Below are positions 1 through 64,000 of a stretch of DNA of 64,000 nt, piece after piece. The DNA is from an uncultured Acidimicrobiaceae bacterium (GTDB lineage Bacteria; Actinomycetota; Acidimicrobiia; Acidimicrobiales; RAAP-2), in assembly GCA_963754445.1 (NCBI GenBank), contig CAVWFT010000003.1, positions 76,348-140,347 of the forward strand, given 5' to 3'. Both the position numbers and the translations under genes were made by a program. The stretch's first letter is position 1. Every line of letters begins with the position of its first letter. A model generated the notes under the pieces. It saw only the letters and a list, made by a program, of their open reading frames with translations, did no database searches and was not told the origin of the DNA.

Positions 1-127
1 CGAAGTTGACGTCTTGCGCCGTGTAGTTGGGCGTCTCGTCGTTGGCGATGTTGTTCGCCGTGGTCTGCTGCTGGAGCGAGACCCCGTCGACTGCGAACTG
101 CAGGACGCCCATGATGCCGTCGGACAC
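1..127 (-). CDS. flgB: Flagellar basal-body rod protein FlgB, first 42 codons only (gene runs off the left edge)
   Basis: Absent from the ORF track because it is truncated. Translating from GTG at 127..125 gives VSDGIMGVLQFAVDGVSLQQQTTANNIANDETPNYTAQDVNF, the ANNxAN..TPxY rod-protein N-terminal signature. AAGGGGGAG Shine-Dalgarno lies just upstream. Confidence 0.75.
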   Translation of the reverse strand, partial: MSDGIMGVLQFAVDGVSLQQQTTANNIANDETPNYTAQDVNF

Positions 128-191
128 GATCTCCCCCTTCGGATGTCACTCGGAGCCGGGCACGCATGGCGCGCCTCGACCTCTTCCTCGA

Positions 192-227
192 GCCCATCCT
201 GGGCGATTCATGCCGGCATTCCCTGCC
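192..227 (-). promoter_or_regulatory. flgB leader module with two GGA-loop hairpins, GGCAGGGAAUGCC and GCCCAGGAUGGGC (candidate CsrA sites)
   Basis: Read directly on the minus strand. Nearly identical to the block at 10126..10162 in the fliE leader. Confidence 0.45.
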
Positions 228-238
228 TGGCACTGGAG

Positions 239-266
239 CTATCGGCCTATGCCGGGGTCACCTTTA
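239..266 (-). promoter_or_regulatory. Sigma-28/FliA-type promoter candidate for flgB: TAAA-N16-GCCGATAG
   Basis: Minus strand reads TAAAGGTGACCCCGGCATAGGCCGATAG. The TAAA overlaps the stop codon of the sulfotransferase gene. Known consensus is TAAA-N15-GCCGATAA. Confidence 0.6.
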
Positions 267-1475
267 GTGTTGGCCCGCCGCGCTGCACTGCATCGCCTCC
301 GCCGCGGCGGCCTCCATCACCTCGGCCGAGGCGAGGAGGCCCCACCCCGACGAGCCGAGGTAGCCGGCCAGTCCGTCCAAGAAGTCTTTCTCGCTCCCGA
401 ATCGCTGCGGGACGTCGCCGTAACGACGCACCGCTCGGCGCTTCAAGGCACTACCGAAGTTCTCGGTGCCGGCGCACAGTCCGTCCAGCGCGGATCGCTC
501 GACGGCGACGACACAGGCCGGAGGCCCCCCGTCGTCGGGTGCCGGCGCGCCGAGCATGGCCGGTACGAAACCGTGCACGACGGCGCGGGCCCGCACCTCG
601 TGACCGTCGACCACCCTGATCTCGAGCGTGCCGTCGTCGGTCCGGACGATCGGACCTCCGCCGCTTCCCCACTCGTTGCCGACCAGGTCGTATCCCAGTT
701 GCTTGAGCAGTTGGTTCATGGCGTCACGCACGGGGATGCCCAGTCGTTCGGGCGGGATGCGGGCTCCTCTCCCGATCGACTCGGCGTGGACGGCGCGTGT
801 GTGCCAGATCTTGTAGTCGGCCGGACCCGAGGACTCGTGGGGCTGGGTGAAGGTGTCGACCGTCGACGTCGGGCTGTCGACGCCGAAAAGCTGCCAGACC
901 TCTGCCATGGACGCGTCGGTCCCGGTCACCAGATCTTCGTAACGGAGGCGCAGGCACCGGCCGGGGTGAGCCTGCTCGAAGGCCAACATGGCCGCCGTGC
1001 GCTCGATCCAGTACCCGCAGACGGCCAGCACGGTGTTGTGCGGGCTCATCTGGGCATAGGACCCGAGGCCGAAGCTGTCGAGTCCCCACTCGGACGCCTC
1101 GAGCAGCGACGCCGTCACGTCCATGCAGTGCCGGTGGAGCAGGATGAAGCGGGCCTCGGGCCAGGCCTCGGCGAGCTGCTCGAGCTCAGCGACGTTGGAG
1201 AGCGATTTGTCGCACCACCGTTGCTTCCCGGCGGCTTCGAGGTGGGATGCCATGAGGGTGTCGACCACGGCCCGGGCCCTTGGCAACACGGTGTCGGCGG
1301 CGAGACCGGCGGCGCGGGCTGAACCGGCGTAGGCGGAAACGAGGGTGGCGAGATCGGTCTCGCCCGGACACGAGATCTGCTCGTGCGCGTCGATCAACCA
1401 GCGCAGCAACGTGGAGCCACTGCGGGCGTTGCAGGCCACGAACACGGGTCCCGAGACCGTCATCGACACCGTCAC
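264..1475 (-). CDS. Sulfotransferase-family protein with an extra C-terminal domain of about 120 aa, last gene of the fliE-fliK operon
   Basis: ORF 264..1766 trimmed to GTG 1475, which overlaps the fliK stop as GTGA (alternative ATG at 1463). Has a PAPS-binding-like motif VACNARSGSTLLRW and a RHCMDVTAS region typical of sulfotransferases. Confidence 0.75.
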   Translation of the reverse strand: MTVSMTVSGPVFVACNARSGSTLLRWLIDAHEQISCPGETDLATLVSAYAGSARAAGLAADTVLPRARAVVDTLMASHLEAAGKQRWCDKSLSNVAELEQLAEAWPEARFILLHRHCMDVTASLLEASEWGLDSFGLGSYAQMSPHNTVLAVCGYWIERTAAMLAFEQAHPGRCLRLRYEDLVTGTDASMAEVWQLFGVDSPTSTVDTFTQPHESSGPADYKIWHTRAVHAESIGRGARIPPERLGIPVRDAMNQLLKQLGYDLVGNEWGSGGGPIVRTDDGTLEIRVVDGHEVRARAVVHGFVPAMLGAPAPDDGGPPACVVAVERSALDGLCAGTENFGSALKRRAVRRYGDVPQRFGSEKDFLDGLAGYLGSSGWGLLASAEVMEAAAAEAMQCSAAGQH

Positions 1476-3439
1476 AGCCGGATGTCCACTCGTCGGCCAC
1501 CGTCGAGCTGTTCGCCCGAGATTGCATCGGTCTCGGAGTCGCGGCGCCCATAGTCGGGTGCGATGTGCTCGGCCGAGGACTTGCTGTTTCCCTGGCCCGG
1601 ACTTGCGTGGCCCTGAGGGGTGCGGTCCCCACGTGGATCCGGCTGCGCCGAACCGAAGTCGGCCAGGTCCACGTTCACGCGGCGGTCGGATCCCTCCGTC
1701 AGTTGGCTGTGGAGCTGGTTGATCGTCTGGGAGAGTGCAGCATGACCGGTGGCCGAGTCGGCCCACAGGCTGACCGACACCTCCTCGCCGGCGACAGAGA
1801 CCGTGGCCTGCACGTTGCCCAGGCCCTCGGGTTGCAGAGACATCGTCACCGAGTGACTGCCGTCGTCGCCGGCCCGCAGCGGGGCGAGCACAGTCAGGAC
1901 CTGCTGCGCCACCGGATCATCGGGAGCGACCGTTCCCGCCCCGGCGAAGGACGCCGTCGGCAGCGCAGTGGGTGCGGTTGCTGTGGGCGGCGCAACACCT
2001 GCCAGTGCCACGGGCGCCAGCCCGGCCGTGGTCGCAGCATTCGTCGTTGGCGCCGCACCTGACGTGGTGCCCGCACCCGACGGTGAACCAGCGGGCGTCG
2101 GCGCCGACCCGGGATCGGATCCCGCACTGGTCGATCGAGGCGTTGACCCCGGTGGGGTCGTCGGAACGGTTGGCGACGTCGTGGCAGGCAACCTGGGGTC
2201 GAGGCGCGAAGACGCGGGCGGCGGCGCGCCTCCCCCAGCCGTCGGCTGTTCCGAGCCACTCTGGCCACGATCACGATCGTTCGACCCCGACGCACGGTCG
2301 GCGGAGCCGGGACCGGTCGGCTCCTCGCTCGAGGAAGACCCCGCGGCACCGGTCGCCGGCGCGGCAATCGACCGGAGACGTCCGTCGTCGGCCCGCCTCG
2401 GAGCCGAGGCGGTCGCCGCGCCCGCTTGGACCTCGTTCGCCGGGCGTTGCGCACTCTGCCCGACCTCAGGCTCGGACGAGCCGGGTGCACGTACCGCAGG
2501 CAGCTCCGATCCACGCCCTGACGAGACAGTGCCGGCCGGCGAGTTGTTGCCGGCGCCCTGTTGCGTGCCGCTCGTCGTGTCGGTCCCACCTGAACGGGCC
2601 GGAGCAGATCCCACGGTGCCCTGGACCTCCGGTGCCGGGGCCGACCGGGGCGCTGGCGCTCCCGAGCGCGCCGGGACCGGCGAGTCGGGAGTCGGGTCGA
2701 CCTGCGTCGCCGCCCGACCACTCGCTACAGGCTGGGCCGCCGGCGGCGTCGTTTCCGGTGACACGGTCGACCTCTCGGCAGCGATCGGGACAGCGGACGT
2801 CGAATCGTCCCTGGTTGTCGCCCCAACCGACCCGCCGGAGCTTTCGGCGCTCGTCGTGCCGGCGGGCCACGAAGGGACCCGGGCCAGCGGATCGTCACGC
2901 CCATCGGTCGTCGGGTCGGCCGGTGCTGCGCTCTGCGCGCTGACGTGGGGGTTCGCGTTGGTGGCGAGGAGGGCCGAGGAACCGGCCGATGACGGGAGAT
3001 CGAGGGCGGAGTGGGCGTCGTTGGCGGATCCGCCGCGGGGGTCGAGCACTGCCGTCGCACCAACCGACGGGAGCTGGGCAACGGTCGGCGCAGAGGTCGG
3101 AGTCACCGCCGCACCCGACGGGCTCGTTGACACGGCGCTGGAGGGCGCTGTGCTCACCCGCGTCCCGTGAGACCGGCGCGTCGGGCCCGGCTCGGCACCG
3201 GCGCCATGGGACTCCGACGGGTCGGACCCGTGTGGGCGGCCCTTTTGATCGCCCCGCTGCTGCACGGACGCAGAAGCGACATCGAGTGCGTCGGTGAACG
3301 CAGCCGCGGTCCCCGTGTCCAACGTGGCTTGGCTGTCGGCCGCTGCCGGGGCGCTCTGTGCCGCAGGCGCCGCAGGATCGGGCCGCGCCGGGTGCGGGGC
3401 CACGAGGTTCGCCAGAGCGGATCCCCCGGCCGCCGTCAT
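1472..3439 (-). CDS. fliK: Flagellar hook-length control protein FliK
   Basis: Pro/Ser/Ala-rich, 655 aa. C-terminal hook-length domain (SVTMSLQPEGLGNVQATVSVAGEEVSVSLWADS..). ATGA overlap with the upstream hydrolase gene. Confidence 0.85.
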   Translation of the reverse strand: MTAAGGSALANLVAPHPARPDPAAPAAQSAPAAADSQATLDTGTAAAFTDALDVASASVQQRGDQKGRPHGSDPSESHGAGAEPGPTRRSHGTRVSTAPSSAVSTSPSGAAVTPTSAPTVAQLPSVGATAVLDPRGGSANDAHSALDLPSSAGSSALLATNANPHVSAQSAAPADPTTDGRDDPLARVPSWPAGTTSAESSGGSVGATTRDDSTSAVPIAAERSTVSPETTPPAAQPVASGRAATQVDPTPDSPVPARSGAPAPRSAPAPEVQGTVGSAPARSGGTDTTSGTQQGAGNNSPAGTVSSGRGSELPAVRAPGSSEPEVGQSAQRPANEVQAGAATASAPRRADDGRLRSIAAPATGAAGSSSSEEPTGPGSADRASGSNDRDRGQSGSEQPTAGGGAPPPASSRLDPRLPATTSPTVPTTPPGSTPRSTSAGSDPGSAPTPAGSPSGAGTTSGAAPTTNAATTAGLAPVALAGVAPPTATAPTALPTASFAGAGTVAPDDPVAQQVLTVLAPLRAGDDGSHSVTMSLQPEGLGNVQATVSVAGEEVSVSLWADSATGHAALSQTINQLHSQLTEGSDRRVNVDLADFGSAQPDPRGDRTPQGHASPGQGNSKSSAEHIAPDYGRRDSETDAISGEQLDGGRRVDIRL

Positions 3440-4542
3440 GACGAGCCGCCGATCAGGCCCATGATCGTGTTCACGTAGTTCTGCGTCTCGGCGTAGGGCG
3501 GAATACCTCCGTACCTCTCGACGGCGCCCGCTCCCGCGTTGTAAGCCGCCAGGGCAAGGGGAACCGAGCCGAATTTGGCAATGTCACCCGAGAGGATCTG
3601 TGCGGCGCCGTCGATGGCCTGCTGAGGATCGAACGGGTTCACGCCCAATCCCTGTGCCGTACTCGGCATGATCTGCATGAGTCCTTCGGCTCCGGCCGAG
3701 CTCACGGCCGATGGGTTGAAACCGGATTCCGTCTTGGCCACTGCGGCCAGCAGCGTCGGAGACACCCCGTATGTCGCACCGGCGGAAAGGAAGAGCGGCG
3801 CCAGGTTCGACGGCACGTTGAGGGATCCCGCCACGGAGCCACTGCTCCCGGCGGACGACGACGTGCTCGTGGCCGGGGTCAGGACACGCCTGATGGCCAC
3901 CGGCGTACCCGCGGCCGACACGGACTGGATCTGAACCGACGTCCCGGTGTGCGGTGCGTCGATCATTTGGCCGTTGCCGATGTAAATGCCCACGTGTCCC
4001 GGGGACGAAGCCGTCCCATCACTGCCGGCGAAGAACACCAGGTCTCCTGGTTGGGCCTGCGCCAACGACGGGACCGCCTGCCCGACCGTCGCCTGCTCCT
4101 CGCTCGTACGGGGCAGAGAGACACCGAGCTGCTTGTAGACGTACTGGACGAGGCCCGAGCAGTCGAAACCCGAGGGGCTGGTCCCGCCCCACACGTAGGG
4201 AACACCGATGTACTTCGAGGCGTCCGCCACCACGGAGGCCCCGCTGACCCCACCCGAACCAGAGGAGGAGAAGGCCGAGAGGGCATTGCCTGTTCCCGAT
4301 GCCGCGGTCGAGCCGAACGTGGACAGCGCTGAGGAGGCACTCGAACCCGTGTTGCTGGTCGAGCTCGATGCCTGCCCGGACACGGCGTCTTGGATCGCCG
4401 AGAGGATGCCGGCGAAGTCGCCCTGCTCGGCGTCGGTCTGGATCGTCGGACCCAGACCCTGTACCGCCGATTGCACCGCGGAAGCCTGCTGGACCATCGC
4501 CGGTGTCGGCACCTGGTCGCTGGTCGGAGCAACCGAGGTCAC
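3436..4542 (-). CDS. Bifunctional peptidoglycan hydrolase: NlpC/P60 endopeptidase plus C-terminal SLT lytic transglycosylase
   Basis: ORF 3436..5340 trimmed to GTG 4542 (GTGA overlap with the fliJ stop). NlpC/P60 signature: YVWGGTSPSGFDCSGLV...GHVGIY. SLT signature: AKTESGFNPSAVSSAGAEGLMQIMPSTA...AYNAG. Confidence 0.85.
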   Translation of the reverse strand: MTSVAPTSDQVPTPAMVQQASAVQSAVQGLGPTIQTDAEQGDFAGILSAIQDAVSGQASSSTSNTGSSASSALSTFGSTAASGTGNALSAFSSSGSGGVSGASVVADASKYIGVPYVWGGTSPSGFDCSGLVQYVYKQLGVSLPRTSEEQATVGQAVPSLAQAQPGDLVFFAGSDGTASSPGHVGIYIGNGQMIDAPHTGTSVQIQSVSAAGTPVAIRRVLTPATSTSSSAGSSGSVAGSLNVPSNLAPLFLSAGATYGVSPTLLAAVAKTESGFNPSAVSSAGAEGLMQIMPSTAQGLGVNPFDPQQAIDGAAQILSGDIAKFGSVPLALAAYNAGAGAVERYGGIPPYAETQNYVNTIMGLIGGSS

Positions 4543-4982
4543 GGGGAGAACTCCTGCTCGCCTGCGATGAAGCGGGCCGTGACGATCCCGTCGACCTCGG
4601 TCGCCTCGTGGCGCGCATCTTCGGCGCGCAGCTCCTCGAGCTTGCGCTCCTGCAGTCGCTCCAGCGCCTCGACCCGCTGCGCCGCCTCGCGCCAGCGGCG
4701 CAGGGCGACCGCCGCTTGTGCCTCCGCCAGGGAGAGCTGGGTAGTGGCCTCGACCAGGCTCGCCGCCGCGAGGTCGGCCGATGCACTCTCCCGGTGGAAC
4801 ACCGTGGCGGACACCGGACCGCTCGACACGGGGACCTCTCGGTAGCGCTGAGCCGACTGGTCGCGCGTCTCGGCGGCGGCGTGCACGGTCCGGTTCCCAC
4901 GCGACAGATCGGCGCGCGCAGACTCCTCTTGAGCACGCCGAACCCGCAACACGGTCTCGAGTCGGAAGCTTCGCTTGCTCAC
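4539..4982 (-). CDS. fliJ: Flagellar export chaperone FliJ
   Basis: Coiled-coil protein of 147 aa (FRLETVLRVRRAQEE...). GTG 4982 overlaps the fliI stop as GTGA. Canonical position after fliI. Confidence 0.75.
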   Translation of the reverse strand: MSKRSFRLETVLRVRRAQEESARADLSRGNRTVHAAAETRDQSAQRYREVPVSSGPVSATVFHRESASADLAAASLVEATTQLSLAEAQAAVALRRWREAAQRVEALERLQERKLEELRAEDARHEATEVDGIVTARFIAGEQEFSP

Positions 4983-6322
4983 GATGCCTTCCGCTCGGCC
5001 GAGAGGTCTGGCACCGCGGCATCGAGGAGGGCGCCGAGCAAAGCCCACGAGCGCGCCGCGTCCTCTGTGACCCGGACGTCCTGGCAGAGGAACGCCTCGA
5101 TGAAGTCAGAGAGCGCAACGGCCCGGTCGACCAGAGGATTGGTGCCGGACACGTACGCACCGATCTCAATGAGGTCCTTGGCATCTCGTGCAGCTGCCAG
5201 CAGCCTCCGCAACTCGCGGGCCATGGCACGCCGTTCGGGGGTCGTGATGGCCGGCTCGACCCGGGAGACCGATTCGAGGACCTCGATGCTGGGGAAATGA
5301 CCGGCCGTGGCCAACCGGCGTGACAGCACGATGTGCCCATCGAGCACCGAACGAGCAGCGTCGGCGATGGGCTCGTTCATGTCGTCGCCGTCGACCAGGA
5401 CGGTGTAGAGACCGGTGATGCTGCCCCGGTCGGACGTCCCGGCCCGCTCGAGAAGTTTCGGCAGGAGCGAGAAGACCGACGGCGGGTACCCACGGGTGAC
5501 GGGCGGTTCACCGGCAGAGAGACCGACTTCGCGCTGCGCCATCGCGAAGCGAGTCAGGCTGTCCATCATCAGCACCACGTCGCGACCCTGATCACGAAAC
5601 CACTCGGCGATCCGCGTGGCTGTGAACGCGGCACGAATGCGGACGAGCGCCGGCTCGTCCGAGGTGGCGACCACGACAACAGATCGCTCCAGGCCTTCTT
5701 CACCGAGGTCGTGTCGGATGAACTCGTTCACTTCACGACCGCGCTCGCCCACCAGGGCCAGGACCACGACGGGAGCATCCGTCCCGCGGGCGATCATGGA
5801 GAGGAGGCTCGACTTGCCCACACCCGAACCTGCGAAGATCCCCATTCGCTGACCGCGTCCGCACGGAGTGAGCGTGTCGATGGCGCGCACTCCAAGGGCC
5901 AGCTGGGTCTCGATCATGTCGCGCTTGAGGGGATGCGGTGCACTGCCCTCGACGGTCACGGGCTCCGTGTCTGCGAGTGCAGGGCCGTCGTCGATCGGAC
6001 GTCCCAGACCGTCGAGGACCCGTCCGAGCAGGCTCTGGCCCACGCTGATCGACATCGGCCGCAACATCGCCTCGACCGGCGCCCCGAAGTGCACGCCCTT
6101 GAGGTCCCCGAACGGCATGCAGGCGAGGCTCTCGCCCTGGACGGCGACGACTTCGGCGTCGAGTATCCCGCCATCACGCCAGACACGCACGGCATCACCG
6201 ACCGCCGCTTCGATGCCTTCGACCTCGAGACGGAGCCCGACCAAGCGGCTGACCCGCCCCGTGCGCCTTGGTTGGCAGGCCTGCCGGGCCGCGGACAGGG
6301 CGGACTCGTTCCACCCGCTCAC
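4979..6322 (-). CDS. fliI: Flagellum-specific ATPase FliI
   Basis: Walker A (AGSGVGKSSLL) and Walker B (DVVLMMDSLTRFA). ORF trimmed to GTG 6322, which overlaps the fliH stop as GTGA. Confidence 0.95.
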   Translation of the reverse strand: MSGWNESALSAARQACQPRRTGRVSRLVGLRLEVEGIEAAVGDAVRVWRDGGILDAEVVAVQGESLACMPFGDLKGVHFGAPVEAMLRPMSISVGQSLLGRVLDGLGRPIDDGPALADTEPVTVEGSAPHPLKRDMIETQLALGVRAIDTLTPCGRGQRMGIFAGSGVGKSSLLSMIARGTDAPVVVLALVGERGREVNEFIRHDLGEEGLERSVVVVATSDEPALVRIRAAFTATRIAEWFRDQGRDVVLMMDSLTRFAMAQREVGLSAGEPPVTRGYPPSVFSLLPKLLERAGTSDRGSITGLYTVLVDGDDMNEPIADAARSVLDGHIVLSRRLATAGHFPSIEVLESVSRVEPAITTPERRAMARELRRLLAAARDAKDLIEIGAYVSGTNPLVDRAVALSDFIEAFLCQDVRVTEDAARSWALLGALLDAAVPDLSAERKAS

Positions 6323-7062
6323 GAACGGCCCCTGGCTCGTTCGAGCACCTGCATCGTCGGTGGCGGCTCGGTCACATCGGATCCGTCGGCCGAGCGAGTT
6401 CCCGACGCGGCCAGGAGTGCCCAGCGCACACGCCCGAGGGCAGACTCGATCTGAGCATCGATTCGGCACGGTCCGGCATCGATGACGCAACCGGCCCGCT
6501 GCACGCTCTCGTCCGGGACGACCGTGATGCGGCAATCCGTGACGTAGGCCTGCAACTCGGTGGCCTCGATCACCTCGTCGGGATGGAGTCGGATGACGAG
6601 GTCCTCACCCGGGGCGGTGAGGCGGAGCGCCCGCCGGATGGCCGAGGCCGCGGCGCTGTCGGCAAGGGACAACTCGTGATCCATGAGGGTCCGCGTCAGC
6701 TCGACGGCCAGGTTGGTGGCGTCCTCTTCGACGACGGAGATCGCGTTGCTCCGTCCCGCCTCGATGGCAGCCGCAGCCTGGGTCAGCGCTGCGGCAGCCC
6801 TCTGGACGGCTTCGCTCCGCAGGTCCTCGGCGCCGCCACGAGCGGCGGCCAGGCCTGCGTGGAAGCCCTCGTCGTACGCCTCCTGGCGGGCCGCTTCGAC
6901 CCGCTCCGTCGGCGATTGATGGCGTCGTGGTCGGGGACTCTCTCCCTCGACGTACTCCACGTTGAGAGCGGCCGGTAGAGCGTTTTCGACCGCTCGGCCG
7001 CGCATCACGCGTGCGGTGCGCCCGCTGGCATTCATTGCCCGGGACTCAGACGACAAGGTCAT
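6319..7062 (-). CDS. fliH: Flagellar assembly protein FliH
   Basis: FliH-like C-terminal region, positioned between fliG and fliI. Start chosen at ATG 7062 behind GAGGTGACG; GTG 7068 and ATG 7035 are alternatives. Confidence 0.8.
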   Translation of the reverse strand: MTLSSESRAMNASGRTARVMRGRAVENALPAALNVEYVEGESPRPRRHQSPTERVEAARQEAYDEGFHAGLAAARGGAEDLRSEAVQRAAAALTQAAAAIEAGRSNAISVVEEDATNLAVELTRTLMDHELSLADSAAASAIRRALRLTAPGEDLVIRLHPDEVIEATELQAYVTDCRITVVPDESVQRAGCVIDAGPCRIDAQIESALGRVRWALLAASGTRSADGSDVTEPPPTMQVLERARGRS

Positions 7063-8050
7063 CGTCACCTCGCATCAACACGATCTCTCCGGCTTCCTCC
7101 ATCTCGCGCACCGTCTTCACGAGCTGCATCTGCGCCGATTCAACGGTGGAGAGCCGGGTCGGCCCGAGCATCTCGATCTCCTCGAGCAGATCCTCCGAGG
7201 CCCTCTCGGAGACGTTGCGCAAGAACTTGTCACGCACGTTGTCGTCGACGCCCTTGAGCGCCACGGCAAGATCTTTCGGCACGACATTGCGCAGAACCTT
7301 CTGCAGCGTCCGGTCATCCAACGCCACCACGTCGTCGAAGACGAAGAGCTGATTGCGGATCTTCTCGGCCACCTCGGGATCGAGTTCGTCGAGCTCGGTC
7401 AGAATCAGCTTCTCGGACGCACGGTCGACGTTGTTGAGGATGCTGACCAACGCGGAAACACCGCCGGCGGCCATACGGGTCACGCCGCCAGGTTGGATCA
7501 ACGTGGCAAATTTACGCTCCACGATGGTCGCGATGTCCTGGACCACCTGCGGGTCGATTCGCCCCATGGTGGCGATGCGGTCGGCCACGTCGACCCGCGA
7601 CTTCTCCTCCATCTTTCCGAGGATGTCTGCGGCGTGATCCGACGCCAGATGCACGAGGATGACGGCGACCGTCTGTGGGTGCTCATCGGCCAGAAACGCA
7701 GTGACCTGGATCGGGTCGAGCCTTTGCAGCAAGGTGAGTGGCCCGTCGCCGCCCACGTAGACCTGCTCCATGACCTCGTCGGCCCGATCCGCTCCCAGCC
7801 GCTCCTTGAGCAGCAGGCGGGCTTGTTCGGCTCCTCCCTGCTGGACGGCCACGATGCTGTTCACTCCCTCGAGGAACTCACCGATCACGTCGTTGACAAC
7901 ACTGGCGTCCAGCTGGGGCAGCTTGGCCATCTCGGTCATGAGCATGACCACTTCGGATTCGCTCATGGACTTGAGGGCCTGCGCGGCGCGATGCGTATCC
8001 ATCTGCGCCAGCACGGTGGCTGCCTTCTGTGGTCCGGTCAGGGACGGCAT
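7046..8050 (-). CDS. fliG: Flagellar motor switch protein FliG
   Basis: MPSLTGPQKAATVLAQMD N-terminus and a full-length FliG-like sequence of 334 aa. Confidence 0.95.
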   Translation of the reverse strand: MPSLTGPQKAATVLAQMDTHRAAQALKSMSESEVVMLMTEMAKLPQLDASVVNDVIGEFLEGVNSIVAVQQGGAEQARLLLKERLGADRADEVMEQVYVGGDGPLTLLQRLDPIQVTAFLADEHPQTVAVILVHLASDHAADILGKMEEKSRVDVADRIATMGRIDPQVVQDIATIVERKFATLIQPGGVTRMAAGGVSALVSILNNVDRASEKLILTELDELDPEVAEKIRNQLFVFDDVVALDDRTLQKVLRNVVPKDLAVALKGVDDNVRDKFLRNVSERASEDLLEEIEMLGPTRLSTVESAQMQLVKTVREMEEAGEIVLMRGDDDLVV

Positions 8051-8074
8051 GCTGGAATGACTCCTCAGCCTCGA

Positions 8075-9682
8075 CTACCCGCGGCCAACAGAGGACGTCT
8101 CGCGCTCCTTCGTCCACGACCGCAGTAGCGCCGCCACCTCGGCAGGCTGGGAGTCGATGAACTTGCCCACTTCCGCGGAGCGCTGTTCGCCCACCGCGGG
8201 CCGCTCGGAACCGATGGCCGAGACCTGGGCCGTGGCGTCGGCCGATCCGGGGTCGTAGTCGAGCGCGACCGCCGTAGCCGTCGGAACGAGCATCGGTGTG
8301 CGCCGGGGCACCCGGTTCTTCTTGGCACTGCGCCACAGGAGGAAGAGGACTGCCACAATGATGAGAACGACGACCGCAGTGCGGATGAGGCCGTTCATCG
8401 ATTGTTTCGACTGAGCCGCCTGCGCTGCTGCGGCAGCCTTGTTGGCGGCCGCCTCGGTCGCCGTCGAGAAGGGTGCCTCGCTCATCACCAGGTTGTCGCC
8501 TCTGGTCGCGTTGACGCCGGCGGCAGCCGCAACGCCCTGCTTGAGAGTGGCCAGGCTCACGCCCTTGGGGACGCTCTTGGCATTCACGAGCACGGCGATG
8601 GACTGGTTTTCCAAGGTCCCCGGTGCGTTCTTCTGGGTCTGCGTGACGGTTCCTGTGGAGTAGTTCGTGGACGTCGAGGAGTTCGAGTAGTTGCCCGAAC
8701 CGGTGTTGCCGCCCGCGGTCGTGGCCGACCCGAGGGTTCCGCCGCTCGTGGCACCCCCGGTGGCCGTCTCGGTGCTGGTCTGCGTCTGTGTCGGGACAGA
8801 GACGGGCTTGCCACCCGGATCGGTCTGGAATCCGTTCGTCACGGTCGACACCTGGTTGAAGTTCAGCAGCGCATTCACCTGGATCTCCGCGTTGCCCTGC
8901 CCGAGCACGCTGGCCAGATACGAGGCGATCTTCGCTTGCTGAGAGGCTTCGAACGCGCTGGTCGCCCCGTCGTTGGAACCGGCTGACGTGTCCACCCCAG
9001 GGCCCGAGAGGAGGTCGCCGTTCGAGTCGGCCACCGTGACATTGGACGCGCCCAGCCCTGGCACCGAGCTTGCGACGAGGTGCACGATTGCTTGGACCTC
9101 ACTGCCCGAGAGTGCTTGGCCCTGGGCGGTATCCACCAGCACGGAGGCTCCGGTCGGCGTGGCATTGGTCACGGCGAAGGTGTTCGCCTGGGGCATGGCC
9201 AGGTTCACCTGCGCGCCGGTGACGCCGTGAATCGACTCGATCGTCGACTGCAACTCACCCTGGAGGGCTTGGAGGTAGTCGGCCTGCTGAGTGGCCTGTG
9301 AGGTCGTGATCCCCTCCTTGTCCAGGATCCCGAGGCCGACGTTCGAACTCGCCGCGGGCAGGCCGGCAGAGGCCATGGCGATGCGTTCCTGGTCGACGTC
9401 GTTCTGGGGCACGTAGATGGACGCGCCACCGTCTTGAAGCTGGTACGGCACATGATTGGCCGCCAGCTTCGATGTGATGGAGGCGGCGTCGGCAGGTTGG
9501 AGATTCGTGAAGAGTGGCGCGTAGCTCGGCTTCGACACGAGGTTCATGAAGAAGTAACCGCCGATGACCATGACGGCGACCGCAACCAGTGTCACTGCCT
9601 TCTGCCCGGGAGTGAAGCCGTCGGCAAACCGACGGGCCCCTGCTCGCCAGCGGTCGAAATCTGCTGAGGCGACGAGAGCCAT
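8075..9682 (-). CDS. fliF: Flagellar M-ring protein FliF
   Basis: 535 aa with N- and C-terminal TM segments and a central Ser/Thr/Gly-rich region. One-nt overlap (TGATG) with fliE. Confidence 0.9.
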   Translation of the reverse strand: MALVASADFDRWRAGARRFADGFTPGQKAVTLVAVAVMVIGGYFFMNLVSKPSYAPLFTNLQPADAASITSKLAANHVPYQLQDGGASIYVPQNDVDQERIAMASAGLPAASSNVGLGILDKEGITTSQATQQADYLQALQGELQSTIESIHGVTGAQVNLAMPQANTFAVTNATPTGASVLVDTAQGQALSGSEVQAIVHLVASSVPGLGASNVTVADSNGDLLSGPGVDTSAGSNDGATSAFEASQQAKIASYLASVLGQGNAEIQVNALLNFNQVSTVTNGFQTDPGGKPVSVPTQTQTSTETATGGATSGGTLGSATTAGGNTGSGNYSNSSTSTNYSTGTVTQTQKNAPGTLENQSIAVLVNAKSVPKGVSLATLKQGVAAAAGVNATRGDNLVMSEAPFSTATEAAANKAAAAAQAAQSKQSMNGLIRTAVVVLIIVAVLFLLWRSAKKNRVPRRTPMLVPTATAVALDYDPGSADATAQVSAIGSERPAVGEQRSAEVGKFIDSQPAEVAALLRSWTKERETSSVGRG

Positions 9683-9996
9683 CAGAAGCTCATGCCCATG
9701 ATGGAGTTGAAGGCGTCAACCGCCTTGGTCACCATGGCCGACGTGACCTGCGTGTCGACCGAGGCCTGGGTCGCCGCGATCATGGCATCTCCGATATTCC
9801 CCTGGCCGGCCGCCACCTGGGCGGCCTGACTCGAGGCCGAGGCCTGTGTGCTCTGGAGTTGATCGACCGCATTGAGGATGCTGTTGGAAAAGCCGTCGGA
9901 ACCGGATGCGGCTGCGCCGGCGGAGGTCGCACTCGACGAGCCGGCGGCGGCCGTTGGCGGCGTGGGTGGTGACGGAGGGATTGGCGGGATCACCAT
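9682..9996 (-). CDS. fliE: Flagellar hook-basal body complex protein FliE
   Basis: C-terminal FliE signature (GDAMIAATQASVDTQVTSAMVTKAVDAFNSIMGMSF). ATG 9996 sits behind GGAG. Confidence 0.85.
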   Translation of the reverse strand: MVIPPIPPSPPTPPTAAAGSSSATSAGAAASGSDGFSNSILNAVDQLQSTQASASSQAAQVAAGQGNIGDAMIAATQASVDTQVTSAMVTKAVDAFNSIMGMSF

Positions 9997-10125
9997 GGGC
10001 GAATCTCCAACCAGGCCCGGGCAGCATTTGCCCTGGCACTCCAACTGCGGGACACAGTCACCACCCCTTGGACGTCACGTCGATGGCGTCATCGCGCGTT
10101 GCGCGACGAGCGTCACTCTCACCGT

Positions 10126-10162
10126 GCCCTTCCTGGGCGATCTACCGCTGGCATTCCCTGCC
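10126..10162 (-). promoter_or_regulatory. fliE leader module with hairpins GGCAGGGAAUGCC and GCCCAGGAAGGGC (second copy of the flgB leader module)
   Basis: Read directly on the minus strand and colinear with 192..227. Confidence 0.45.
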
Positions 10163-10172
10163 CGCACCATTT

Positions 10173-10200
10173 GTCTCGGAGGATTGGCAGGCCACCTTTA
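10173..10200 (-). promoter_or_regulatory. Sigma-28-type promoter candidate for the fliE operon: TAAA-N16-TCCGAGAC
   Basis: Minus strand reads TAAAGGTGGCCTGCCAATCCTCCGAGAC. Shares TAAAGGTG with the flgB promoter. Confidence 0.45.
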
Positions 10201-10252
10201 GCTCGCACCAGCCCTCGACGACACCCCGTCTGGGGGGACTGGATCGTGAATG

Positions 10253-10567
10253 TCAGGCCCGAGCGTCGACGTACGCAGCCCGCTGGCGGCGTGGCCGACT
10301 GGCGTGACGGAGCGCCGTCGCCACGGAGGCACGAGCATCGGCGACCTCGCCCTCGAAGGCTCGCGTCGCTCGCAGCAACTCCTGGGCCCGCGGTCGCAAC
10401 GCCTCGGGGAGAGGGCCGAGCTCATCGAGCGGGCTCGGTTCACGAAGAGCTGGTCGTTCCACATCGCGGTAGGAGAAGGCCTCGCGCTGGGCGTTCAGGT
10501 AGGACTCCATGGCGTCGAGCTCGCGAGCCCAGGCGTCGAATGTGCCCCGAGAACCCTTTGTGCTCAC
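10253..10567 (-). CDS. Hypothetical 104-aa protein in the FliT position after fliS
   Basis: GTG 10567 overlaps the fliS stop as GTGA. Helical, acidic sequence (FDAWARELDAMESYLNAQREAF..). No family recognised. Confidence 0.5.
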   Translation of the reverse strand: MSTKGSRGTFDAWARELDAMESYLNAQREAFSYRDVERPALREPSPLDELGPLPEALRPRAQELLRATRAFEGEVADARASVATALRHASRPRRQRAAYVDARA

Positions 10568-10986
10568 GCGCCCGCTCCGGCCGCGCTCGGCGTGAGCCCA
10601 GCCTCCTGCTCGGCCGCCCGACGCCACGCTCCCGCAAGTTCCTGCACCACGCCGAGCACTCGCTGGGCCTGGTTCCGGTCCTTCTTGAGATTGGCCTCGA
10701 GTAGTTCCTTGTAGAGAGCGAAGTACAGCTGCGACAGGTCGTTTGCCGCCTCCCACAAATCCGTACGCAGCGTTCCCCGCAGGGCCAAAAGGATGTCCTG
10801 GGCGCCGCACAGCCCGTCGTTGACCGCCTTGAAGTCTCCACGGTCGAACGCGGCATCGGCCATGCCGAGGTCGAGGATCATCTTGTCAAAGAGCATGTTG
10901 AGACGTGCCGCAGGCGAAGCGGTGATCACCGCTTCGCGCCGATAGCGCTGCTTCATCTCCTCGGCCTTTGCTGCCGCTGACGGCAC
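10564..10986 (-). CDS. fliS: Flagellar export chaperone FliS
   Basis: YRREAVITASPAARLNMLFDKMILDL... is FliS-like. GTG 10986 sits behind GAGGAGAGGGG; ATG 10956 is an alternative. Confidence 0.85.
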   Translation of the reverse strand: MPSAAAKAEEMKQRYRREAVITASPAARLNMLFDKMILDLGMADAAFDRGDFKAVNDGLCGAQDILLALRGTLRTDLWEAANDLSQLYFALYKELLEANLKKDRNQAQRVLGVVQELAGAWRRAAEQEAGLTPSAAGAGA

Positions 10987-11017
10987 GGATCCCCTCTCCT
11001 CTCGTCCGCGATCAGGT

Positions 11018-13558
11018 CTAGGACAGACCCGACAGCGCGCTGGCGAGAGACTGGCTTTGGTTCTTGAGCGTGCCCAACGTGACCTCGAGTTGGCTGAACT
11101 CCTGTTGGAGCGACTTCTGTTCGGACGCAGCCAGTGACTGCTCGAAGGCAATCTCGGTGTTCATGCTGTTGGCCTGCTTGGTCAGGCCCTGTGCCGCCAG
11201 CGTGATCGAGCCGTTCACCGGGTTCGACATGGCGGAGGTCAGGCTGGAGAGACTCTGGGCAATGCCGGGCTGATAATTGAAGGTGCCCAGATCGGTGGCC
11301 GAGGTGATCCCGCTCTCGGTGACCTGGAGCGACAGCCCGCCCAGGGTCGGGTCCGTGACCGGGGCACTCAGGAACTGGCCGCTTCCGGTTGCGGTGACGC
11401 CGTTGATGGTGCCGACAACGTCCGAGCCGCTGAACGAGGCCGCCGTCCCGGCCGTGGCCCCGCCCAATCCGGTCGTCCCCGCACCCGTTGCGCTCGAGGT
11501 CACCGAGAACTGCGCTGCGCTGCCGAAATCCGAAGACGTGAGCTCCAGTTGCTGACCGTTGAGCACCTGGGCTGACAGAGAGATCCCCGCTCCAGCCAGA
11601 GCGGCATTGATCCCGCTGGCCACGTTGGTGAGGCTCTCGCCGGCCGAGGTGGCGAAATTGACGCTCTGCCCACCGGCCGCGATCGTCAACGTTTCCGCCG
11701 TACCGATAGTGCCACCGGTCAGGGTGGAACCAAGGTCCGTGGCCTGCGTGGCCGAGTGCGAGATGTTCACGTCATAGCTGCCGGCCTGCGACGTTGGTGA
11801 GGCGTAGGAGAAGCTCACGGCTCCGTTGTATGTGGCCGAGGCAGGCGAGAAGCCGCCGCCCGAGGTGAAGAGATTGGCCACCTGGGTCGGATTGGCGCTG
11901 AAGGCCGATTCGAATGCCGTCTGATCGAAATTGATCTGCCCGGACGCCAAGGTGACGCCGACACTCTCACCGTTGCCGAGAGTCGACGACCCCGCCGTGG
12001 CGGCAAAGGTGCCGAGGATCTGATTCTGGAGGTTCTGCAGCACGGCCGAGCCCATGAGCGGACCGGCAACCTTGGTCGATTCGTTGTACCCCGCGTACTG
12101 CGTGATGTCCGACAGCACCTGATTCGCCGCCGTGACCATGCTGCCCACTGCGGTCGACATGGCGTTCGCATCGGGGGCGACGCTGACCGTCACCGGGCTC
12201 GAGGTCGTGGAGGCCACCGTCACGGACAGTCCGGGCAGCAGACCGGCGAAAGTGTCGGACTGCGAGCTCAAGGTGTAGCCACCCGTGCCACCTACCTGGA
12301 TCTGGGCGTTCGTCCCGGCCGTTGCGGTCCGCAGCGCTCCGAGGGTCGAGGACGAAAAGGCGGCCGGGTCCACGGACAAGTTCGCCGCAGTCCCGGTCGT
12401 CGACGACGAAAGCTGGAGAATGTACTGGTTCGTACCGGTCTGCACGGCCGAGGCGATGATGCCGGTCCCGGCGCCGTTGATGTTCGACACCAAGTCGGCC
12501 AGAGAGCCGTTGCCGGTCGACACGTTGGTGCCGGTGATCGATCCCGTCGAGAGAAGCGAGCTGTTCACCGTAGGCAACGCGGTCAGCGCGTTCAGTGTGG
12601 CCGAGATCGTGCCGCCACTCCCCGAATTGAGCGTGACCGCCGCTCCGGCGGTGACATCGGTCAGGGTGTTGGCCGTACCGTCGACGGTGATCACGCCGTC
12701 CACACCGGTCGAGGCCGTGGCCTGCGCCGTGAGCCCCAACGTGGCCAACGCCGACCCGCCGGTCACCTGCAGGCTCTGGCTGCTGCCCTGATCGGCGGTC
12801 GAGAGCACGAGATTCCCGTTGGCGTCGTAACCGGCCTGCAGGACTCCCGAGGCGCCGGCCGTGCTGATGGCCGATTGCACGGCGCTGAGCAGACTGGACC
12901 CGGTGTAACCCCCGGTCGGGCTGGCGGCGAGCGTCAGTCCGTAACTGGTGCCGTTGACCGTGACGTTCAGGGTGTTGTTGCCGGCTCCGATGGTGACCGC
13001 AGTCTGGTTCCCGACTCCCCCGGTGCCCACGGCGGATGCGGCTTCAGAGGCCTGCGTGACGGTGATGGAGTGCGATCCCTGCGTGAGGCCGGTGCCGGCG
13101 ACCAAGGTGGCCAGACCGTATTGACCCCCGCCTTGAGCGAGCAGCAGCGATGGGTTGGTGTCGACCACATCGGCGGTCGAGGCCACGCTGCCCGACGAGA
13201 CCAGCGAGTTGGCCGCGGCGAGCGAGAGAACATTGAACGAAACCGACCCCGACGGAGTACCAGAGGTGGCCGTGGCGGTCGCGGCGGCGCTCGACGACGT
13301 GGCCTTGACTGCGCCCCACCCCGATTGCAACGAAAGCGCCTGGGCGGCCGTCTGAAAGGCCAGGAGATCCTTGTTGATCGCCTGGTAGTCCGCGGCCTCC
13401 GAGTTGAATCCGCTCTGCTGGTTCTGCAGATCGGTGATCGGCTCGTTGTAGCTCGTCATCAGCGCCTGGATGATCGAGGCGGTGTTGAGGCCGGAGATGA
13501 TGCCGTTGTCGACGATCGGCGGGCTGGACGTGCTCGAACCCGAAGAGGAGACAGTCAT
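11018..13558 (-). CDS. fliD: Flagellar filament cap protein FliD (unusually long, 846 aa)
   Basis: N-terminal GLNTASIIQALMTSYNEPITDLQNQQ and C-terminal FliD-like heptads. Long Ser/Thr/Gly-rich centre. Confidence 0.9.
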   Translation of the reverse strand: MTVSSSGSSTSSPPIVDNGIISGLNTASIIQALMTSYNEPITDLQNQQSGFNSEAADYQAINKDLLAFQTAAQALSLQSGWGAVKATSSSAAATATATSGTPSGSVSFNVLSLAAANSLVSSGSVASTADVVDTNPSLLLAQGGGQYGLATLVAGTGLTQGSHSITVTQASEAASAVGTGGVGNQTAVTIGAGNNTLNVTVNGTSYGLTLAASPTGGYTGSSLLSAVQSAISTAGASGVLQAGYDANGNLVLSTADQGSSQSLQVTGGSALATLGLTAQATASTGVDGVITVDGTANTLTDVTAGAAVTLNSGSGGTISATLNALTALPTVNSSLLSTGSITGTNVSTGNGSLADLVSNINGAGTGIIASAVQTGTNQYILQLSSSTTGTAANLSVDPAAFSSSTLGALRTATAGTNAQIQVGGTGGYTLSSQSDTFAGLLPGLSVTVASTTSSPVTVSVAPDANAMSTAVGSMVTAANQVLSDITQYAGYNESTKVAGPLMGSAVLQNLQNQILGTFAATAGSSTLGNGESVGVTLASGQINFDQTAFESAFSANPTQVANLFTSGGGFSPASATYNGAVSFSYASPTSQAGSYDVNISHSATQATDLGSTLTGGTIGTAETLTIAAGGQSVNFATSAGESLTNVASGINAALAGAGISLSAQVLNGQQLELTSSDFGSAAQFSVTSSATGAGTTGLGGATAGTAASFSGSDVVGTINGVTATGSGQFLSAPVTDPTLGGLSLQVTESGITSATDLGTFNYQPGIAQSLSSLTSAMSNPVNGSITLAAQGLTKQANSMNTEIAFEQSLAASEQKSLQQEFSQLEVTLGTLKNQSQSLASALSGLS

Positions 13559-13599
13559 GCGCTCGCTCTCCTTTCGTTCGTGCCGGGCCGGGGTAATTC

Positions 13600-13627
13600 G
13601 TGTCGGCTGCCGCCAAGGACAGCCTTA
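13600..13627 (-). promoter_or_regulatory. Sigma-28-type promoter candidate for fliD-fliS: TAAG-N16-GCCGACAC
   Basis: Minus strand reads TAAGGCTGTCCTTGGCGGCAGCCGACAC, about 40 nt upstream of the fliD ATG. Confidence 0.4.
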
Positions 13628-13650
13628 GTACTGCAATGAAGATTGCGCCG

Positions 13651-13695
13651 CGTCCCCGGAAGCGGTCGGGACCACGTGGACCACTTCCAGGGACG
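13651..13695 (-). terminator. Stem-loop after fliC, a candidate terminator or attenuator
   Basis: 12-bp stem CGUCCCUGGAAG/CUUCCGGGGACG. It is complete (one G-U pair) only on the minus-strand RNA. No U-tract follows. Confidence 0.4.
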
Positions 13696-13709
13696 ACGGA
13701 CGCAAACCT

Positions 13710-14546
13710 TTAGCTCAGGAGCTTCAGAACCAGTGAAGGCATCTGCTGCGCCTGCGAAAGCATCGACACACCCGACTGCATCAGGATTTGGTCGGTGCTG
13801 AACTTCGACGTCGCCTGAGCGAAGTTGACGTCGACCAGACCGCTGTAGGCGGCCTGAAGGTTTTGCTGGCCAACGGTGAGGTTGGCCACGATTGCCGTCA
13901 GTTGGTCCTGCGTAGCACCGACGTTGGCCTCGATGGACGCCACCGTGTTGATGGCGGCCTGGACAGCCGAGATCGCAGCCTGAGCGGACACGGCGTTGCC
14001 GACCGCGATCGACCCCGAAGAAACACCCAGGGACGCCGAAGTGGCGGCCTGGATCGTGATCGTCAGCTGCTGGTTGGTGTTGTCGAAGGCGCCGACCTGG
14101 AGAACCTGACCCGAGAACGAGCCGTCAAGCAGGTTGGTGGTACCGAACGACGTGGTGTTGGCAATCTGGTCGATCTGGTTCTGCAGAGCCGCAAACTCCT
14201 GCTGGTTGGCCGACAGCGACTGCGTGCTGTTGGTGGCACCGTTCGAGGAGTTGATGGCCAGCGAGTCCATCGTCTGGAGAAGCGACGAGATCTGGTTGAG
14301 CGCGCCGTTCGCCGTCTGAATCATCGAGACGCCGTTTTGGGCGTTCGACACTGCCTGCTGGTACCCGTTCGACTGGGAAAGGAGGTCCTGAGAGACCACG
14401 TACCCCGACGGGTTGTCGGCAGCGCTTTGGATCTGCAGACCCGACGACAACTGTGAAATGGCCGTCGACATCTGCGAGTCGGTGGCGTTCAAGTTGTTGT
14501 AGGCGTCAATCGCCGCAATGTTTGTGTTGACTACAAGGGAAGACAT
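13710..14546 (-). CDS. fliC: Flagellin (short, 278 aa)
   Basis: N-terminal LVVNTNIAAIDAYNNL...LSSGLQIQSAADNPSG and a conserved C-terminal flagellin domain. Confidence 0.95.
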   Translation of the reverse strand: MSSLVVNTNIAAIDAYNNLNATDSQMSTAISQLSSGLQIQSAADNPSGYVVSQDLLSQSNGYQQAVSNAQNGVSMIQTANGALNQISSLLQTMDSLAINSSNGATNSTQSLSANQQEFAALQNQIDQIANTTSFGTTNLLDGSFSGQVLQVGAFDNTNQQLTITIQAATSASLGVSSGSIAVGNAVSAQAAISAVQAAINTVASIEANVGATQDQLTAIVANLTVGQQNLQAAYSGLVDVNFAQATSKFSTDQILMQSGVSMLSQAQQMPSLVLKLLS

Positions 14547-14550
14547 CCGT

Positions 14551-14578
14551 TCCTCCTGGGTTGTGCCCCATCCATGGG
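14551..14578 (-). promoter_or_regulatory. fliC leader: GGA-loop hairpin CCCAUGGAUGGGG plus SD CAGGAGGA (candidate CsrA binding sites)
   Basis: Minus strand reads ...GUCCCAUGGAUGGGGCACAACCCAGGAGGAACGGAUG. Confidence 0.5.
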
Positions 14579-14657
14579 ACTCTTTTTGTCTGTCTAGGTT
14601 CCCTTCGCCGAGGTATCAGGTTTCCCCCTCCTCACCCGAACCTGGGCACCGTGAATA

Positions 14658-14684
14658 CAGTCGGCTGGCCACCAGCGGGCTTGA
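14658..14684 (-). promoter_or_regulatory. Sigma-28-type promoter candidate for fliC: TCAA-N15-GCCGACTG
   Basis: Read on the minus strand. An alternative perfect -10 GCCGATAG lies at 14722..14715 but has no good -35. Confidence 0.3.
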
Positions 14685-14723
14685 GCAGAGACTTTGGGGT
14701 TGTCTCGGCGTTGTCCTATCGGC

Positions 14724-14751
14724 TCAACCCTCCTGAACAGGCCGCCGATAC
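14724..14751 (+). promoter_or_regulatory. Sigma-28-type promoter candidate: TCAA-N16-GCCGATAC, ending 6 nt before the ATG at 14758
   Basis: Plus strand reads TCAACCCTCCTGAACAGGCCGCCGATACctgatcATG. Confidence 0.5.
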
Positions 14752-14757
14752 CTGATC

Positions 14758-17058
14758 ATGCGCCGTAACCCCGCCACGATCGTGGTGCCGGCCTGGAACG
14801 CCTGGGAACAGACTCAGGCCTGCCTCGAGTCACTTCGCCCAACGCTCGGTGTCCAGGACCAGGTCATCGTCGTCGACAACGGCTCTGTCGACACCACCTC
14901 CACCCGTCTGAAGCTCTTTTCCTGGGCCGAGGTGGTGACCAACCCCTCTAACCTCGGCGTGGCCGAGGCCTACAACCAGGGTGTCAGGCAGGCCCGGCAC
15001 GACATCATCGTCTTCCTCCACAACGACACCGTCGTGACCGGTCATTGGCTCGACGCCCTGCTGATGCCGTTCGAGGACTCCGCAGTGGGCGCCGTCGGAC
15101 CGCGCTCCAACTTCTGTTCGGGCCCTCAGGCGGCCGAGGGTGCGTCCTATCTCGACGACGACACCGCCGGCTTCCGCCAGTTCGCCCGCGACTGGGAACA
15201 AGCGCACCGCACGGAGATCTCCCCGATCGAGCTCCTGAGTCCGTTCTGCCTGGCCGTGCGTCGTTCGGCATTCGACCAAGTCCTCGGCTTCGACGACGAT
15301 GATGCCGCAGCCGGAATCGAAGAGGACGACCTCTGTCGCCGGCTTACCTCGAAGGGTTGGGGGTTGCGGATCGCCCATGGCTCGTTCGTGCACCACGGGG
15401 GTCACCGAACCTTCGAGGCCAACGGTGTCGACTGGTACGCGCGGCGTTCGGCGAATCGCACTCGCTTCGACGATCGCTGGGGCCCGGGTGCACCCCGTGT
15501 GCATCCGCTGATCTCGGCCTGCCTGATCGTCAAGGACGAAGAGGAGAACCTGCCCCGTTGCCTGGCGTCGCTCGAAGGCGTGGCCGACCAAATCGTCATC
15601 TACGACACCGGATCGGGTGACGACACCGTTCGCATCGCCCGGGAATCGGGAGCAACCGTGCTCGAAGGGTTTTGGGACGACGATTTCTCCCGGGCGCGCA
15701 ACACGGCGCTGGCCGCCTGCACCGGGGATTGGATCGCCTGGCTCGATGCGGACGAGGCACTGCGCTGCGAGGACGTTGACGCCCTGCGAGCCCAGCTCGC
15801 CCGGACCCGTTCCGAGGTCGACGGTTACAGCGTGGTCATCGAGAACGCCACCGGAGCCGGCGTGGGGTCGATGTTCGTCCACTCGGCCTGCCGGTTCTTC
15901 CGGCGCGCCCGCTGCGAGTGGGCCGGCCGCCTCCACGAGCAAGTAGCCGGTCGGAGAACACACCGACCTGTCTCGACGGCGGCGCTCGAGGTGACGCGCA
16001 TCCACCACACCGGCTACATGACCGAAGCGATGCACTCACGGGGCAAGGCGGAGCGCAACCTGCGGGTGGCCGAGGCTGAGGTCGAGTCGGACGACGGCTG
16101 GGACAAGGGGTTCTCGCTGACGAGCCTCGGTCGGTCGTACATGACCGCCGGCAAGCCCGAGCAGGCGTTGGAGTACTGCCGCCGCGGGGCGGAGGCGACC
16201 GAGAACATGATCACGCGCCGCTTGGCCTATCGCACGGTGGTGGACGCCCTCGCCGCCATGGGCCGTTTCGACGAGGCGCTGGTCGCCCTTGAGGACCTGC
16301 GCGGGGCCAGCGACAAAATGGTGCTCGTCCAGGTTCTCGAGGCCAATGTGCTGAGGCAACAGGGACGCCACGAGGAGGCGCTCGCCTTGCTCGAGGTGGT
16401 CGACCAGACCCAGTTCGACGACGATGGGTTCGAGTACGACGCCACGATGTTCGCCCAGCAGCGAGCCGAATCCCTGTCGGCTCTTGGTCGCTCCGGTGAA
16501 GCCGCCGACGCCCTGCTCGACGTCCTCACGGAAGACGGGGTCCTCGACTCCCACCTGGGGATCCTCGTCGAGTACCTCGACCGTGCCGGTCGTCCCCTGG
16601 ACCAGGTCGCCGTCGCCCTTCCCGAGGAGCAACTCCCGCAGTTCCTGGCCCAGGTGTTACAGCTGAGAACCGATATCGCCGACCGCGTGCTCGAGGCCTG
16701 CTTCGAGTCTCGACCGGGCGACGTCCTACCGGTGCTGGCGACCGCAGCCACGTTGGCCCGGCGCTTGCCGCTCGAACGTGCACTCCAGTGGTCGGCGCGT
16801 CTCCGGGCGTGTGGGCTCGACGCGTCATGCCCTCTCTTGTTCATCGCTACCGACCCCCAGCGCTCCCCCGTCGAGCGTGCCCGTGCCGTCGCCGCCGGCT
16901 TCAAACTGTTCGGAGACCCCAAGCTCCCCATGTGCTTCGGCGACATTCTCGGCGCAGCGACCGAGGAGCAGCGCCAGACGATCTGCGCCGAGGCAGCCGT
17001 GCTGTGTCCGGCGTTGCTCGAGGAGTCAGGTCTGGCCCTTTCGGCCGAGGTGCGCTGA
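14758..17058 (+). CDS. Tandem family-2 glycosyltransferase with C-terminal TPR repeats (flagellin glycosylation candidate)
   Basis: Two GT2 modules (IVVPAWNAWE...VVDNGSVD and ISACLIVKDEEENL...YDTGSGDDT...DADE). Then a TPR-like helical region. Confidence 0.85.
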   Translation: MRRNPATIVVPAWNAWEQTQACLESLRPTLGVQDQVIVVDNGSVDTTSTRLKLFSWAEVVTNPSNLGVAEAYNQGVRQARHDIIVFLHNDTVVTGHWLDALLMPFEDSAVGAVGPRSNFCSGPQAAEGASYLDDDTAGFRQFARDWEQAHRTEISPIELLSPFCLAVRRSAFDQVLGFDDDDAAAGIEEDDLCRRLTSKGWGLRIAHGSFVHHGGHRTFEANGVDWYARRSANRTRFDDRWGPGAPRVHPLISACLIVKDEEENLPRCLASLEGVADQIVIYDTGSGDDTVRIARESGATVLEGFWDDDFSRARNTALAACTGDWIAWLDADEALRCEDVDALRAQLARTRSEVDGYSVVIENATGAGVGSMFVHSACRFFRRARCEWAGRLHEQVAGRRTHRPVSTAALEVTRIHHTGYMTEAMHSRGKAERNLRVAEAEVESDDGWDKGFSLTSLGRSYMTAGKPEQALEYCRRGAEATENMITRRLAYRTVVDALAAMGRFDEALVALEDLRGASDKMVLVQVLEANVLRQQGRHEEALALLEVVDQTQFDDDGFEYDATMFAQQRAESLSALGRSGEAADALLDVLTEDGVLDSHLGILVEYLDRAGRPLDQVAVALPEEQLPQFLAQVLQLRTDIADRVLEACFESRPGDVLPVLATAATLARRLPLERALQWSARLRACGLDASCPLLFIATDPQRSPVERARAVAAGFKLFGDPKLPMCFGDILGAATEEQRQTICAEAAVLCPALLEESGLALSAEVR

Positions 17059-17188
17059 GGTCGTAGGGTCGACCAAGCCGCGACAGGCGGAGCGATCTCT
17101 TCGTGTCGTCGGCGAGCGACGGAGTGGCGCGCACACCGAGCTGCGCAAGCAGCATTCGTCGGGGTCACGAACCGGGCGCTGGCCCAGG

Positions 17189-19564
17189 TCAGACCGGCGA
17201 AGGGCTCCCCACCAGTCCCTGCAGCCGCCCGGCGACCACTGCCAAGACGTGATTCCAGGTGAATTCAGCCAGGATGCGTCGACGGCCCGCCTCCCCCATC
17301 CCGGAGACGACCGAGGGGTCGTCGACGACGCGGCGCATGATCCCCGCCAGGGCGTCGGCGTTCGGCTCGGCCCACCAGTACCCGATCGAAGAGGGGCCGA
17401 TCTCGGTCATCTCGACCGGTGTCTGCGCGGAGGGGACGAAGAGCGCGTTCTCCGCAGTGCAGAAATCGAGACAGGCGCCGTAGTCGGTGACGATCACCGG
17501 AAGCCCCGAGGCCATCGCCTCGGCGACGGGAAGACCGAATCCCTCGCCGCGGTACGGGTGCACCAGGACATCGCAACTGCGGTAGAGCGCGGCCATGTCG
17601 GCTTCCGTCAGGTCGTCGTCGATGAGTTCGACCTCGGCCGAGAGAGGATCGAGCGCCACGGCTCGGAGCTGGTCGTCGATGGTCGAGCCGCGGTACACGT
17701 GGCCCGATCCGAAGGCCTTGACCACGAGACAGACGTCGTCATCGGGCCCGAACGACTCGAGGTACGAGCGCAGGAGCACATCGACACCCTTGCGGGCGAT
17801 CGTGCCTCCGACGAAGAGGAATTTCGTGGCTTTCGCGGTCCGGAGCTGGTACCCGGGTCCGGTCGGGCTGAACCGATCGGTATCCACACCGTGGGGGACA
17901 ACCGCAACCGATGACTCGGGCACGCCGCTGCGGACGTAGCAATCCCTGACCCAGGACGTCGGGCACCAGACCTCGGCGACGTTGCGGCGGATCTGCGGGA
18001 TCCAGGCCGACGGGATGCCCCCGAATTCCCAGGGCTGGATGAGCACGAGCGGGGCGGATCCGGCCGACGAGAGGTCGGGTGGCCACCGATGGCGGACGAC
18101 GAGGTCGATGTCGTTCCGGTCGCGGTGAGGCGGGAATGACCGCCCGATCCGTTCGACCTCGATCGCCGAATCGACGAAGAACGGCGGCGCCTCCGACGTC
18201 ACCGGTGTGACGGCGGCCAAGCCGGCGACGGCCAGACGGCCGGCCAATGCCCGGTTCACGTGGGCCAGGCTGTGGTGCGCGTAGAAGTCCCCCTCCCAGC
18301 GGATACTGGGTACGGACGGAGATGTCATCGCCGGACCGGACGAATCGAGCGCCCGCCCGCGCTCCCCGTTGCCCACCCCCGCGGACCCAGATCCCGATAT
18401 CGCACCCGGGGATGCGGGCGAGAACACGCCCGTACGGCGCATCCCGGTCCTCTCGGCCAGGGCGTCGATGCGTTCCGCCAGGACGCCCGAGACCTGTTGC
18501 CACTGCCACTTGCGTTCGACGTCGGCCCTCGCCCGGGCGCCGATGCGTGTGCGGTATTCGGCGTCGGCCTCCAGCCGCGTCATGACTTCCACAAGATGTT
18601 CGACGGACGGCTCGGCCCACGAGTGACCCCTGTAGAAGGCGAACTCGGCCCGGCCGTCGATGGCGCGCAGGCCCTCGATATCGAGCAGGACGCTGTTCTC
18701 GTCGTCCATGAACTCGAGGTTCCCGCTCCAGCGGGTGGCCACTGTCGGCAGGCGACAGGCCATCGCCTCGATCATCGGCCGGCCCCACCCCTCACCTCGC
18801 GAGGCGCTCACATACACGTCGGCGGCAGCGTAGAGACGAGGCAGGTCGGTCAGGCTCAACGGGCGGTCGAGCACGATGATCGGAGCCACATCGCGCCGGC
18901 TCTTTCCGATCGACTCCAAGAATGCGTCGATGCGTTCGTTCGGATCGAAGCAGGAGCCCTCGTGAGGTGCTGTGCGCAACACCAACGAAGCATCGTCGTC
19001 GGGCCCGAAGGCTGCCGCCCAGGCCGAGAGGATGACGTCCCATCCCTTGCGGTACGACCACTCGAAGATGGAGAGGAACACGGTGCCGCGCACGCCGTGG
19101 ACGCGCAGGGGACGCAGCCCGGGCCTGAAGAGCGACCCGTCAACACCGCCGGGCACCACCTCGACGGGAACGCTGACGCCAGCCCTGGTGAAGGTCTCCC
19201 GGTTGAAGGAGGCGGGCACCCAGACCTCGTCCATCTGGTTGAGGCGGCCCACCCAATCGGCCGGTATCGAGTCCGTCTCGAACATCGTGCGCATGACATT
19301 TGCCTGCGCGCCCTGGACGGGCGTGGCGCAGTAACCCGGCATGTGTTGCACCGAGACGAACGGGTGGCCGAGAGGGGTCTGGACCGCCTGGTGCAAGGAG
19401 AGCAGGCGACTCGGGGCCGAGGCGGCGAGCTGATCGATGAACTCGGGCACTTCTTGTCCCCAGGCGCGTGCCGTGACGGGATGACCCCGCTTCTGCATGG
19501 CGGTGATCATCGCCCGGCCTTCGTCCCCGTAACCGCTGAAGTTGAAGATCGGGCACTGCCACAT
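17189..19564 (-). CDS. Tandem family-1/4 glycosyltransferase
   Basis: Two GT1 C-terminal signatures (EGWGRPMIEAMACRLP and EGFGLPVAEAMASGLP). Start set at ATG 19564; the upstream 113 codons of the ORF look non-coding. Confidence 0.8.
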   Translation of the reverse strand: MWQCPIFNFSGYGDEGRAMITAMQKRGHPVTARAWGQEVPEFIDQLAASAPSRLLSLHQAVQTPLGHPFVSVQHMPGYCATPVQGAQANVMRTMFETDSIPADWVGRLNQMDEVWVPASFNRETFTRAGVSVPVEVVPGGVDGSLFRPGLRPLRVHGVRGTVFLSIFEWSYRKGWDVILSAWAAAFGPDDDASLVLRTAPHEGSCFDPNERIDAFLESIGKSRRDVAPIIVLDRPLSLTDLPRLYAAADVYVSASRGEGWGRPMIEAMACRLPTVATRWSGNLEFMDDENSVLLDIEGLRAIDGRAEFAFYRGHSWAEPSVEHLVEVMTRLEADAEYRTRIGARARADVERKWQWQQVSGVLAERIDALAERTGMRRTGVFSPASPGAISGSGSAGVGNGERGRALDSSGPAMTSPSVPSIRWEGDFYAHHSLAHVNRALAGRLAVAGLAAVTPVTSEAPPFFVDSAIEVERIGRSFPPHRDRNDIDLVVRHRWPPDLSSAGSAPLVLIQPWEFGGIPSAWIPQIRRNVAEVWCPTSWVRDCYVRSGVPESSVAVVPHGVDTDRFSPTGPGYQLRTAKATKFLFVGGTIARKGVDVLLRSYLESFGPDDDVCLVVKAFGSGHVYRGSTIDDQLRAVALDPLSAEVELIDDDLTEADMAALYRSCDVLVHPYRGEGFGLPVAEAMASGLPVIVTDYGACLDFCTAENALFVPSAQTPVEMTEIGPSSIGYWWAEPNADALAGIMRRVVDDPSVVSGMGEAGRRRILAEFTWNHVLAVVAGRLQGLVGSPSPV

Positions 19565-19830
19565 CAGGGAGATCGGTGCCGCCGCGGTGGCGTGGTCCGA
19601 CGTGCGCCCACCTGCTCCGGGAGCGTGGCGATGGCCCGCGGCGCGCGGCGCGGTGACGCGACCCCCGCCGCCACGAGAGCGACTGCCGGACTTTCGACCT
19701 CCCCGCTGGGGCACGACGTTGATGGTCGTCGCGAAACCGTTCGAAATTGAGCGTTTCTTGATCAAACGACGCGGGCGGACAGGTGCGCCGACGGCTGAGC
19801 GATGCGACCAGAGTTGGTCGGGCGGCACCT

Positions 19831-19890
19831 GTGGGTCGTGCGGTGGGTCGTGCGGTGGTTCGTGCGGTGGTTCGTGCGGTTGGTCGGGCG
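19831..19890. repeat. 12-nt tandem repeat, about 5 copies of gtgg(g/t)tcgtgcg
   Basis: Units at 19831, 19843, 19855 and 19867, plus a degenerate unit at 19879 that is identical to 19813..19824. Confidence 0.85.
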
Positions 19891-19903
19891 GTCCGTCGAT
19901 CAT

Positions 19904-19940
19904 GTCCGCCGGTGACGTCCGCCGGTGACGTCCGCCGGCC
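19904..19940. repeat. 13-nt tandem repeat gtccgccggtgac, about 2.6 copies
   Basis: Read directly. Confidence 0.8.
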
Positions 19941-19975
19941 GGGAATTCCGTGTCGACTCAGGTCAGTGCCACATC

Positions 19976-20003
19976 TCAAGAATCCCTGAAGGTGGGCCGA
20001 TGT
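19976..20003 (+). promoter_or_regulatory. Sigma-28-type promoter candidate for the FkbH-like gene: TCAA-N16-GCCGATGT
   Basis: Plus strand reads TCAAGAATCCCTGAAGGTGGGCCGATGT. Confidence 0.45.
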
Positions 20004-20081
20004 CTGGTTTGAGGTGTTGCGGCCGCCCGAGCGGCAGGGCACGAGAGCAGTTGGCTCTCTCCCACCGAAGGAGGACCCCCG

Positions 20082-22367
20082 TTGCAGTACTTCGTGGCAT
20101 TCCACCAGCTCGATGTGCTCGACGGCATGGAAGGCCGGTGCGTCACGGGGCTGTACCCGCACCTGCGCCTGGTCTCCCTCCTGCCCGCCGACGTCACCGT
20201 GCACGCCGCAGCGAAGCTGCCCCCGCATCTGCGCCAACGCATCATCACGGACCCCGCACCCGAGCTCGTGCGCACCGGCCTGCACGGAGTGCTCAGCGCC
20301 GACAGCATCGAGACCCGCCAGATCCTGACCACCGTCCCGCCCGACGTCATCTTCGACTGGGGCGGCCTCAACGTGGCCTACGAGCGTTGGCTGCACACCG
20401 TCTACCTCCCACACTGCGCCACCACCGCCCTGTACAGCCCCGAGAACCTCTACCCGTCGGACTGGACGACCCAGCCGATGACGATCGACATCGTGGGCAG
20501 TTGCGAGGCCTACTTCATGGAACAGCAGGTGCAGGCGGTCGCCACCCAGCTGGGGGTGCAGATCAGCTCGTACCACACGCTGCAGAACCATCCCGTCGCC
20601 TCGGCGTCCGCCGGGGGGCCCGCCACCGCTCGACTCGTCGTGCCGCCGCTGCGCTACATGCATCCCGACACCCTGGACGACATCGTCGTGCACGCCAACC
20701 ACCTGCGACTCTTCGAGGAGTCGAGGTCCAGGTTGGTGGCGTACCTCGATTCGATCCTGGTCGGCCACGACGACACGCCACAGTTCGTCACCGGGTTCAT
20801 CGAGCCGTGCGTGAATCCGCTGGGTGTTTCCTTCCACGGCGCCGACCTGTCCAACCTCAAATACTTCGTGCGCTGCCTCAACGACGTGATCATCGAGTGG
20901 TGCGACGGTCACGCACAGACCTGGTACATCGACGCCAACGAGACCGCAGCGATGATCGGCAAGAATTACATCGACGACGGCCCCATCGCCCACTACGCGC
21001 ACCGCATCCCGTTCGACCCCTACGACGACTGGGTGGAGCGGGATGATCCGGTGGCCACGCAGCCGCTCCTGCGCAGCTTCGAGATCCGATCGTCCAACTT
21101 CTACGCCGCCGTCATCCGCGAGGTCTGCACCCGCCTGGCCATGCTCACAGGTCGTGACCAGGTCAAGGCGGTGATCGTCGACCTGGACAACACGCTCTGG
21201 CGCGGTCTCGCTTCGGACCAGGCCGTGGGATCGTGGAACGGGCGACCCCAGGGCATCGTGGAGGCGCTCAAGGTGCTCAAGAAGCGCGGTGTCCTCCTTG
21301 CCGTGGCGAGCAAGAACGACGAGGCCTACATCCGGACCCACTGGAACCGCATCCTGCATGAGTACGCGGAGGTGCCGCTGGGCTGCGCGTTGAGCCTGGA
21401 CGACTTCGACAGCGTCCGCATCGACTTCCGCCCGAAGTCGGTCACGGTGGGCGAGATCCTGGCCGAGCTGAACATCCACGCCGACGCCACCGTGTTCGTC
21501 GACGACAACCCTCTCGAGCGCGAGGAGGTCCAGGCCGCCTTTCCCGCCATGCGGGTCCTCGGCGCCGAGCTCAACTACGTGCGCCGCGAGCTCCTGTTCA
21601 GCCCCTTCACCCAGCACGCGCGACTCACTGCGGAGGACGCCACTCGTTCGGCGACCGTGCGCCAGCAGGCCTTGCTCGGCGAGCATCGCGCAGCCGGGAC
21701 GGCTGACGACTTCTTGTCCTCGCTCGGGCTGACCTGCCGGGTGACCGAAGTCGACGATCCCGCCGCGGCCGAGGCGCAACGCGCCGTGCAGCTGATCAAC
21801 AAGACGAACCAGTGGAACCTCAACGGCGGACGTCTCGGCGAGGGCGACCTGCGGCGGGCGCTGGCCGGGGGCCAACGGCTCTTCGTGGCCCACACCAAGG
21901 ACCGCTCGAACGACTACGGGCTGGTGGCGGCCGCGCTGATCGACGAGTCGGCCGAGCGGATCACGCACATGGTGGTCAGCTGCCGGGTGATCGGGATGGG
22001 CATCGACGCAGCACTGGCCCATGCCGTGCTCAGCCGGTTCGGGCCGGCACTGGCCTTCGCCTACGCCGACAGCGGGCGCAACATGGCCGTGCGCAGCTTC
22101 CTGCAGGGCCACCTGCGCCCGAACGGATCGCCCACCGACGGGGGCGGCGGCGACGATGGGGCCGGCGGCAACGGCCTCGAGGCGGGCCCGGTCGTGCTCG
22201 GCGGCGTGGACGCGCCCACGCACATCGAACTGAGCGTCGAGGCACCACGTTCGGCGCCGGAGACGGCACCGTCGGCGCGGCCGGCACCGTCGGGGGGGCC
22301 GGTCGCCGCAGCCGGCGCCGGCGTCCACGGCCGGACCGGGGACGACGCGCGTCCCGTCGCCGGCTAA
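20082..22367 (+). CDS. FkbH-like protein: unknown N-domain, HAD-IIIC phosphatase-like domain and GNAT-like C-domain
   Basis: HAD motif VIVDLDNTLW...ASKN...VDDNP. TTG start behind GAAGGAGG. Confidence 0.8.
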   Translation: MQYFVAFHQLDVLDGMEGRCVTGLYPHLRLVSLLPADVTVHAAAKLPPHLRQRIITDPAPELVRTGLHGVLSADSIETRQILTTVPPDVIFDWGGLNVAYERWLHTVYLPHCATTALYSPENLYPSDWTTQPMTIDIVGSCEAYFMEQQVQAVATQLGVQISSYHTLQNHPVASASAGGPATARLVVPPLRYMHPDTLDDIVVHANHLRLFEESRSRLVAYLDSILVGHDDTPQFVTGFIEPCVNPLGVSFHGADLSNLKYFVRCLNDVIIEWCDGHAQTWYIDANETAAMIGKNYIDDGPIAHYAHRIPFDPYDDWVERDDPVATQPLLRSFEIRSSNFYAAVIREVCTRLAMLTGRDQVKAVIVDLDNTLWRGLASDQAVGSWNGRPQGIVEALKVLKKRGVLLAVASKNDEAYIRTHWNRILHEYAEVPLGCALSLDDFDSVRIDFRPKSVTVGEILAELNIHADATVFVDDNPLEREEVQAAFPAMRVLGAELNYVRRELLFSPFTQHARLTAEDATRSATVRQQALLGEHRAAGTADDFLSSLGLTCRVTEVDDPAAAEAQRAVQLINKTNQWNLNGGRLGEGDLRRALAGGQRLFVAHTKDRSNDYGLVAAALIDESAERITHMVVSCRVIGMGIDAALAHAVLSRFGPALAFAYADSGRNMAVRSFLQGHLRPNGSPTDGGGGDDGAGGNGLEAGPVVLGGVDAPTHIELSVEAPRSAPETAPSARPAPSGGPVAAAGAGVHGRTGDDARPVAG

Positions 22368-22392
22368 AGCCCACCTCGCCCCGCGCCGATAT
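22365..22392 (+). promoter_or_regulatory. Sigma-28-type promoter candidate for flhA: TAAA-N16-GCCGATAT
   Basis: Plus strand reads TAAAGCCCACCTCGCCCCGCGCCGATAT. The TAAA overlaps the stop codon of the FkbH-like gene. Confidence 0.6.
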
Positions 22393-22426
22393 TCCGTTCG
22401 GAGGACGAGCAGCCACCGGACGGCGC

Positions 22427-22472
22427 TCACACCTCGGCCAGGGACCGGCCGACCCCTTTTGGTGAGGTGTGA
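22427..22472 (+). promoter_or_regulatory. flhA leader hairpin that pairs with the SD and start codon, with an inner GGA-loop hairpin
   Basis: UCACACCUC (22427..22435) is perfectly complementary to GAGGUGUGA (22464..22472). Inner hairpin is CGGCC-AGGGACC-GGCCG. Confidence 0.5.
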
Positions 22473-24511
22473 TGACGCGCAATCGGATCGGTTTGATCGG
22501 CATCCCGGCCGGTGTGGTCGGGATCGTCGTCATGCTGATCGTGCCGATGCCGCCGTACCTGCTGGACGTCCTCATCAGCCTGAACATCTCGGCCGCCGTG
22601 ATCGTGATGCTCATGAGCATGCACGTCAGGAAGCCGCTCGACTTCTCGGCCTTCCCCGCCCTCCTCCTCGTGGCCACCATGTTCCGGCTGGCCCTCAACG
22701 TCAGCGCCACCCGCCTCGTCCTCGAGCACGGCTACGCCGGCGCGGTCATCGAGTCGTTCGGTTCCTTCGTCGTGGGCGGCTCCCTCATCGTCGGGCTCGT
22801 CGTCTTCCTGATCCTGATCGTCATCCAGTTCGTCGTCGTGACCGCCGGTGCGGGTCGCGTGGCCGAGGTCGCCGCTCGATTCACCCTCGACGGCATGCCC
22901 GGCAAGCAGATGGCCATCGACGCCGATCTCAACTCGGGCTCCATCAACGAGCAGGAGGCCAAGCGCCGACGGGCGGAGATCTCGAACGAAGCCGACTTCT
23001 ACGGCGCCATGGACGGTGCGTCCAAGTTCGTCCGTGGTGACGCCATCGCGGCCGTCATCATCACCCTGATCAATCTGATCGGCGGGTTCGCTGTCGGGAT
23101 CCTCCAACAGCACCTCTCCCCGAGCGACGCCGTACACACGTACTCGCTCCTCAGCGTGGGTGACGGACTCGTCTCGCAGATCCCGGCCCTGCTCCTGTCG
23201 ATCTCGACCGGCATCATGGTGACCCGGGCCGCCACCGAGGACGACTTCGGGACCGACGTACTCACGCAGCTGCGCCGCCAGCACAACGCGGTGCGGGTGG
23301 CCGGCGTCGTCATGATCGCCCTGGCCCTCATCCCCGGGCTGCCCCACATCGCCTTCCTCATCGTGGGCGGCCTCCTCATGCTGGCCGCCAGCCGCTTCCG
23401 GAGGACTACCAACGCCCCGGCTCCGGCCGAGGAGCTCGTGGAGGCGGCGCCCGAGGTCGACTCCCCCGCCGCGCTGGCCGGCGAGGTCCGCATCGACCCG
23501 CTCGAGCTCGAACTGGCCCTCGACCTCATCGACCTCGTCGGTGACGGCGGCGATCTCCTCGACCGGGTCAAGGGTCTGCGGCGCAAGGTGGCCGGCGACC
23601 TCGGGCTGATCGTGCCGCCGGTGCGCACCCGCGACAACCTCGACCTGGCCCAGGGGACCTACACGATTCTGTTGCACGGCGTCGAGGCCGGGCGGGGCAT
23701 GGCGCCTCCCGGTCGCCTGCTCTGCATCGGTGACGGCATCGATGCCCTGCCGGGCGAGTCGACCGTCGAGCCCGTCTTCGGCCTCGGGGCCAAGTGGGTG
23801 CCGACGGAGTTGCGCCAGCAGGCGCTCATGGCGGGGGCCACCGTCGTCGACCGCTCGTCGGTCATCACGACGCACCTGGGCGAGGTGATCTCGGAGAACG
23901 CCGGACGCCTGCTCTCGACCCAGCAGCTGCGCACGCTGCTCGATCTGGTCAAAGAGCGCGAGCCGGTCGTGATGGAGGAGATGGCCGCGGCCAACCTGGC
24001 CCTGAGCGAGCTCCAGCGCGTCCTGTGCGAGCTTCTCAACGAGGGTGTGCCGATCCGCGACCTGGCCCGCATCACCGAGGCCGTCAGCGAGCGGGCCCGG
24101 GTCAGCAAGGACCCCGACGCGCTGCTCGAGGCGGCGCGCAACGCATTGGGGCCGGCCATCACGGCGCTCTACGCCGAGGACGGGACGCTGTACGTCCTGA
24201 CCATCGAGGCCATGGACGAGCGCATGCTCCTCGACTCGGTGACCGCCGGGGAGTACGGCCTGATGCTGGCCATCGACCCGAGCATGGCCGAGCGCCTGGC
24301 CCAACAGGCCGGCTTCCTGTGCGAGCAGGCCGAGCAGGCCGGCCACCAGCCGGTGCTGCTGTGCTCGTCACGCCTGCGACCGGCGGTCCAGCGGCTGCTC
24401 CACGGCCCGGTGCCGCGCCTGCACGTGATCGGCGTCAACGAAGTCTCTTCCAACGTGAAACTCGAACGACTGGGGACGGTGCAACTTGCCCACGAAATCG
24501 CTGCTGCTTGA
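22469..24511 (+). CDS. flhA: Flagellar export apparatus protein FlhA
   Basis: Canonical FlhA N-terminal TM region and FHIPEP motif (RFTLDGMPGKQMAIDADL). 680 aa. ATG at 22472 is an alternative start. Confidence 0.95.
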   Translation: MMTRNRIGLIGIPAGVVGIVVMLIVPMPPYLLDVLISLNISAAVIVMLMSMHVRKPLDFSAFPALLLVATMFRLALNVSATRLVLEHGYAGAVIESFGSFVVGGSLIVGLVVFLILIVIQFVVVTAGAGRVAEVAARFTLDGMPGKQMAIDADLNSGSINEQEAKRRRAEISNEADFYGAMDGASKFVRGDAIAAVIITLINLIGGFAVGILQQHLSPSDAVHTYSLLSVGDGLVSQIPALLLSISTGIMVTRAATEDDFGTDVLTQLRRQHNAVRVAGVVMIALALIPGLPHIAFLIVGGLLMLAASRFRRTTNAPAPAEELVEAAPEVDSPAALAGEVRIDPLELELALDLIDLVGDGGDLLDRVKGLRRKVAGDLGLIVPPVRTRDNLDLAQGTYTILLHGVEAGRGMAPPGRLLCIGDGIDALPGESTVEPVFGLGAKWVPTELRQQALMAGATVVDRSSVITTHLGEVISENAGRLLSTQQLRTLLDLVKEREPVVMEEMAAANLALSELQRVLCELLNEGVPIRDLARITEAVSERARVSKDPDALLEAARNALGPAITALYAEDGTLYVLTIEAMDERMLLDSVTAGEYGLMLAIDPSMAERLAQQAGFLCEQAEQAGHQPVLLCSSRLRPAVQRLLHGPVPRLHVIGVNEVSSNVKLERLGTVQLAHEIAAA

Positions 24512-26111
24512 CGGACCGGACCTCGAGGAGCTCCTGGCCCGTGCCATGAACGAAGCCGGCCCGGGTGGGCGCGTGGCCAGCGCCGACCGGGTGCGACGGG
24601 GCGGGATCGGCGGATTCTTCGCCCGCGAACACTTCGAAGTGGTGATCGAGATCGACGACTACGAGGAGACCGGCGAGACGTCGCCGGCGGCGGCGTCGTC
24701 GGCTCCGAAGCTGGTCACGTCCTCGACCGGGCGGGCCTCGTCACCTCCTGCCGGGGCCCGCAACTGGACCGACCTGGCTGAAGGGACCGAGGACTTCCTC
24801 GACATCTCCGGTACGACCTCGCCGAGCCCCGAGGCGGAACCGGCATCGCCGGCCGCCCCTGCGGCGCTCGGGTCGGAGGCCCGGATGCCCTCCACCCAGA
24901 AGGCGTCCTTCGCCGCCATGTTGACCGCGATCGCCCGGGACACGGTGGCGGACGAGGACGTGCCCGCCGCCATCGACGCCACCGGCGCCACCGTTCTGGG
25001 CGACGACCCCACGTTGGTCGTCCCGGCGGTGACCGGCCCCGCCGAGACGGCTCCCCCGGCGACGACGCGCCGCCGGCAGACCTTCACGGGGACCACCACC
25101 ACGAGCAGGAGCGGCGCCTGGATCGAGGCCATCGCCGAGGCCCGCCCCGAACCGGAGCCCGCGCCCGCTGCCGAGTCGGCGTCCGCCCACCTGCCGAACC
25201 CGGCCGGCGACGGCATCACCGCCGACGCCCAGACTCCCGTGCTGGCCGCCGAGTTGTTCGCCCACCTCGACGCGGCCGTCACGTCGACGGGCATCGCTGC
25301 GACGGGCGGCAACCGGGCTCCGATCGCGTCGTCGGTCGTGCAGCCGGCTCTGGCCTCGCTCGGCCTGCCGGCCGACCTGTTGCCGGAGGACTCGATCCTG
25401 TCCTGCCTCGAGAAACTGAGCACGACGAACGACGCCCAGACCTACGTGGAGGTCGCGCTGACCTCCGCCCTGCAGCGCCTGCCGGCGCCACCGCAACCGC
25501 CCGACCGGCCCGGCTCCGTCATGGTCATCGTGGGGGACCTCGACCGGGCGCTCGAATGCGCCGCCACGCTGGCCGATCGGGCCGGCATCGACCTCGACAC
25601 CATCGTGGTCGCGTCCCAGGCCCGCCACCGGCGCGGCGTCATGGCCCGACACCGCCTCTCGACCCCCGAAGAGGCGGCGGAGCTGGCCTCTCGCAGCCGG
25701 CGCATGCCGCACCCGGTGATCGTCGCCATGCACGCGCCGGTCTCGGCCGAACCCGACCGTTGGGCCATGCGCCTGCTCGCAGCGCTCTCCCCCGCCGCCG
25801 TGTGGGGCGTCGCCTCGGCGACGCACAAGTGCGAGGACCTGGCGGCATGGGGCGAAGGCCTCGGCGGCCTCGACGCCCTGGCGCTCGAGGATCTGGCGGC
25901 CACCACGAGCCCGGCCGACGCCCTGGCCTCCGGCATCCCCGTCGCCATCCTCGACGGGCAGCACGCCACGCCCGCGCTGTGGGCGGCGCTCATCGCCGCC
26001 CGGCTGCTGATCGCCCGGGTCGCTGCTTCCGCTGCACCGGGCCGGGCCATGACGGCGTCGGCCAACCAGGCCGGACTCGGCTCGACGGTGGGCCGGGCCG
26101 GGACGGTTTGA
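24486..26111 (+). CDS. flhF: FlhF-like protein with degenerate GTPase motifs
   Basis: FlhF-type N-terminus (DLEELLARAMNEAGPGGRV...GGIGGFFAREHFEVVIEID). C-terminal region aligns by eye to the SRP-GTPase fold but reads VMVIVGDLDRAL where the P-loop is expected. No GK[ST] anywhere in the protein. TTG start. Confidence 0.6.
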   Translation: MPTKSLLLDGPDLEELLARAMNEAGPGGRVASADRVRRGGIGGFFAREHFEVVIEIDDYEETGETSPAAASSAPKLVTSSTGRASSPPAGARNWTDLAEGTEDFLDISGTTSPSPEAEPASPAAPAALGSEARMPSTQKASFAAMLTAIARDTVADEDVPAAIDATGATVLGDDPTLVVPAVTGPAETAPPATTRRRQTFTGTTTTSRSGAWIEAIAEARPEPEPAPAAESASAHLPNPAGDGITADAQTPVLAAELFAHLDAAVTSTGIAATGGNRAPIASSVVQPALASLGLPADLLPEDSILSCLEKLSTTNDAQTYVEVALTSALQRLPAPPQPPDRPGSVMVIVGDLDRALECAATLADRAGIDLDTIVVASQARHRRGVMARHRLSTPEEAAELASRSRRMPHPVIVAMHAPVSAEPDRWAMRLLAALSPAAVWGVASATHKCEDLAAWGEGLGGLDALALEDLAATTSPADALASGIPVAILDGQHATPALWAALIAARLLIARVAASAAPGRAMTASANQAGLGSTVGRAGTV

Positions 26112-26113
26112 TC

Positions 26114-26401
26114 ATGGGTGTCCGGCGACCGGAGCTGGTCCTGGGGGCGGCCGTTCTCGTCAGCTTGCCCATGGTGCCCGACATCCTGAGCGGCGCCATC
26201 GACACGACGGCCGCGCTCGTGCGCTTCCTCGGGGCCATCCTCGTCTGCTGGGTGTTGGCCTCGATCGTGCAGTCGGTCGTGGACCGGTACGCCGATGCGG
26301 CCGCCCAGCGCGAGTACGAGGTGCAGTTGGCCCGGGCACGGGCCCAGCACGTGACGGCGTCGGACATCGAAAGTCCCGGAGGTCCCGCGGCACAGGGGTG
26401 A
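26114..26401 (+). CDS. Small membrane protein, 95 aa, two predicted TM helices
   Basis: ATG lies 3 nt after the flhF-like stop. Hydrophobic segments LVLGAAVLVSLPMV and FLGAILVCWVLASIV. Confidence 0.5.
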   Translation: MGVRRPELVLGAAVLVSLPMVPDILSGAIDTTAALVRFLGAILVCWVLASIVQSVVDRYADAAAQREYEVQLARARAQHVTASDIESPGGPAAQG

Positions 26402-26450
26402 GCTGGATCTATACTCGCCGCCTGGTACGAGATCCCCGAGGAGGCGGCCC

Positions 26451-26771
26451 GTGTTGGTCTTGAGCCGCCGGTCCCATGAAAGCATCCGGATCGGTGACAC
26501 CATCGTCATCACCGTGCTCGAGGTCCGAGGCGACCACGTGCGGCTCGGCATCGATGCTCCCCACGACGTCGAAGTCCATCGCCAAGAGGTCTACGACGCC
26601 ATCCAGACGGCGAACGTCTCGGCCGCATCGCCCGCGCCGGTGGCCGTGGCTGCCGCGGCCTCTGCACTACGTCGGGCCATGGGGAACGGGGCCGCGGGGG
26701 ATGCCGCCCCGTCGCCGGATGAGGCGGCGGGTCCTGAGGGTGCCCGCCCTCCTCGAACCGACACCGACTGA
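26451..26771 (+). CDS. csrA: Carbon storage regulator CsrA with a long Ala/Pro-rich C-terminal tail
   Basis: MLVLSRRSHESIRIGDTIVITVLEVRGDHVRLGIDAPHDVEVHRQEVY. GTG start behind GAGGAGG. Confidence 0.9.
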   Translation: MLVLSRRSHESIRIGDTIVITVLEVRGDHVRLGIDAPHDVEVHRQEVYDAIQTANVSAASPAPVAVAAAASALRRAMGNGAAGDAAPSPDEAAGPEGARPPRTDTD

Positions 26772-26790
26772 CGACCGACCGACCGACGGC

Positions 26791-26822
26791 GTGCGGTCGG
26801 ACTGACGATCTGCGGTCCGCAC
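26791..26822. terminator. Hairpin between the convergent csrA and fliW genes (possible bidirectional terminator)
   Basis: GTGCGG...CCGCAC inverted repeat. No U-tract. Confidence 0.3.
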
Positions 26823-26908
26823 GTGTCACGGCCTGAGCGGCCACGGTCGCCGGTGGCCCAGCCCGAAAGGCCCTGCCCGCCAGGCCTCCCCCGAGGACCG
26901 CTCTGGTC

Positions 26909-27403
26909 CTAGCGGGCCGCGCTCGCCACGGCCGGCGGCACCAGGGGCGCCGCCACGTCGTACTCGGAGCCGTGCATCACGACCTGGGCCGCAGCCCCGT
27001 TGCGTCGGTTGACGACGATCGGACCCAGCAGGTTCGCCGTGGGTGAACTGCCGTCCTCGGCCAGGGTCACGATCGAGAGCACGGCGGCATCCTCGGCCTG
27101 TAGCCCGAGCCGCTCCACCGTCTCCTCGTCCACCTCGACCTGGTAGTCGGGGAACAGCAGCCCCGGCGGCACGACGATGAACTCGACGCCCGGCGGTTGG
27201 GTGGCGCGCAGGCGGCAGAACGGCGCCAAGTCTCCGGGCATCGGCTCGATGACGAAGTCACGCAATTCGTCGAAGCCGGGTATCCCGACGGCGAACGTGA
27301 CCTCGAGAACCTCGTCGGTGTCGGTCGTGCGATCGAGCAGTACCGGCGTCGGGCCGGCACCAGTTTCGGCGGGAGGAGTCATGTCTTCACCGGTTCCGCT
27401 CAT
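26909..27403 (-). CDS. fliW: Flagellar assembly factor FliW (CsrA antagonist)
   Basis: FliW-like core (VTFAVGIPGFDELRDFVIEP...FIVVPPGLLFPDYQVEV...ANLLGPIVVNRRN). ATG 27403 overlaps the flgL stop as ATGA. Confidence 0.85.
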   Translation of the reverse strand: MSGTGEDMTPPAETGAGPTPVLLDRTTDTDEVLEVTFAVGIPGFDELRDFVIEPMPGDLAPFCRLRATQPPGVEFIVVPPGLLFPDYQVEVDEETVERLGLQAEDAAVLSIVTLAEDGSSPTANLLGPIVVNRRNGAAAQVVMHGSEYDVAAPLVPPAVASAAR

Positions 27404-28359
27404 CCCGCACCCAAGAACGAAACAAGCGAAGGCTGGACCAAGTTGGCCGTCGCCCACAGCGCCGTTTGGTACGAGTTCTGCTGCTGCGTGAGGTTGGTCA
27501 TCGCCTGGGGCAGGTTGACGCTCTGGATCCCCGACAACTCGGAGTTCAGAGCTGCCTGCGTGCTCGAGGCTTGCGTCGAGAGGGCCTGCATCTGCTGGTA
27601 CTGGGCCCCCAGCTGGGCCGCCTGGTTCTCGACGGTGGCAATGGCGCTGTCGAGATTCTGCAGATCGGTTCCCGACGCGGCCGCCAGCGACGTCGGCGTT
27701 CCCGTCGAGATGTCCTGCGAGATCTGCGCCAGCACACCGAGGCTGCCCGGTGTCGTGCTGAGCAGGCCGGTCGTCCCGGTCCCGAAGACCGAATCACCGG
27801 TCACCGAGATGGCGACCTGGGTCCCCGGGGCCACGGTCCGCACGGGTGCATTGCCGCCCCCGACGTACGTGCCGCTCGAGTCGAAGGCGGTGGTCACGTT
27901 GCCCGTGCCGGCGAAGATCGCCTGGCCGTTGTAGTTGGTGTTGGCCAGGTTGAGCAGGGTCTGCTGGGCCTGGCTGACCTGGTCGGCCAGGGCCGACAGC
28001 CCGGACTGGGAACCCGACAACGTGGCCGAGCTGATGGAGAGCACGTTCTGGCGCACCGACTGCAGCGTGCTGATGATCTCGTTCATGGTGGAGTTGCCCT
28101 GCTGGAGCCAACCGAGACCGTCACTCGCGTTGTTGGAGTACGAGGTCGAGCGGCTCAGCGCCGCATTGATCTGCATGATGTTGGCGGCCAGCGCCGGGTT
28201 GTCCGAGGGCTGGTTCACCACGTTGCCCGTCGACAGCTGCTCCTGGAGCTGCGCGATCGACGTCTCGTCGCTGTTCAGATTGGAGATCATCTCGTCGTTC
28301 ATGACCGACGGGGTGAGTTGGATGGACGGCATGAACGACCCACTCATCGACACGGTCAT
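27400..28359 (-). CDS. flgL: Hook-filament junction protein FlgL
   Basis: Flagellin-like N and C termini (LQEQLSTGNVVNQPSDNPALAA). Follows flgK. Confidence 0.85.
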   Translation of the reverse strand: MTVSMSGSFMPSIQLTPSVMNDEMISNLNSDETSIAQLQEQLSTGNVVNQPSDNPALAANIMQINAALSRSTSYSNNASDGLGWLQQGNSTMNEIISTLQSVRQNVLSISSATLSGSQSGLSALADQVSQAQQTLLNLANTNYNGQAIFAGTGNVTTAFDSSGTYVGGGNAPVRTVAPGTQVAISVTGDSVFGTGTTGLLSTTPGSLGVLAQISQDISTGTPTSLAAASGTDLQNLDSAIATVENQAAQLGAQYQQMQALSTQASSTQAALNSELSGIQSVNLPQAMTNLTQQQNSYQTALWATANLVQPSLVSFLGAG

Positions 28360-28456
28360 CGGATCAAACCCCCACTCCAGCCCGGGTGAACGTGCACGCG
28401 AAATCGTACTGTCCCGGTGTCATCGGTCGGCGTCATCGAAGTGCGGCAGAACTGGT

Positions 28457-29848
28457 TCATGTCGCCGCCAGCAGCGATTGGACCATTGTGTCGATGGTCG
28501 AGATGACCTTCGCCGACGCCTGATAGGCCTGCTGGAACCCGAGCATCTCCACCGTCTGTTGGTCGGTGTTGACGCCTGTCACCGACCCCAGCGAGGCCGA
28601 GAGGGACTGGCTGAGCGATGACTGGGCATTGCTCTGGGCGGTCACCGTCTGCACGTCGGAGCCCACGTTCGTGATGAAGGTCTGGTAGGCCTGGTCCGGT
28701 CCCGTCGGCGAGGTGCCGAGCTCGGCCAGGGCCGATGCGTTCGAGCCGTCGTTCGTGCCGTTGGTGGCCGACGACGCCGCCGCCAGCAGGGCCGGGTTGC
28801 CGACCACGGCCTGGTTGACCGAAATCGTGGCGGCCGCTCCCGACGAGTTCCCGATCACGAAGAGCGGCGCGCTGTTGTTCGGGCCCACCCCTGCTCCGGC
28901 TGCCACGTCGGAGTTCCCCGAGGCGTCGAAGCCCTGCCCCAGCGCACTGTTGACCGTGTTGGCCAGGTTGGTGGCCACCGTGTTCAGTTGCGACTGGTAG
29001 CCCGGGATGCTCACGTTGACCGCAGTCAAGAGGCCGGCCAGTGTGCCGTTGGACACCGGCAGTGTCACGCCGGTGTTGTTCGACACGATCGACACGGACG
29101 GCGGCGAGCCGGTCGACTTCATGGTGAGGGAGTCGGACGTGCCGCCCTGCACGAGCTGGACGCCGCCCACGTAGACGTTGAGGGAGCCGTCGGACTGCGC
29201 ATTGGTCGTGATGCCGATGTCTTGACCGAGCTGACCGACCAGGTTGTTGCGCTGGTCGATCAGCGAGTTCGGTTGCCCGCCCGAGGCCACCGTGGCCACG
29301 ATGGACTTGTTCAGCGCGGCCACCTGGCTCAGCAGGCCGTTGACCTGCGTCACGTCCGAGTTGATCTGCGTCGACGTGTTCTCGGCCGTCTGCGACAACG
29401 AAGTGGACGCCTGGTTCAGGGTGGAGACCATGTTCTCGGCTTGGTTGATGACCTCGGTCCGGGGCGCCGTCTCCGAAGGATTGGTGGCGATGGTGTCCCA
29501 GGACGACCAGAAGGTCGAGAGCTGGGCCGACAAGCCGTTCGATCCCGGCTCGGGGAAGATCGACTCGATGGACGAGAGCGTCTGTTGCAGGGCCGAACTC
29601 CCCGCCGCCGCGCCCGAGGCGGCCAGGTTGTCCGCGCTCAGCACGGCGTCTTGCGCCTGGGCGACGTTCAGCACGGTCACGCCGGCGCCGATGCCGAGGA
29701 CGTCGCCCGATGCCGTGGTGGTCAGCACCGGGGACTCGGCGGCATAGCCGGCCGTGTTCACGTTGGAGAGGTTGTCGGCGATGGTGTCCATCGCGGCTCG
29801 ATCGGCCTCGAGGCCGGACGCGGCGATGGCGAAGCCGGCGTCAGTCAC
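28457..29848 (-). CDS. flgK: Hook-filament junction protein FlgK
   Basis: N-terminal AASGLEADRAAMDTIADNLSNVNTAGY and a conserved C-terminus. GTG start behind GGGAGGGAAGGGGGA. Confidence 0.9.
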   Translation of the reverse strand: MTDAGFAIAASGLEADRAAMDTIADNLSNVNTAGYAAESPVLTTTASGDVLGIGAGVTVLNVAQAQDAVLSADNLAASGAAAGSSALQQTLSSIESIFPEPGSNGLSAQLSTFWSSWDTIATNPSETAPRTEVINQAENMVSTLNQASTSLSQTAENTSTQINSDVTQVNGLLSQVAALNKSIVATVASGGQPNSLIDQRNNLVGQLGQDIGITTNAQSDGSLNVYVGGVQLVQGGTSDSLTMKSTGSPPSVSIVSNNTGVTLPVSNGTLAGLLTAVNVSIPGYQSQLNTVATNLANTVNSALGQGFDASGNSDVAAGAGVGPNNSAPLFVIGNSSGAAATISVNQAVVGNPALLAAASSATNGTNDGSNASALAELGTSPTGPDQAYQTFITNVGSDVQTVTAQSNAQSSLSQSLSASLGSVTGVNTDQQTVEMLGFQQAYQASAKVISTIDTMVQSLLAAT

Positions 29849-29910
29849 GCGTCCCCCTTCCCTCCCGCTCGATCCCCATGTCGATCACGACGTCCACGTC
29901 CCTGCAGTCC

Positions 29911-30399
29911 CTATGCGGTGGCGTTCAACAGCTGCACGCCGGAGCGCCCCCGGCCGGCCCGTCGGCCGGACGCCGCGTAGGCCACGGCCGGCTGCACTCC
30001 GAGGTATGCCAGGGCGTCGGTCGTCGCTGCCATGCGGCGGGCCAGGATCTCGCGGTTCGCCGCCGACACCTTCTCGATCTGTTCGAAGTGGTCGAGCATG
30101 GCCTGACGGTGACCAGCCAGGATCTCGCTCCACGGCTCGGGGGCCGCGGCCACGAGCGCAGCCAAGGTCGGGGCCGAGCCCAGACCAAGTTCCACCCCCA
30201 CCGCGGCGACCGCTTCTTCCCGTTCGGTGTCGGCCAACTCCAGCATCTCCACCACTTGCTCGACCTCGGCTGTGGCGCGGTCGAGCCAACTGTGGTGCCC
30301 GGAGGCGAGGATCAGATGTTCCTCGGCCAACTTGAACCGGAGAAGCTCCAACACACAGCGCTCGCGCCACAGGCGAGTCGACAGCTCGTCGAAACCCAT
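29911..30399 (-). CDS. flgN: FlgN-family flagellar chaperone
   Basis: Helical protein of 162 aa directly upstream of flgK. FlgN-like pattern (LWRERCVLELLRFKLAEEHLIL...). Confidence 0.7.
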   Translation of the reverse strand: MGFDELSTRLWRERCVLELLRFKLAEEHLILASGHHSWLDRATAEVEQVVEMLELADTEREEAVAAVGVELGLGSAPTLAALVAAAPEPWSEILAGHRQAMLDHFEQIEKVSAANREILARRMAATTDALAYLGVQPAVAYAASGRRAGRGRSGVQLLNATA

Positions 30400-30406
30400 A
30401 TGTGCT

Positions 30407-30434
30407 GTATCGGCAGCCCCGCGGACCCGGTAAA
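30407..30434 (-). promoter_or_regulatory. Sigma-28-type -10 GCCGATAC ending 7 nt before the flgN ATG (weak -35 TTTA at N16)
   Basis: Minus strand reads TTTACCGGGTCCGCGGGGCTGCCGATACagcacatATG. Confidence 0.45.
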
Positions 30435-30579
30435 GCTTTTTTGGTCCGGCTGCCCCGCCGGGGGACCGGACCGCTCCCCGGGGTCGCCTCCGTCACCCCG
30501 CCGGGCCGCCCACCCCCGCTCCGCCGGACGATACGGGGGTTGGGGCTGCACCGGTGATGTTGTTCTCCGGCTCAGTGCC

Positions 30580-31098
30580 TCACTGGGTCACGAAGCTGGT
30601 GAGGTAGATGGCGCTGATCTGCTGCGCCCCCTCGGAGGTTCCCGCGATTTTCTGGAAAGCGGCCAGCAGGCTGGCTTGGGCCGCTTCACGCCCGGCCGGG
30701 TTGAGCAGGTCCGGCATGGTGAGTGCACCGAACACATCGATCTCGGCGTTGAGGAATTTGGGATCCTCGTCGGCCAGCGTGCTCGTCTCGGCCGGCGCCG
30801 TCTGCTGCATGGCCACGGTCACCTGCAGCAGGTGGCCGTCGGAGAGGTTGATGGTGTTCTGGGGCAGGCTGACGATCTTGCCGGCCGGCACCTTCTCTCC
30901 CGCCTTGTAGTGCGGCGGGAACAGCATCGGCTGAAGCACCATCGACCAGGCGCCGTAGCCCAGCACCAGGGCGCCCACCAAGATGATGAGCTTCTTCTTC
31001 AGCCCGCCCTTCTTCTTCTCACCGTCCTCTTCGCCTTCGCCCGCGGCCTGCGCTGCGTCCTGCTGCGCCGCGGCCTTTGGTGACATGGTGATCGTCAT
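30580..31098 (-). CDS. fliL: Flagellar basal body-associated protein FliL
   Basis: One TM segment followed by a FliL domain (IVSLPQNTINLSDGHLLQVTVAMQ). ATGA overlap with motB. Confidence 0.8.
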   Translation of the reverse strand: MTITMSPKAAAQQDAAQAAGEGEEDGEKKKGGLKKKLIILVGALVLGYGAWSMVLQPMLFPPHYKAGEKVPAGKIVSLPQNTINLSDGHLLQVTVAMQQTAPAETSTLADEDPKFLNAEIDVFGALTMPDLLNPAGREAAQASLLAAFQKIAGTSEGAQQISAIYLTSFVTQ

Positions 31099-31937
31099 GA
31101 GGTCTCACTCTCCCCTGGTGCCATGATGACGACGTCGACGCGTCGGTTTTCGGCCATGTTCTGGGGGGATGTGTTGGGGGCGGCGGGGCGAGTCTGACCG
31201 AAACCGACGACTGCGAGCCGGTCCGGATTGATGTTGTCCACGCTGGTGAGGCGCTCGACCACGTGGACCGCACGTTCGGCCGAGAGCTCCCAGTTCGAGG
31301 CGTAGGGGCCGCCGTAGATCGCCTGGTCGTCGGTGTAACCCTGGACGGCTGCGTTGTTGGTGTTCGCCGCGAGGACCGAGGCGATCGTGTCGACCACCTT
31401 GTCGCCGACCGTGCCGAGGGAGGCCGAGTCGAGCGTGTAGAAGACCTGGTCGCTGAGGATCGACACCACGAGCTCCGACGTGTTCGGCGCTGTGGGCGAG
31501 GAGGTCTGGTTGATCGAGGCGTCGGAGCCCAGACCCGCGGTGGCCAGGGCCGTCTTGAGCTCGGCCTGGATCTGGTTGAGCGACTGGCTCCCGGCGGGCA
31601 CGGCGGTGCTGGTCGACGAGGAGGAGCCACTGGCTCCCGAGGTGCTGTTCTGGCCCGACGGCTGCTGATGCAGACCCTGCACCTGCCCCGTGTGGTCGAC
31701 CAGGCTGTTGTGCTCGAGCAGGCCCGTATCGTTCTTGACCACCGTGGTGTGTCCCGAAAAGGTGTCGCGCAGGGCCTGGGCCAGCGCGGTGAACTTCTTC
31801 GTGCTGATGGTGCTCAGGGCGAAGAGCACGACGAAGAGCGCCAACAGGAGCGTGATCATGTCGGCGTAGGTGAGGAGCCAACGCTCCATACCGCCCTCCG
31901 CCTCCTCGGGCTCCTCTTGATGCTCCCGCCTGGCCAT
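31095..31937 (-). CDS. motB: Flagellar stator protein MotB
   Basis: WLLTYADMITLLLALFVVLF plug/TM region and an OmpA-like C-terminus (NRRVDVVI). Confidence 0.9.
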   Translation of the reverse strand: MARREHQEEPEEAEGGMERWLLTYADMITLLLALFVVLFALSTISTKKFTALAQALRDTFSGHTTVVKNDTGLLEHNSLVDHTGQVQGLHQQPSGQNSTSGASGSSSSTSTAVPAGSQSLNQIQAELKTALATAGLGSDASINQTSSPTAPNTSELVVSILSDQVFYTLDSASLGTVGDKVVDTIASVLAANTNNAAVQGYTDDQAIYGGPYASNWELSAERAVHVVERLTSVDNINPDRLAVVGFGQTRPAAPNTSPQNMAENRRVDVVIMAPGESETS

Positions 31938-32722
31938 CAGGCTGCTTTCTGCGGCGCGCGGACTTCGTCCCGATCCTTGGGCGGCAGGTAGGACAGCAGC
32001 TTGGACTGCACCATGCGCGGGCTGTTGCCGGCCTGGATGGCCAAGATGCCGTCCATGACGAGGCGGCGCCCCTGTGCTTCCTGTTCACTCGCTCGCTTGA
32101 GCTTGTTCGAGATCGGGAGCCAGAAGAGGTTGGCCGAGAGCACGCCCCACAGCGTGGCGGTGAACGCCTCGGCGATAGCCGGGCCGAGAACCTGCGGGTT
32201 CGACAGGTTGGCCAGCACGTGGATCAGACCGATGACCGTGCCCAAGATGCCGAGGGTGGGGGCGAAGCCGCCCATGTCGGCGAAGAATTTCACGCCCGCC
32301 TTGTGTCGCTGCTGGAGCGAGTGGATCTCGCCGTCGAGGATCTCACGGATCTCCTCGGGGTCGTTGCCATCGACGGTCATCTCGATCCCGCGCTTGAAGA
32401 AGGGATCCTCGACCTCCGCTCCGGCCTTCTCGAGGGCGAGCAAGCCCTCGCGCCGGGCCACCTCGGCCAGCTCGATCAATCGCCCGATGTCCTCGTTCAT
32501 ATCCTTGGGCGTTCCGCCGATGGCCTGCGAGAACGCTCCCTTGAAGCCCTTGACGTCGCTCTTCATGTAGCCGGCCACGGCGACGCACGTGGTGCCGCCG
32601 AAGCAGAGCAACAGGGGCGCCGGCTTGAAGAGCACCATCGGGTTGGAGCCCTCCAAGAACATGGAGACGAAGACGCAGCCAAGGGCACCGAGGATGGCGA
32701 AAAGCGTGAAGCGGTCTTTCAT
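31937..32722 (-). CDS. motA: Flagellar stator protein MotA
   Basis: Four-TM MotA/TolQ/ExbB-type protein of 261 aa. One-nt overlap with motB. Confidence 0.9.
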   Translation of the reverse strand: MKDRFTLFAILGALGCVFVSMFLEGSNPMVLFKPAPLLLCFGGTTCVAVAGYMKSDVKGFKGAFSQAIGGTPKDMNEDIGRLIELAEVARREGLLALEKAGAEVEDPFFKRGIEMTVDGNDPEEIREILDGEIHSLQQRHKAGVKFFADMGGFAPTLGILGTVIGLIHVLANLSNPQVLGPAIAEAFTATLWGVLSANLFWLPISNKLKRASEQEAQGRRLVMDGILAIQAGNSPRMVQSKLLSYLPPKDRDEVRAPQKAA

Positions 32723-32731
32723 GGCTGGGCC

Positions 32732-33187
32732 TCAGACTCCCGGGGTCCGGGCGTCCGGCGACGTCGACTCCGTGTTGGTGGTGGGATCGGAGGCGCCGGC
32801 GTCGGCTCCGTTCGCTGCAGGTTCGATCGGCGCGGCCTCGTCCCCGCGGGCAACCGCGCGCAGGGGAACCGGCCGGGTGGAGCTCATGGCGGTGTGGTCG
32901 TAGACCTCGTGGCGGTCCACGACAGGTCCTTTGGTGGATCCACGCACCACGCGCAGGCGTGATTCGCCTTCGTTGGCGTCTTCCTCGAAGACCAGACGAT
33001 GGGACAGGGCGAGCACGGAGGCCCGGAACAGGCGGATGGCGTCGATCAACTCGTCCACGGACTCGGCCACGACGAACTTGGAGCCGTCGGCCATCGTGAG
33101 CACCACGTCGGGTGTGATGTCGGCGCGCTCGATGCGATCTGGGTTGATCGCGACCTTCTCGCCGTTAAGTCTCGTAAGTGGAATCAT
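32732..33187 (-). CDS. flbD: Flagellar protein FlbD with a C-terminal extension of about 80 aa
   Basis: MIPLTRLNGEKVAINPDRIERADITPDVVLTMADGSKFVVAESVDELIDAI is the FlbD signature. Confidence 0.85.
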   Translation of the reverse strand: MIPLTRLNGEKVAINPDRIERADITPDVVLTMADGSKFVVAESVDELIDAIRLFRASVLALSHRLVFEEDANEGESRLRVVRGSTKGPVVDRHEVYDHTAMSSTRPVPLRAVARGDEAAPIEPAANGADAGASDPTTNTESTSPDARTPGV

Positions 33188-33277
33188 CGCGTCCGTGCCT
33201 GCCTGGTCATGCATCCGTGCCAACCACGGGCAAAGGACCGCTCCCTAACCGAGCGGATGGTCCCTGCCGCTGCCGTG

Positions 33278-33305
33278 GTATCGGAGGCCTGCCAAAGCGA
33301 CTTGA
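33278..33305 (-). promoter_or_regulatory. Sigma-28-type promoter candidate for flbD-motAB-fliL: TCAA-N16-TCCGATAC
   Basis: Minus strand reads TCAAGTCGCTTTGGCAGGCCTCCGATAC, followed 9 nt later by GGCAGGGA. Confidence 0.5.
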
Positions 33306-33436
33306 GGATGCCGCCACGCCAGCGCGAACTGTGACGGCAAATTGTCTGGTGGTTGTGACCTTCGGCACAAAAAGAGTCCAATGGCCCCCTCGGAATGGCC
33401 GTAGGTCCCTACCGCCCGGCACACAGCTGAGTCACA

Positions 33437-36193
33437 ATGAGGCAACTCGAATTCGTTCGACGGGGGACTACGTCCAGGATGTCCATAGATACCGGCGGCC
33501 CGCGGGTACGCCAGCGTGCGGACGGAAGCCATTGGCCGCTCGTCGGTCGAGCGCGTGAGATCTCCCTACTGAGGGAGGCCATATCGGACCGGCGCGGCGC
33601 GGTGATCAGCGGACCGGCCGGCGTCGGCAAGACCGCCCTGGCCTCGGTGGGTGTGGCCTTCGCACGGGACCAGGGCATGGCGGTCACCGCCGTTGCCGGG
33701 ACGAGGTCCTCGCGCCCATATCCCTTCGGTGCCTTCGGATCCCTGCTGGCCCACGAATCGGCTCCTCGGGCCGTCGGCCCCGAATCCTTCGCCGAGCTGC
33801 TGCGTCATTACACGCGCCAGCTGCTCGAAGATGCCGATGGCCGTCCGTTGCTGGTCTTCGTCGACGACGCTCACCTGCTCGACGACGGTTCGGCCATGCT
33901 CGTCCACCAGCTCTCGCAGACCGGTTCGGCCACCATCCTGGCCTGCATTCTCACGGCCGGCCGGGCGCGGCCTCCGGCGGCGGATTCGATGGTCGTGCTG
34001 TGGAAGGACCACCTGGCCCGACGCATCGAGCTGGTGCCGCTCGACGAGCAGGCGATGGAGGATCTCCTCCTGACGGTGCTCGGCGGACCGGTCGACGCGT
34101 TGAGCATGCGCCAGATCGCCGGGCGCTCGCAGGGCGATCCGCTCATCCTGCGCGAGCTGGTCGAAGGGGCCGTCGCCGCCGGCACCCTCCTCGATGAGAA
34201 CGGGGTGTGGCGTCAGCGCGGACCGCTGCAACCGACTGCCCGGCTGGGTGAGCTGGTCGCCATGCGGTTGGGCGAGGTCACCGAGGACGAGCGCCACGTC
34301 CTCGAGCTCACGGCGCTCGGAGAGCCCCTGGCCCAACCGGCCCTCGACGAGCTGGCCGACGCCGCCGCCGTGGAGTCGCTCGAGGACCGGGGCATTCTCA
34401 CCAGCCGGATGGACGGGCGCCGTCTCCAGGTGCGTCTGGCCCACCCGGTCTACGGCGACGTCATCCGACAGGGCATCAGTCCTCGGCGGGAGCGGGCCCT
34501 GGCCCGGGCCCTGGCTGAGGCGTCGGGCGGACGCCGCCAAGAGGACACTCTCCTCCTGGCATCGCTGCGCCTCGTCGGCGGCGGCGGCAGCCCCGAATTG
34601 CTCCTGGCCGGAGCCCAGGCGGCACGCGCCCGGCGTGACTTCGAGCTGACCGAGCGCATGGCCCGGGCTGCCATCGAGAGCGGCGCGGGGTTCGATGCCC
34701 GGTTGCTGGCCGCCGAAGCGGCGCACAACAGGGGCCGACACGCCCAGGCCGAGACGGAGCTGGCGACCCTGGCCTTGGGGGCGGAGACGGTCTCGGAGTC
34801 CGTCCGCGTCGCTCTCATGCGCTTCGACCACGAGTTCTTCAGCACGGGCACGGCTGATGTCTCGACGATCGAGGACCTCTTGTTGACCGACATCGAGCCC
34901 ACGTGGCGCGACGAGCTGCTGGCCCGCCGGCTGATCCTCGACGGTCTCCAACGCGGTCCGCGTGCCGTCATCGAGGCCGTGCCGTTTCCGCTCGAGCGCG
35001 CCCCCGGCGAACCGCGGACCAGCCTCCATGCCGTCCTGGGCGACAGCCTGACCCGCGCCGGCACGTTGACCCGGGCCCTGCGCCTCCTGGCCCCGACCAC
35101 CCCGGTACTTCCGGGGTCGGCGTCCGGCGGCGGACTCAGCGACGGCACCGATCCGGCCGGTCAGCAGGCCCGCTCGGAAATGTGGGGATCGTTCGGCACC
35201 CACGGTCTCGCCCTGATCGGACTGGGCCGCCTGCGCGAGGTCGAAGAACTGTTGGCCTCTGCCCGGGACGAAATGGCCTTCAATCCCGGTTCGCTCGAAA
35301 GTGCGGTGGTCGCGGCGAACCTCGCAGCGTTGCGTCTCGAGCAGGGTCGGGTTCAGAGCTCCTTCCTGCAGGCGACGAGTGCCTCCGCCATCTTCATGGA
35401 CCTCGACCTCCCCGTCTCCGCTCGCTGGTGCTTCGCCCACACGGCGTTGGCCCTGGCGCTGGCCGGTGTCGCCGGCAAGGCCGCCGAGACCCTGGCCGAA
35501 CTCGACGCCCTCCGTCTGCCCACGGACATGGAGTACGAGGTCGAGGTCCTCCAGGCGCGGGCCTGGGCCTGGGCCGCTGCAGGCGACATGGGCACGGCCC
35601 GAAAGAACCTCGAAGTGGCCGTTGAGCTGGGGCGGGAGGTGGGCGACCTCCTCGGCGCCACCAAGGCGCTGCACGGACTGGCCCGGGTGGGACGGGCCCG
35701 TCAGGTCGCCGACCAGATGGGTGAGCTGGCCGAACAGGTCGAGGGTGACTTCACCCAGGCTCGCTTCGCGTACACCCTGGCCGCAGCAGCCAAGGACAGC
35801 CGCTCCCTCGAGGACGCCGCCGGCCGCTTCGAGGATCTCGGCGCCCTCCTCTACGCCGCCGAAGCCCTCGGCGAGTCGGCGGTCCATTCCCGCCGTGACG
35901 GCAAGACCCGAGAAGCAGCTGCGTCCCAGCAGCGCGCCGCCCGACTGCTCTCCCGGTGCGAGGGGGCCGTGACCCCGTTCGTTCGGGCCATCGGCGCCCG
36001 GGCGCAGCTCACCCCCGCCGAACTGGACACGGCTTTGCAGGCGGCGACCGGGAGCACCGACAAGCAGATTGCCGAGATGATGCATCTCTCGGTCCGGACG
36101 GTCGAGAACCGCCTCCACCGGGCCTACCAAAAACTCGGCCTCTCGCATCGGCGCGAGCTGGCCGACGCCCTGCGCGATCTGCCCGGCACGTGA
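33437..36193 (+). CDS. Large ATP-binding LuxR-family (LAL/MalT-like) transcriptional regulator
   Basis: Walker A (GPAGVGKTAL), a long helical/TPR-like middle and a C-terminal LuxR HTH (DKQIAEMMHLSVRTVENRLHRAYQKLG). Start uncertain; ATG 33479 is an alternative. Confidence 0.85.
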   Translation: MRQLEFVRRGTTSRMSIDTGGPRVRQRADGSHWPLVGRAREISLLREAISDRRGAVISGPAGVGKTALASVGVAFARDQGMAVTAVAGTRSSRPYPFGAFGSLLAHESAPRAVGPESFAELLRHYTRQLLEDADGRPLLVFVDDAHLLDDGSAMLVHQLSQTGSATILACILTAGRARPPAADSMVVLWKDHLARRIELVPLDEQAMEDLLLTVLGGPVDALSMRQIAGRSQGDPLILRELVEGAVAAGTLLDENGVWRQRGPLQPTARLGELVAMRLGEVTEDERHVLELTALGEPLAQPALDELADAAAVESLEDRGILTSRMDGRRLQVRLAHPVYGDVIRQGISPRRERALARALAEASGGRRQEDTLLLASLRLVGGGGSPELLLAGAQAARARRDFELTERMARAAIESGAGFDARLLAAEAAHNRGRHAQAETELATLALGAETVSESVRVALMRFDHEFFSTGTADVSTIEDLLLTDIEPTWRDELLARRLILDGLQRGPRAVIEAVPFPLERAPGEPRTSLHAVLGDSLTRAGTLTRALRLLAPTTPVLPGSASGGGLSDGTDPAGQQARSEMWGSFGTHGLALIGLGRLREVEELLASARDEMAFNPGSLESAVVAANLAALRLEQGRVQSSFLQATSASAIFMDLDLPVSARWCFAHTALALALAGVAGKAAETLAELDALRLPTDMEYEVEVLQARAWAWAAAGDMGTARKNLEVAVELGREVGDLLGATKALHGLARVGRARQVADQMGELAEQVEGDFTQARFAYTLAAAAKDSRSLEDAAGRFEDLGALLYAAEALGESAVHSRRDGKTREAAASQQRAARLLSRCEGAVTPFVRAIGARAQLTPAELDTALQAATGSTDKQIAEMMHLSVRTVENRLHRAYQKLGLSHRRELADALRDLPGT

Positions 36194-36236
36194 AGCCCGC
36201 TGAGAGCAGCCCTCGAACGGTCATGCGAAAACGAGA

Positions 36237-36254
36237 ACGTGTTGCAAAACACGT
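36237..36254. promoter_or_regulatory. Inverted repeat ACGTGTT-gcaa-AACACGT upstream of the MarR/GbsR-type gene (operator candidate)
   Basis: Perfect 7-bp arms read directly. Confidence 0.4.
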
Positions 36255-36263
36255 GCGGTTCGC

Positions 36264-36851
36264 ATGCCCTACGATCCCGTTGTACTTTCACTGGATACTG
36301 AAATCTGTGGGTACTCCCCGTTGACCGAATCCCCGAATGAGTTGGATTGGCGCCACCGCTTTGTCGAGGACATGGGCGGTCTGGTCCTCGTCCATGGCGC
36401 ACCGAGGGCGCTCATGCGCGTCCTCGGTTGGATGGTCGTGTGTGAGCCGGCCGAGCAGACGGCGACGGACGTCCAGGACACCCTGGGCCTTTCCGCCGGG
36501 AGCGTGTCGACCGCGCTGCGCCTCCTCGGCGAGATCGGCCTGACCGAGCGGGTGAATCGGCCCGGCGATCGACGGATCTTCTACCAGTTGAGCACCGAAG
36601 GCTGGGAGCTCGTCCTCCAGCAGCGCTTCCGGGCCTTCACCGAGATCCGGGAAGTGGCCGACAAGGCCATCGCCGCCAGCGGACCCGACGCCAACGACCG
36701 GCTGCACGAAATGCGCGACACCTGGGCCTTCATGGAGTCGAGTGGCACCCAGCTGCTCGCCGCCAGCCGGGCCCGCCGCAACGGCCCCCCGGCGCCCCAG
36801 CAACAAGCGGCCTCGTCGTCCACCATGACGCAACCGCAGACCGAGGCCTGA
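36264..36851 (+). CDS. GbsR/MarR-family transcriptional regulator
   Basis: Winged-helix region (TATDVQDTLGLSAGSVSTALRLLGEIGLTERV). The first ~20 codons have AT-rich third positions, so the true start may be TTG 36321 or 36342. Confidence 0.7.
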   Translation: MPYDPVVLSLDTEICGYSPLTESPNELDWRHRFVEDMGGLVLVHGAPRALMRVLGWMVVCEPAEQTATDVQDTLGLSAGSVSTALRLLGEIGLTERVNRPGDRRIFYQLSTEGWELVLQQRFRAFTEIREVADKAIAASGPDANDRLHEMRDTWAFMESSGTQLLAASRARRNGPPAPQQQAASSSTMTQPQTEA

Positions 36852-36858
36852 GTCCCGA

Positions 36859-37443
36859 CTAGCGCGTCGCCTCCCAGGCCGCCCAGCCCGCCAGAGCGAA
36901 CAGGATGACCGCCGTGGCGATGCGAATGGTTGCGATGTTCACCAGCCGCAGAATGCTCTGCCCGCTGACGACGGCGAGCCCGGCAACCGCCCACAGAGCC
37001 AGCACGGCACCCACCGCCACCGACAGTGGGTCGTGGTAGTGGGCGGCCAGGTTGGCAGTCAGGATCTGGGTCAGGTCACCCCACTCGGCCAGGAAGATGA
37101 CGAGGAAGGCCGTCATTGCCACGCGATGGTGCGATCCGGCCTCCTTCTCCACCAGCTCCTCCTCCTGGCGCTCCTTGACGGCTTCGCGCAGAGCGAGGAC
37201 GGCGCCGATGGCGAACATCACGGCGACGATGATCTCGAGAGCACGATGCGGCAGCAGGTGGAAGAGGGCGACACCGATCGTCACCGCGATCACGACGTGG
37301 ATTGCGAAGCCGGCTGCGGCCCCGAGCCAGACCATCAAGGGTTTCCCGCGGGTCGACAGCACCAGAGAGGCGAACATCGTCTTGTCGGGCAGCTCGCCCA
37401 GGAAGATGATCGGAAAGACGGCGAGGATGACACCGATTTGCAA
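36859..37443 (-). CDS. UPF0016/GDT1/TMEM165-family cation (Mn/Ca) transporter
   Basis: Two E-x-G-D-(K/L)-T motifs (GELPDKT, AEWGDLT) and six TM segments. TTG 37443 start. Confidence 0.8.
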   Translation of the reverse strand: MQIGVILAVFPIIFLGELPDKTMFASLVLSTRGKPLMVWLGAAAGFAIHVVIAVTIGVALFHLLPHRALEIIVAVMFAIGAVLALREAVKERQEEELVEKEAGSHHRVAMTAFLVIFLAEWGDLTQILTANLAAHYHDPLSVAVGAVLALWAVAGLAVVSGQSILRLVNIATIRIATAVILFALAGWAAWEATR

Positions 37444-37561
37444 CGGGGGCCTTTCTGTCGGGATCGAACGTACCGCGCCGGCCGGTCGGTCCGACCGTCG
37501 GCGCTCCTCGATCCGCGCTGATTCAGTGCACGATCGACCCTGGCGGCACGAGTGAAGCGGA

Positions 37562-38389
37562 TTACTCCCCGGCGGTGGTGGCGTCGAGCAGGGAACGACC
37601 TGTGAGCTCGTAGACGGTCTCGTCGTCCGAGTGCCGCCACAGTTCGAGCAGTTCGTAGGAGACCGGATCGCATCCGTACCGCATCGGACCGGCATGATCG
37701 AGCACCGCATCGACGATGTCGTTCGCCGCCTCGCCCGCAGCGACCACGCGGGGGTCGGCGTACTCCTTGCGGAGCCGGTCGGCCGTGGCGCTGAGTGCCC
37801 GGTAGTGCTCGAAGCGTGCGGCGTCCCCCTCCCCCGTGCTGAGGCGGAACATGTCTGTATCGATCGGCCCCGGCAGGATCTCGACGACTCGGATGCCGAA
37901 CGGGGCGACTTCGGTGCGCAGCGTGTCGTCGAAGGCGGACACCGCCGCCTTGGAGGCCCGGTACGCGGAGAAGAAGGGGACGGACGCGAAGATCGACGAC
38001 GAACTGACCGTGCAGACCACGGCGGGCGCATTCGCCCGCAACAGGGGAATCGCCGCCGAGGTCAGGGCGACGACACCGAAGACGTTCGTCTCGAACATCC
38101 GGCGCCAGTCGTCGACGTTGGCATGCTCCACGGGGAGATAGTCGGTGTCGATGCCGGCGTTGTTGACCAGGACGGTCAGGTCCTCGGGTAACTCGAACGT
38201 GGAGGGATCCGTGACGTCGAGACGCCGGACCTCGAGAGCGCCTTTGGCCTCGGCCAGCATGGACTCGCCCGCCGCCGGATCACGCATGGTGGCCACGGTC
38301 CTGAATCCCCGGGCCGCCAGCTCGAGTGCCACCGCCCGACCGATGCCCCGACTGGCCCCGGTGACGAGGGCGCTGCCGTGCACATCCAT
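37562..38389 (-). CDS. Short-chain dehydrogenase/reductase
   Basis: TGASRGIG cofactor motif and YRASK catalytic motif. Confidence 0.9.
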   Translation of the reverse strand: MDVHGSALVTGASRGIGRAVALELAARGFRTVATMRDPAAGESMLAEAKGALEVRRLDVTDPSTFELPEDLTVLVNNAGIDTDYLPVEHANVDDWRRMFETNVFGVVALTSAAIPLLRANAPAVVCTVSSSSIFASVPFFSAYRASKAAVSAFDDTLRTEVAPFGIRVVEILPGPIDTDMFRLSTGEGDAARFEHYRALSATADRLRKEYADPRVVAAGEAANDIVDAVLDHAGPMRYGCDPVSYELLELWRHSDDETVYELTGRSLLDATTAGE

Positions 38390-38403
38390 GGCCGCACCCG
38401 TGC

Positions 38404-38757
38404 TCACAGGTCGTACGCCGTGGCGTGTCGCGGCTCGTAGAGCAGGACCGTGCCGGCACCGGGCACCTTGAGGCCGATGCCACGCCCGAAGCCACGGCTC
38501 TCGATGTCCCCGTCGAACTGTGCTCCCTTCGTCACGAGCTCGGCCACCGTCTCCTCGATGTCGTCGCACATGAACGAGAGCTCGTGGTGCTCGCCTTCGC
38601 CGCCGGTCGGGTGGACGCCCAGCTCCGAGGGTCCCGTACGGAAGATCAGCCAGCCGTCGTGGCTGTCGACATAGGGCCAGTCGAGGACATCGCGGAAGAA
38701 GGCGCGGGCCGCGTCCGCGTCGTCTGCATGGAGCAGGGCATGCACGCCAGTGATCAT
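38404..38757 (-). CDS. Glyoxalase/VOC-family protein
   Basis: 117 aa with a VOC-like fold pattern (FFRDVLDWPYVDSHDGWLIF...). Confidence 0.8.
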   Translation of the reverse strand: MITGVHALLHADDADAARAFFRDVLDWPYVDSHDGWLIFRTGPSELGVHPTGGEGEHHELSFMCDDIEETVAELVTKGAQFDGDIESRGFGRGIGLKVPGAGTVLLYEPRHATAYDL

Positions 38758-38767
38758 GGTCGAGACA

Positions 38768-40123
38768 CTAGGCCGCGTTCTCGATCTCCTCGTCGGCCAG
38801 GGCCGGCGTCCGGCCGAGGAGATGACGCAGGCATGCCTCGAGCGTGCGGTGCCGGAACGGTTGCCCGGCGTCGATGAGTCGAGCGGGGACGACGCGCTGG
38901 CCGGCCAGGGCGAATTCGTGTGCTGCCTCCCCGCCCAGGAGGAGTCGAGGTCCGATCGACGGCACGGGTAGCAGGGCCGGACGACGAAGGACGCGGGCCA
39001 GCGTCTGCGCGTACTCGCTGTTGCGCACAGGGTTCGGTGCTACGGCATTCACAGGCCCCTCGAGTTCGGCATCCGCGGCACAGCGAGCGATGACGTTGAC
39101 CACGTCGTCGATGCCGATCCACGGCACCCATTGTCGGCCGCCACCGACGGGACCGCCGAGGCCCGAAGCGAACAGCGGCCGGAAGGCGCGCAGGAGCCCG
39201 CCTCTCGGGGACTGCACGATGCCGTTTCGGACGTGCACGACCCGGATCCCCGCCGCGGCGGCCGGTGCCGTTGCCTCCTCCCAGTCGCGTACCAGATCCG
39301 CAAGAAATCCAGACCCCCCGACGCTGTCCTCAGTCAAGAGCTCGTCGCCACGATCCGGTCCGTAGTAACCGACAGCCGAGGCCGTGACCAGAATCCGCGG
39401 TCCGTCCGACATCCCCGCCATGAGCCGGGCCAAGCGACGGGTCGGTTCGACCCGGCTCGAGTGCACGTGCTTCTTGTGTGCCTCGCTGAAGCGACCGGCG
39501 ATGGAGGCACCCGCCAGATGCACCACCGCGTCGACGCCCTCGAGCGAACGGGCATCGGGGGCGTCCGGTTCCCAGCGTCGCTCGCCGGGACCGCTGGGTG
39601 CCTGGCGGACCAGCCGGACCACGTCGTGCCCGCCCGTGCTCAAGAAGGCACAGAGCGCAGCACCGATCAAACCGGACGAGCCGGTCACGGCCACCGTCAT
39701 CGGGTTCGGGCGAAACCGGCTCAGGTGCCGATGCGCGGCGAGATCGCCGGCGAGCTGACGCTGGCGGTAGTGGAACATGTCGTCCAGGAAGGTCGACGGC
39801 AACGGCGTGTCCACGACATCGGTCACCGTGGTCAGTGCCTCGGACAAGGCCTTGAACTCGTGGCGATGCCGCCAGTGCAGGGGCAACGAGACCAACTCGT
39901 CGATGAACAGATGCGGCGGCTCGCACGCCACGTGCTGCGCCACCCAACGCACGCCGCCGGGCAGTCGGAGAACGGCCCGTCCATCACGCAACGAGGTGGC
40001 TTCCTGGACCACCCGCACGGGCTGCCAGGGAGGAGACAACCGATGGATGGCACCTGGTCGCCCGTGCCAGGCGAAGACCTCGTCGATCGGCGAGTCGACC
40101 GTCTGCGATGCACGCAGTCCCAT
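38768..40123 (-). CDS. SRPBCC-domain plus NAD-dependent epimerase-like (TIGR01777/DUF1731-type) fusion protein
   Basis: VAVTGSSGLIGAAL Rossmann motif preceded by a cyclase/SRPBCC-like N-domain. Confidence 0.75.
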   Translation of the reverse strand: MGLRASQTVDSPIDEVFAWHGRPGAIHRLSPPWQPVRVVQEATSLRDGRAVLRLPGGVRWVAQHVACEPPHLFIDELVSLPLHWRHRHEFKALSEALTTVTDVVDTPLPSTFLDDMFHYRQRQLAGDLAAHRHLSRFRPNPMTVAVTGSSGLIGAALCAFLSTGGHDVVRLVRQAPSGPGERRWEPDAPDARSLEGVDAVVHLAGASIAGRFSEAHKKHVHSSRVEPTRRLARLMAGMSDGPRILVTASAVGYYGPDRGDELLTEDSVGGSGFLADLVRDWEEATAPAAAAGIRVVHVRNGIVQSPRGGLLRAFRPLFASGLGGPVGGGRQWVPWIGIDDVVNVIARCAADAELEGPVNAVAPNPVRNSEYAQTLARVLRRPALLPVPSIGPRLLLGGEAAHEFALAGQRVVPARLIDAGQPFRHRTLEACLRHLLGRTPALADEEIENAA

Positions 40124-40130
40124 GCTGGAC

Positions 40131-41480
40131 CTACTCCCTTCCCCAGAGGGGATCCGGATATCCGAGAGACTCGCGCCGCTCCGGGGGCAGGCGCCATGGC
40201 TGATGCACCGCCGGGCCCTCGATTCCGGCGAGTTCGGGCACATAGCGGCGCACGTACGACCCGTCCGGATCATGGCGCAGGGCCTGTCGGAGAAGGTTGA
40301 AGCGGCGGTTCGGCCTGGTGTCGTTGCCCGTTCCGGCGATCCACTGCCAGTTGCCCGAGTTGTTGGCCACGTCGGCATCGGTCAGCCAATTCATGAAGTG
40401 GGCGGCGCCGAGACGCCAGTCGAGACCCAGGTCCTTGACGAGGTACGCCGCAGCCAGCATCCGGGCCCGGTTGTGCATGAACCCTTCCCGCACGAGTTGA
40501 CGCATCGCTGCATCGACCACCGGGATTCCCGTCCGGCCCCGCTGCCAGGCTTCGAGCGCCGCCGGCTCGTGACGCCAGCGGTGGCGCCGGGGGCGGTAGT
40601 CCTGACTCGCCAGGGCAGGGAACGCGGCATTGACCTGGAGATGAAAATCTCTCCAGCACAGTTGACGGACGAACGGATCATGGCTCTCTGCCCGATGTGC
40701 CAGCTCGAGAGGGGACAGGCAACCGAAGTGCAAGTAGGCGCTCAGTCGCGACGTGTGGTCCCCGGCCAGGTCGTCGTGGATTTCCTCGTACTGTCCGGCC
40801 CAGCGCCTGACCCAGCGGGCTGCAAGAGCTCGCCCGAGCGTCTCGCCACCACGCTGACGCGCGGGCGAGATGTGAGGACCGCCGGCCGCTTTCTTGACCG
40901 CGAGCGAACCGCGAGCCACTCCCTGAGGCACCACGACGCGAGCCGGTGCCCGCACCGGGTCGCGCCAGGCGTGCGCGTGCCAGCGCAGCCAGTAGGGCGT
41001 GAAGACCGCATAATGATCCTTGCCGGCGGGCACCAGCTCGCCCGGGGGCACCACGGCGACTCCGGGAAACGTGCGGAACGAGCGGCCCACCTCGGCACAC
41101 GCCGCCGCGAGTCGCTCCTGGCGCTCCCGGGCGATCGGGCCGACGTCGTCGCTGGCCCAGACTCCTGACGCATGCACCCGATCGGCGAGAGCCGTCGTCT
41201 CCTCGACGACATCACCGCGGCGCACGAAGAGTTCACCTCCTCGCCCCCTGAGGGAGCGGCGCAGATCGGCCAGCGACTCGGAGAGGAAGGTCTCCCGGTT
41301 GGCCGACTCCAGAGAGCGCCCGATGACGGGATCGAGCACGAAGAGGGGCACCACCCGGCGAGCCTCCCTGGAGGCGGCGGCCAGGGCCGGATGGTCGTGA
41401 ATCCGCAGGTCACGGTTGAACAGCACCACCACGGTGCCCTCCCCGGTCGCTCGACCCCTGCGTCCCTTCGTGTCCGTCAC
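40131..41480 (-). CDS. phr: Deoxyribodipyrimidine photolyase/cryptochrome family protein
   Basis: FAD-binding signature TGIPVVDAAMRQL...GFMHNRARM...NSGNWQW. GTG 41480 lies directly after an AT-rich box, so the mRNA may be leaderless. Confidence 0.9.
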   Translation of the reverse strand: MTDTKGRRGRATGEGTVVVLFNRDLRIHDHPALAAASREARRVVPLFVLDPVIGRSLESANRETFLSESLADLRRSLRGRGGELFVRRGDVVEETTALADRVHASGVWASDDVGPIARERQERLAAACAEVGRSFRTFPGVAVVPPGELVPAGKDHYAVFTPYWLRWHAHAWRDPVRAPARVVVPQGVARGSLAVKKAAGGPHISPARQRGGETLGRALAARWVRRWAGQYEEIHDDLAGDHTSRLSAYLHFGCLSPLELAHRAESHDPFVRQLCWRDFHLQVNAAFPALASQDYRPRRHRWRHEPAALEAWQRGRTGIPVVDAAMRQLVREGFMHNRARMLAAAYLVKDLGLDWRLGAAHFMNWLTDADVANNSGNWQWIAGTGNDTRPNRRFNLLRQALRHDPDGSYVRRYVPELAGIEGPAVHQPWRLPPERRESLGYPDPLWGRE

Positions 41481-41685
41481 GGAACCTAATTTAGTGCTAA
41501 AAGAGCCGTCCCGACCGCACACCGAGAGCCCCCGGGAGGGGCGGGTCGGGCTCGGCGCCAACTCGATCGACGCCGAGATCCGCAACCCGGTGCAGGTCCC
41601 TGGACGGGACCGACGGGCGGCGAAGTTCGCTCGGCCCCGGGCAACTGGGAAATGATGAGCCCAGTCCGACCAAGGAGATCTGCTC

Positions 41686-42498
41686 ATGTCCACGCTCGTG
41701 GTCGATCACGCGCGTGAAGGCGTGACCGTCATCACGCTGAATCGGCCCGATCGACTCAACGCCATGAACGCGGAGTTGATCGGCGACCTCCACGACGCGC
41801 TGTCGGACCTCGGTTCTGATACCTCGTGTCGCGTCGTCGTCCTCACCGGTGCCGGGCGTGGATTTTGCGCCGGAATCGACCTGGCCGGATACGGAGCGCC
41901 ACCTGGGACGACGGGTCGAGGGCGCGTGGAGGACACCTTCGCCATTCAGACGCACATTGCCGCACTGGTCCCTCGACTCCGGGGGCTCCCCCAGCCGGTG
42001 ATCTCTGCGGTCAACGGTCCGGCTGCCGGGGGTGGTCTCGCGCTGGCGTTGGCCAGCGATATTCGCATCGCCAGCGCGTCGGCCCGGTTCAATGTGGCCT
42101 TCGTGCGTCTGGGCATCTCGGGCTGCGATATCGGTGTGAGCTGGCTCCTGCCCCGGCTGATCGGTGCCTCGCGCGCCTGGGAGCTGATGCTGACCGGTCG
42201 CCTCATCGACGCCGAAGAAGCCGATCGGATCGGATTGGTCCTGCGCGTCGTTCCCGACGCCGATCTTCTGCCGACGGCGCTCGAGACCGCGGGACTGATC
42301 GCCGCCAACAGCCCCTGGGGCATCCGCATGACCAAGGAGGTCATGTGGTCGCAACTCGAGATGGGTTCCCTCCAAGCAGGTATCGATCTCGAGAATCGGA
42401 CCCAGGTCCTCTCGTCGATGACCGGCGACATGGCCGAAGCAGTGGCTGCGTTCTTGGAGAAGCGGCCGCCACGCTACGGAGCATCAGAGGAGGTCTGA
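41686..42498 (+). CDS. Enoyl-CoA hydratase/isomerase family protein
   Basis: VVVLTGAGRGFCAGIDL crotonase motif. Confidence 0.9.
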   Translation: MSTLVVDHAREGVTVITLNRPDRLNAMNAELIGDLHDALSDLGSDTSCRVVVLTGAGRGFCAGIDLAGYGAPPGTTGRGRVEDTFAIQTHIAALVPRLRGLPQPVISAVNGPAAGGGLALALASDIRIASASARFNVAFVRLGISGCDIGVSWLLPRLIGASRAWELMLTGRLIDAEEADRIGLVLRVVPDADLLPTALETAGLIAANSPWGIRMTKEVMWSQLEMGSLQAGIDLENRTQVLSSMTGDMAEAVAAFLEKRPPRYGASEEV

Positions 42499-42563
42499 CC
42501 TCGCAGGAGTCCGGCGAGGCGATGCCGGGCGGTCGATGGGGATGAGTACCTTTAGACCTTCTC

Positions 42564-44042
42564 ATGCGGGCCTCCCAACTCATGCCCGGAGCGGCGAAGC
42601 GCTCCTGGGCGATCGCCGCCATCGCACTCGTCGCGGTGTCATGCGCCGCCTGCGCCGAGACGCCGCAGACCCCGCTCGCACTGGGAAACCCTCCGAGCTC
42701 CGTCGCCCCGAGCCCCGACTACGCGGCGGTCTGCGCACCGTTGGGCGTGGACACGAGCAGCGGGTGCCTTCGTGTCACTCTCGATGCCATCGATACGGCG
42801 CGGGCCCACGAGGGTCTCAAGCCCATGGCGCTCCCCTCCGACTTCGCACACTTGAGCGTTCCGGAACAGGTCTTCGTCGCCGTGGACCGGGAACGAGTGG
42901 ACCGCGGTCTCGCCCCGTTTCCCGGCCTTTCGCCCACCCTCGACCGAGAGGCCCAGCAGGCGGCGGGAGCAGCGCGACTGCCGCCACGACCCGGCCGGAG
43001 CTACTCCGACGTGAACCAAGAGTGGATCGGGGCGGTCGCCAACGGGCTCGATGCCGACTATCAGTGGATGTACTACGACGGGCCCAATAGCGGAGTTCCA
43101 CAGTGCTCCGACTCGCAGACGTCCGGCTGCTGGGCCGATCGCTCCATCGTGCTCAACCGCTTCGGGTCCGGACACCTGGCCGTGGGCATCGGCTACGACG
43201 CATCGGGTGACGATGCTCCCGGCGATCACGGTGGATCGTCGTTGACGGCCACGCTGGCTCATGTGACCGGGGACGGTCAGCGTTATGCGTACACCTGGAG
43301 ACAAGCGCTCGCCGCGACAGCGAGGGGAATACTGAAGCCCCTTCGCGACATTCCCGCGTCCGAATCCGACACCGGTATACGCAACCCCGCCTCCAACATC
43401 GATCCCGTGCCGGACTACACGCGCGTCTGCGCGCCGAGCGGCCTCGACAACTCGACGACGTGCATCGATGCCGTGCTGGCCGCCGTCAATCACGCCCACA
43501 TGATCGAGGGTGTTCGCCCCATGGTGCTTCCGCCGGACTTCGCCCATCTCGACGTCCCGGATCAGCTCTTCGTCGCCGTCAACCTCGAACGGGTCGACCG
43601 CAACCTCGCCCCTTTCGTCGGCCTGACGTCAGCTCTCGACGCGAATGCCCAACGGGGCGCGGACGATGCCAACGACCCGCCGGATCCGGGCAACCACTAC
43701 GTGCTCGACGACGCAGAATGGGCCGGCGGATCGTCCAACGGACTCGACGCGGTGTATGGGTGGATGTACGACGACGGCTACAACAGCGGGAACCTCGATT
43801 GCGTCCGGCGCGATGCAAGCGGGTGTTGGGGTCACCGCAAAGGCATCCTCGACGACTTCGGGTCGGGATCCAACCTTGTGATGGGTGCCGCAATCGACAA
43901 CACCGGCGACATGCACGATGGTGACAACGGAGGAACGTCGATGGCGGTGACACTGGCCGTGGCGGCGGCACCCGTCCGTTCCCTCGCCTACTCGTGGACC
44001 CAGGTCCTGGCCTCCCTCGCGCAGGCCACCTTGTCGTCGTAA
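42564..44042 (+). CDS. Secreted protein or lipoprotein with two tandem Cys-containing domains of about 200 aa (CAP/SCP-like by eye)
   Basis: Signal peptide with AVSC lipobox-like site. Internal repeat: PDYAAVCAPLGVD...FAHLSVPEQVFVAVDRERVDRGLAPF versus PDYTRVCAPSGLD...FAHLDVPDQLFVAVNLERVDRNLAPF. Confidence 0.7.
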   Translation: MRASQLMPGAAKRSWAIAAIALVAVSCAACAETPQTPLALGNPPSSVAPSPDYAAVCAPLGVDTSSGCLRVTLDAIDTARAHEGLKPMALPSDFAHLSVPEQVFVAVDRERVDRGLAPFPGLSPTLDREAQQAAGAARLPPRPGRSYSDVNQEWIGAVANGLDADYQWMYYDGPNSGVPQCSDSQTSGCWADRSIVLNRFGSGHLAVGIGYDASGDDAPGDHGGSSLTATLAHVTGDGQRYAYTWRQALAATARGILKPLRDIPASESDTGIRNPASNIDPVPDYTRVCAPSGLDNSTTCIDAVLAAVNHAHMIEGVRPMVLPPDFAHLDVPDQLFVAVNLERVDRNLAPFVGLTSALDANAQRGADDANDPPDPGNHYVLDDAEWAGGSSNGLDAVYGWMYDDGYNSGNLDCVRRDASGCWGHRKGILDDFGSGSNLVMGAAIDNTGDMHDGDNGGTSMAVTLAVAAAPVRSLAYSWTQVLASLAQATLSS

Positions 44043-44052
44043 GGTGCCGAAG

Positions 44053-44397
44053 ATGCAGTCCCAGCTCTACTTCAACCCATCGTGTTCGAAATGCCGGGGG
44101 GCCCGGGCCCTGCTCGTCGAGCACGGCATCGAGGTGGACGTTGTGCGCTACCTGGAAGTGACGCCGACGCGTGGTGATCTCCAACGCCTGATGGAGCTCC
44201 TCGGTTTCGACGATCCCCGCCTGATGATGCGAACCGGCGAGAGCGTCTACGAGGAGCTGAAGCTCGACACCCAGTCAGGGGTCGCGCTGCTCGATGCCAT
44301 CGTGGCCAACCCGATCCTTTTGGAGCGCCCCATCCTCGTGCGTGGTGAGAGGGCAGTCATCGGCCGCCCTCCGGAGCGGGTCCTCGAACTGCTCTGA
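44053..44397 (+). CDS. ArsC/Spx-family reductase-like protein
   Basis: LYFNPSCSKCR...LLERPILV is the ArsC-family pattern. Confidence 0.8.
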   Translation: MQSQLYFNPSCSKCRGARALLVEHGIEVDVVRYLEVTPTRGDLQRLMELLGFDDPRLMMRTGESVYEELKLDTQSGVALLDAIVANPILLERPILVRGERAVIGRPPERVLELL

Positions 44398-44489
44398 CGC
44401 CGAGCTGCGCACATTCCGAGCCGGGAACCCCGGGGTGCCTTAGGGTGAGTTTTCGATCGGCCGAACCTGGCTGATCGAAAGGGGGAGGG

Positions 44490-44954
44490 ATGACCTCGCA
44501 GCTGTTGATCTTCGGGATACTCGGCATCGCCAGCACGGCCGTCGCATTTTGGGCCAACCGCCATCTCTTCGAGAACGGCCGGGCCGGAAGAGTGAGCGTG
44601 CTCGAGGGGACGTACTACGTCGTCGGGGTGTGCTCCATCGGTCTCGGTTGGTATTTCAACGTCCGCTACACCCACCTGTATCCAAACGCCAGCTACATCA
44701 ACTACACCAAGATGCTCTTCAACAACTGGGCTGCCGACTCCGCGGCCCAGGACTACATCATCGTCAACGTGGTGTTGCTGCCTCTCTGGACGATCGTGGA
44801 GGGAACGCGGCGCGGCCTGCGCTGGGCGTGGATCTTCTTCGTGATCAGCCTCTTCACGAGCTTGGCCTTCTCCGTTGCGCTCTACCTCGCCTTCATGGAG
44901 CGCCAGTTCCGCTACAGCCGAGCGGATGTCTCCGTTCCTTCGAGCACGGCGTAG
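44490..44954 (+). CDS. Small integral membrane protein (DUF2834-like)
   Basis: Four hydrophobic segments. The 3' end overlaps the convergent oxidoreductase gene by 43 nt. Confidence 0.65.
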   Translation: MTSQLLIFGILGIASTAVAFWANRHLFENGRAGRVSVLEGTYYVVGVCSIGLGWYFNVRYTHLYPNASYINYTKMLFNNWAADSAAQDYIIVNVVLLPLWTIVEGTRRGLRWAWIFFVISLFTSLAFSVALYLAFMERQFRYSRADVSVPSSTA

Positions 44955-46483
44955 CCGCAGTTGTAGCCCGGAATGAAGGTGACGCCGGGGCCGCCGTGGC
45001 AGCCTGCTCCGCACAGGTACAAGCCCTCGACCGGCACCGGGTTGTCCGGCCAGCCGCGTGGCCCGGGCCTGAAGGGACCCATGAACTCGGGCTGCAACAG
45101 CCCATGACAGAAATCACCCCCCGTGCATCCGAACATCAGCTCGTAGGTGAACGCCGGGTAGTTGAGTTGGCGGTCGATCAGGTCGGGGAAATTCGGGGCG
45201 ACCGAGGCGATCTTGGCCACCATGCGGTCTGCCATTTCGTCGCGCAGCCGGTTCTGGGTCTCACGGTCGTTCGCCACCGGGAGGTAGAAGGCGAAACTGC
45301 TCGCGGCGTGCATGCCCTCCGGAGCCAGACTCGGCTCGTCGAGTGAGGGTATCTGCAGGTTGAACGATGGTGACTGGGGCACCAGGCCCCGGACACATCC
45401 CTCGAAGTCCCGTTGCATCTCCTCTGCGGTACCGAAGAAGGTGACGTTCCGGCCGAACGTGGTGCCGTTGAGCTCCTCGTAGGGGCTGCGGTACTCCGGG
45501 AGTCCCGACAGCGCGAAGTGCGCCTGAAAGTACGCGGCGCGGTGATCGATGGAGCCGACACGCCGGGCAAAACCGTCCGGCAGGGATTCGGGATCGATGA
45601 GCTGGGTGAAGGTGGCAGTCGGATCGAGGTTCGACACCACGACCGGGGCGGTCGCCACCGTGCCGTCGGTGAACTCCACACCGCGTACCGCGCCGGCATC
45701 CACCACGATGCGCGCCACCTTGACGTGGCGGCGCAACTGACCTCCGCTTCGTTCGAACAATCCACACAGGTGATCGGCCATGGTGCCGAGCCCGCCGCGC
45801 ACCTTCGACATGGTGGCCGTGCCCGGGGACGCCAGGGCAAAGGCGAGGCAGAGCGCACTGCCCGGCGTCGATGGCCCGCGGAACGTCGAGTTGACCGACA
45901 GGAAGCTCAGCATGCTGCGTACCGGTGCGTGTTTGACCTTGTCGGGTAGGAAGCGGTCGATGACATCCATGACGCTCCCGAAGTACGCCACCTGCAACGC
46001 CTCGCGTTCGTTCTCGTTGGTGGCGCACGCCCACATCTCGTCGAGCGAGCGCGGCGGCCGTCGAACGTCGAACCGACCGATCGCCCGGGCGGGCGCTTCG
46101 GCCCACGCTGCGACCTCGGCCATCCCCAACACGGCTTCGATGCCCAAGCTCTCGCCGAGGTGCTCGAGCAGCCGTTCCGGATCCGAGTACAAGAAGAGCG
46201 GTGGCTCGTCTCCACCGCTGATGGACGCCGACTGCACCTCGGGTTCGTAGATCGGGCAGGAGCCGAAGTCGAGGTCCTCGAAGATCTCATTGGGTACGGG
46301 GAATTGGATCGAACCGGCCAACTCGAAGCGATAGCCCCGAATCAGCTCCACCGTGGAGGCCATGCCCCCGATGAAGTGGTTCTTCTCCACGCACAGGACG
46401 CGCAAGCCACCCCGAGCCATGACGGCCGCCGCCGTCAAGCCGTTGTGACCTGCGCCAATGACGATCGCGTCGTAGTCGGGCAT
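44912..46483 (-). CDS. FAD-dependent oxidoreductase of the phytoene desaturase (CrtI-like) family
   Basis: YDAIVIGAGHNGLTAA dinucleotide-binding motif. 523 aa. Confidence 0.85.
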   Translation of the reverse strand: MPDYDAIVIGAGHNGLTAAAVMARGGLRVLCVEKNHFIGGMASTVELIRGYRFELAGSIQFPVPNEIFEDLDFGSCPIYEPEVQSASISGGDEPPLFLYSDPERLLEHLGESLGIEAVLGMAEVAAWAEAPARAIGRFDVRRPPRSLDEMWACATNENEREALQVAYFGSVMDVIDRFLPDKVKHAPVRSMLSFLSVNSTFRGPSTPGSALCLAFALASPGTATMSKVRGGLGTMADHLCGLFERSGGQLRRHVKVARIVVDAGAVRGVEFTDGTVATAPVVVSNLDPTATFTQLIDPESLPDGFARRVGSIDHRAAYFQAHFALSGLPEYRSPYEELNGTTFGRNVTFFGTAEEMQRDFEGCVRGLVPQSPSFNLQIPSLDEPSLAPEGMHAASSFAFYLPVANDRETQNRLRDEMADRMVAKIASVAPNFPDLIDRQLNYPAFTYELMFGCTGGDFCHGLLQPEFMGPFRPGPRGWPDNPVPVEGLYLCGAGCHGGPGVTFIPGYNCGYAVLEGTETSARL

Positions 46484-46715
46484 TGGCACGGGACTGTACT
46501 GATCGCACAATCCGAGCGCCCGGGATACGGATCGGCCCAGGTCGATCCGGTCTTTTGCCCCTGAAACCGGTCGAGGCGCCGAGGTCCCGGTCCGGCCATC
46601 GACTCGTTCCTCGTACGCAGAGCGACGACCTTTCCTCCCACCGACCGACGTGGAGACGACGTCTCGACGCCGCTGGGGGCGACGCGACACCGATGCCGCC
46701 GCACCTCATGCGGGC

Positions 46716-46782
46716 ACTGTCTTCAGTACGAATCACAACTGTCTTCAGTTACCAATCACAACTGTCTTCAGTACGAATCACA
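46716..46782. repeat. Three tandem direct repeats of 22-23 bp, ACTGTCTTCAGT(A/TA)C(G/C)AATCACA
   Basis: Copies at 46716..46737, 46738..46760 and 46761..46782. Copies 1 and 3 are identical. This is a local low-GC island. Confidence 0.9.
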
Positions 46783-46878
46783 ATTGTTAGACAACGAGTG
46801 CCAGGGTTTCCGGGGACGCAGAGCAACGGACCAGGTTGCTCGCTCCGACAGCGGAAGTGAGGCCGGTACGCTCCGCCC

Positions 46879-49524
46879 GTGCCGACGACTCAGCCTCTGG
46901 TGGGGCGCGACAGCGAGCTCGCGTTGATCGCCGGCGCGTTGGCCGACGAGGCCTCGGGCGGGGTCGCCCTGATTGGACCGGCAGGTGTCGGCAAGAGCGC
47001 CCTCGCACGGCAGGCCACCGAGCTGGCCACGCAACAGGGACTGCGGACATCGGTGATCCGGGCGACGTCGAGTGCTTCGCAGGTGCCTTTTGCCGCACTC
47101 GCTCCGCTGCTCTCGCTCCTCGACGTGCAACTCGAGGGGGAGCGAACGATCTTTGGTGCGGTCACGCGTGCACTGAAGGCGTGGGAAGGAAAACGACTCG
47201 TCGTGGTCGTCGACGACGCCCATGAGCTCGACGACGCGTCGGTCGCGCTGCTGGACCAGATGGTCGACACCGAATTGATCTTCGTGATTCTCACGGTGCG
47301 ACTGGGTGCGCAATCCGGTTCGGGGACGCTGGACATGTGGAAGGACCTCCGGGTCGGGCGGGTACAGGTTGACCCGTTGCCCGATCCGGCGATGCGAGAG
47401 ATCGCCTCGAGGAACCTCGGTGGGACGGTCGACGCAGCCACGCTGCGGCAACTGGTCTCGGCAAGCGCCGGCAACGTGCTCTTCCTGCGCGAGCTCATTC
47501 AAGGAGCCCTCGAAGCCGGACTCCTGAAGGCCCACTACGGGGTGTGGCGCCTGGAGGGATCCCTGGCCTCGTCGGCTCGCCTGCGCGACCTCATCGAGGC
47601 CAGGCTCGCCGGCCTGACCGAAGAGGAGAGGACCGCGCTCGAGCTGGTGGCCATCGGCGAGCCGCTCCTTTTGTCCGTGCTCGAGACGGTCGTCCCGGTC
47701 ACCGCGGTCGAGCAGCTCGAGGAGCGAAGCCTGCTCGAAGCGTGGACGGAGGGCATCGACCCCGAGCTTCGCCTGGCCCATCCGCTCTACGGGGAGATCG
47801 TCCGGGCCACGCTGCCCAGAGTCCGGCGGGCGCGGTTGAGCCGGGCCCTGGCCGACGCCGTCGAGAGTGACGGCGATGTCACCGGTTCCGACGTGCTCCG
47901 GGTCGCGGTCTGGCGGCTCGACGGCGGGGGTGGCCGACCAGAATCCATCGCCGCCGCTGCGCGCCGTGCGTTCCGGGCGGAGGACTACGGGTTGGCCGAA
48001 CGGCTGGGCCGTGCCGGCTGGGAAGGCTGGCAAAGAGCCGATGCGGCCCTCGTGCTGGGTGAGGCGCTCGACCTGCTGGGACGGGCGAAGGAAGCGGACG
48101 TGATCCTCAACGATGCGTTGCCGCGGGCAGCCAACGACCAGGAGAGGACGAGCCTGGCCGTGCGCCGCGCCTCGCTGCTCTTTCGCACCCTCAACCGCGC
48201 CGAGGACGCGCAGAGAGTCGTCGACGAGGCGACGGCGGTCGTCACGGACGAATCGTGCCTGCGTGAACTGCACGCGCTCGAAGGCGACCACTTGTTGCTG
48301 GCCGGTGACGTCGCCCGGGCCATCGAGGTGGATCAGCCCCTGCTGCGCGGGCCGACGGACGCCGCGTTCGCTCAGGCCTCACTCGACGTCGGGACGGCGC
48401 TCGCGTTGGCCGGGCGCACCACCGAGGCCCTCGAGCACACCGAGGCTGCGCTGGCTGTTCGGCTCGATCTCGACGACGAGCTCCAGCTCTCGCGCACCGG
48501 CGTCTACGTCGTTGCGCACACCTTGGCAATGGCCTATGCCGGCCGACTGGACGAGGCTGCTGCTCTTGCCGCCTCCGGCTACGACGTGGCGGTCGAGCGC
48601 GGCATCGTGGACGGCCAGGCCTGGCTGGGTTCGGTGCTCGCCAGCATCCGGCTCATGCAGGGCGACTTGCGCGCCGCGGTCAATCTGTTCCGCGAAGTGG
48701 CCGGGCTGTTCGGCCAGCTCAATCATCCGGGGAAACGCTGGGGACTGGCCGGCATCGCGCTGGCCGCAGGCCAGATGGGCGACCGGGCCACCAGTGAGTC
48801 GGCCGTCGCAGAACTGACCACGATGCCCGTGCCCTCGGTCCGGCTCATGGACGTCAATGTGATGCGGGGCCGGGCTTGGGCCTCGGTCGCCTCCGGCGAT
48901 CTCGTCGCGGCGCGGGAGGAACTCTGGGCCGCCAGGCGACTGGCGGAGGGCTGGGGACAGCTGGCCGGCGCTGCCGATGCCCTCTTCGATCTCGTGCGGA
49001 TCGGCGAGAAGGAAGCCGTCGACGAACTGCGCTCGCTGGCCGGTCGGATGGATGGTTCTCTCATGGCGGCCCGGGTCACCCATGCCGAGGCGGTGGCCAC
49101 CCAGGATCCGGCTGTGGCCGGTCGCGCCGCCGAGGAGTTCGAGGCAATGGGTGCCCTGCTGATGGCGGCCGAGTCAGCGGCCCTGGACGACCAGCTCTCC
49201 CGACAACGCGGCCTGCACCGGCGGGCCGCATCCGCCACGGCCACGGCGGAACGGCTGGCCGCGCAGTGTGAGGGGGCTCGCACTCCCGCGCTCTCGCTGT
49301 CCCAGGATTCCGAACGCCTTTCCGCACGCGAGCGTGAGGTCGCGCTGTTGGCCGCCACGGGCCTGACCAGTCGAGAAATGGCCGGGCGACTCTTCCTCTC
49401 GAAGCGGACAGTGGACAATCACCTCCAGCGCATCTACACCAAGCTGGGTGTGACCGGTCGCCACGAGCTCGCTGACCGGCTGCACGATGCGCCGGGCGAA
49501 CGAAACGGCGAACCGGAGGGGTAG
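46879..49524 (+). CDS. Second large ATP-binding LuxR-family (LAL) transcriptional regulator
   Basis: Walker A (GPAGVGKSAL) and C-terminal LuxR HTH (SREMAGRLFLSKRTVDNHLQRIYTKLG). GTG start. Confidence 0.85.
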   Translation: MPTTQPLVGRDSELALIAGALADEASGGVALIGPAGVGKSALARQATELATQQGLRTSVIRATSSASQVPFAALAPLLSLLDVQLEGERTIFGAVTRALKAWEGKRLVVVVDDAHELDDASVALLDQMVDTELIFVILTVRLGAQSGSGTLDMWKDLRVGRVQVDPLPDPAMREIASRNLGGTVDAATLRQLVSASAGNVLFLRELIQGALEAGLLKAHYGVWRLEGSLASSARLRDLIEARLAGLTEEERTALELVAIGEPLLLSVLETVVPVTAVEQLEERSLLEAWTEGIDPELRLAHPLYGEIVRATLPRVRRARLSRALADAVESDGDVTGSDVLRVAVWRLDGGGGRPESIAAAARRAFRAEDYGLAERLGRAGWEGWQRADAALVLGEALDLLGRAKEADVILNDALPRAANDQERTSLAVRRASLLFRTLNRAEDAQRVVDEATAVVTDESCLRELHALEGDHLLLAGDVARAIEVDQPLLRGPTDAAFAQASLDVGTALALAGRTTEALEHTEAALAVRLDLDDELQLSRTGVYVVAHTLAMAYAGRLDEAAALAASGYDVAVERGIVDGQAWLGSVLASIRLMQGDLRAAVNLFREVAGLFGQLNHPGKRWGLAGIALAAGQMGDRATSESAVAELTTMPVPSVRLMDVNVMRGRAWASVASGDLVAAREELWAARRLAEGWGQLAGAADALFDLVRIGEKEAVDELRSLAGRMDGSLMAARVTHAEAVATQDPAVAGRAAEEFEAMGALLMAAESAALDDQLSRQRGLHRRAASATATAERLAAQCEGARTPALSLSQDSERLSAREREVALLAATGLTSREMAGRLFLSKRTVDNHLQRIYTKLGVTGRHELADRLHDAPGERNGEPEG

Positions 49525-49661
49525 ACCACCCCTCCGGGCTCGCCGCCGTACACGCCTCTTGCAGCCGACTCCGCCGTCGGCGTGCACCTCCCACGCACGC
49601 CCTTCGGCGTGCCGCGGCCGGCCGGCCCCGCCTGAAGACCGGCCGGCAGCGGATCCGGCCG

Positions 49662-50073
49662 TTAGGCCGGAGTGGACCAGTCCAGTGCGAGCGCGTTCGG
49701 ATTCGACGCGCTCGAATCTGACTGGAATTGTGACACCGGGTGCCAGCCGGTGTGTGTGCGCCCTGGGCACGACGATGGACGTCGACACCCGACGCGGTGT
49801 GCCACCTGGTTGAAAGATCAGCAGTTCGACGGGGATGATGGGGTTGTTGTTCAGCGTGCCCGTACCAGACCCGAGCGACACCACCTGCGCCGTCGCGGTG
49901 ATGGCGTCACCGGGGGGTGCGGACAGTGCTGCGTTCATCTGAGCCAGCTGTTCGTTCACGGCCTGTGTTGTGGCCATGCCGTCGAGCATCGACTGGCTCG
50001 GATCCCACTCTTCCGAGATCCCCTTCGACTGCTTACTTGCCGCCTTGATATCCCTGAAGAACCCCACCGTCAT
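49662..50073 (-). CDS. Hypothetical protein, apparently frameshifted near 49715..49722
   Basis: ATG 50073 overlaps the upstream stop as ATGA. The track ORF then runs 350 nt antisense into the LuxR gene. A +1 shift gives ...DSSASNPNALALDWSTPA and a stop at 49664..49662. Confidence 0.4.
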
Positions 50074-50462
50074 GCCGCCGTGTACAGCGCGCTGAAGCGC
50101 TGACCCACATGCGGATTGGAACGCAGCCGGGACCTCCATCCCTCCGCGGCCCTGCTCCAGTCCGACCTCGTGATGCCCATTGACGCAGCAACATCTGCCG
50201 CCTTGGACTGGTCGTGGTTGCACGCCGCAAGACTCTTTGACACATCGACGTACCGTTCGAGGCTGACCCCGGCGATCGGTTCGAAATCGGGTTCTTCATC
50301 CCCTTCTCCATGAGCCCGCCACGCATGATCCGCCGCGTGCCGGGCCGACTGGTTGGTGCTCGACGCGGGGTGATGCCGGCTTCCGAGTTGACTCGCCAAG
50401 TCCGTCATCTCGGGGGCCGTGACCGACGCCTTCAATTCCTTCACTTGCTTGAAAATGCCCAT
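50070..50462 (-). CDS. Hypothetical 130-aa protein
   Basis: ATG 50462 sits behind GAGGAGGGG. Its N-terminus (MGIFKQVKELKA) resembles that of the next gene (MTVGFFRDIKAA). Confidence 0.55.
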   Translation of the reverse strand: MGIFKQVKELKASVTAPEMTDLASQLGSRHHPASSTNQSARHAADHAWRAHGEGDEEPDFEPIAGVSLERYVDVSKSLAACNHDQSKAADVAASMGITRSDWSRAAEGWRSRLRSNPHVGQRFSALYTAA

Positions 50463-50735
50463 CACCCCTCCTCTTGCACTCCACTCGCGGCAGCGCCCCC
50501 GCGGACCGGGGGATTCCAGGGGGACGAGCCAACACCAGGATCGGCGAAGTCGATGCCGTTGTCGTGAGTACCTGGTGCTCATTCCCGCCTCCCGCTGCCC
50601 GGCCTTCCTCGGGTCGTGAAGGGCCGGCCATCATCCACAGCAATCCCTCAGGCTCGCCACCCCGTACTACCCATGTCACGCGGGTCCCCGCGTCGTCGTG
50701 CGCGGGGACGGGAACCACACCTCAAGGAGGTCGTT

Positions 50736-51890
50736 ATGACTGGTAGGGCCCTGTCCTGTTGTCTCGCTCGTCACGGAACCGCACTGCTCGCGGTGGCCGG
50801 CCTCGGAACACTGGGCGCCGCAGGAGTGGCCGCCGATCCGGCCGGCGCCGCCCCGACCCCGTTCCTGGCCCAGTTCTCAACCGTCACGAATGTGGCCTCC
50901 ACCGTGCCGAGCGACGGAGACGTCAACCCCTACGGCATCGTCTCCGTTCCGACGACCACCGGGAACCTCGTCGCCGGCGACACGCTGGTCTCGAACTTCA
51001 ACGATCGCTCGAACGTGCAGGGCACCGGCACCACGATCGTCCAGATCTCGCCCTCGGGAACGCAGACCCTCTTCGCCAACATCCAGCGCAACCAGCTCGG
51101 GGGACGCTGCCCCGGCGGCGTCGGCCTGACCACCGGTCTCACCGTCTTGAGCGATGGCTACGTGGTGGTCGGCAGCCTGCCGGCCAAGAACGCCGGGGCC
51201 GGACCACCCGAAGCCGGATGTCTCATCGTGCTCAACAGCGCGGGGCAGAGCGTCGAGACCTGGGCCAGCAGCCAGTTGATCGACGGCCCCTGGGATCTGT
51301 CGTCGAGCAAAGTCGGCAACATCGACGAGATCTTCGTGACCAACGTGCTCAACGGGACGGTGGCGGCGAACGGTCAGCCGGTGAACGGGGGCACCGTGGT
51401 GCGCCTCGACGTCACGCTCCCGACCGGGAAGGCGCCGGTGCTGATCAGCGGAACCACCGTTGCGAAGGGCTTCACCGAGGAACTGAACCAAGCCGCCCTG
51501 GTTCTCGGCCCCACCGGTGACGCCCTCGGCAAGAACGGCACGCTCTACGTCGCCGACACGGTCAACAACCGCATCGCCATGGTGCCCGACGCCACTACCC
51601 GGACCCAGCCCATCCACGGCGGGGGCGTGACACTGACGTCGGGTGGAACGCTCAATGCACCCCTGGGGATGACCTTGGCCCCGAATGGCGACATCATCAC
51701 GGCCAACGGTGGCGACGGGAATGCCGTGGAGACCACGCCGGCGGGTCACCAGATCGACACCGTGCAGATGGACCCACTCAACGCGGGTGGAGATCTCTTC
51801 GGTCTGATCGTGGCGCCGAACGCGAACGGCATCCTGTTCGTCGACGACGGGGACAACACCCTGAAACTGTTCGGGCCGCCCGCGACCTGA
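50736..51890 (+). CDS. Secreted NHL/beta-propeller repeat protein
   Basis: ATG 50736 sits behind AAGGAGG. Signal peptide present. Repeated motifs such as LYVADTVNNRIAMV and GILFVDDGDNTL. Confidence 0.7.
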   Translation: MTGRALSCCLARHGTALLAVAGLGTLGAAGVAADPAGAAPTPFLAQFSTVTNVASTVPSDGDVNPYGIVSVPTTTGNLVAGDTLVSNFNDRSNVQGTGTTIVQISPSGTQTLFANIQRNQLGGRCPGGVGLTTGLTVLSDGYVVVGSLPAKNAGAGPPEAGCLIVLNSAGQSVETWASSQLIDGPWDLSSSKVGNIDEIFVTNVLNGTVAANGQPVNGGTVVRLDVTLPTGKAPVLISGTTVAKGFTEELNQAALVLGPTGDALGKNGTLYVADTVNNRIAMVPDATTRTQPIHGGGVTLTSGGTLNAPLGMTLAPNGDIITANGGDGNAVETTPAGHQIDTVQMDPLNAGGDLFGLIVAPNANGILFVDDGDNTLKLFGPPAT

Positions 51891-51918
51891 TCCCGCGCCC
51901 GGTGCGGCGGGGGCCGTG

Positions 51919-52668
51919 CTACGTCGAGTCCGGCCTCCATGCCGCTCCCGAGCCAGCCCCCGCTCCGGACCCATCGGGACCGACCACCAGCCCGTGGCGC
52001 TGCGCATAGAGCGCCGCCTGCGCCCGATCCCGGCTCTGGGTCTTGGCGAAGATCCGGTTGATGTGTGTCTTCACCGTGGTCTCGGCCACAAAGAGACGTT
52101 CGGCGATCTCGGTGTTCGACAAGCCTTCGGCGACGAGCGCGAGCACCTCGACCTCTCGCTCGGTGAGGCCGTCGGGAAGCTGCTGCGGGCGGCCGCCAAG
52201 CGGTTCGACACCGTGCCCGCCCGGTCGTGACTCGCCGGGTCGTCGCTCGCCGGCGCGCTCCGCAGCCCGAAGGAGGGTGGCCTGCACGCCCGCATCGAGG
52301 ACCGTCTGCCCGGCGACCGCCGCATCGAGCGCGCGCCGGATGTCCTCACGACCCGCGTCCTTCGTCAGGTATCCGGCGGCGCCGGCCGACAACGCGGCCA
52401 GGATCGATTCGTCGTCGGCATAGGTCGTGAGCACGACGACGGAGACCCCCGGGTATTGGGCGCGAATGGCTCTGGTCGCCTCCACGCCGTCGAGGCGCGG
52501 CATGCGCAGATCCATCAAGACGACATCGGGGGCATGGCTCCCGACCAGCTCGACGGCCTCGACGCCGTCCCCGGCCAGCCCCACCACCACCGTGGCGGGG
52601 AACCCCTCGACGATGGTGGCCAGACCCTCCCGCACGACCCTCTGATCATCGGCGATCAGCACCTTCAT
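51919..52668 (-). CDS. NarL/LuxR-family response regulator
   Basis: MKVLIADDQ...VVLMDLRMP receiver domain and LTEREVEVLALVAEGLSNTEIA HTH. ATGA overlap with the kinase gene. Confidence 0.9.
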   Translation of the reverse strand: MKVLIADDQRVVREGLATIVEGFPATVVVGLAGDGVEAVELVGSHAPDVVLMDLRMPRLDGVEATRAIRAQYPGVSVVVLTTYADDESILAALSAGAAGYLTKDAGREDIRRALDAAVAGQTVLDAGVQATLLRAAERAGERRPGESRPGGHGVEPLGGRPQQLPDGLTEREVEVLALVAEGLSNTEIAERLFVAETTVKTHINRIFAKTQSRDRAQAALYAQRHGLVVGPDGSGAGAGSGAAWRPDST

Positions 52669-54188
52669 CCCGACACCGCCCTGTCGATCCTCCTGACACC
52701 GCCGTCGGTGCCCGCACTGCCGGCACTGCCGTAGGTGCCGGCAGTGTCGTGGGTGCCGGCGTTCCCTCCGCTCCCGCGTGAACCCGTCGGCTCCGCCGAA
52801 CCCGCGGCGGAGGCCAATGGCACGACAGCCCTCACTCGCCAACCGTCCGGTGTCGGGCCCACCTCCACCTCACCCCCGAGAAGGGCCACCCGCTCGGCGA
52901 TGCCACGCAGCCCGTAACCGCCGCCACTCGTGGCGAGGAACTCCAGCGGCCGCTGCGGACGGCCCGAACCGGTCCCGGTGCCGGAGCTCGTCCCGGGACG
53001 GTCGGCCCGCTCCCCTGCCCCTGCCCCCGCCGCTGCCCCCGCCTCCGTACCGGCCGTCGGCTCCGCCCCTGCCCCCGCCTCCGCCCCCGCCTCCGCACCT
53101 GCCCCCCCTGCTGGTGCTGCCGCCGACGCCACGTTGTCCACGCACAACGACACCGACCCCGTCCCGAACGCCAACACCACCGACGTCGGCGTCCCCGGGG
53201 CGTGCTTCATCACGTTGGTCAATGCCTCCTGCGCCACTCGATACAGGCTCATGACCACCGGCGCGGGCAAGCGTTGCAGGTCTCCGGCCACGGTGAACGC
53301 AGCCTCGTGGCGCCCGGCGAGGCGGCGGAGCTGGTCGTCGAGGGGAGCGGCGTCGTCACGGAGCGCCTGCACGGCTCCGCGCGACTCGTTCAACCCTTCG
53401 CGCACGAGTTGCTTGGTCTTCTCGAGCTGGGCCCGCACCGCCGTGCTCGTCTGGGGCTCGCCATCGACCACGGTGGCGAAGGCCTCGAGCTGGAGCGAGA
53501 GCGCGGCCAGCGTGTGGGCCAGCACGTCGTGGATCTCGCGGGCGAGGTGGTTGCGCTCGCCGAGGAGCTCGGCCCGGGCCCGCTCCACCTCTCCCTTGGC
53601 CATCTCGACTTCCATCTGCGCCGCTTGCTCCGTGCGCTCGACCGTCTGGCGACGGGTGAAACCGATGAGCGCCCCGGCCAGGATGGCGGCCAGGCCACCC
53701 CATGCGATGGCGAACGAATGGTCCGACGCCAGGACGGCGATCACCATGGCCAGCCATCCGGCCGTCCCGATCGCCGCCGCGGCCCGGAGCCGCCATGCCG
53801 TCGCCGCCCCCAAGGTCGCCACCGCCGGGAAGACCATGCCCACCGGGGCGAAGGCGGCCAAGGCCCCGCCCGCCAGGGAGACGATGACCAGAACCGGGGC
53901 GGTGGCCCACCCGATCGAGCCCCGGACGAGGACCCAGACCAGCCAGGCCGCGCCGGCGATCCCCAACAGCACGAACGCCGCGGTGCGATCCGCCCCGTGC
54001 TCGTAGTGGCGGGCGTAGCTGAACGCACCCCAGGCCAGGAGGCCGAGCGAGACCACGGCGATCCCGTCGGCCAGCGTCGTGCGCGGGATCGGCAGCGGAT
54101 CGGGCTGCTGACTCACGGTGCCCCTCAGGGTGCGGGAGGCAGGTGACCGGCCCCAGAGCGGGTCGGGCTGCTGATTCACGCCGCCCAT
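52665..54188 (-). CDS. Sensor histidine kinase, HisKA_3/NarX-DesK type
   Basis: H-box REIHDVLAHTLAAL. Multi-TM N-terminus. ATPase domain interrupted by an Ala/Gly/Glu-rich insert. The 1168-aa track ORF was trimmed to ATG 54188. Confidence 0.8.
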   Translation of the reverse strand: MGGVNQQPDPLWGRSPASRTLRGTVSQQPDPLPIPRTTLADGIAVVSLGLLAWGAFSYARHYEHGADRTAAFVLLGIAGAAWLVWVLVRGSIGWATAPVLVIVSLAGGALAAFAPVGMVFPAVATLGAATAWRLRAAAAIGTAGWLAMVIAVLASDHSFAIAWGGLAAILAGALIGFTRRQTVERTEQAAQMEVEMAKGEVERARAELLGERNHLAREIHDVLAHTLAALSLQLEAFATVVDGEPQTSTAVRAQLEKTKQLVREGLNESRGAVQALRDDAAPLDDQLRRLAGRHEAAFTVAGDLQRLPAPVVMSLYRVAQEALTNVMKHAPGTPTSVVLAFGTGSVSLCVDNVASAAAPAGGAGAEAGAEAGAGAEPTAGTEAGAAAGAGAGERADRPGTSSGTGTGSGRPQRPLEFLATSGGGYGLRGIAERVALLGGEVEVGPTPDGWRVRAVVPLASAAGSAEPTGSRGSGGNAGTHDTAGTYGSAGSAGTDGGVRRIDRAVSG

Positions 54189-54322
54189 GATGGTCCCTGG
54201 CGCAACACGACGGGCGGGCGCGGCCGGGCGGCCCGGGCGTGGAGGTGTCCGGGCCGCCCGTGGGGGGCGCCGCTCGTCGGGAGAACGGTCGTCATCGCGA
54301 GGGTTTCGGCGCCGGCTCGGGA

Positions 54323-54886
54323 CTAGGCCGCCATCTCGGCCGTCAACGGGTCGTCGAAGGTCGACGACCCGTTCGACGCCAGTGCGAGGGCGTGGTCCCG
54401 CTGCACCCTGTGCCCCCGCCAGGCCAGGACGCCGGTGCGCACGAGCGCCTCGCTGAGGGCCATCAGGATGAGGGCGGCGGTCCAGGCCGTGGCGGCGGTG
54501 ATGGCGTGTGCCGCCGAGAAGCGCTCGATGGCCGCCCCGCCGCCGTGCGTGGCATAGAGCTGGAAGGCCAGGCGGCAGCCGGTGCCGAGGATCCAGAGGC
54601 CGGCGGCGACGAGTCCGGCCTTGGCGATCGGGATGCCGTCGGCCCCGGGCCGCACTCTGGTGAAGTGACCGGCCAGGCCGCCGAGCGTCGCCCCGATCAG
54701 GGCGCAACCGACCACGATGTAGAGGTCGTTGCCCGACGTCGGCACCGTCTTGAGGTACTTGACGGCCACGTAGGCCACGATCGCCACCGGGAGCAGCAGG
54801 GCCTTGGTGGTGAGCTTCCGCCCGCGGACCTGGAAGAGCACGATGGCGATGAGGCTGATGTCGATGAGGTAGTCGGAAAAGGTCAT
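54323..54886 (-). CDS. Small integral membrane protein, 187 aa
   Basis: Four or five hydrophobic helices. ATG 54886. Confidence 0.6.
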   Translation of the reverse strand: MTFSDYLIDISLIAIVLFQVRGRKLTTKALLLPVAIVAYVAVKYLKTVPTSGNDLYIVVGCALIGATLGGLAGHFTRVRPGADGIPIAKAGLVAAGLWILGTGCRLAFQLYATHGGGAAIERFSAAHAITAATAWTAALILMALSEALVRTGVLAWRGHRVQRDHALALASNGSSTFDDPLTAEMAA

Positions 54887-54929
54887 GCCTCCAGTGTCCG
54901 CATCGAGGCCCGCGGCGGCGTCCACCCAC

Positions 54930-54960
54930 GGGTGGAACGACGGGTGGAACGACGGGTGGA
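54930..54960. repeat. 12-nt tandem repeat gggtggaacgac, about 2.6 copies, in a divergent intergenic region
   Basis: Read directly. Confidence 0.7.
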
Positions 54961-55007
54961 GGGGCAGGTGGAGGGCCCGAACGGGTGCCCCTCCTACGCT
55001 GTGCCCC

Positions 55008-56132
55008 ATGGCGATGGGGAACCGGCCCGACGTCGAGACCGCCCAGGCTCCCGTCGCCGCCCTCGACGTGGTCCTGCTGGCCCAGCAGCTTGGCGCCGCC
55101 CTCCTGCGGGTGCCCTTCCGACGCCCCCTGCGCCAGGGCGGCTCCAACCCCGCCGCCAACCTGGGCATCTCCGTGACGCGCGAGGTCATCCGCAGCTTCA
55201 TGGGCTACACGTCGTCGCTGCCCGTTCCCGAATTTCGCAGCATCGAGCTCGTCCTCGATGACATCTGCAAGGTCATCATGCCCCCCGTCGTGCGCTCGCT
55301 CGACGTGCTCGGGCAGCCCGTCTCCCTCGGCGGCGTCCCCGGCATCCTCTACCGGCCCCGCCGGAGCCACCCCCTCGGCGTCGTCCTGTACCTGCACGGC
55401 GGCGGCTACATCGGCACCTCGCCCCAGATGTACGCCTTCTTCACCGCCCGGGTGTGCAAGGAGACCGGCTGTGCGGTGTTCGTGGCCGACTACCGGCTGG
55501 CCCCCGAGTTCCCCTACCCGGCCGGGGCGGTCGACGCCACGGCGGCCTATCGGGCGCTCATCGACCTCGGCATCCCGCGCCAGCGCCTCTTCCTCGGCGG
55601 CGATTCGGGCGGAGGCGGCCTGGCCAACTCCATGCTTTTGGCCTGTCCCGACGGCCTCGAACCGCTCGACCCGGCCGGCCTGCTCCTCTTCTCCCCCGAA
55701 GTGGACCTGCGCCTCGACGAGCCCTCGGTGACCGAGAACGCCCACCTCGACATCCTTCCCTGGAACATCCCGACGGCGAGCTACCTGCACGGCGAGGACG
55801 CATCGAGCGTGTCGATCTCCCCCCTGACGGCGGACCTCGACGCCTTCCCGCCCGCCTTCGTCTGCTGGGGCGGCGACGAGATGTTCCGCGATCCCATCCG
55901 GCGCTACATCGACCGCCTGCGCGCCGCCGGTGTGCAGACCCACGCCCACGAGTTCGACGGCATGTTCCACGTCTTCCCGATCCTCATGCCCTGGGCCGAC
56001 AAGAGCCGGCTGGTCTTCGCCCACCTCCAGACGTTCGTGCGCACGCTGGTGGCCGACGCCCCGACGTTCGACCCTGCCGTGCTGCAGCACCTGCCCGCCT
56101 TGTCCCGCCCGGGGCCGCCTGGCGGCGACTGA
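55008..56132 (+). CDS. Alpha/beta hydrolase of the hormone-sensitive-lipase-like esterase family
   Basis: HGGG oxyanion motif (LYLHGGGY) and GDSGGG nucleophile elbow. Confidence 0.85.
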   Translation: MAMGNRPDVETAQAPVAALDVVLLAQQLGAALLRVPFRRPLRQGGSNPAANLGISVTREVIRSFMGYTSSLPVPEFRSIELVLDDICKVIMPPVVRSLDVLGQPVSLGGVPGILYRPRRSHPLGVVLYLHGGGYIGTSPQMYAFFTARVCKETGCAVFVADYRLAPEFPYPAGAVDATAAYRALIDLGIPRQRLFLGGDSGGGGLANSMLLACPDGLEPLDPAGLLLFSPEVDLRLDEPSVTENAHLDILPWNIPTASYLHGEDASSVSISPLTADLDAFPPAFVCWGGDEMFRDPIRRYIDRLRAAGVQTHAHEFDGMFHVFPILMPWADKSRLVFAHLQTFVRTLVADAPTFDPAVLQHLPALSRPGPPGGD

Positions 56133-56210
56133 CCCCGTCGTCCCGCCCCCGCCGCTCCGGGGGGCACCCACAACTGGAATCTCCCATTCCGCTTCTGCTA
56201 GGAATCAGCG

Positions 56211-57680
56211 GTGAGCGAGACACGCACCCACTACGGCGTGACCTTCGCCGTCCTGGCCACGGCGGCCCTTGCCTTCAGCCTGTTGCAGTCGCTGATCATC
56301 CCGGCCATCCCCCAGCTCGAGCAGACGCTGCACACCACCGAGTCGGGGGCCAGCTGGCTGCTGACGGCCTACCTGCTGAGCGCGGCCATCGCCACGCCCG
56401 TCCTGGGCCGGCTCGGCGACACCCTCGGCAAGGAGAAGGTCATCGTCGCCGTCCTGATCGCGCTGACCGTCGGCACCTTCATCAGCGCTCTCGGGACCAC
56501 GCTGGGCGTGATCCTGATCGGCCGGGTGATCCAGGGCGTGGCCGGCTCCATCTTCCCGCTCGCCTTCGGCATCATCCGCGACGAGTTCCCACCCGAGCGC
56601 GTGGCCGGGGCCATCGGATTCATGTCCGCCATCCTCGGTGTCGGATCGGGCGCGGGCATCGTCCTGGCCGGACCGATCCTGGTGCACCTCAACTACCACT
56701 GGCTCTTCTGGATCCCGCTCGTGATGTCGGCTGCCGCAACCGTGGCCACGTTCCTCGTCGTGCCCGAATCCCCGGTGCGGGCGAAGTCCGGCATCAACTG
56801 GACCGGCGCCGTGCTCATGTCGGGCTGGCTCACCACCGGACTGATCGCCATCTCCTACGGCCCCAGCTGGGGTTGGCTCAGCGCGACCGTCGTGCTGCTC
56901 TACGCCGCCACCGTCGTCTTCCTCGTCTTGTGGGTCGTGTCCGAGATGCGCTCGAAGTCCCCCCTGGTCGACATGAAGGTGATGCGCATACGTGCCGTGT
57001 GGGCCACCAACCTGGCCGCGCTCCTCTACGGCTTCGGCATGTTCGCCATGTTCATCACGGTGCCCCAGTTCGCCCAGACGCCCACCAGCGCGGGCTACGG
57101 CTTCGGCGCCTCGGTCACCCAGTCGGGGCTCTACCTGCTGCCGTTCGCGCTGGCCATGGTGGTGGTGGCGCCCTTCACCGGGTGGCTGGCGCTCCGCGTC
57201 GGCTCGAAGGTCGTGCTGATCGCCGGCTCGCTCGTCTCGGCCAGCTCCTACCTGGTCCTCGTGATCGACCACAGCCAGTCGTGGTCCATCTACTTGGCTT
57301 CGGGTCTGCTGGGCATGGGCCTGGCGCCCGCCTTCGCCTCGCTGGCCAACCTGATCATCGAGGCGGTGCCGCCGGATCAGACCGGTGTGGCCACCGGGAT
57401 GAACACCAACATCCGCACCATCGGGCAGGCGCTGGGGGCGGGCATCGCCACCAGCCTGGTCGTCAGTGAGCTGCTCCCGAGCGGCTACCCCAAAGAGTCC
57501 GGCTATGTGCTGGCCTTCGCCGCGAGCGGCATCGGTCTGGTCGTGGCGGCATTGGCCGCCTGCCTCATCCCGACCAGGGGCACCGAGTCGGTCGTGCGGG
57601 GCGAAGCCCACCCCGGCCTCGTCGCCGAGGGCGAGGCCATCGTGGGCGCCATCGCCTACGTACCCGACGAGGGCGCATGA
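56211..57680 (+). CDS. MFS transporter, DHA2/EmrB-like with 14 TM segments
   Basis: LGRLGDTLGKEKV MFS motif A. 489 aa. Confidence 0.9.
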   Translation: MSETRTHYGVTFAVLATAALAFSLLQSLIIPAIPQLEQTLHTTESGASWLLTAYLLSAAIATPVLGRLGDTLGKEKVIVAVLIALTVGTFISALGTTLGVILIGRVIQGVAGSIFPLAFGIIRDEFPPERVAGAIGFMSAILGVGSGAGIVLAGPILVHLNYHWLFWIPLVMSAAATVATFLVVPESPVRAKSGINWTGAVLMSGWLTTGLIAISYGPSWGWLSATVVLLYAATVVFLVLWVVSEMRSKSPLVDMKVMRIRAVWATNLAALLYGFGMFAMFITVPQFAQTPTSAGYGFGASVTQSGLYLLPFALAMVVVAPFTGWLALRVGSKVVLIAGSLVSASSYLVLVIDHSQSWSIYLASGLLGMGLAPAFASLANLIIEAVPPDQTGVATGMNTNIRTIGQALGAGIATSLVVSELLPSGYPKESGYVLAFAASGIGLVVAALAACLIPTRGTESVVRGEAHPGLVAEGEAIVGAIAYVPDEGA

Positions 57681-58315
57681 CCAGGGCCTTGGCCGCCGAA
57701 CGGCGCCCGTTGCGCCGCGACGCCGAGATCAACCTGGCCCGCATCCTGACCGCGGCGCGCCAGGTCTTCGCCGAGCAGGGCTACGGGGCCTCCATGGAGA
57801 CGATCGCCGAGCGGGCCGAGGTCGGCGTGGGCACCCTCTACCGGCGCTTCCCGCACAAGGCGGAGCTCTTCGAGGCGGTGGTCGACGAGGCCAAGCGGCG
57901 CAACCTCGAGATCGCCCAGATCGTCCTGGCCGAGGTGCCCGACGCCGACGCCGTCTTCGAATTCGTGCGGCGCTGCGTGGCCTCGCCCAGCTGCTGGCGG
58001 GCCATGATCGAGGCGCCACCGTGGCGTTCCGCCGGCACCGGGCTCGACGCCCTGGCCCCGCTGCTCACCCAGATCCTCGAGCGTGGTCAGCGGGCCGGCA
58101 CGGTGCGGAGCGACCTGGCGGTGACAGACCTGGTGGTGGCGCTGCTCTCGGTGCGCTCCATCGCCGATGTGTGCGACACCCGCACGTCGTCACCGTCGCT
58201 GCGCTTTCTCGAGCTGGTCCTCGACGGCTTGCGGCCCGGGGCGGCGGGCGGTGGGCCACCCGACAAGGCCGCGCTGAGTGTGGCCCAGCTCGACCGGTTG
58301 CTGCGCCAGCGCTGA
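57677..58315 (+). CDS. TetR-family transcriptional regulator
   Basis: TetR HTH (SMETIAERAEVGVGTLYRRFPHK). ATGA overlap with the MFS gene. Confidence 0.9.
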   Translation: MTRALAAERRPLRRDAEINLARILTAARQVFAEQGYGASMETIAERAEVGVGTLYRRFPHKAELFEAVVDEAKRRNLEIAQIVLAEVPDADAVFEFVRRCVASPSCWRAMIEAPPWRSAGTGLDALAPLLTQILERGQRAGTVRSDLAVTDLVVALLSVRSIADVCDTRTSSPSLRFLELVLDGLRPGAAGGGPPDKAALSVAQLDRLLRQR

Positions 58316-58328
58316 GGCCGCACCGACC

Positions 58329-59693
58329 TCAGTTGCCGAGGATGCCCAGCCGATCGTCGGATCGGCCCTTGGCCCGCGACTCGGCGAACTGCTCGAGCCA
58401 CTCGCGCATCTCCACGCTGCCCGTCTCCTCGGCCCAGCGCCGCGGCATGGCCGGGAACGAGTAGCCGGCGGGGAGGGAGGGCGGTGGTGGCTGGGCCGCC
58501 TTGCGGGCCAGGGCGTCGTCGAGGGCCGGGGCCAGCCGGTCGCGCTTGGCCTTGACCCGTGCCTCGTCGCGATCCTTGAAGGCGGGCAGGACCTCGCGGC
58601 CGAAGAGCTCGAGCGACTCGCAGATGTCCTCGTGACGGTTGTTGCCGGCCTGGAGCACGAAGATCACCTGGTCCACCCCGGCCTCCTCGAAGCGCTCGAG
58701 GTAGGCGCGCACCTGCTCGGGGGTGCCCGTGGCCCCGCGCAGGCCGGTGCGATCACCGGCGGCCAGCCGGGCGCCGAGACGCTCCTGGCGCAACGCCGCC
58801 TCCACCTCGGGCGAGTACCCGTGGTCGCCCCGGCGGTCGAGAAACTCGGCCCACACGTCGGTCGCCCCCGGCCGGTGCTCGCCGAAGACGTAGTAGTGGC
58901 CGAGGGAGTAACCGAAGAAGTTGCCGCCTTCGAGACCGCGGGCCAGCGCCTCCTCCTCGTCGGGATGCACCATCATCTGGGTCACGCAGGCGATGCTCGG
59001 GTTGACGCTCTCGCCGACGGGGACGCACGACTCGGCCAGGGTCCGCTCGTAGTCCGACACCCACTGCATCGCTTCCTCGGGATCGATGAAGGCGAAGGTG
59101 AGGGCGCCGATGCCTTTCTCCGCCGCCAACAGGATGGTGTCGCGCCGCGAGCACGCCACCCACAGGGGCGGGTGCGGCTTCTGCATCGGCTTGGGCACCA
59201 CGTTGCGCGGCGGCATCTTGACGAAGGTGCCGTCGACCCCGCGGAACGGTGTCTCGGTCATACAGCGCACGACGACCTCGAGGCCCTCGAGCCAGGCCTC
59301 GCGCTTGGTCGCCGGGTCGACCAGGAAGCCGCCCAGCTCGGCCTCGGACCCCGACTCTCCCGAGCCGAACTCGACCCGGCCCCCCGAGACCAGGTCCAGG
59401 GTCGCCACCCGTTCAGCCGTGCGGGCGGGGTGGTTGTAACCCGGCGCCGTCTGGATGATCCCGTGTCCGAGCCGGATGTCCTTCGTCCGCTGGCTGCAGG
59501 CACCGAGGAACACCTCGGGCGCGGAGGAGTGGCTGTACTCCTCGAGGAAGTGATGCTCGACCTCCCAGACCACGTCGAAGCCGAGCCGGTCGGCCAGCTC
59601 CACCTGTTCGAGCGCGTCCTGAAGCAACCGGTACTCGCTCCCCTCCTCCCACGGGCGGGGCAGCTGGTGCTCGTAGAAGATGCCGAACTTCAT
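58329..59693 (-). CDS. Luciferase-like (LLM-class) flavin-dependent monooxygenase
   Basis: MKFGIFYEHQLPRPW...VWEVEHHF is the LLM pattern. ATGA overlap with the upstream gene. Confidence 0.85.
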   Translation of the reverse strand: MKFGIFYEHQLPRPWEEGSEYRLLQDALEQVELADRLGFDVVWEVEHHFLEEYSHSSAPEVFLGACSQRTKDIRLGHGIIQTAPGYNHPARTAERVATLDLVSGGRVEFGSGESGSEAELGGFLVDPATKREAWLEGLEVVVRCMTETPFRGVDGTFVKMPPRNVVPKPMQKPHPPLWVACSRRDTILLAAEKGIGALTFAFIDPEEAMQWVSDYERTLAESCVPVGESVNPSIACVTQMMVHPDEEEALARGLEGGNFFGYSLGHYYVFGEHRPGATDVWAEFLDRRGDHGYSPEVEAALRQERLGARLAAGDRTGLRGATGTPEQVRAYLERFEEAGVDQVIFVLQAGNNRHEDICESLELFGREVLPAFKDRDEARVKAKRDRLAPALDDALARKAAQPPPPSLPAGYSFPAMPRRWAEETGSVEMREWLEQFAESRAKGRSDDRLGILGN

Positions 59694-60724
59694 GCCTGGC
59701 CCAGCGCGTTGAACTCGGCCAGGATGTCGGCGCCGTTGGAGCGCTGGGCGCACCAGTGCTCGACCTCGGCCCGGGTGGCCCGCTGACCTTCCGAGCGGGC
59801 CGGGCCGAGGCTCTGGGCCAACAGCGGCTCCCAGATGCGACCGATCATCTCGTGGCCCGGGTGGTGCCTGCCGTGCTCGCCGATCCAGGTGCGGTCGCGC
59901 ATTTCGCTCAGGGCGGTGCGCAGGTAGCCGACGTGCGGCGTCTCGTCGGCCCGGATGTAGCGCACGAGGTCGGCCGCCGCACCGGCACCGGCCACGAGGT
60001 CGGTGTCGGACATCCACGCCTCGGCCCAGGCGAAGGTGTGGAAGGCGGAGATCTCGATGAAGAGCACACGCACCATGAGGCTGACCATCGTTTCGAGGTC
60101 GGGCGCGATGTCGTCGGGCAGGAGGCGGGCGGTCGTCGCCCCCGGCTCCTTGGGCCCGAAGCCCATGCGGGCCAGCATGGCGTCGATGTCGAGCTCGTCG
60201 ACGGGACGCTCGAAGGCGATGTCACGAGCGGCGAACCACATGTCGCGATGCCCGGCCTCCTCCTCCCAGCCGGCCTCGTCGCGTCCGTGAGCTTCGAACA
60301 GGCCGCCACCGAGATGGTCGATCGCCGTGCCGCGCACGTCCTCGACGAAGAAGCGCTGCATGTCCTTGGGCTTGAGCAGGCGGATGTTGGCGCCGTAACC
60401 CTCGACGGTTCCGATCCGGGTCAGGGTGGCCATGAGCGGCTCGGGCACCCCGGCCCCGATGAGATAGCGGGCCTGCTCCACACTCGGGTACGAACGCTCC
60501 CACCACTCGAGGGGCACCTCGACGATCGATGTGCCGAAGCGTGCGCAATTCTGCTCGGCCCAGGCCGCGATGGCCGGCGCCCGATGCCGCGTGCGGGGCG
60601 ACACGTAGGTGCCGGTGGCGTCGAAGCCACCGTGGCAGCGCACGCCGCCGGCGATGAGCGGCTCGGTGACCACCAGGTCGCTCAGGAGCTCCGCCTCGGT
60701 GAACTCCACCTGTGCCGTGCCCAT
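59690..60724 (-). CDS. Hypothetical protein with ferritin-like/di-iron-type ExxH motifs
   Basis: EEAGH and ETPH motifs in a helical context. ATG 60724 sits behind GGGGAGGAGA. Confidence 0.55.
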   Translation of the reverse strand: MGTAQVEFTEAELLSDLVVTEPLIAGGVRCHGGFDATGTYVSPRTRHRAPAIAAWAEQNCARFGTSIVEVPLEWWERSYPSVEQARYLIGAGVPEPLMATLTRIGTVEGYGANIRLLKPKDMQRFFVEDVRGTAIDHLGGGLFEAHGRDEAGWEEEAGHRDMWFAARDIAFERPVDELDIDAMLARMGFGPKEPGATTARLLPDDIAPDLETMVSLMVRVLFIEISAFHTFAWAEAWMSDTDLVAGAGAAADLVRYIRADETPHVGYLRTALSEMRDRTWIGEHGRHHPGHEMIGRIWEPLLAQSLGPARSEGQRATRAEVEHWCAQRSNGADILAEFNALGQA

Positions 60725-60744
60725 GGGCCGTCTCCTCCCCTTCG

Positions 60745-61365
60745 GTGTGCACTGCCGAGTGTACACTCGCACGTATACAAGTCGAGAGCAAGCTCCTCCC
60801 CCGGGCCGAACGCCGGGCCGCCATCCTCGAGGGGGCGGCGCGCGCCTTCGCCTCGGCCGGATTCGCCGCCACCTCCATGGACGACGTGGCCGCCGAGTGC
60901 GGCGTGACCAAGCTCATCGTCTACCGGCACTTCGAGTCGAAGGAGGAGCTCTACCGCGCCGTCCTCCAGCAGGTCTTCGAGCATCTGGGCCAGGAATTGC
61001 GCACCGAGCTGGCCGAGCCCAGCCATCGGGGTCTGGGTCCCCGGACCCTGCTCACGGTGGCCCGGCACGATCCGGCCGCCTTCACCCTGCTCTGGCGGCA
61101 CGCGGCGCGCGAACCCCAATTCGCCGCCTACGCCGGTGACCTGCGGGCCGTGTCGGTCGACGTCGTGCGCCAGCTGACCGGTCTGGGCACGAGTGACGAG
61201 GTGCTCGACTCCTGGCGGGCCGAGGCGCTCTTCGCCTGGCTCGTCGAGGCGACCTTGTTGTGGCTCGACCGCGGCCTGGCCGCCTACGACGAGGAATTCG
61301 TGCTCCGGACCTCGGCCGGGCTCCGGGCCCTGCGCCAGGCGCTCAGCTCCGAACCGGTGGCCTGA
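60745..61365 (+). CDS. TetR-family transcriptional regulator
   Basis: TetR HTH (SMDDVAAECGVTKLIVYRHFESK). Start is either GTG 60745 or GTG 60712. Confidence 0.85.
   Translation: MCTAECTLARIQVESKLLPRAERRAAILEGAARAFASAGFAATSMDDVAAECGVTKLIVYRHFESKEELYRAVLQQVFEHLGQELRTELAEPSHRGLGPRTLLTVARHDPAAFTLLWRHAAREPQFAAYAGDLRAVSVDVVRQLTGLGTSDEVLDSWRAEALFAWLVEATLLWLDRGLAAYDEEFVLRTSAGLRALRQALSSEPVA
60756..60769. promoter_or_regulatory. Perfect 14-bp palindrome CGAGTGTACACTCG between divergent genes (TetR operator candidate)
   Basis: Read directly. Confidence 0.55.
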
Positions 61366-61390
61366 GCCGCCGTCCGGCCCGTCGCCTGCC

Positions 61391-62212
61391 CTACTTCGGG
61401 CTGGGTCGACGAGGGTCGAGTTTGTGGGCGACCCGGGAAAAGGTCCGGGACGCACCCAACGCCGTCTTCGTGCCCAGCAGGCGCGCCCTGTCCAGCGACG
61501 TGGCCGAGGCCAGGCTGCCCTCCTCGTACCAGCGAGGCCAGCGCTCCCGGGTGACCACGTCGTCCGCCTCGACGGAGTAGTAGTACAGCCCGATGGTGCG
61601 ACGCGGCGCGGCCGAATCCGAAATCGGCTCCACGCTGTGGACGGACCACTGGTCGGTGTTGAAGACCACGCAAGTGCCGAACCTGGGTGAGATCGACACC
61701 GACGGCGTGTCGTCGCCCACGGCGAAGAGGCTCAGCTCGCCCCCGTCGCCCGGACGCCAATCGGGATTGAGGTAGACGAGGACGTTGACCCGGCGACACA
61801 TGGGCAAGGTCGGGTGGAACGGGAAATCGGTATGAGGGATCTGCTTGCCACCGCGCGCCCACCACTGCAGTCCGCCGCCGTGCAGGAACGGGTCGGGCAG
61901 CAGGTTCTCGTACCCGCTGAGCGCGCTGAGGGCCCGCAAGAACCGCGGCTCGTTGAGCTCGTGGACCATGTCTCGGAGGAGCGGCGGCATGAGCTCGATC
62001 CGGCGACAGCTCGACTTGGCCGGCTGGAATTCGGAGGAACGGTCCGCCCAGTTCTCCCATTCAGGACCGGGGAAGGCCCCGGCCACGTCACTCGCCGACG
62101 CCAGGACGAAGTCGTCCAGCACGAGGTGTGGGAAGGGCCGGGCCGCCTTGTACTGGCTGCTCAACGCCGAGATCGCCGGCTCGGAAAGTCGGTCCAGGTC
62201 GAAACAGGACAC
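61391..62212 (-). CDS. 2OG-Fe(II) oxygenase family protein
   Basis: HTD...H facial triad context (IPHTDFPFH...WSVHSV). GTG 62212. Confidence 0.75.
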   Translation of the reverse strand: MSCFDLDRLSEPAISALSSQYKAARPFPHLVLDDFVLASASDVAGAFPGPEWENWADRSSEFQPAKSSCRRIELMPPLLRDMVHELNEPRFLRALSALSGYENLLPDPFLHGGGLQWWARGGKQIPHTDFPFHPTLPMCRRVNVLVYLNPDWRPGDGGELSLFAVGDDTPSVSISPRFGTCVVFNTDQWSVHSVEPISDSAAPRRTIGLYYYSVEADDVVTRERWPRWYEEGSLASATSLDRARLLGTKTALGASRTFSRVAHKLDPRRPSPK

Positions 62213-62311
62213 GGGTGTAACTATTGCATGGCCGTTCCGACCCCTCTTTCGGTGGTGTGGGGGGGCCGTGTGACTGCACTCTGGGCGCAAGGAATGGCCG
62301 TCCCGGATGGG

Positions 62312-62920
62312 TCAGGGGGACGTCCGACCGGTCTTCGAGGGGCGCGACGAGGACCCCGCCAGCCACGCGGCGACGAACTCGGCCACGGCGGCCTCGCTCT
62401 TGCGCAGCCCGTGATCGCCTTCGACGAATTCGAGGGTGACCGGGCCGGGGATCGCTGCGGTCTCGCGCTCGAGCTCTTCGGGGGACGCAAAGGCGTCCCG
62501 TCGCCCCGAGACGAAGAGGCACGGGAGCGCCAGCTGGGCGAAGTGCTCCGTACGCAGGCGCTCGGGCTTGCCCGGCGGGTGGAGCGGGTAACTCACAAGG
62601 ACCAACGCGGCGACCCGCAACCCGCCCGCCGCGGCCAGAGAGCACATGCGTCCGCCGAAGGAACGGCCACCGATGGCGATGCGCCCCGGCGGCACCGTGA
62701 GCCGCTGCGCCAGCGCCGCCGTCGCCTGCGTCACCGTCTCGATGCAGACTGCGGGCGGGTCGGTCCGGCGTTTCCCTGCGGCCTGGGACGGGAACTCGAC
62801 CCGGTCGACAGCGAGGCCGCGCGCCGTCACGGCCCGGTCGATGGTCACGAGTCCCGACTGGTCGCGTCGGGCGCTGGCCCCTGGGGTGAGAACGAGTCCG
62901 GCCGGACGACGCGCCGCCAT
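62312..62920 (-). CDS. Alpha/beta hydrolase, dienelactone-hydrolase-like
   Basis: GGRSFGG nucleophile motif. 202 aa. Confidence 0.75.
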   Translation of the reverse strand: MAARRPAGLVLTPGASARRDQSGLVTIDRAVTARGLAVDRVEFPSQAAGKRRTDPPAVCIETVTQATAALAQRLTVPPGRIAIGGRSFGGRMCSLAAAGGLRVAALVLVSYPLHPPGKPERLRTEHFAQLALPCLFVSGRRDAFASPEELERETAAIPGPVTLEFVEGDHGLRKSEAAVAEFVAAWLAGSSSRPSKTGRTSP

Positions 62921-62970
62921 GGTGCCATTCTGCTCGACCAGAACCAGATGCGAGAGGGCCCGGTGCGAGA

Positions 62971-63783
62971 GTGACCGGCGCTGCGCCGGCGACGGATCCG
63001 GCCGACTGGGTGGCACGGGTGGCTGCGGTCGCCGGGCCGACCCGCTCGCCGCGGCCGCTGGGCGGACGCGCCCACCTGCTCGAGGCGGGCGGCCGGATGC
63101 TCGTGGTCAAGCCCGGACCGGGCGCCTCCGACGAAGCCGAGGGCATCAGGCGGCTCGCCGCCGTGCCCGATGCTCCCCCCGTCCCCGAGATCGTCCTGGC
63201 CGAGCCGGACCTCCTCGTCACCACGGCGGTCGCCCAGGCCCCACGGACGCCCGGGCACGACGAGGCATTGGGCCGAAGCCTGGCGGGGCTGCACGCCCAT
63301 CGAGCCGATCGGTGGGGTGGCGGGTCCTCGTGGATCGGAGCCTGTCCGGTCGAGCCCGCCCCGGCCGCAGACGCCAGCACGTTCTACGGAGCCCGGTTGC
63401 TCGATCTGAGCCGACGATGTGGCCTCGAGAGCACGCTGGCACCGGTGGTCGAACGGCTCGACGAACTTCTTCCTCCCGGCGCTCCGGTCGTGCTCCACGG
63501 GGACCTGTGGTGGGGCAACGTGCTCTTCGCAGCCGACGGGCGGGCGTGGCTCATCGATCCGTCCGTCCACGGAGGCCTCCCCGAAGAGGACCTGGCCATG
63601 CTGGCGCTCTTCGGGCCGGTGCCCGAACGTACCCGCCGGGCCTACGACGAGGTCCTGGCGCCGCTGCCCGGTGCCGACCGGCGCGTCGGCCTGTTCCAGT
63701 TGATCCCGCTCCTGGTGCACACCGTGCTCTTCGGTGGTTCGTACGGAGCCCAGGCGCAAGAAGTGGCCGGGCGCTACCGCTGA
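62971..63783 (+). CDS. Fructosamine/aminoglycoside-kinase-family phosphotransferase
   Basis: HGDLWWGNV...IDPSV catalytic-loop pattern. Confidence 0.8.
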   Translation: MTGAAPATDPADWVARVAAVAGPTRSPRPLGGRAHLLEAGGRMLVVKPGPGASDEAEGIRRLAAVPDAPPVPEIVLAEPDLLVTTAVAQAPRTPGHDEALGRSLAGLHAHRADRWGGGSSWIGACPVEPAPAADASTFYGARLLDLSRRCGLESTLAPVVERLDELLPPGAPVVLHGDLWWGNVLFAADGRAWLIDPSVHGGLPEEDLAMLALFGPVPERTRRAYDEVLAPLPGADRRVGLFQLIPLLVHTVLFGGSYGAQAQEVAGRYR

Positions 63784-63899
63784 TCGGGCTCACCCCGTGT
63801 CGCCGGCCACCTTGTCGGTGAAGGCATCGTCGGCCGTGGGCCGTGCAGCGGCCGCACGATCGCCGGCAGCGCCGGCGGACTGAACCCTGTGCGGCGGCT

Positions 63900-64000
63900 T
63901 CAGGTGTGCTCGGCCCCGTCCACGAACTCCACTGGCGGTTCGAACACGGCCCGGTTGGCGGCGCGACGCAGGGCGGCCAGAACCGGCCGACCGAGCACCA
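63900..64000 (-). CDS. 3' end of an unidentified gene running off the right edge
   Basis: Open minus-strand frame ending ...FEPPVEFVDGAEHT with a stop at 63900..63902. Confidence 0.3.
   Translation of the reverse strand, partial: VLGRPVLAALRRAANRAVFEPPVEFVDGAEHT

Follow-up and report, generated by a model that had tools for sequence, protein, structure and literature searches.

An FlhF-derived protein without GTPase motifs encoded behind flhA in an Acidimicrobiaceae-like actinobacterium

The gene directly following flhA in a flagellar locus of an Acidimicrobiaceae-like actinobacterium, designated X here, encodes a protein of 541 amino acids that joins a head homologous to that of FlhF to a predicted SRP-type NG fold, and from which the GTPase motifs have been lost. 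The gene is conserved and syntenic across three actinobacterial classes. X is probably a positional orthologue of flhF that has turned into a pseudo-GTPase and acts, by the mechanism proposed below, as a nucleotide-independent scaffold in this flagellated bacterium. In pseudo-GTPases and other pseudoenzymes, the fold stays while catalytic and binding motifs go. X as predicted matches this pattern, with the GTPase fold kept, the nucleotide-binding motifs gone and purifying selection evident, a conservation consistent with scaffolding. A literature search found no description of a pseudo-GTPase FlhF. All positions given refer to the window, the whole 64-kb stretch of DNA that was analysed.

A conserved gene in the position of flhF

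X lies at 24486..26111 on the plus strand, starts with TTG and shares its first 26 nt with the 3' end of flhA. The first gene of the operon, flhA (22469..24511, plus strand), encodes the flagellar export gate and matches PF00771 (FHIPEP) over its full length with an E value of 5.8e-242. The TTG start is in line with the methionine of the homologues, the sequence beginning MPTKSLQLDGPDLE, and the GC3 of X (0.91) is like that of the adjoining genes. A position directly 3' of flhA, as is usual for flhF, was also found in L001 and L002, the two most distant relatives examined, where the frames overlap by 29–35 nt. Gene order is the same in these two loci, with flhA, X, a small transmembrane protein gene and csrA facing the series fliW-flgL-flgK-flgN-fliL-motB-motA-flbD.

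The family to which X belongs is present in 312 GTDB species of the Acidimicrobiia, Actinomycetes and Nitriliruptoria, and its 2,574 protein clusters at 50% identity (887 at E ≤ 1e-30) include, among the homologues listed, none with a name other than "hypothetical protein". A 2023 survey recorded these actinobacterial classes as being without FlhF (PMC10746217). The lost GTPase motifs, together with the published view of actinobacterial flagella as a case of degenerative evolution (PMC10746217), could suggest that X is a decaying relic whose function is gone. Against this stand the intact frame, the gene-like GC3, the number of clusters, the gene order that has been kept, and invariant residues and conserved domains that persist across classes despite an overall identity of ~30%, so that the chance of X being a relic is close to negligible.

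Standard searches give little hint of what X is. A Pfam scan found nothing at E ≤ 1, and hence no PF00448. The match to TIGR03499, the FlhF family model, reaches 22.2 bits, whereas the family cut-off is 174.15, which places X below the curated thresholds for FlhF. A phmmer search with X against PDB sequences gave a single chance match (CdtB, E 0.49) and the family HMM gave nothing at E ≤ 10, indicating that sequence-to-profile methods are blind to the NG homology described below. PtxA/TrxA of Actinoplanes was considered as an identity for X and rejected, as the flagellar cluster does not include ptxA (AMIS_1780).

Domain architecture of X

X shares with FlhF (S. putrefaciens structures 8R9R for the NG domain and 9EN1 for the FliG-interaction domain, or FID; B. 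subtilis; TIGR03499 and PF00448) a three-part arrangement of FID head, disordered B-domain linker and NG fold. In FlhF, residues 1 to 44–60 form the FID, and the NG domain tethers FliG to a landmark (PMC11236974). The FID-like head of X comprises aa 1–58 (24486..24659, plus strand) and has the β-α-β-β order, that is, the three strands and one helix that characterize the first ~44–60 residues of FlhF. TIGR03499 matches X over aa 10–75 with an E value of 1.2e-4 and is matched by 21 of 29 relatives, the best at 6.7e-11, with FlhF models being the only ones matched. The alignment of the family with FlhF of Bacillaceae by hhalign gave an E value of 6.8e-6 over aa 7–62; with full alignments, the head alone was recovered, and the NG region scored only after it had been excised. 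In the AF2 model, the head has a pLDDT of 80–96, with strands at residues 3–10, 28–38 and 47–57 and a helix at 13–27, and its closest fold is the FID crystal structure of S. putrefaciens FlhF, 9en1 (TMt 0.78, rmsd 2.9 Å, prob 1.00). The Foldseek E value of the 62-aa head by itself was 0.35, which is non-significant because the domain is small, and the assignment relies on the TM-score, the probability and the sequence evidence. Residues G10, G25, R37, G39, G40, G43, F44 and F45 are invariant. The initial annotation had recognised an FlhF-like N-terminus in this gene, and the head of X is indeed homologous to the FliG-interaction domain of FlhF, by sequence and by fold.

The middle of the protein, which had been described as rich in Pro, Ala and Thr and probably disordered, is the linker of aa 59–280 (24660..25325, plus strand). 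It is rich in Ala, Thr, Pro and Ser (22.5, 12.8, 11 and 8.7%, respectively, for residues 63–280) and the AlphaFold pLDDT is below 50 for most of aa 63–280, the exceptions being short helices at 94–100 and 142–154. Two short helices in the linker are conserved, at aa 92–107 (nt 24759–24806, plus strand) and aa 134–154 (nt 24885–24947, plus strand).

A reduced N-domain-like helical region follows at aa 281–335 (25326..25490, plus strand), as delineated by AF2 helices, hhalign and Foldseek. Its predicted helices (285–291, 302–311 and 317–329) have a pLDDT above 90, and L289, G293, P295 and P333 are conserved. In the global hhalign alignment, the region pairs with the FlhF N domain, and it lies inside the Foldseek NG matches; in contrast to FlhF, the N domain would be cut down to three short helices. 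Next comes the degenerate G domain, aa 336–527 (25491..26066, plus strand), modelled with Rossmann-like alternating strands and helices and a long C-terminal helix at the end. Its pLDDT is 93–98, and values above 90 extend across aa 280–520.

The NG part of the model best matches FlhF 8r9r in Foldseek (E 1.1e-7, TMt 0.56), which makes FlhF the best structural match for both domains of X. At E ≤ 1e-3 there were 112 PDB chains, and the best 50 are all SRP-type GTPases, the other 49 being Ffh, FtsY or SRP54. The prediction thus bears out the SRP-type C-terminal fold that had earlier been aligned by eye. At the level of sequence, hhalign of the NG part against the FlhF NG domain was weak (E 2e-3 local and 7.6e-3 global, with Prob of 13% and 2%), although the alignment stays in register over the entire domain and shows that the FlhF-type T-x-K-x-x-D and T-T-S motifs have been kept. 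The homology of the NG-like domain rests mainly on predicted structure, then, and the sequence-level link is statistically weak. This domain is the best-conserved part of X, with invariant or near-invariant residues all along it.

Ffh/SRP54 and FtsY/SRalpha share the predicted NG fold with X at Foldseek E values of 1e-7 to 1e-6 and TMt ~0.5, but X is without an M or A domain and without GTPase motifs, and has a head specific to FlhF and a flagellar context. The near equality of the Foldseek E values for FlhF and Ffh would also suit another origin, in which an unrelated N-terminal domain was joined to a different domain, SIMIBI-class or Rossmann-like, whose likeness to the SRP fold exists in prediction alone; the blank Pfam scan, the family HMM that retrieved no PDB sequence and the low hhalign probability for the NG part can be read in the same way. 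It is very improbable, however, given that the relatives match FlhF models exclusively, that the head best fits the FlhF FID, that the weak NG alignment holds its register domain-wide with FlhF-specific motifs kept, and that X sits where flhF is expected, straight after flhA.

Loss of the GTPase motifs

Neither GK[ST] nor G....GK[ST] occurs anywhere in the 541 amino acids of X, as had been claimed for GK[ST], and G1 to G5 of FlhF are all lost. Profile-profile alignment to FlhF places the GxxGxGKT position at G350-D-L-D-R-A-L, within the former G1/P-loop VMVIVG350-DLDRALE (25518..25556, plus strand), which has neither the Lys nor the Thr of GKT; DSSP of the model shows a strand at 345–350 followed directly by a helix at 352–366. 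The former G4 (TKxD) is now L467-E-D-L (25884..25895, plus strand), and the alignment thereby supports the by-eye placement of both of these motifs, at GDLDRAL and LEDL. The loss of the G3 motif DTAG was also confirmed, but the register proposed for it, AMHAP, was one or two residues off, as the local and global hhalign runs agree on H416-A-P-V (25731..25742, plus strand). DTYR aligns with QARH, and of the GQxxP-E/D motif, only G491-Q492 can be found by eye, residues that the hhalign runs do not pair. Upstream of the former G4, the FlhF-type S-x-T-x-K-x-x-D is kept as A-T-H-K448-C-E-D451, with K448 and D451 at least 90% conserved in the X family; in the FlhF alignment A3, the corresponding K294 is near-invariant and D297 invariant.

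A survey of relatives for the same degeneration, which the initial annotation had proposed, found Walker A absent from 47 database homologues, 82 genome loci and 143 further cluster representatives (~270 relatives). The strings GKT, GKS, DTAG or TKPD occur in a few relatives, mostly in the N-terminal region or linker. A GKS in P0298 was rejected as a P-loop, since inspection of the sequence puts it outside the P-loop position, and the TKPD strings were rejected as G4, their site being that of the retained T-x-K-x-x-D motif.

Since the P-loop and G2–G5 are all replaced, X has most likely lost both GTP binding and GTP hydrolysis, judging by its sequence, and an FlhG activator would be unneeded; the loss of canonical motifs is not proof that all ligand binding is lost. 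A switch regulated by GTP, ATP, (p)ppGpp, c-di-GMP or another ligand through a non-canonical pocket, which would make X no true pseudo-GTPase, could be accommodated by the intact and highly conserved Rossmann-like core, by K448, D451 and several conserved Gly and Pro residues that could line a pocket, and by the presence of B. subtilis Ffh with ppGpp (7o9f and 7o5b) among the structural neighbours listed. Yet each of G1 to G5 is replaced, helix 1 begins where the P-loop would be and leaves no anion hole, and the conserved K..D pair also occurs in canonical FlhF, at a place distinct from the G motifs. A ligand-regulated switch is therefore improbable.

Neighbouring genes and a possible scaffold

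As noted earlier from the sequence, no MinD-like flhG follows X. No frame of the 64-kb window contains a MinD/ParA deviant Walker A or an SRP-type P-loop, and no MinD/FlhG-type gene was detected by the MinD/ParA Walker A in 82 related loci (972 kb). Synteny and the published survey (PMC10746217) suggest that a canonical flhF/flhG pair is absent genome-wide. Where FlhF has its cognate MinD-type ATPase FlhG, X has instead a small two-TM protein downstream, followed by csrA, the arrangement that had been reported. The small protein, Y (26114..26401, plus strand), is a hairpin membrane protein of 95 aa with two hydrophobic segments and a charged C-terminal helix, its gene beginning 2 nt past the X stop codon. 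It has no significant Pfam or NCBIfam match, but a homologous small hairpin ORF lies 3' of X in most related loci, with the consensus P..sL..aL.ls.P.L...l.G..d.t.Ag.R.l.Ala..W......slv..Y.

Y is a candidate membrane partner of X. FipA, the FlhF-interaction partner of Vibrio, Shewanella and Pseudomonas (PMC11620751), offers an analogy for Y alone, both being small membrane proteins linked to an FlhF protein and possible membrane anchors. Y differs in that no sequence similarity to FipA was detected (Pfam and NCBIfam were blank) and in having two hydrophobic segments and a gene directly after X, and an X–Y interaction is speculation by analogy. The small membrane protein is absent 3' of X in the Cellulomonas loci L076 and L080, and therefore Y cannot be an obligatory anchor.

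The predicted partner of the FID-like head is encoded by fliG (7046..8050, minus strand; FliG_N, FliG_M and FliG_C domains), and we infer FliG binding by analogy with S. putrefaciens FlhF (PMC11236974). In the scaffold that we favour, the head would capture FliG, with FliG holding FliF, and the nucleotide-free NG-like domain would provide constitutive docking at the membrane or a cellular landmark, possibly via Y; X and its partners would nucleate the MS-ring and C-ring beside FlhA and would need no FlhG activator. In P. aeruginosa, the B and N domains of FlhF are required for assembly, and the FlhF–FliG interaction is regulated by GTP binding (PMC12713375), so nucleotide-free FliG binding by X is not to be assumed.

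An FlhF-derived X might also have no part in placement: acting on FliG as a holdase or as a chaperone of assembly, or associating with FlhA, it would time the assembly of the C-ring or export gate without conveying positional information. FlhF resembles a holdase in that FliG bound to it can bind FliF and not FliM/FliN (PMC11236974), the reading frames of X and flhA overlap by 26–35 nt in each of the three loci compared for this feature, and Pfam and NCBIfam scans identified no landmark protein in the locus, all of which would suit such a role. Adjacency to flhA, however, is ancestral for flhF and hence carries little functional information, and conservation that is highest in the NG-like domain implies a specific partner besides FliG, which leaves this alternative rather unlikely.

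FlhF–FlhG is regarded as a conserved nucleotide-driven switch for flagellar position and number (PMC12826062). A large, deeply conserved FlhF branch with the head and the fold, but without the switch and apparently without FlhG, means that the published absence of FlhF from these classes (PMC10746217) has to be corrected. As a separation-of-function variant made by nature, this branch can be used to ask which activities of FlhF depend on GTP; it also points to the conserved Y as a candidate partner and merits its own Pfam or NCBIfam model. More tentatively, X and Y may make up a nucleotide-independent placement and nucleation system in later-branching monoderm Actinomycetota, in which the dead NG domain is held at the membrane by Y or some other landmark, the FID head brings in FliG and FliF, and number control has moved to expression and CsrA-FliW. 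If this were true, a constitutive scaffold would have taken the place, in a whole lineage, of the FlhF–FlhG GTP/ATP switch, which is seen as the conserved centre of the control of flagellar pattern.

With no GTP/FlhG on-off cycle, it would fall to expression to control flagellar number, for example through a putative sigma-28-type promoter, the frames overlapping flhA and the CsrA-FliW module of the same unit. The last gene of the flhA-X-Y-csrA unit, csrA (26451..26771, plus strand; PF02599 E 6.7e-26, NF002469 E 1.5e-25), is convergent with fliW (26909..27457, minus strand; Pfam), which encodes the CsrA antagonist and heads the convergent set that runs through flbD to 33223, as identified by Pfam. 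Sigma-70 promoters and intrinsic terminators were not found in a scan of 21800–27600. A promoter-like site of the sigma-28 (FliA) type, TAAA-N15-GCCGATAT, recognised by the FliA consensus, lies 77 nt before the start of flhA, at 22365..22392 on the plus strand. The window contains two instances of TAAA-N14-16-GCCGAT, as compared to 0.01 expected by chance, and a single GCCGATAW, at this site.

The gene after flhA and its product

The flagellar locus of the window (GC 64-73%) carries, on the forward strand and 3' of glycosyltransferase genes, flhA (22469-24511; FHIPEP E 5.8e-242), the ORF of the 541-aa FlhF-derived protein (24486-26111), the ORF of a 95-aa hairpin membrane protein (26114-26401) and csrA (26451-26771). 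Convergent with these are fliW, flgL, flgK, flgN, fliL, motB, motA and flbD (26909-33223, -). The FlhF-derived ORF shares 26 nt with flhA, and 2 nt separate its stop from the start of the following ORF; its GC3 of 0.91 is similar to that of the adjoining genes, and its TTG start is in line with the Met of homologues. A sigma-28-type promoter-like site (TAAA-N15-GCCGATAT, 22365-22392, +) precedes flhA by 77 nt; the window has two matches to TAAA-N15/16-GCCGAT versus 0.01 expected by chance. The second such site lies at 241-266 (-), at the left edge of the window.

The initial annotation had recognized an FlhF N-terminus in this protein, and both profiles and structure bear it out. The FlhF model TIGR03499 (NCBIfam) matches aa 10-75 (E 1.2e-4) with 22 bits, far below the family cut-off of 174 bits. 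When 29 family members were scanned singly, 21 matched TIGR03499 (best E 6.7e-11), eight matched a second FlhF model and none matched a model of a non-FlhF family, the FlhF matches always being N-terminal and mostly within the first 50-100 residues. When the family profile was compared with a profile of 24 Bacillaceae FlhF sequences, aa 7-62 aligned with FlhF residues 5-60 (E 6.8e-6). Modelled alone, residues 1-62 form a strand-helix-strand-strand unit, for which the PDB match of highest TM-score was 9en1, the 'FliG interacting domain of SpFlhF' (TM 0.78 on target, rmsd 2.9 A, probability 1.00; the domain is small and the E-value not significant). [quoted passage not shown]

The middle of the protein, described earlier as Pro/Ala/Thr-rich and probably disordered, is indeed so by composition (aa 63-280: 22.5% Ala, 12.8% Thr, 11% Pro, 8.7% Ser) and by an AlphaFold pLDDT <50 across most of its length. 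Two short helices within this linker are conserved, at aa 92-107 (nt 24759-24806, +; W-x-D-L-A-x-x-T-E-D) and aa 134-154 (24885-24947, +; P-S-T-x-x-x-S-F-A-x-x-L-x-x-I-A), and may be linear binding motifs.

For aa 280-520, the AlphaFold model, built with a 47-sequence alignment, has a pLDDT of 86-98 and runs from three short helices through alternating strands and helices to a long final helix. The SRP-type NG fold that had been discerned by eye emerged from Foldseek as well. The top PDB match was 8r9r, GDP-bound S. putrefaciens FlhF (E 1.1e-7, TM 0.56, 17% identity), the remaining 49 matches listed were all Ffh, FtsY, SRP54 or SRalpha, and 112 PDB chains were found at E<=1e-3. Sequence methods are close to their detection limit in this part: the family HMM had no match among PDB sequences, a Pfam scan of the protein returned nothing, and hhalign of the excised NG regions of the family and of FlhF scored weakly (E 2e-3 local, 7.6e-3 global), although the alignment was in register across the whole domain.

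GTPase motifs and the FlhG partner

The NG-like domain (aa 281-527) is conserved yet motif-less. According to hhalign, strand 1 and the P-loop of FlhF (YIVLFGSTGAGKTTT) correspond to VMVIVG350DLDRAL, where the P-loop Lys and Thr are missing and helix 1 begins right after strand 1; G3 (FVDTAG) has become AMH416APV, G4 (FTKIDETTS) has become ALEDLAATTS, and the FlhF-specific motif LVLSATAKYEDM aligns with WGVASATHK448CED451L. The elements T-x-K-x-x-D and T-T-S are conserved in canonical FlhF and in this family alike, a retention that favours FlhF over Ffh or FtsY as the ancestor, as do the head and the location of the gene next to flhA.

The claim that no GTPase motif is left held for the whole family. 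GK[ST] does not occur in the 541 aa, and G....GK[ST] is absent from all 47 database homologues, all 82 related genome loci and 143 further cluster representatives; stray GKT, GKS or TKPD strings in relatives fall in the N-terminal region, the linker or the position of the retained K..D motif. Across all its frames, the 64-kb window encodes neither a MinD/ParA deviant Walker A nor an SRP-type P-loop, and no MinD/ParA-type gene was found across the 972 kb of the 82 loci, in agreement with the earlier remark that no MinD-like flhG follows.

Distribution and published accounts

In a GTDB scan with one genome per species, relatives were encoded in 312 species. The best 80 belong to Acidimicrobiia, Actinomycetes (Micromonospora, Cellulomonas, Oryzihumus, Acidothermus and Frankiales) and Euzebya (Nitriliruptoria); nearest to the window are uncultured Acidimicrobiaceae, with 56-77% identity. 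Carriers further include Actinoplanes missouriensis and the records OY970186.1, OY970315.1 and CAVTKK010000004.1. When 1.84 billion representatives were searched exhaustively with a profile, 2,574 clusters passed E<=1e-3, of which 887 also passed E<=1e-30. No homologue among those listed has a Pfam domain, and wherever a name is given it is 'hypothetical protein'. In the two most distant homologue loci examined (~31% identity), the order flhA, FlhF-derived gene, small ORF, csrA and the facing set fliW-flgL-flgK-flgN-fliL-motB-motA-flbD are identical to those of the window, with a 29-35 nt overlap with flhA. The gene is the positional orthologue of flhF; its product is very probably derived from FlhF and represents a nucleotide-motif-free FlhF lineage; it is no artefact, but no new system either. 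Basal Actinomycetota (Thermoleophilia, Ca. Aquicultoria, Geothermincolia and Humimicrobiia) have canonical FlhF. One carrier (JAEKLB010000087.1) is labelled 'Acidobacteria bacterium', while the other named carriers among the 80 listed are all actinobacterial, with one labelled only 'uncultured bacterium'; mis-binning or mislabelling of the MAG contig probably accounts for this.

Actinobacterial flagella have been the subject of a phylogenomic study that sought FlhF and FlhG by BLASTP, PSI-BLAST and HHpred; its conclusion was that the later classes, namely Acidimicrobiia, Nitriliruptoria and Actinomycetia, 'lack ... FlhF' (PMC10746217). The protein described here is carried by precisely these classes, which revises that absence. 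Since a 2025 review on FlhF-FlhG diversification mentions neither Actinobacteria nor a degenerate FlhF, and the literature searched contained nothing joining FlhF with a pseudo-GTPase, the protein appears to be unrecognized there.

Possible mechanism and the surrounding locus

The scaffolding or placement role presumed in the initial annotation can be framed as a scaffold or nucleation mechanism, to which we give roughly even odds at best. GTP cycling would be impossible and FlhG would not be needed. The head would bind FliG as in Shewanella, where FliG held by FlhF still binds FliF, but not FliM/FliN (PMC11236974), and the NG-like domain would dock constitutively onto a partner in the membrane or a positional one. 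Against this scaffold counts the modulation of the FlhF-FliG interaction by GTP binding in Pseudomonas aeruginosa (PMC12713375), and the protein might conceivably have a non-canonical ligand. The lineage is a natural experiment on which FlhF functions require GTP.

The obvious candidate for the docking partner, by analogy with FipA (PMC11620751), is the 95-aa protein, whose two hydrophobic segments are joined by a charged helix at the C-terminus and which received no family assignment. In most related loci, from more than one class, the FlhF-derived gene is followed by a homologous small hairpin ORF, whose product again has two hydrophobic segments and carries a conserved pattern. Such an ORF is absent in the Cellulomonas loci, where csrA follows directly, and this lack of universality counts against the docking mechanism proposed here.

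Elsewhere in the locus, fliK (1472-3439, -) and the block fliJ, fliI, fliH, fliG, fliF, fliE (4539-10044, -; fliG at 7046-8050) are separated by a gene within the flagellar operon for an NlpC/P60 + SLT peptidoglycan hydrolase (~3436-4540, -), which could be a FlgJ-like rod-insertion hydrolase; FlgJ was reported missing from the later actinobacterial classes (PMC10746217). Within fliS, fliD, fliC (10564-14546, -), FliD (11018-13558, -) is unusually long at 846 aa, and its FliD_C match is spread over aa 415-832, which argues for a large insertion in this cap protein. In the fliC-flhA interval (14758-22367) are large glycosyltransferase genes, GT2+TPR (766 aa) and GT4 (904 aa), along with an ORF of 761 aa whose sole match, a weak one, is to HAD hydrolases; sugar-nucleotide genes (NeuB, DegT) occupy this position in distant relatives, and the region probably serves flagellin glycosylation. 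At 33437-36193 (+) and 46879-49524 (+) lie genes for two LuxR-family regulators of ~900 aa, each carrying an AAA_16/STAND ATPase domain at its N-terminus; one of them directly adjoins the flagellar cluster beside flbD.
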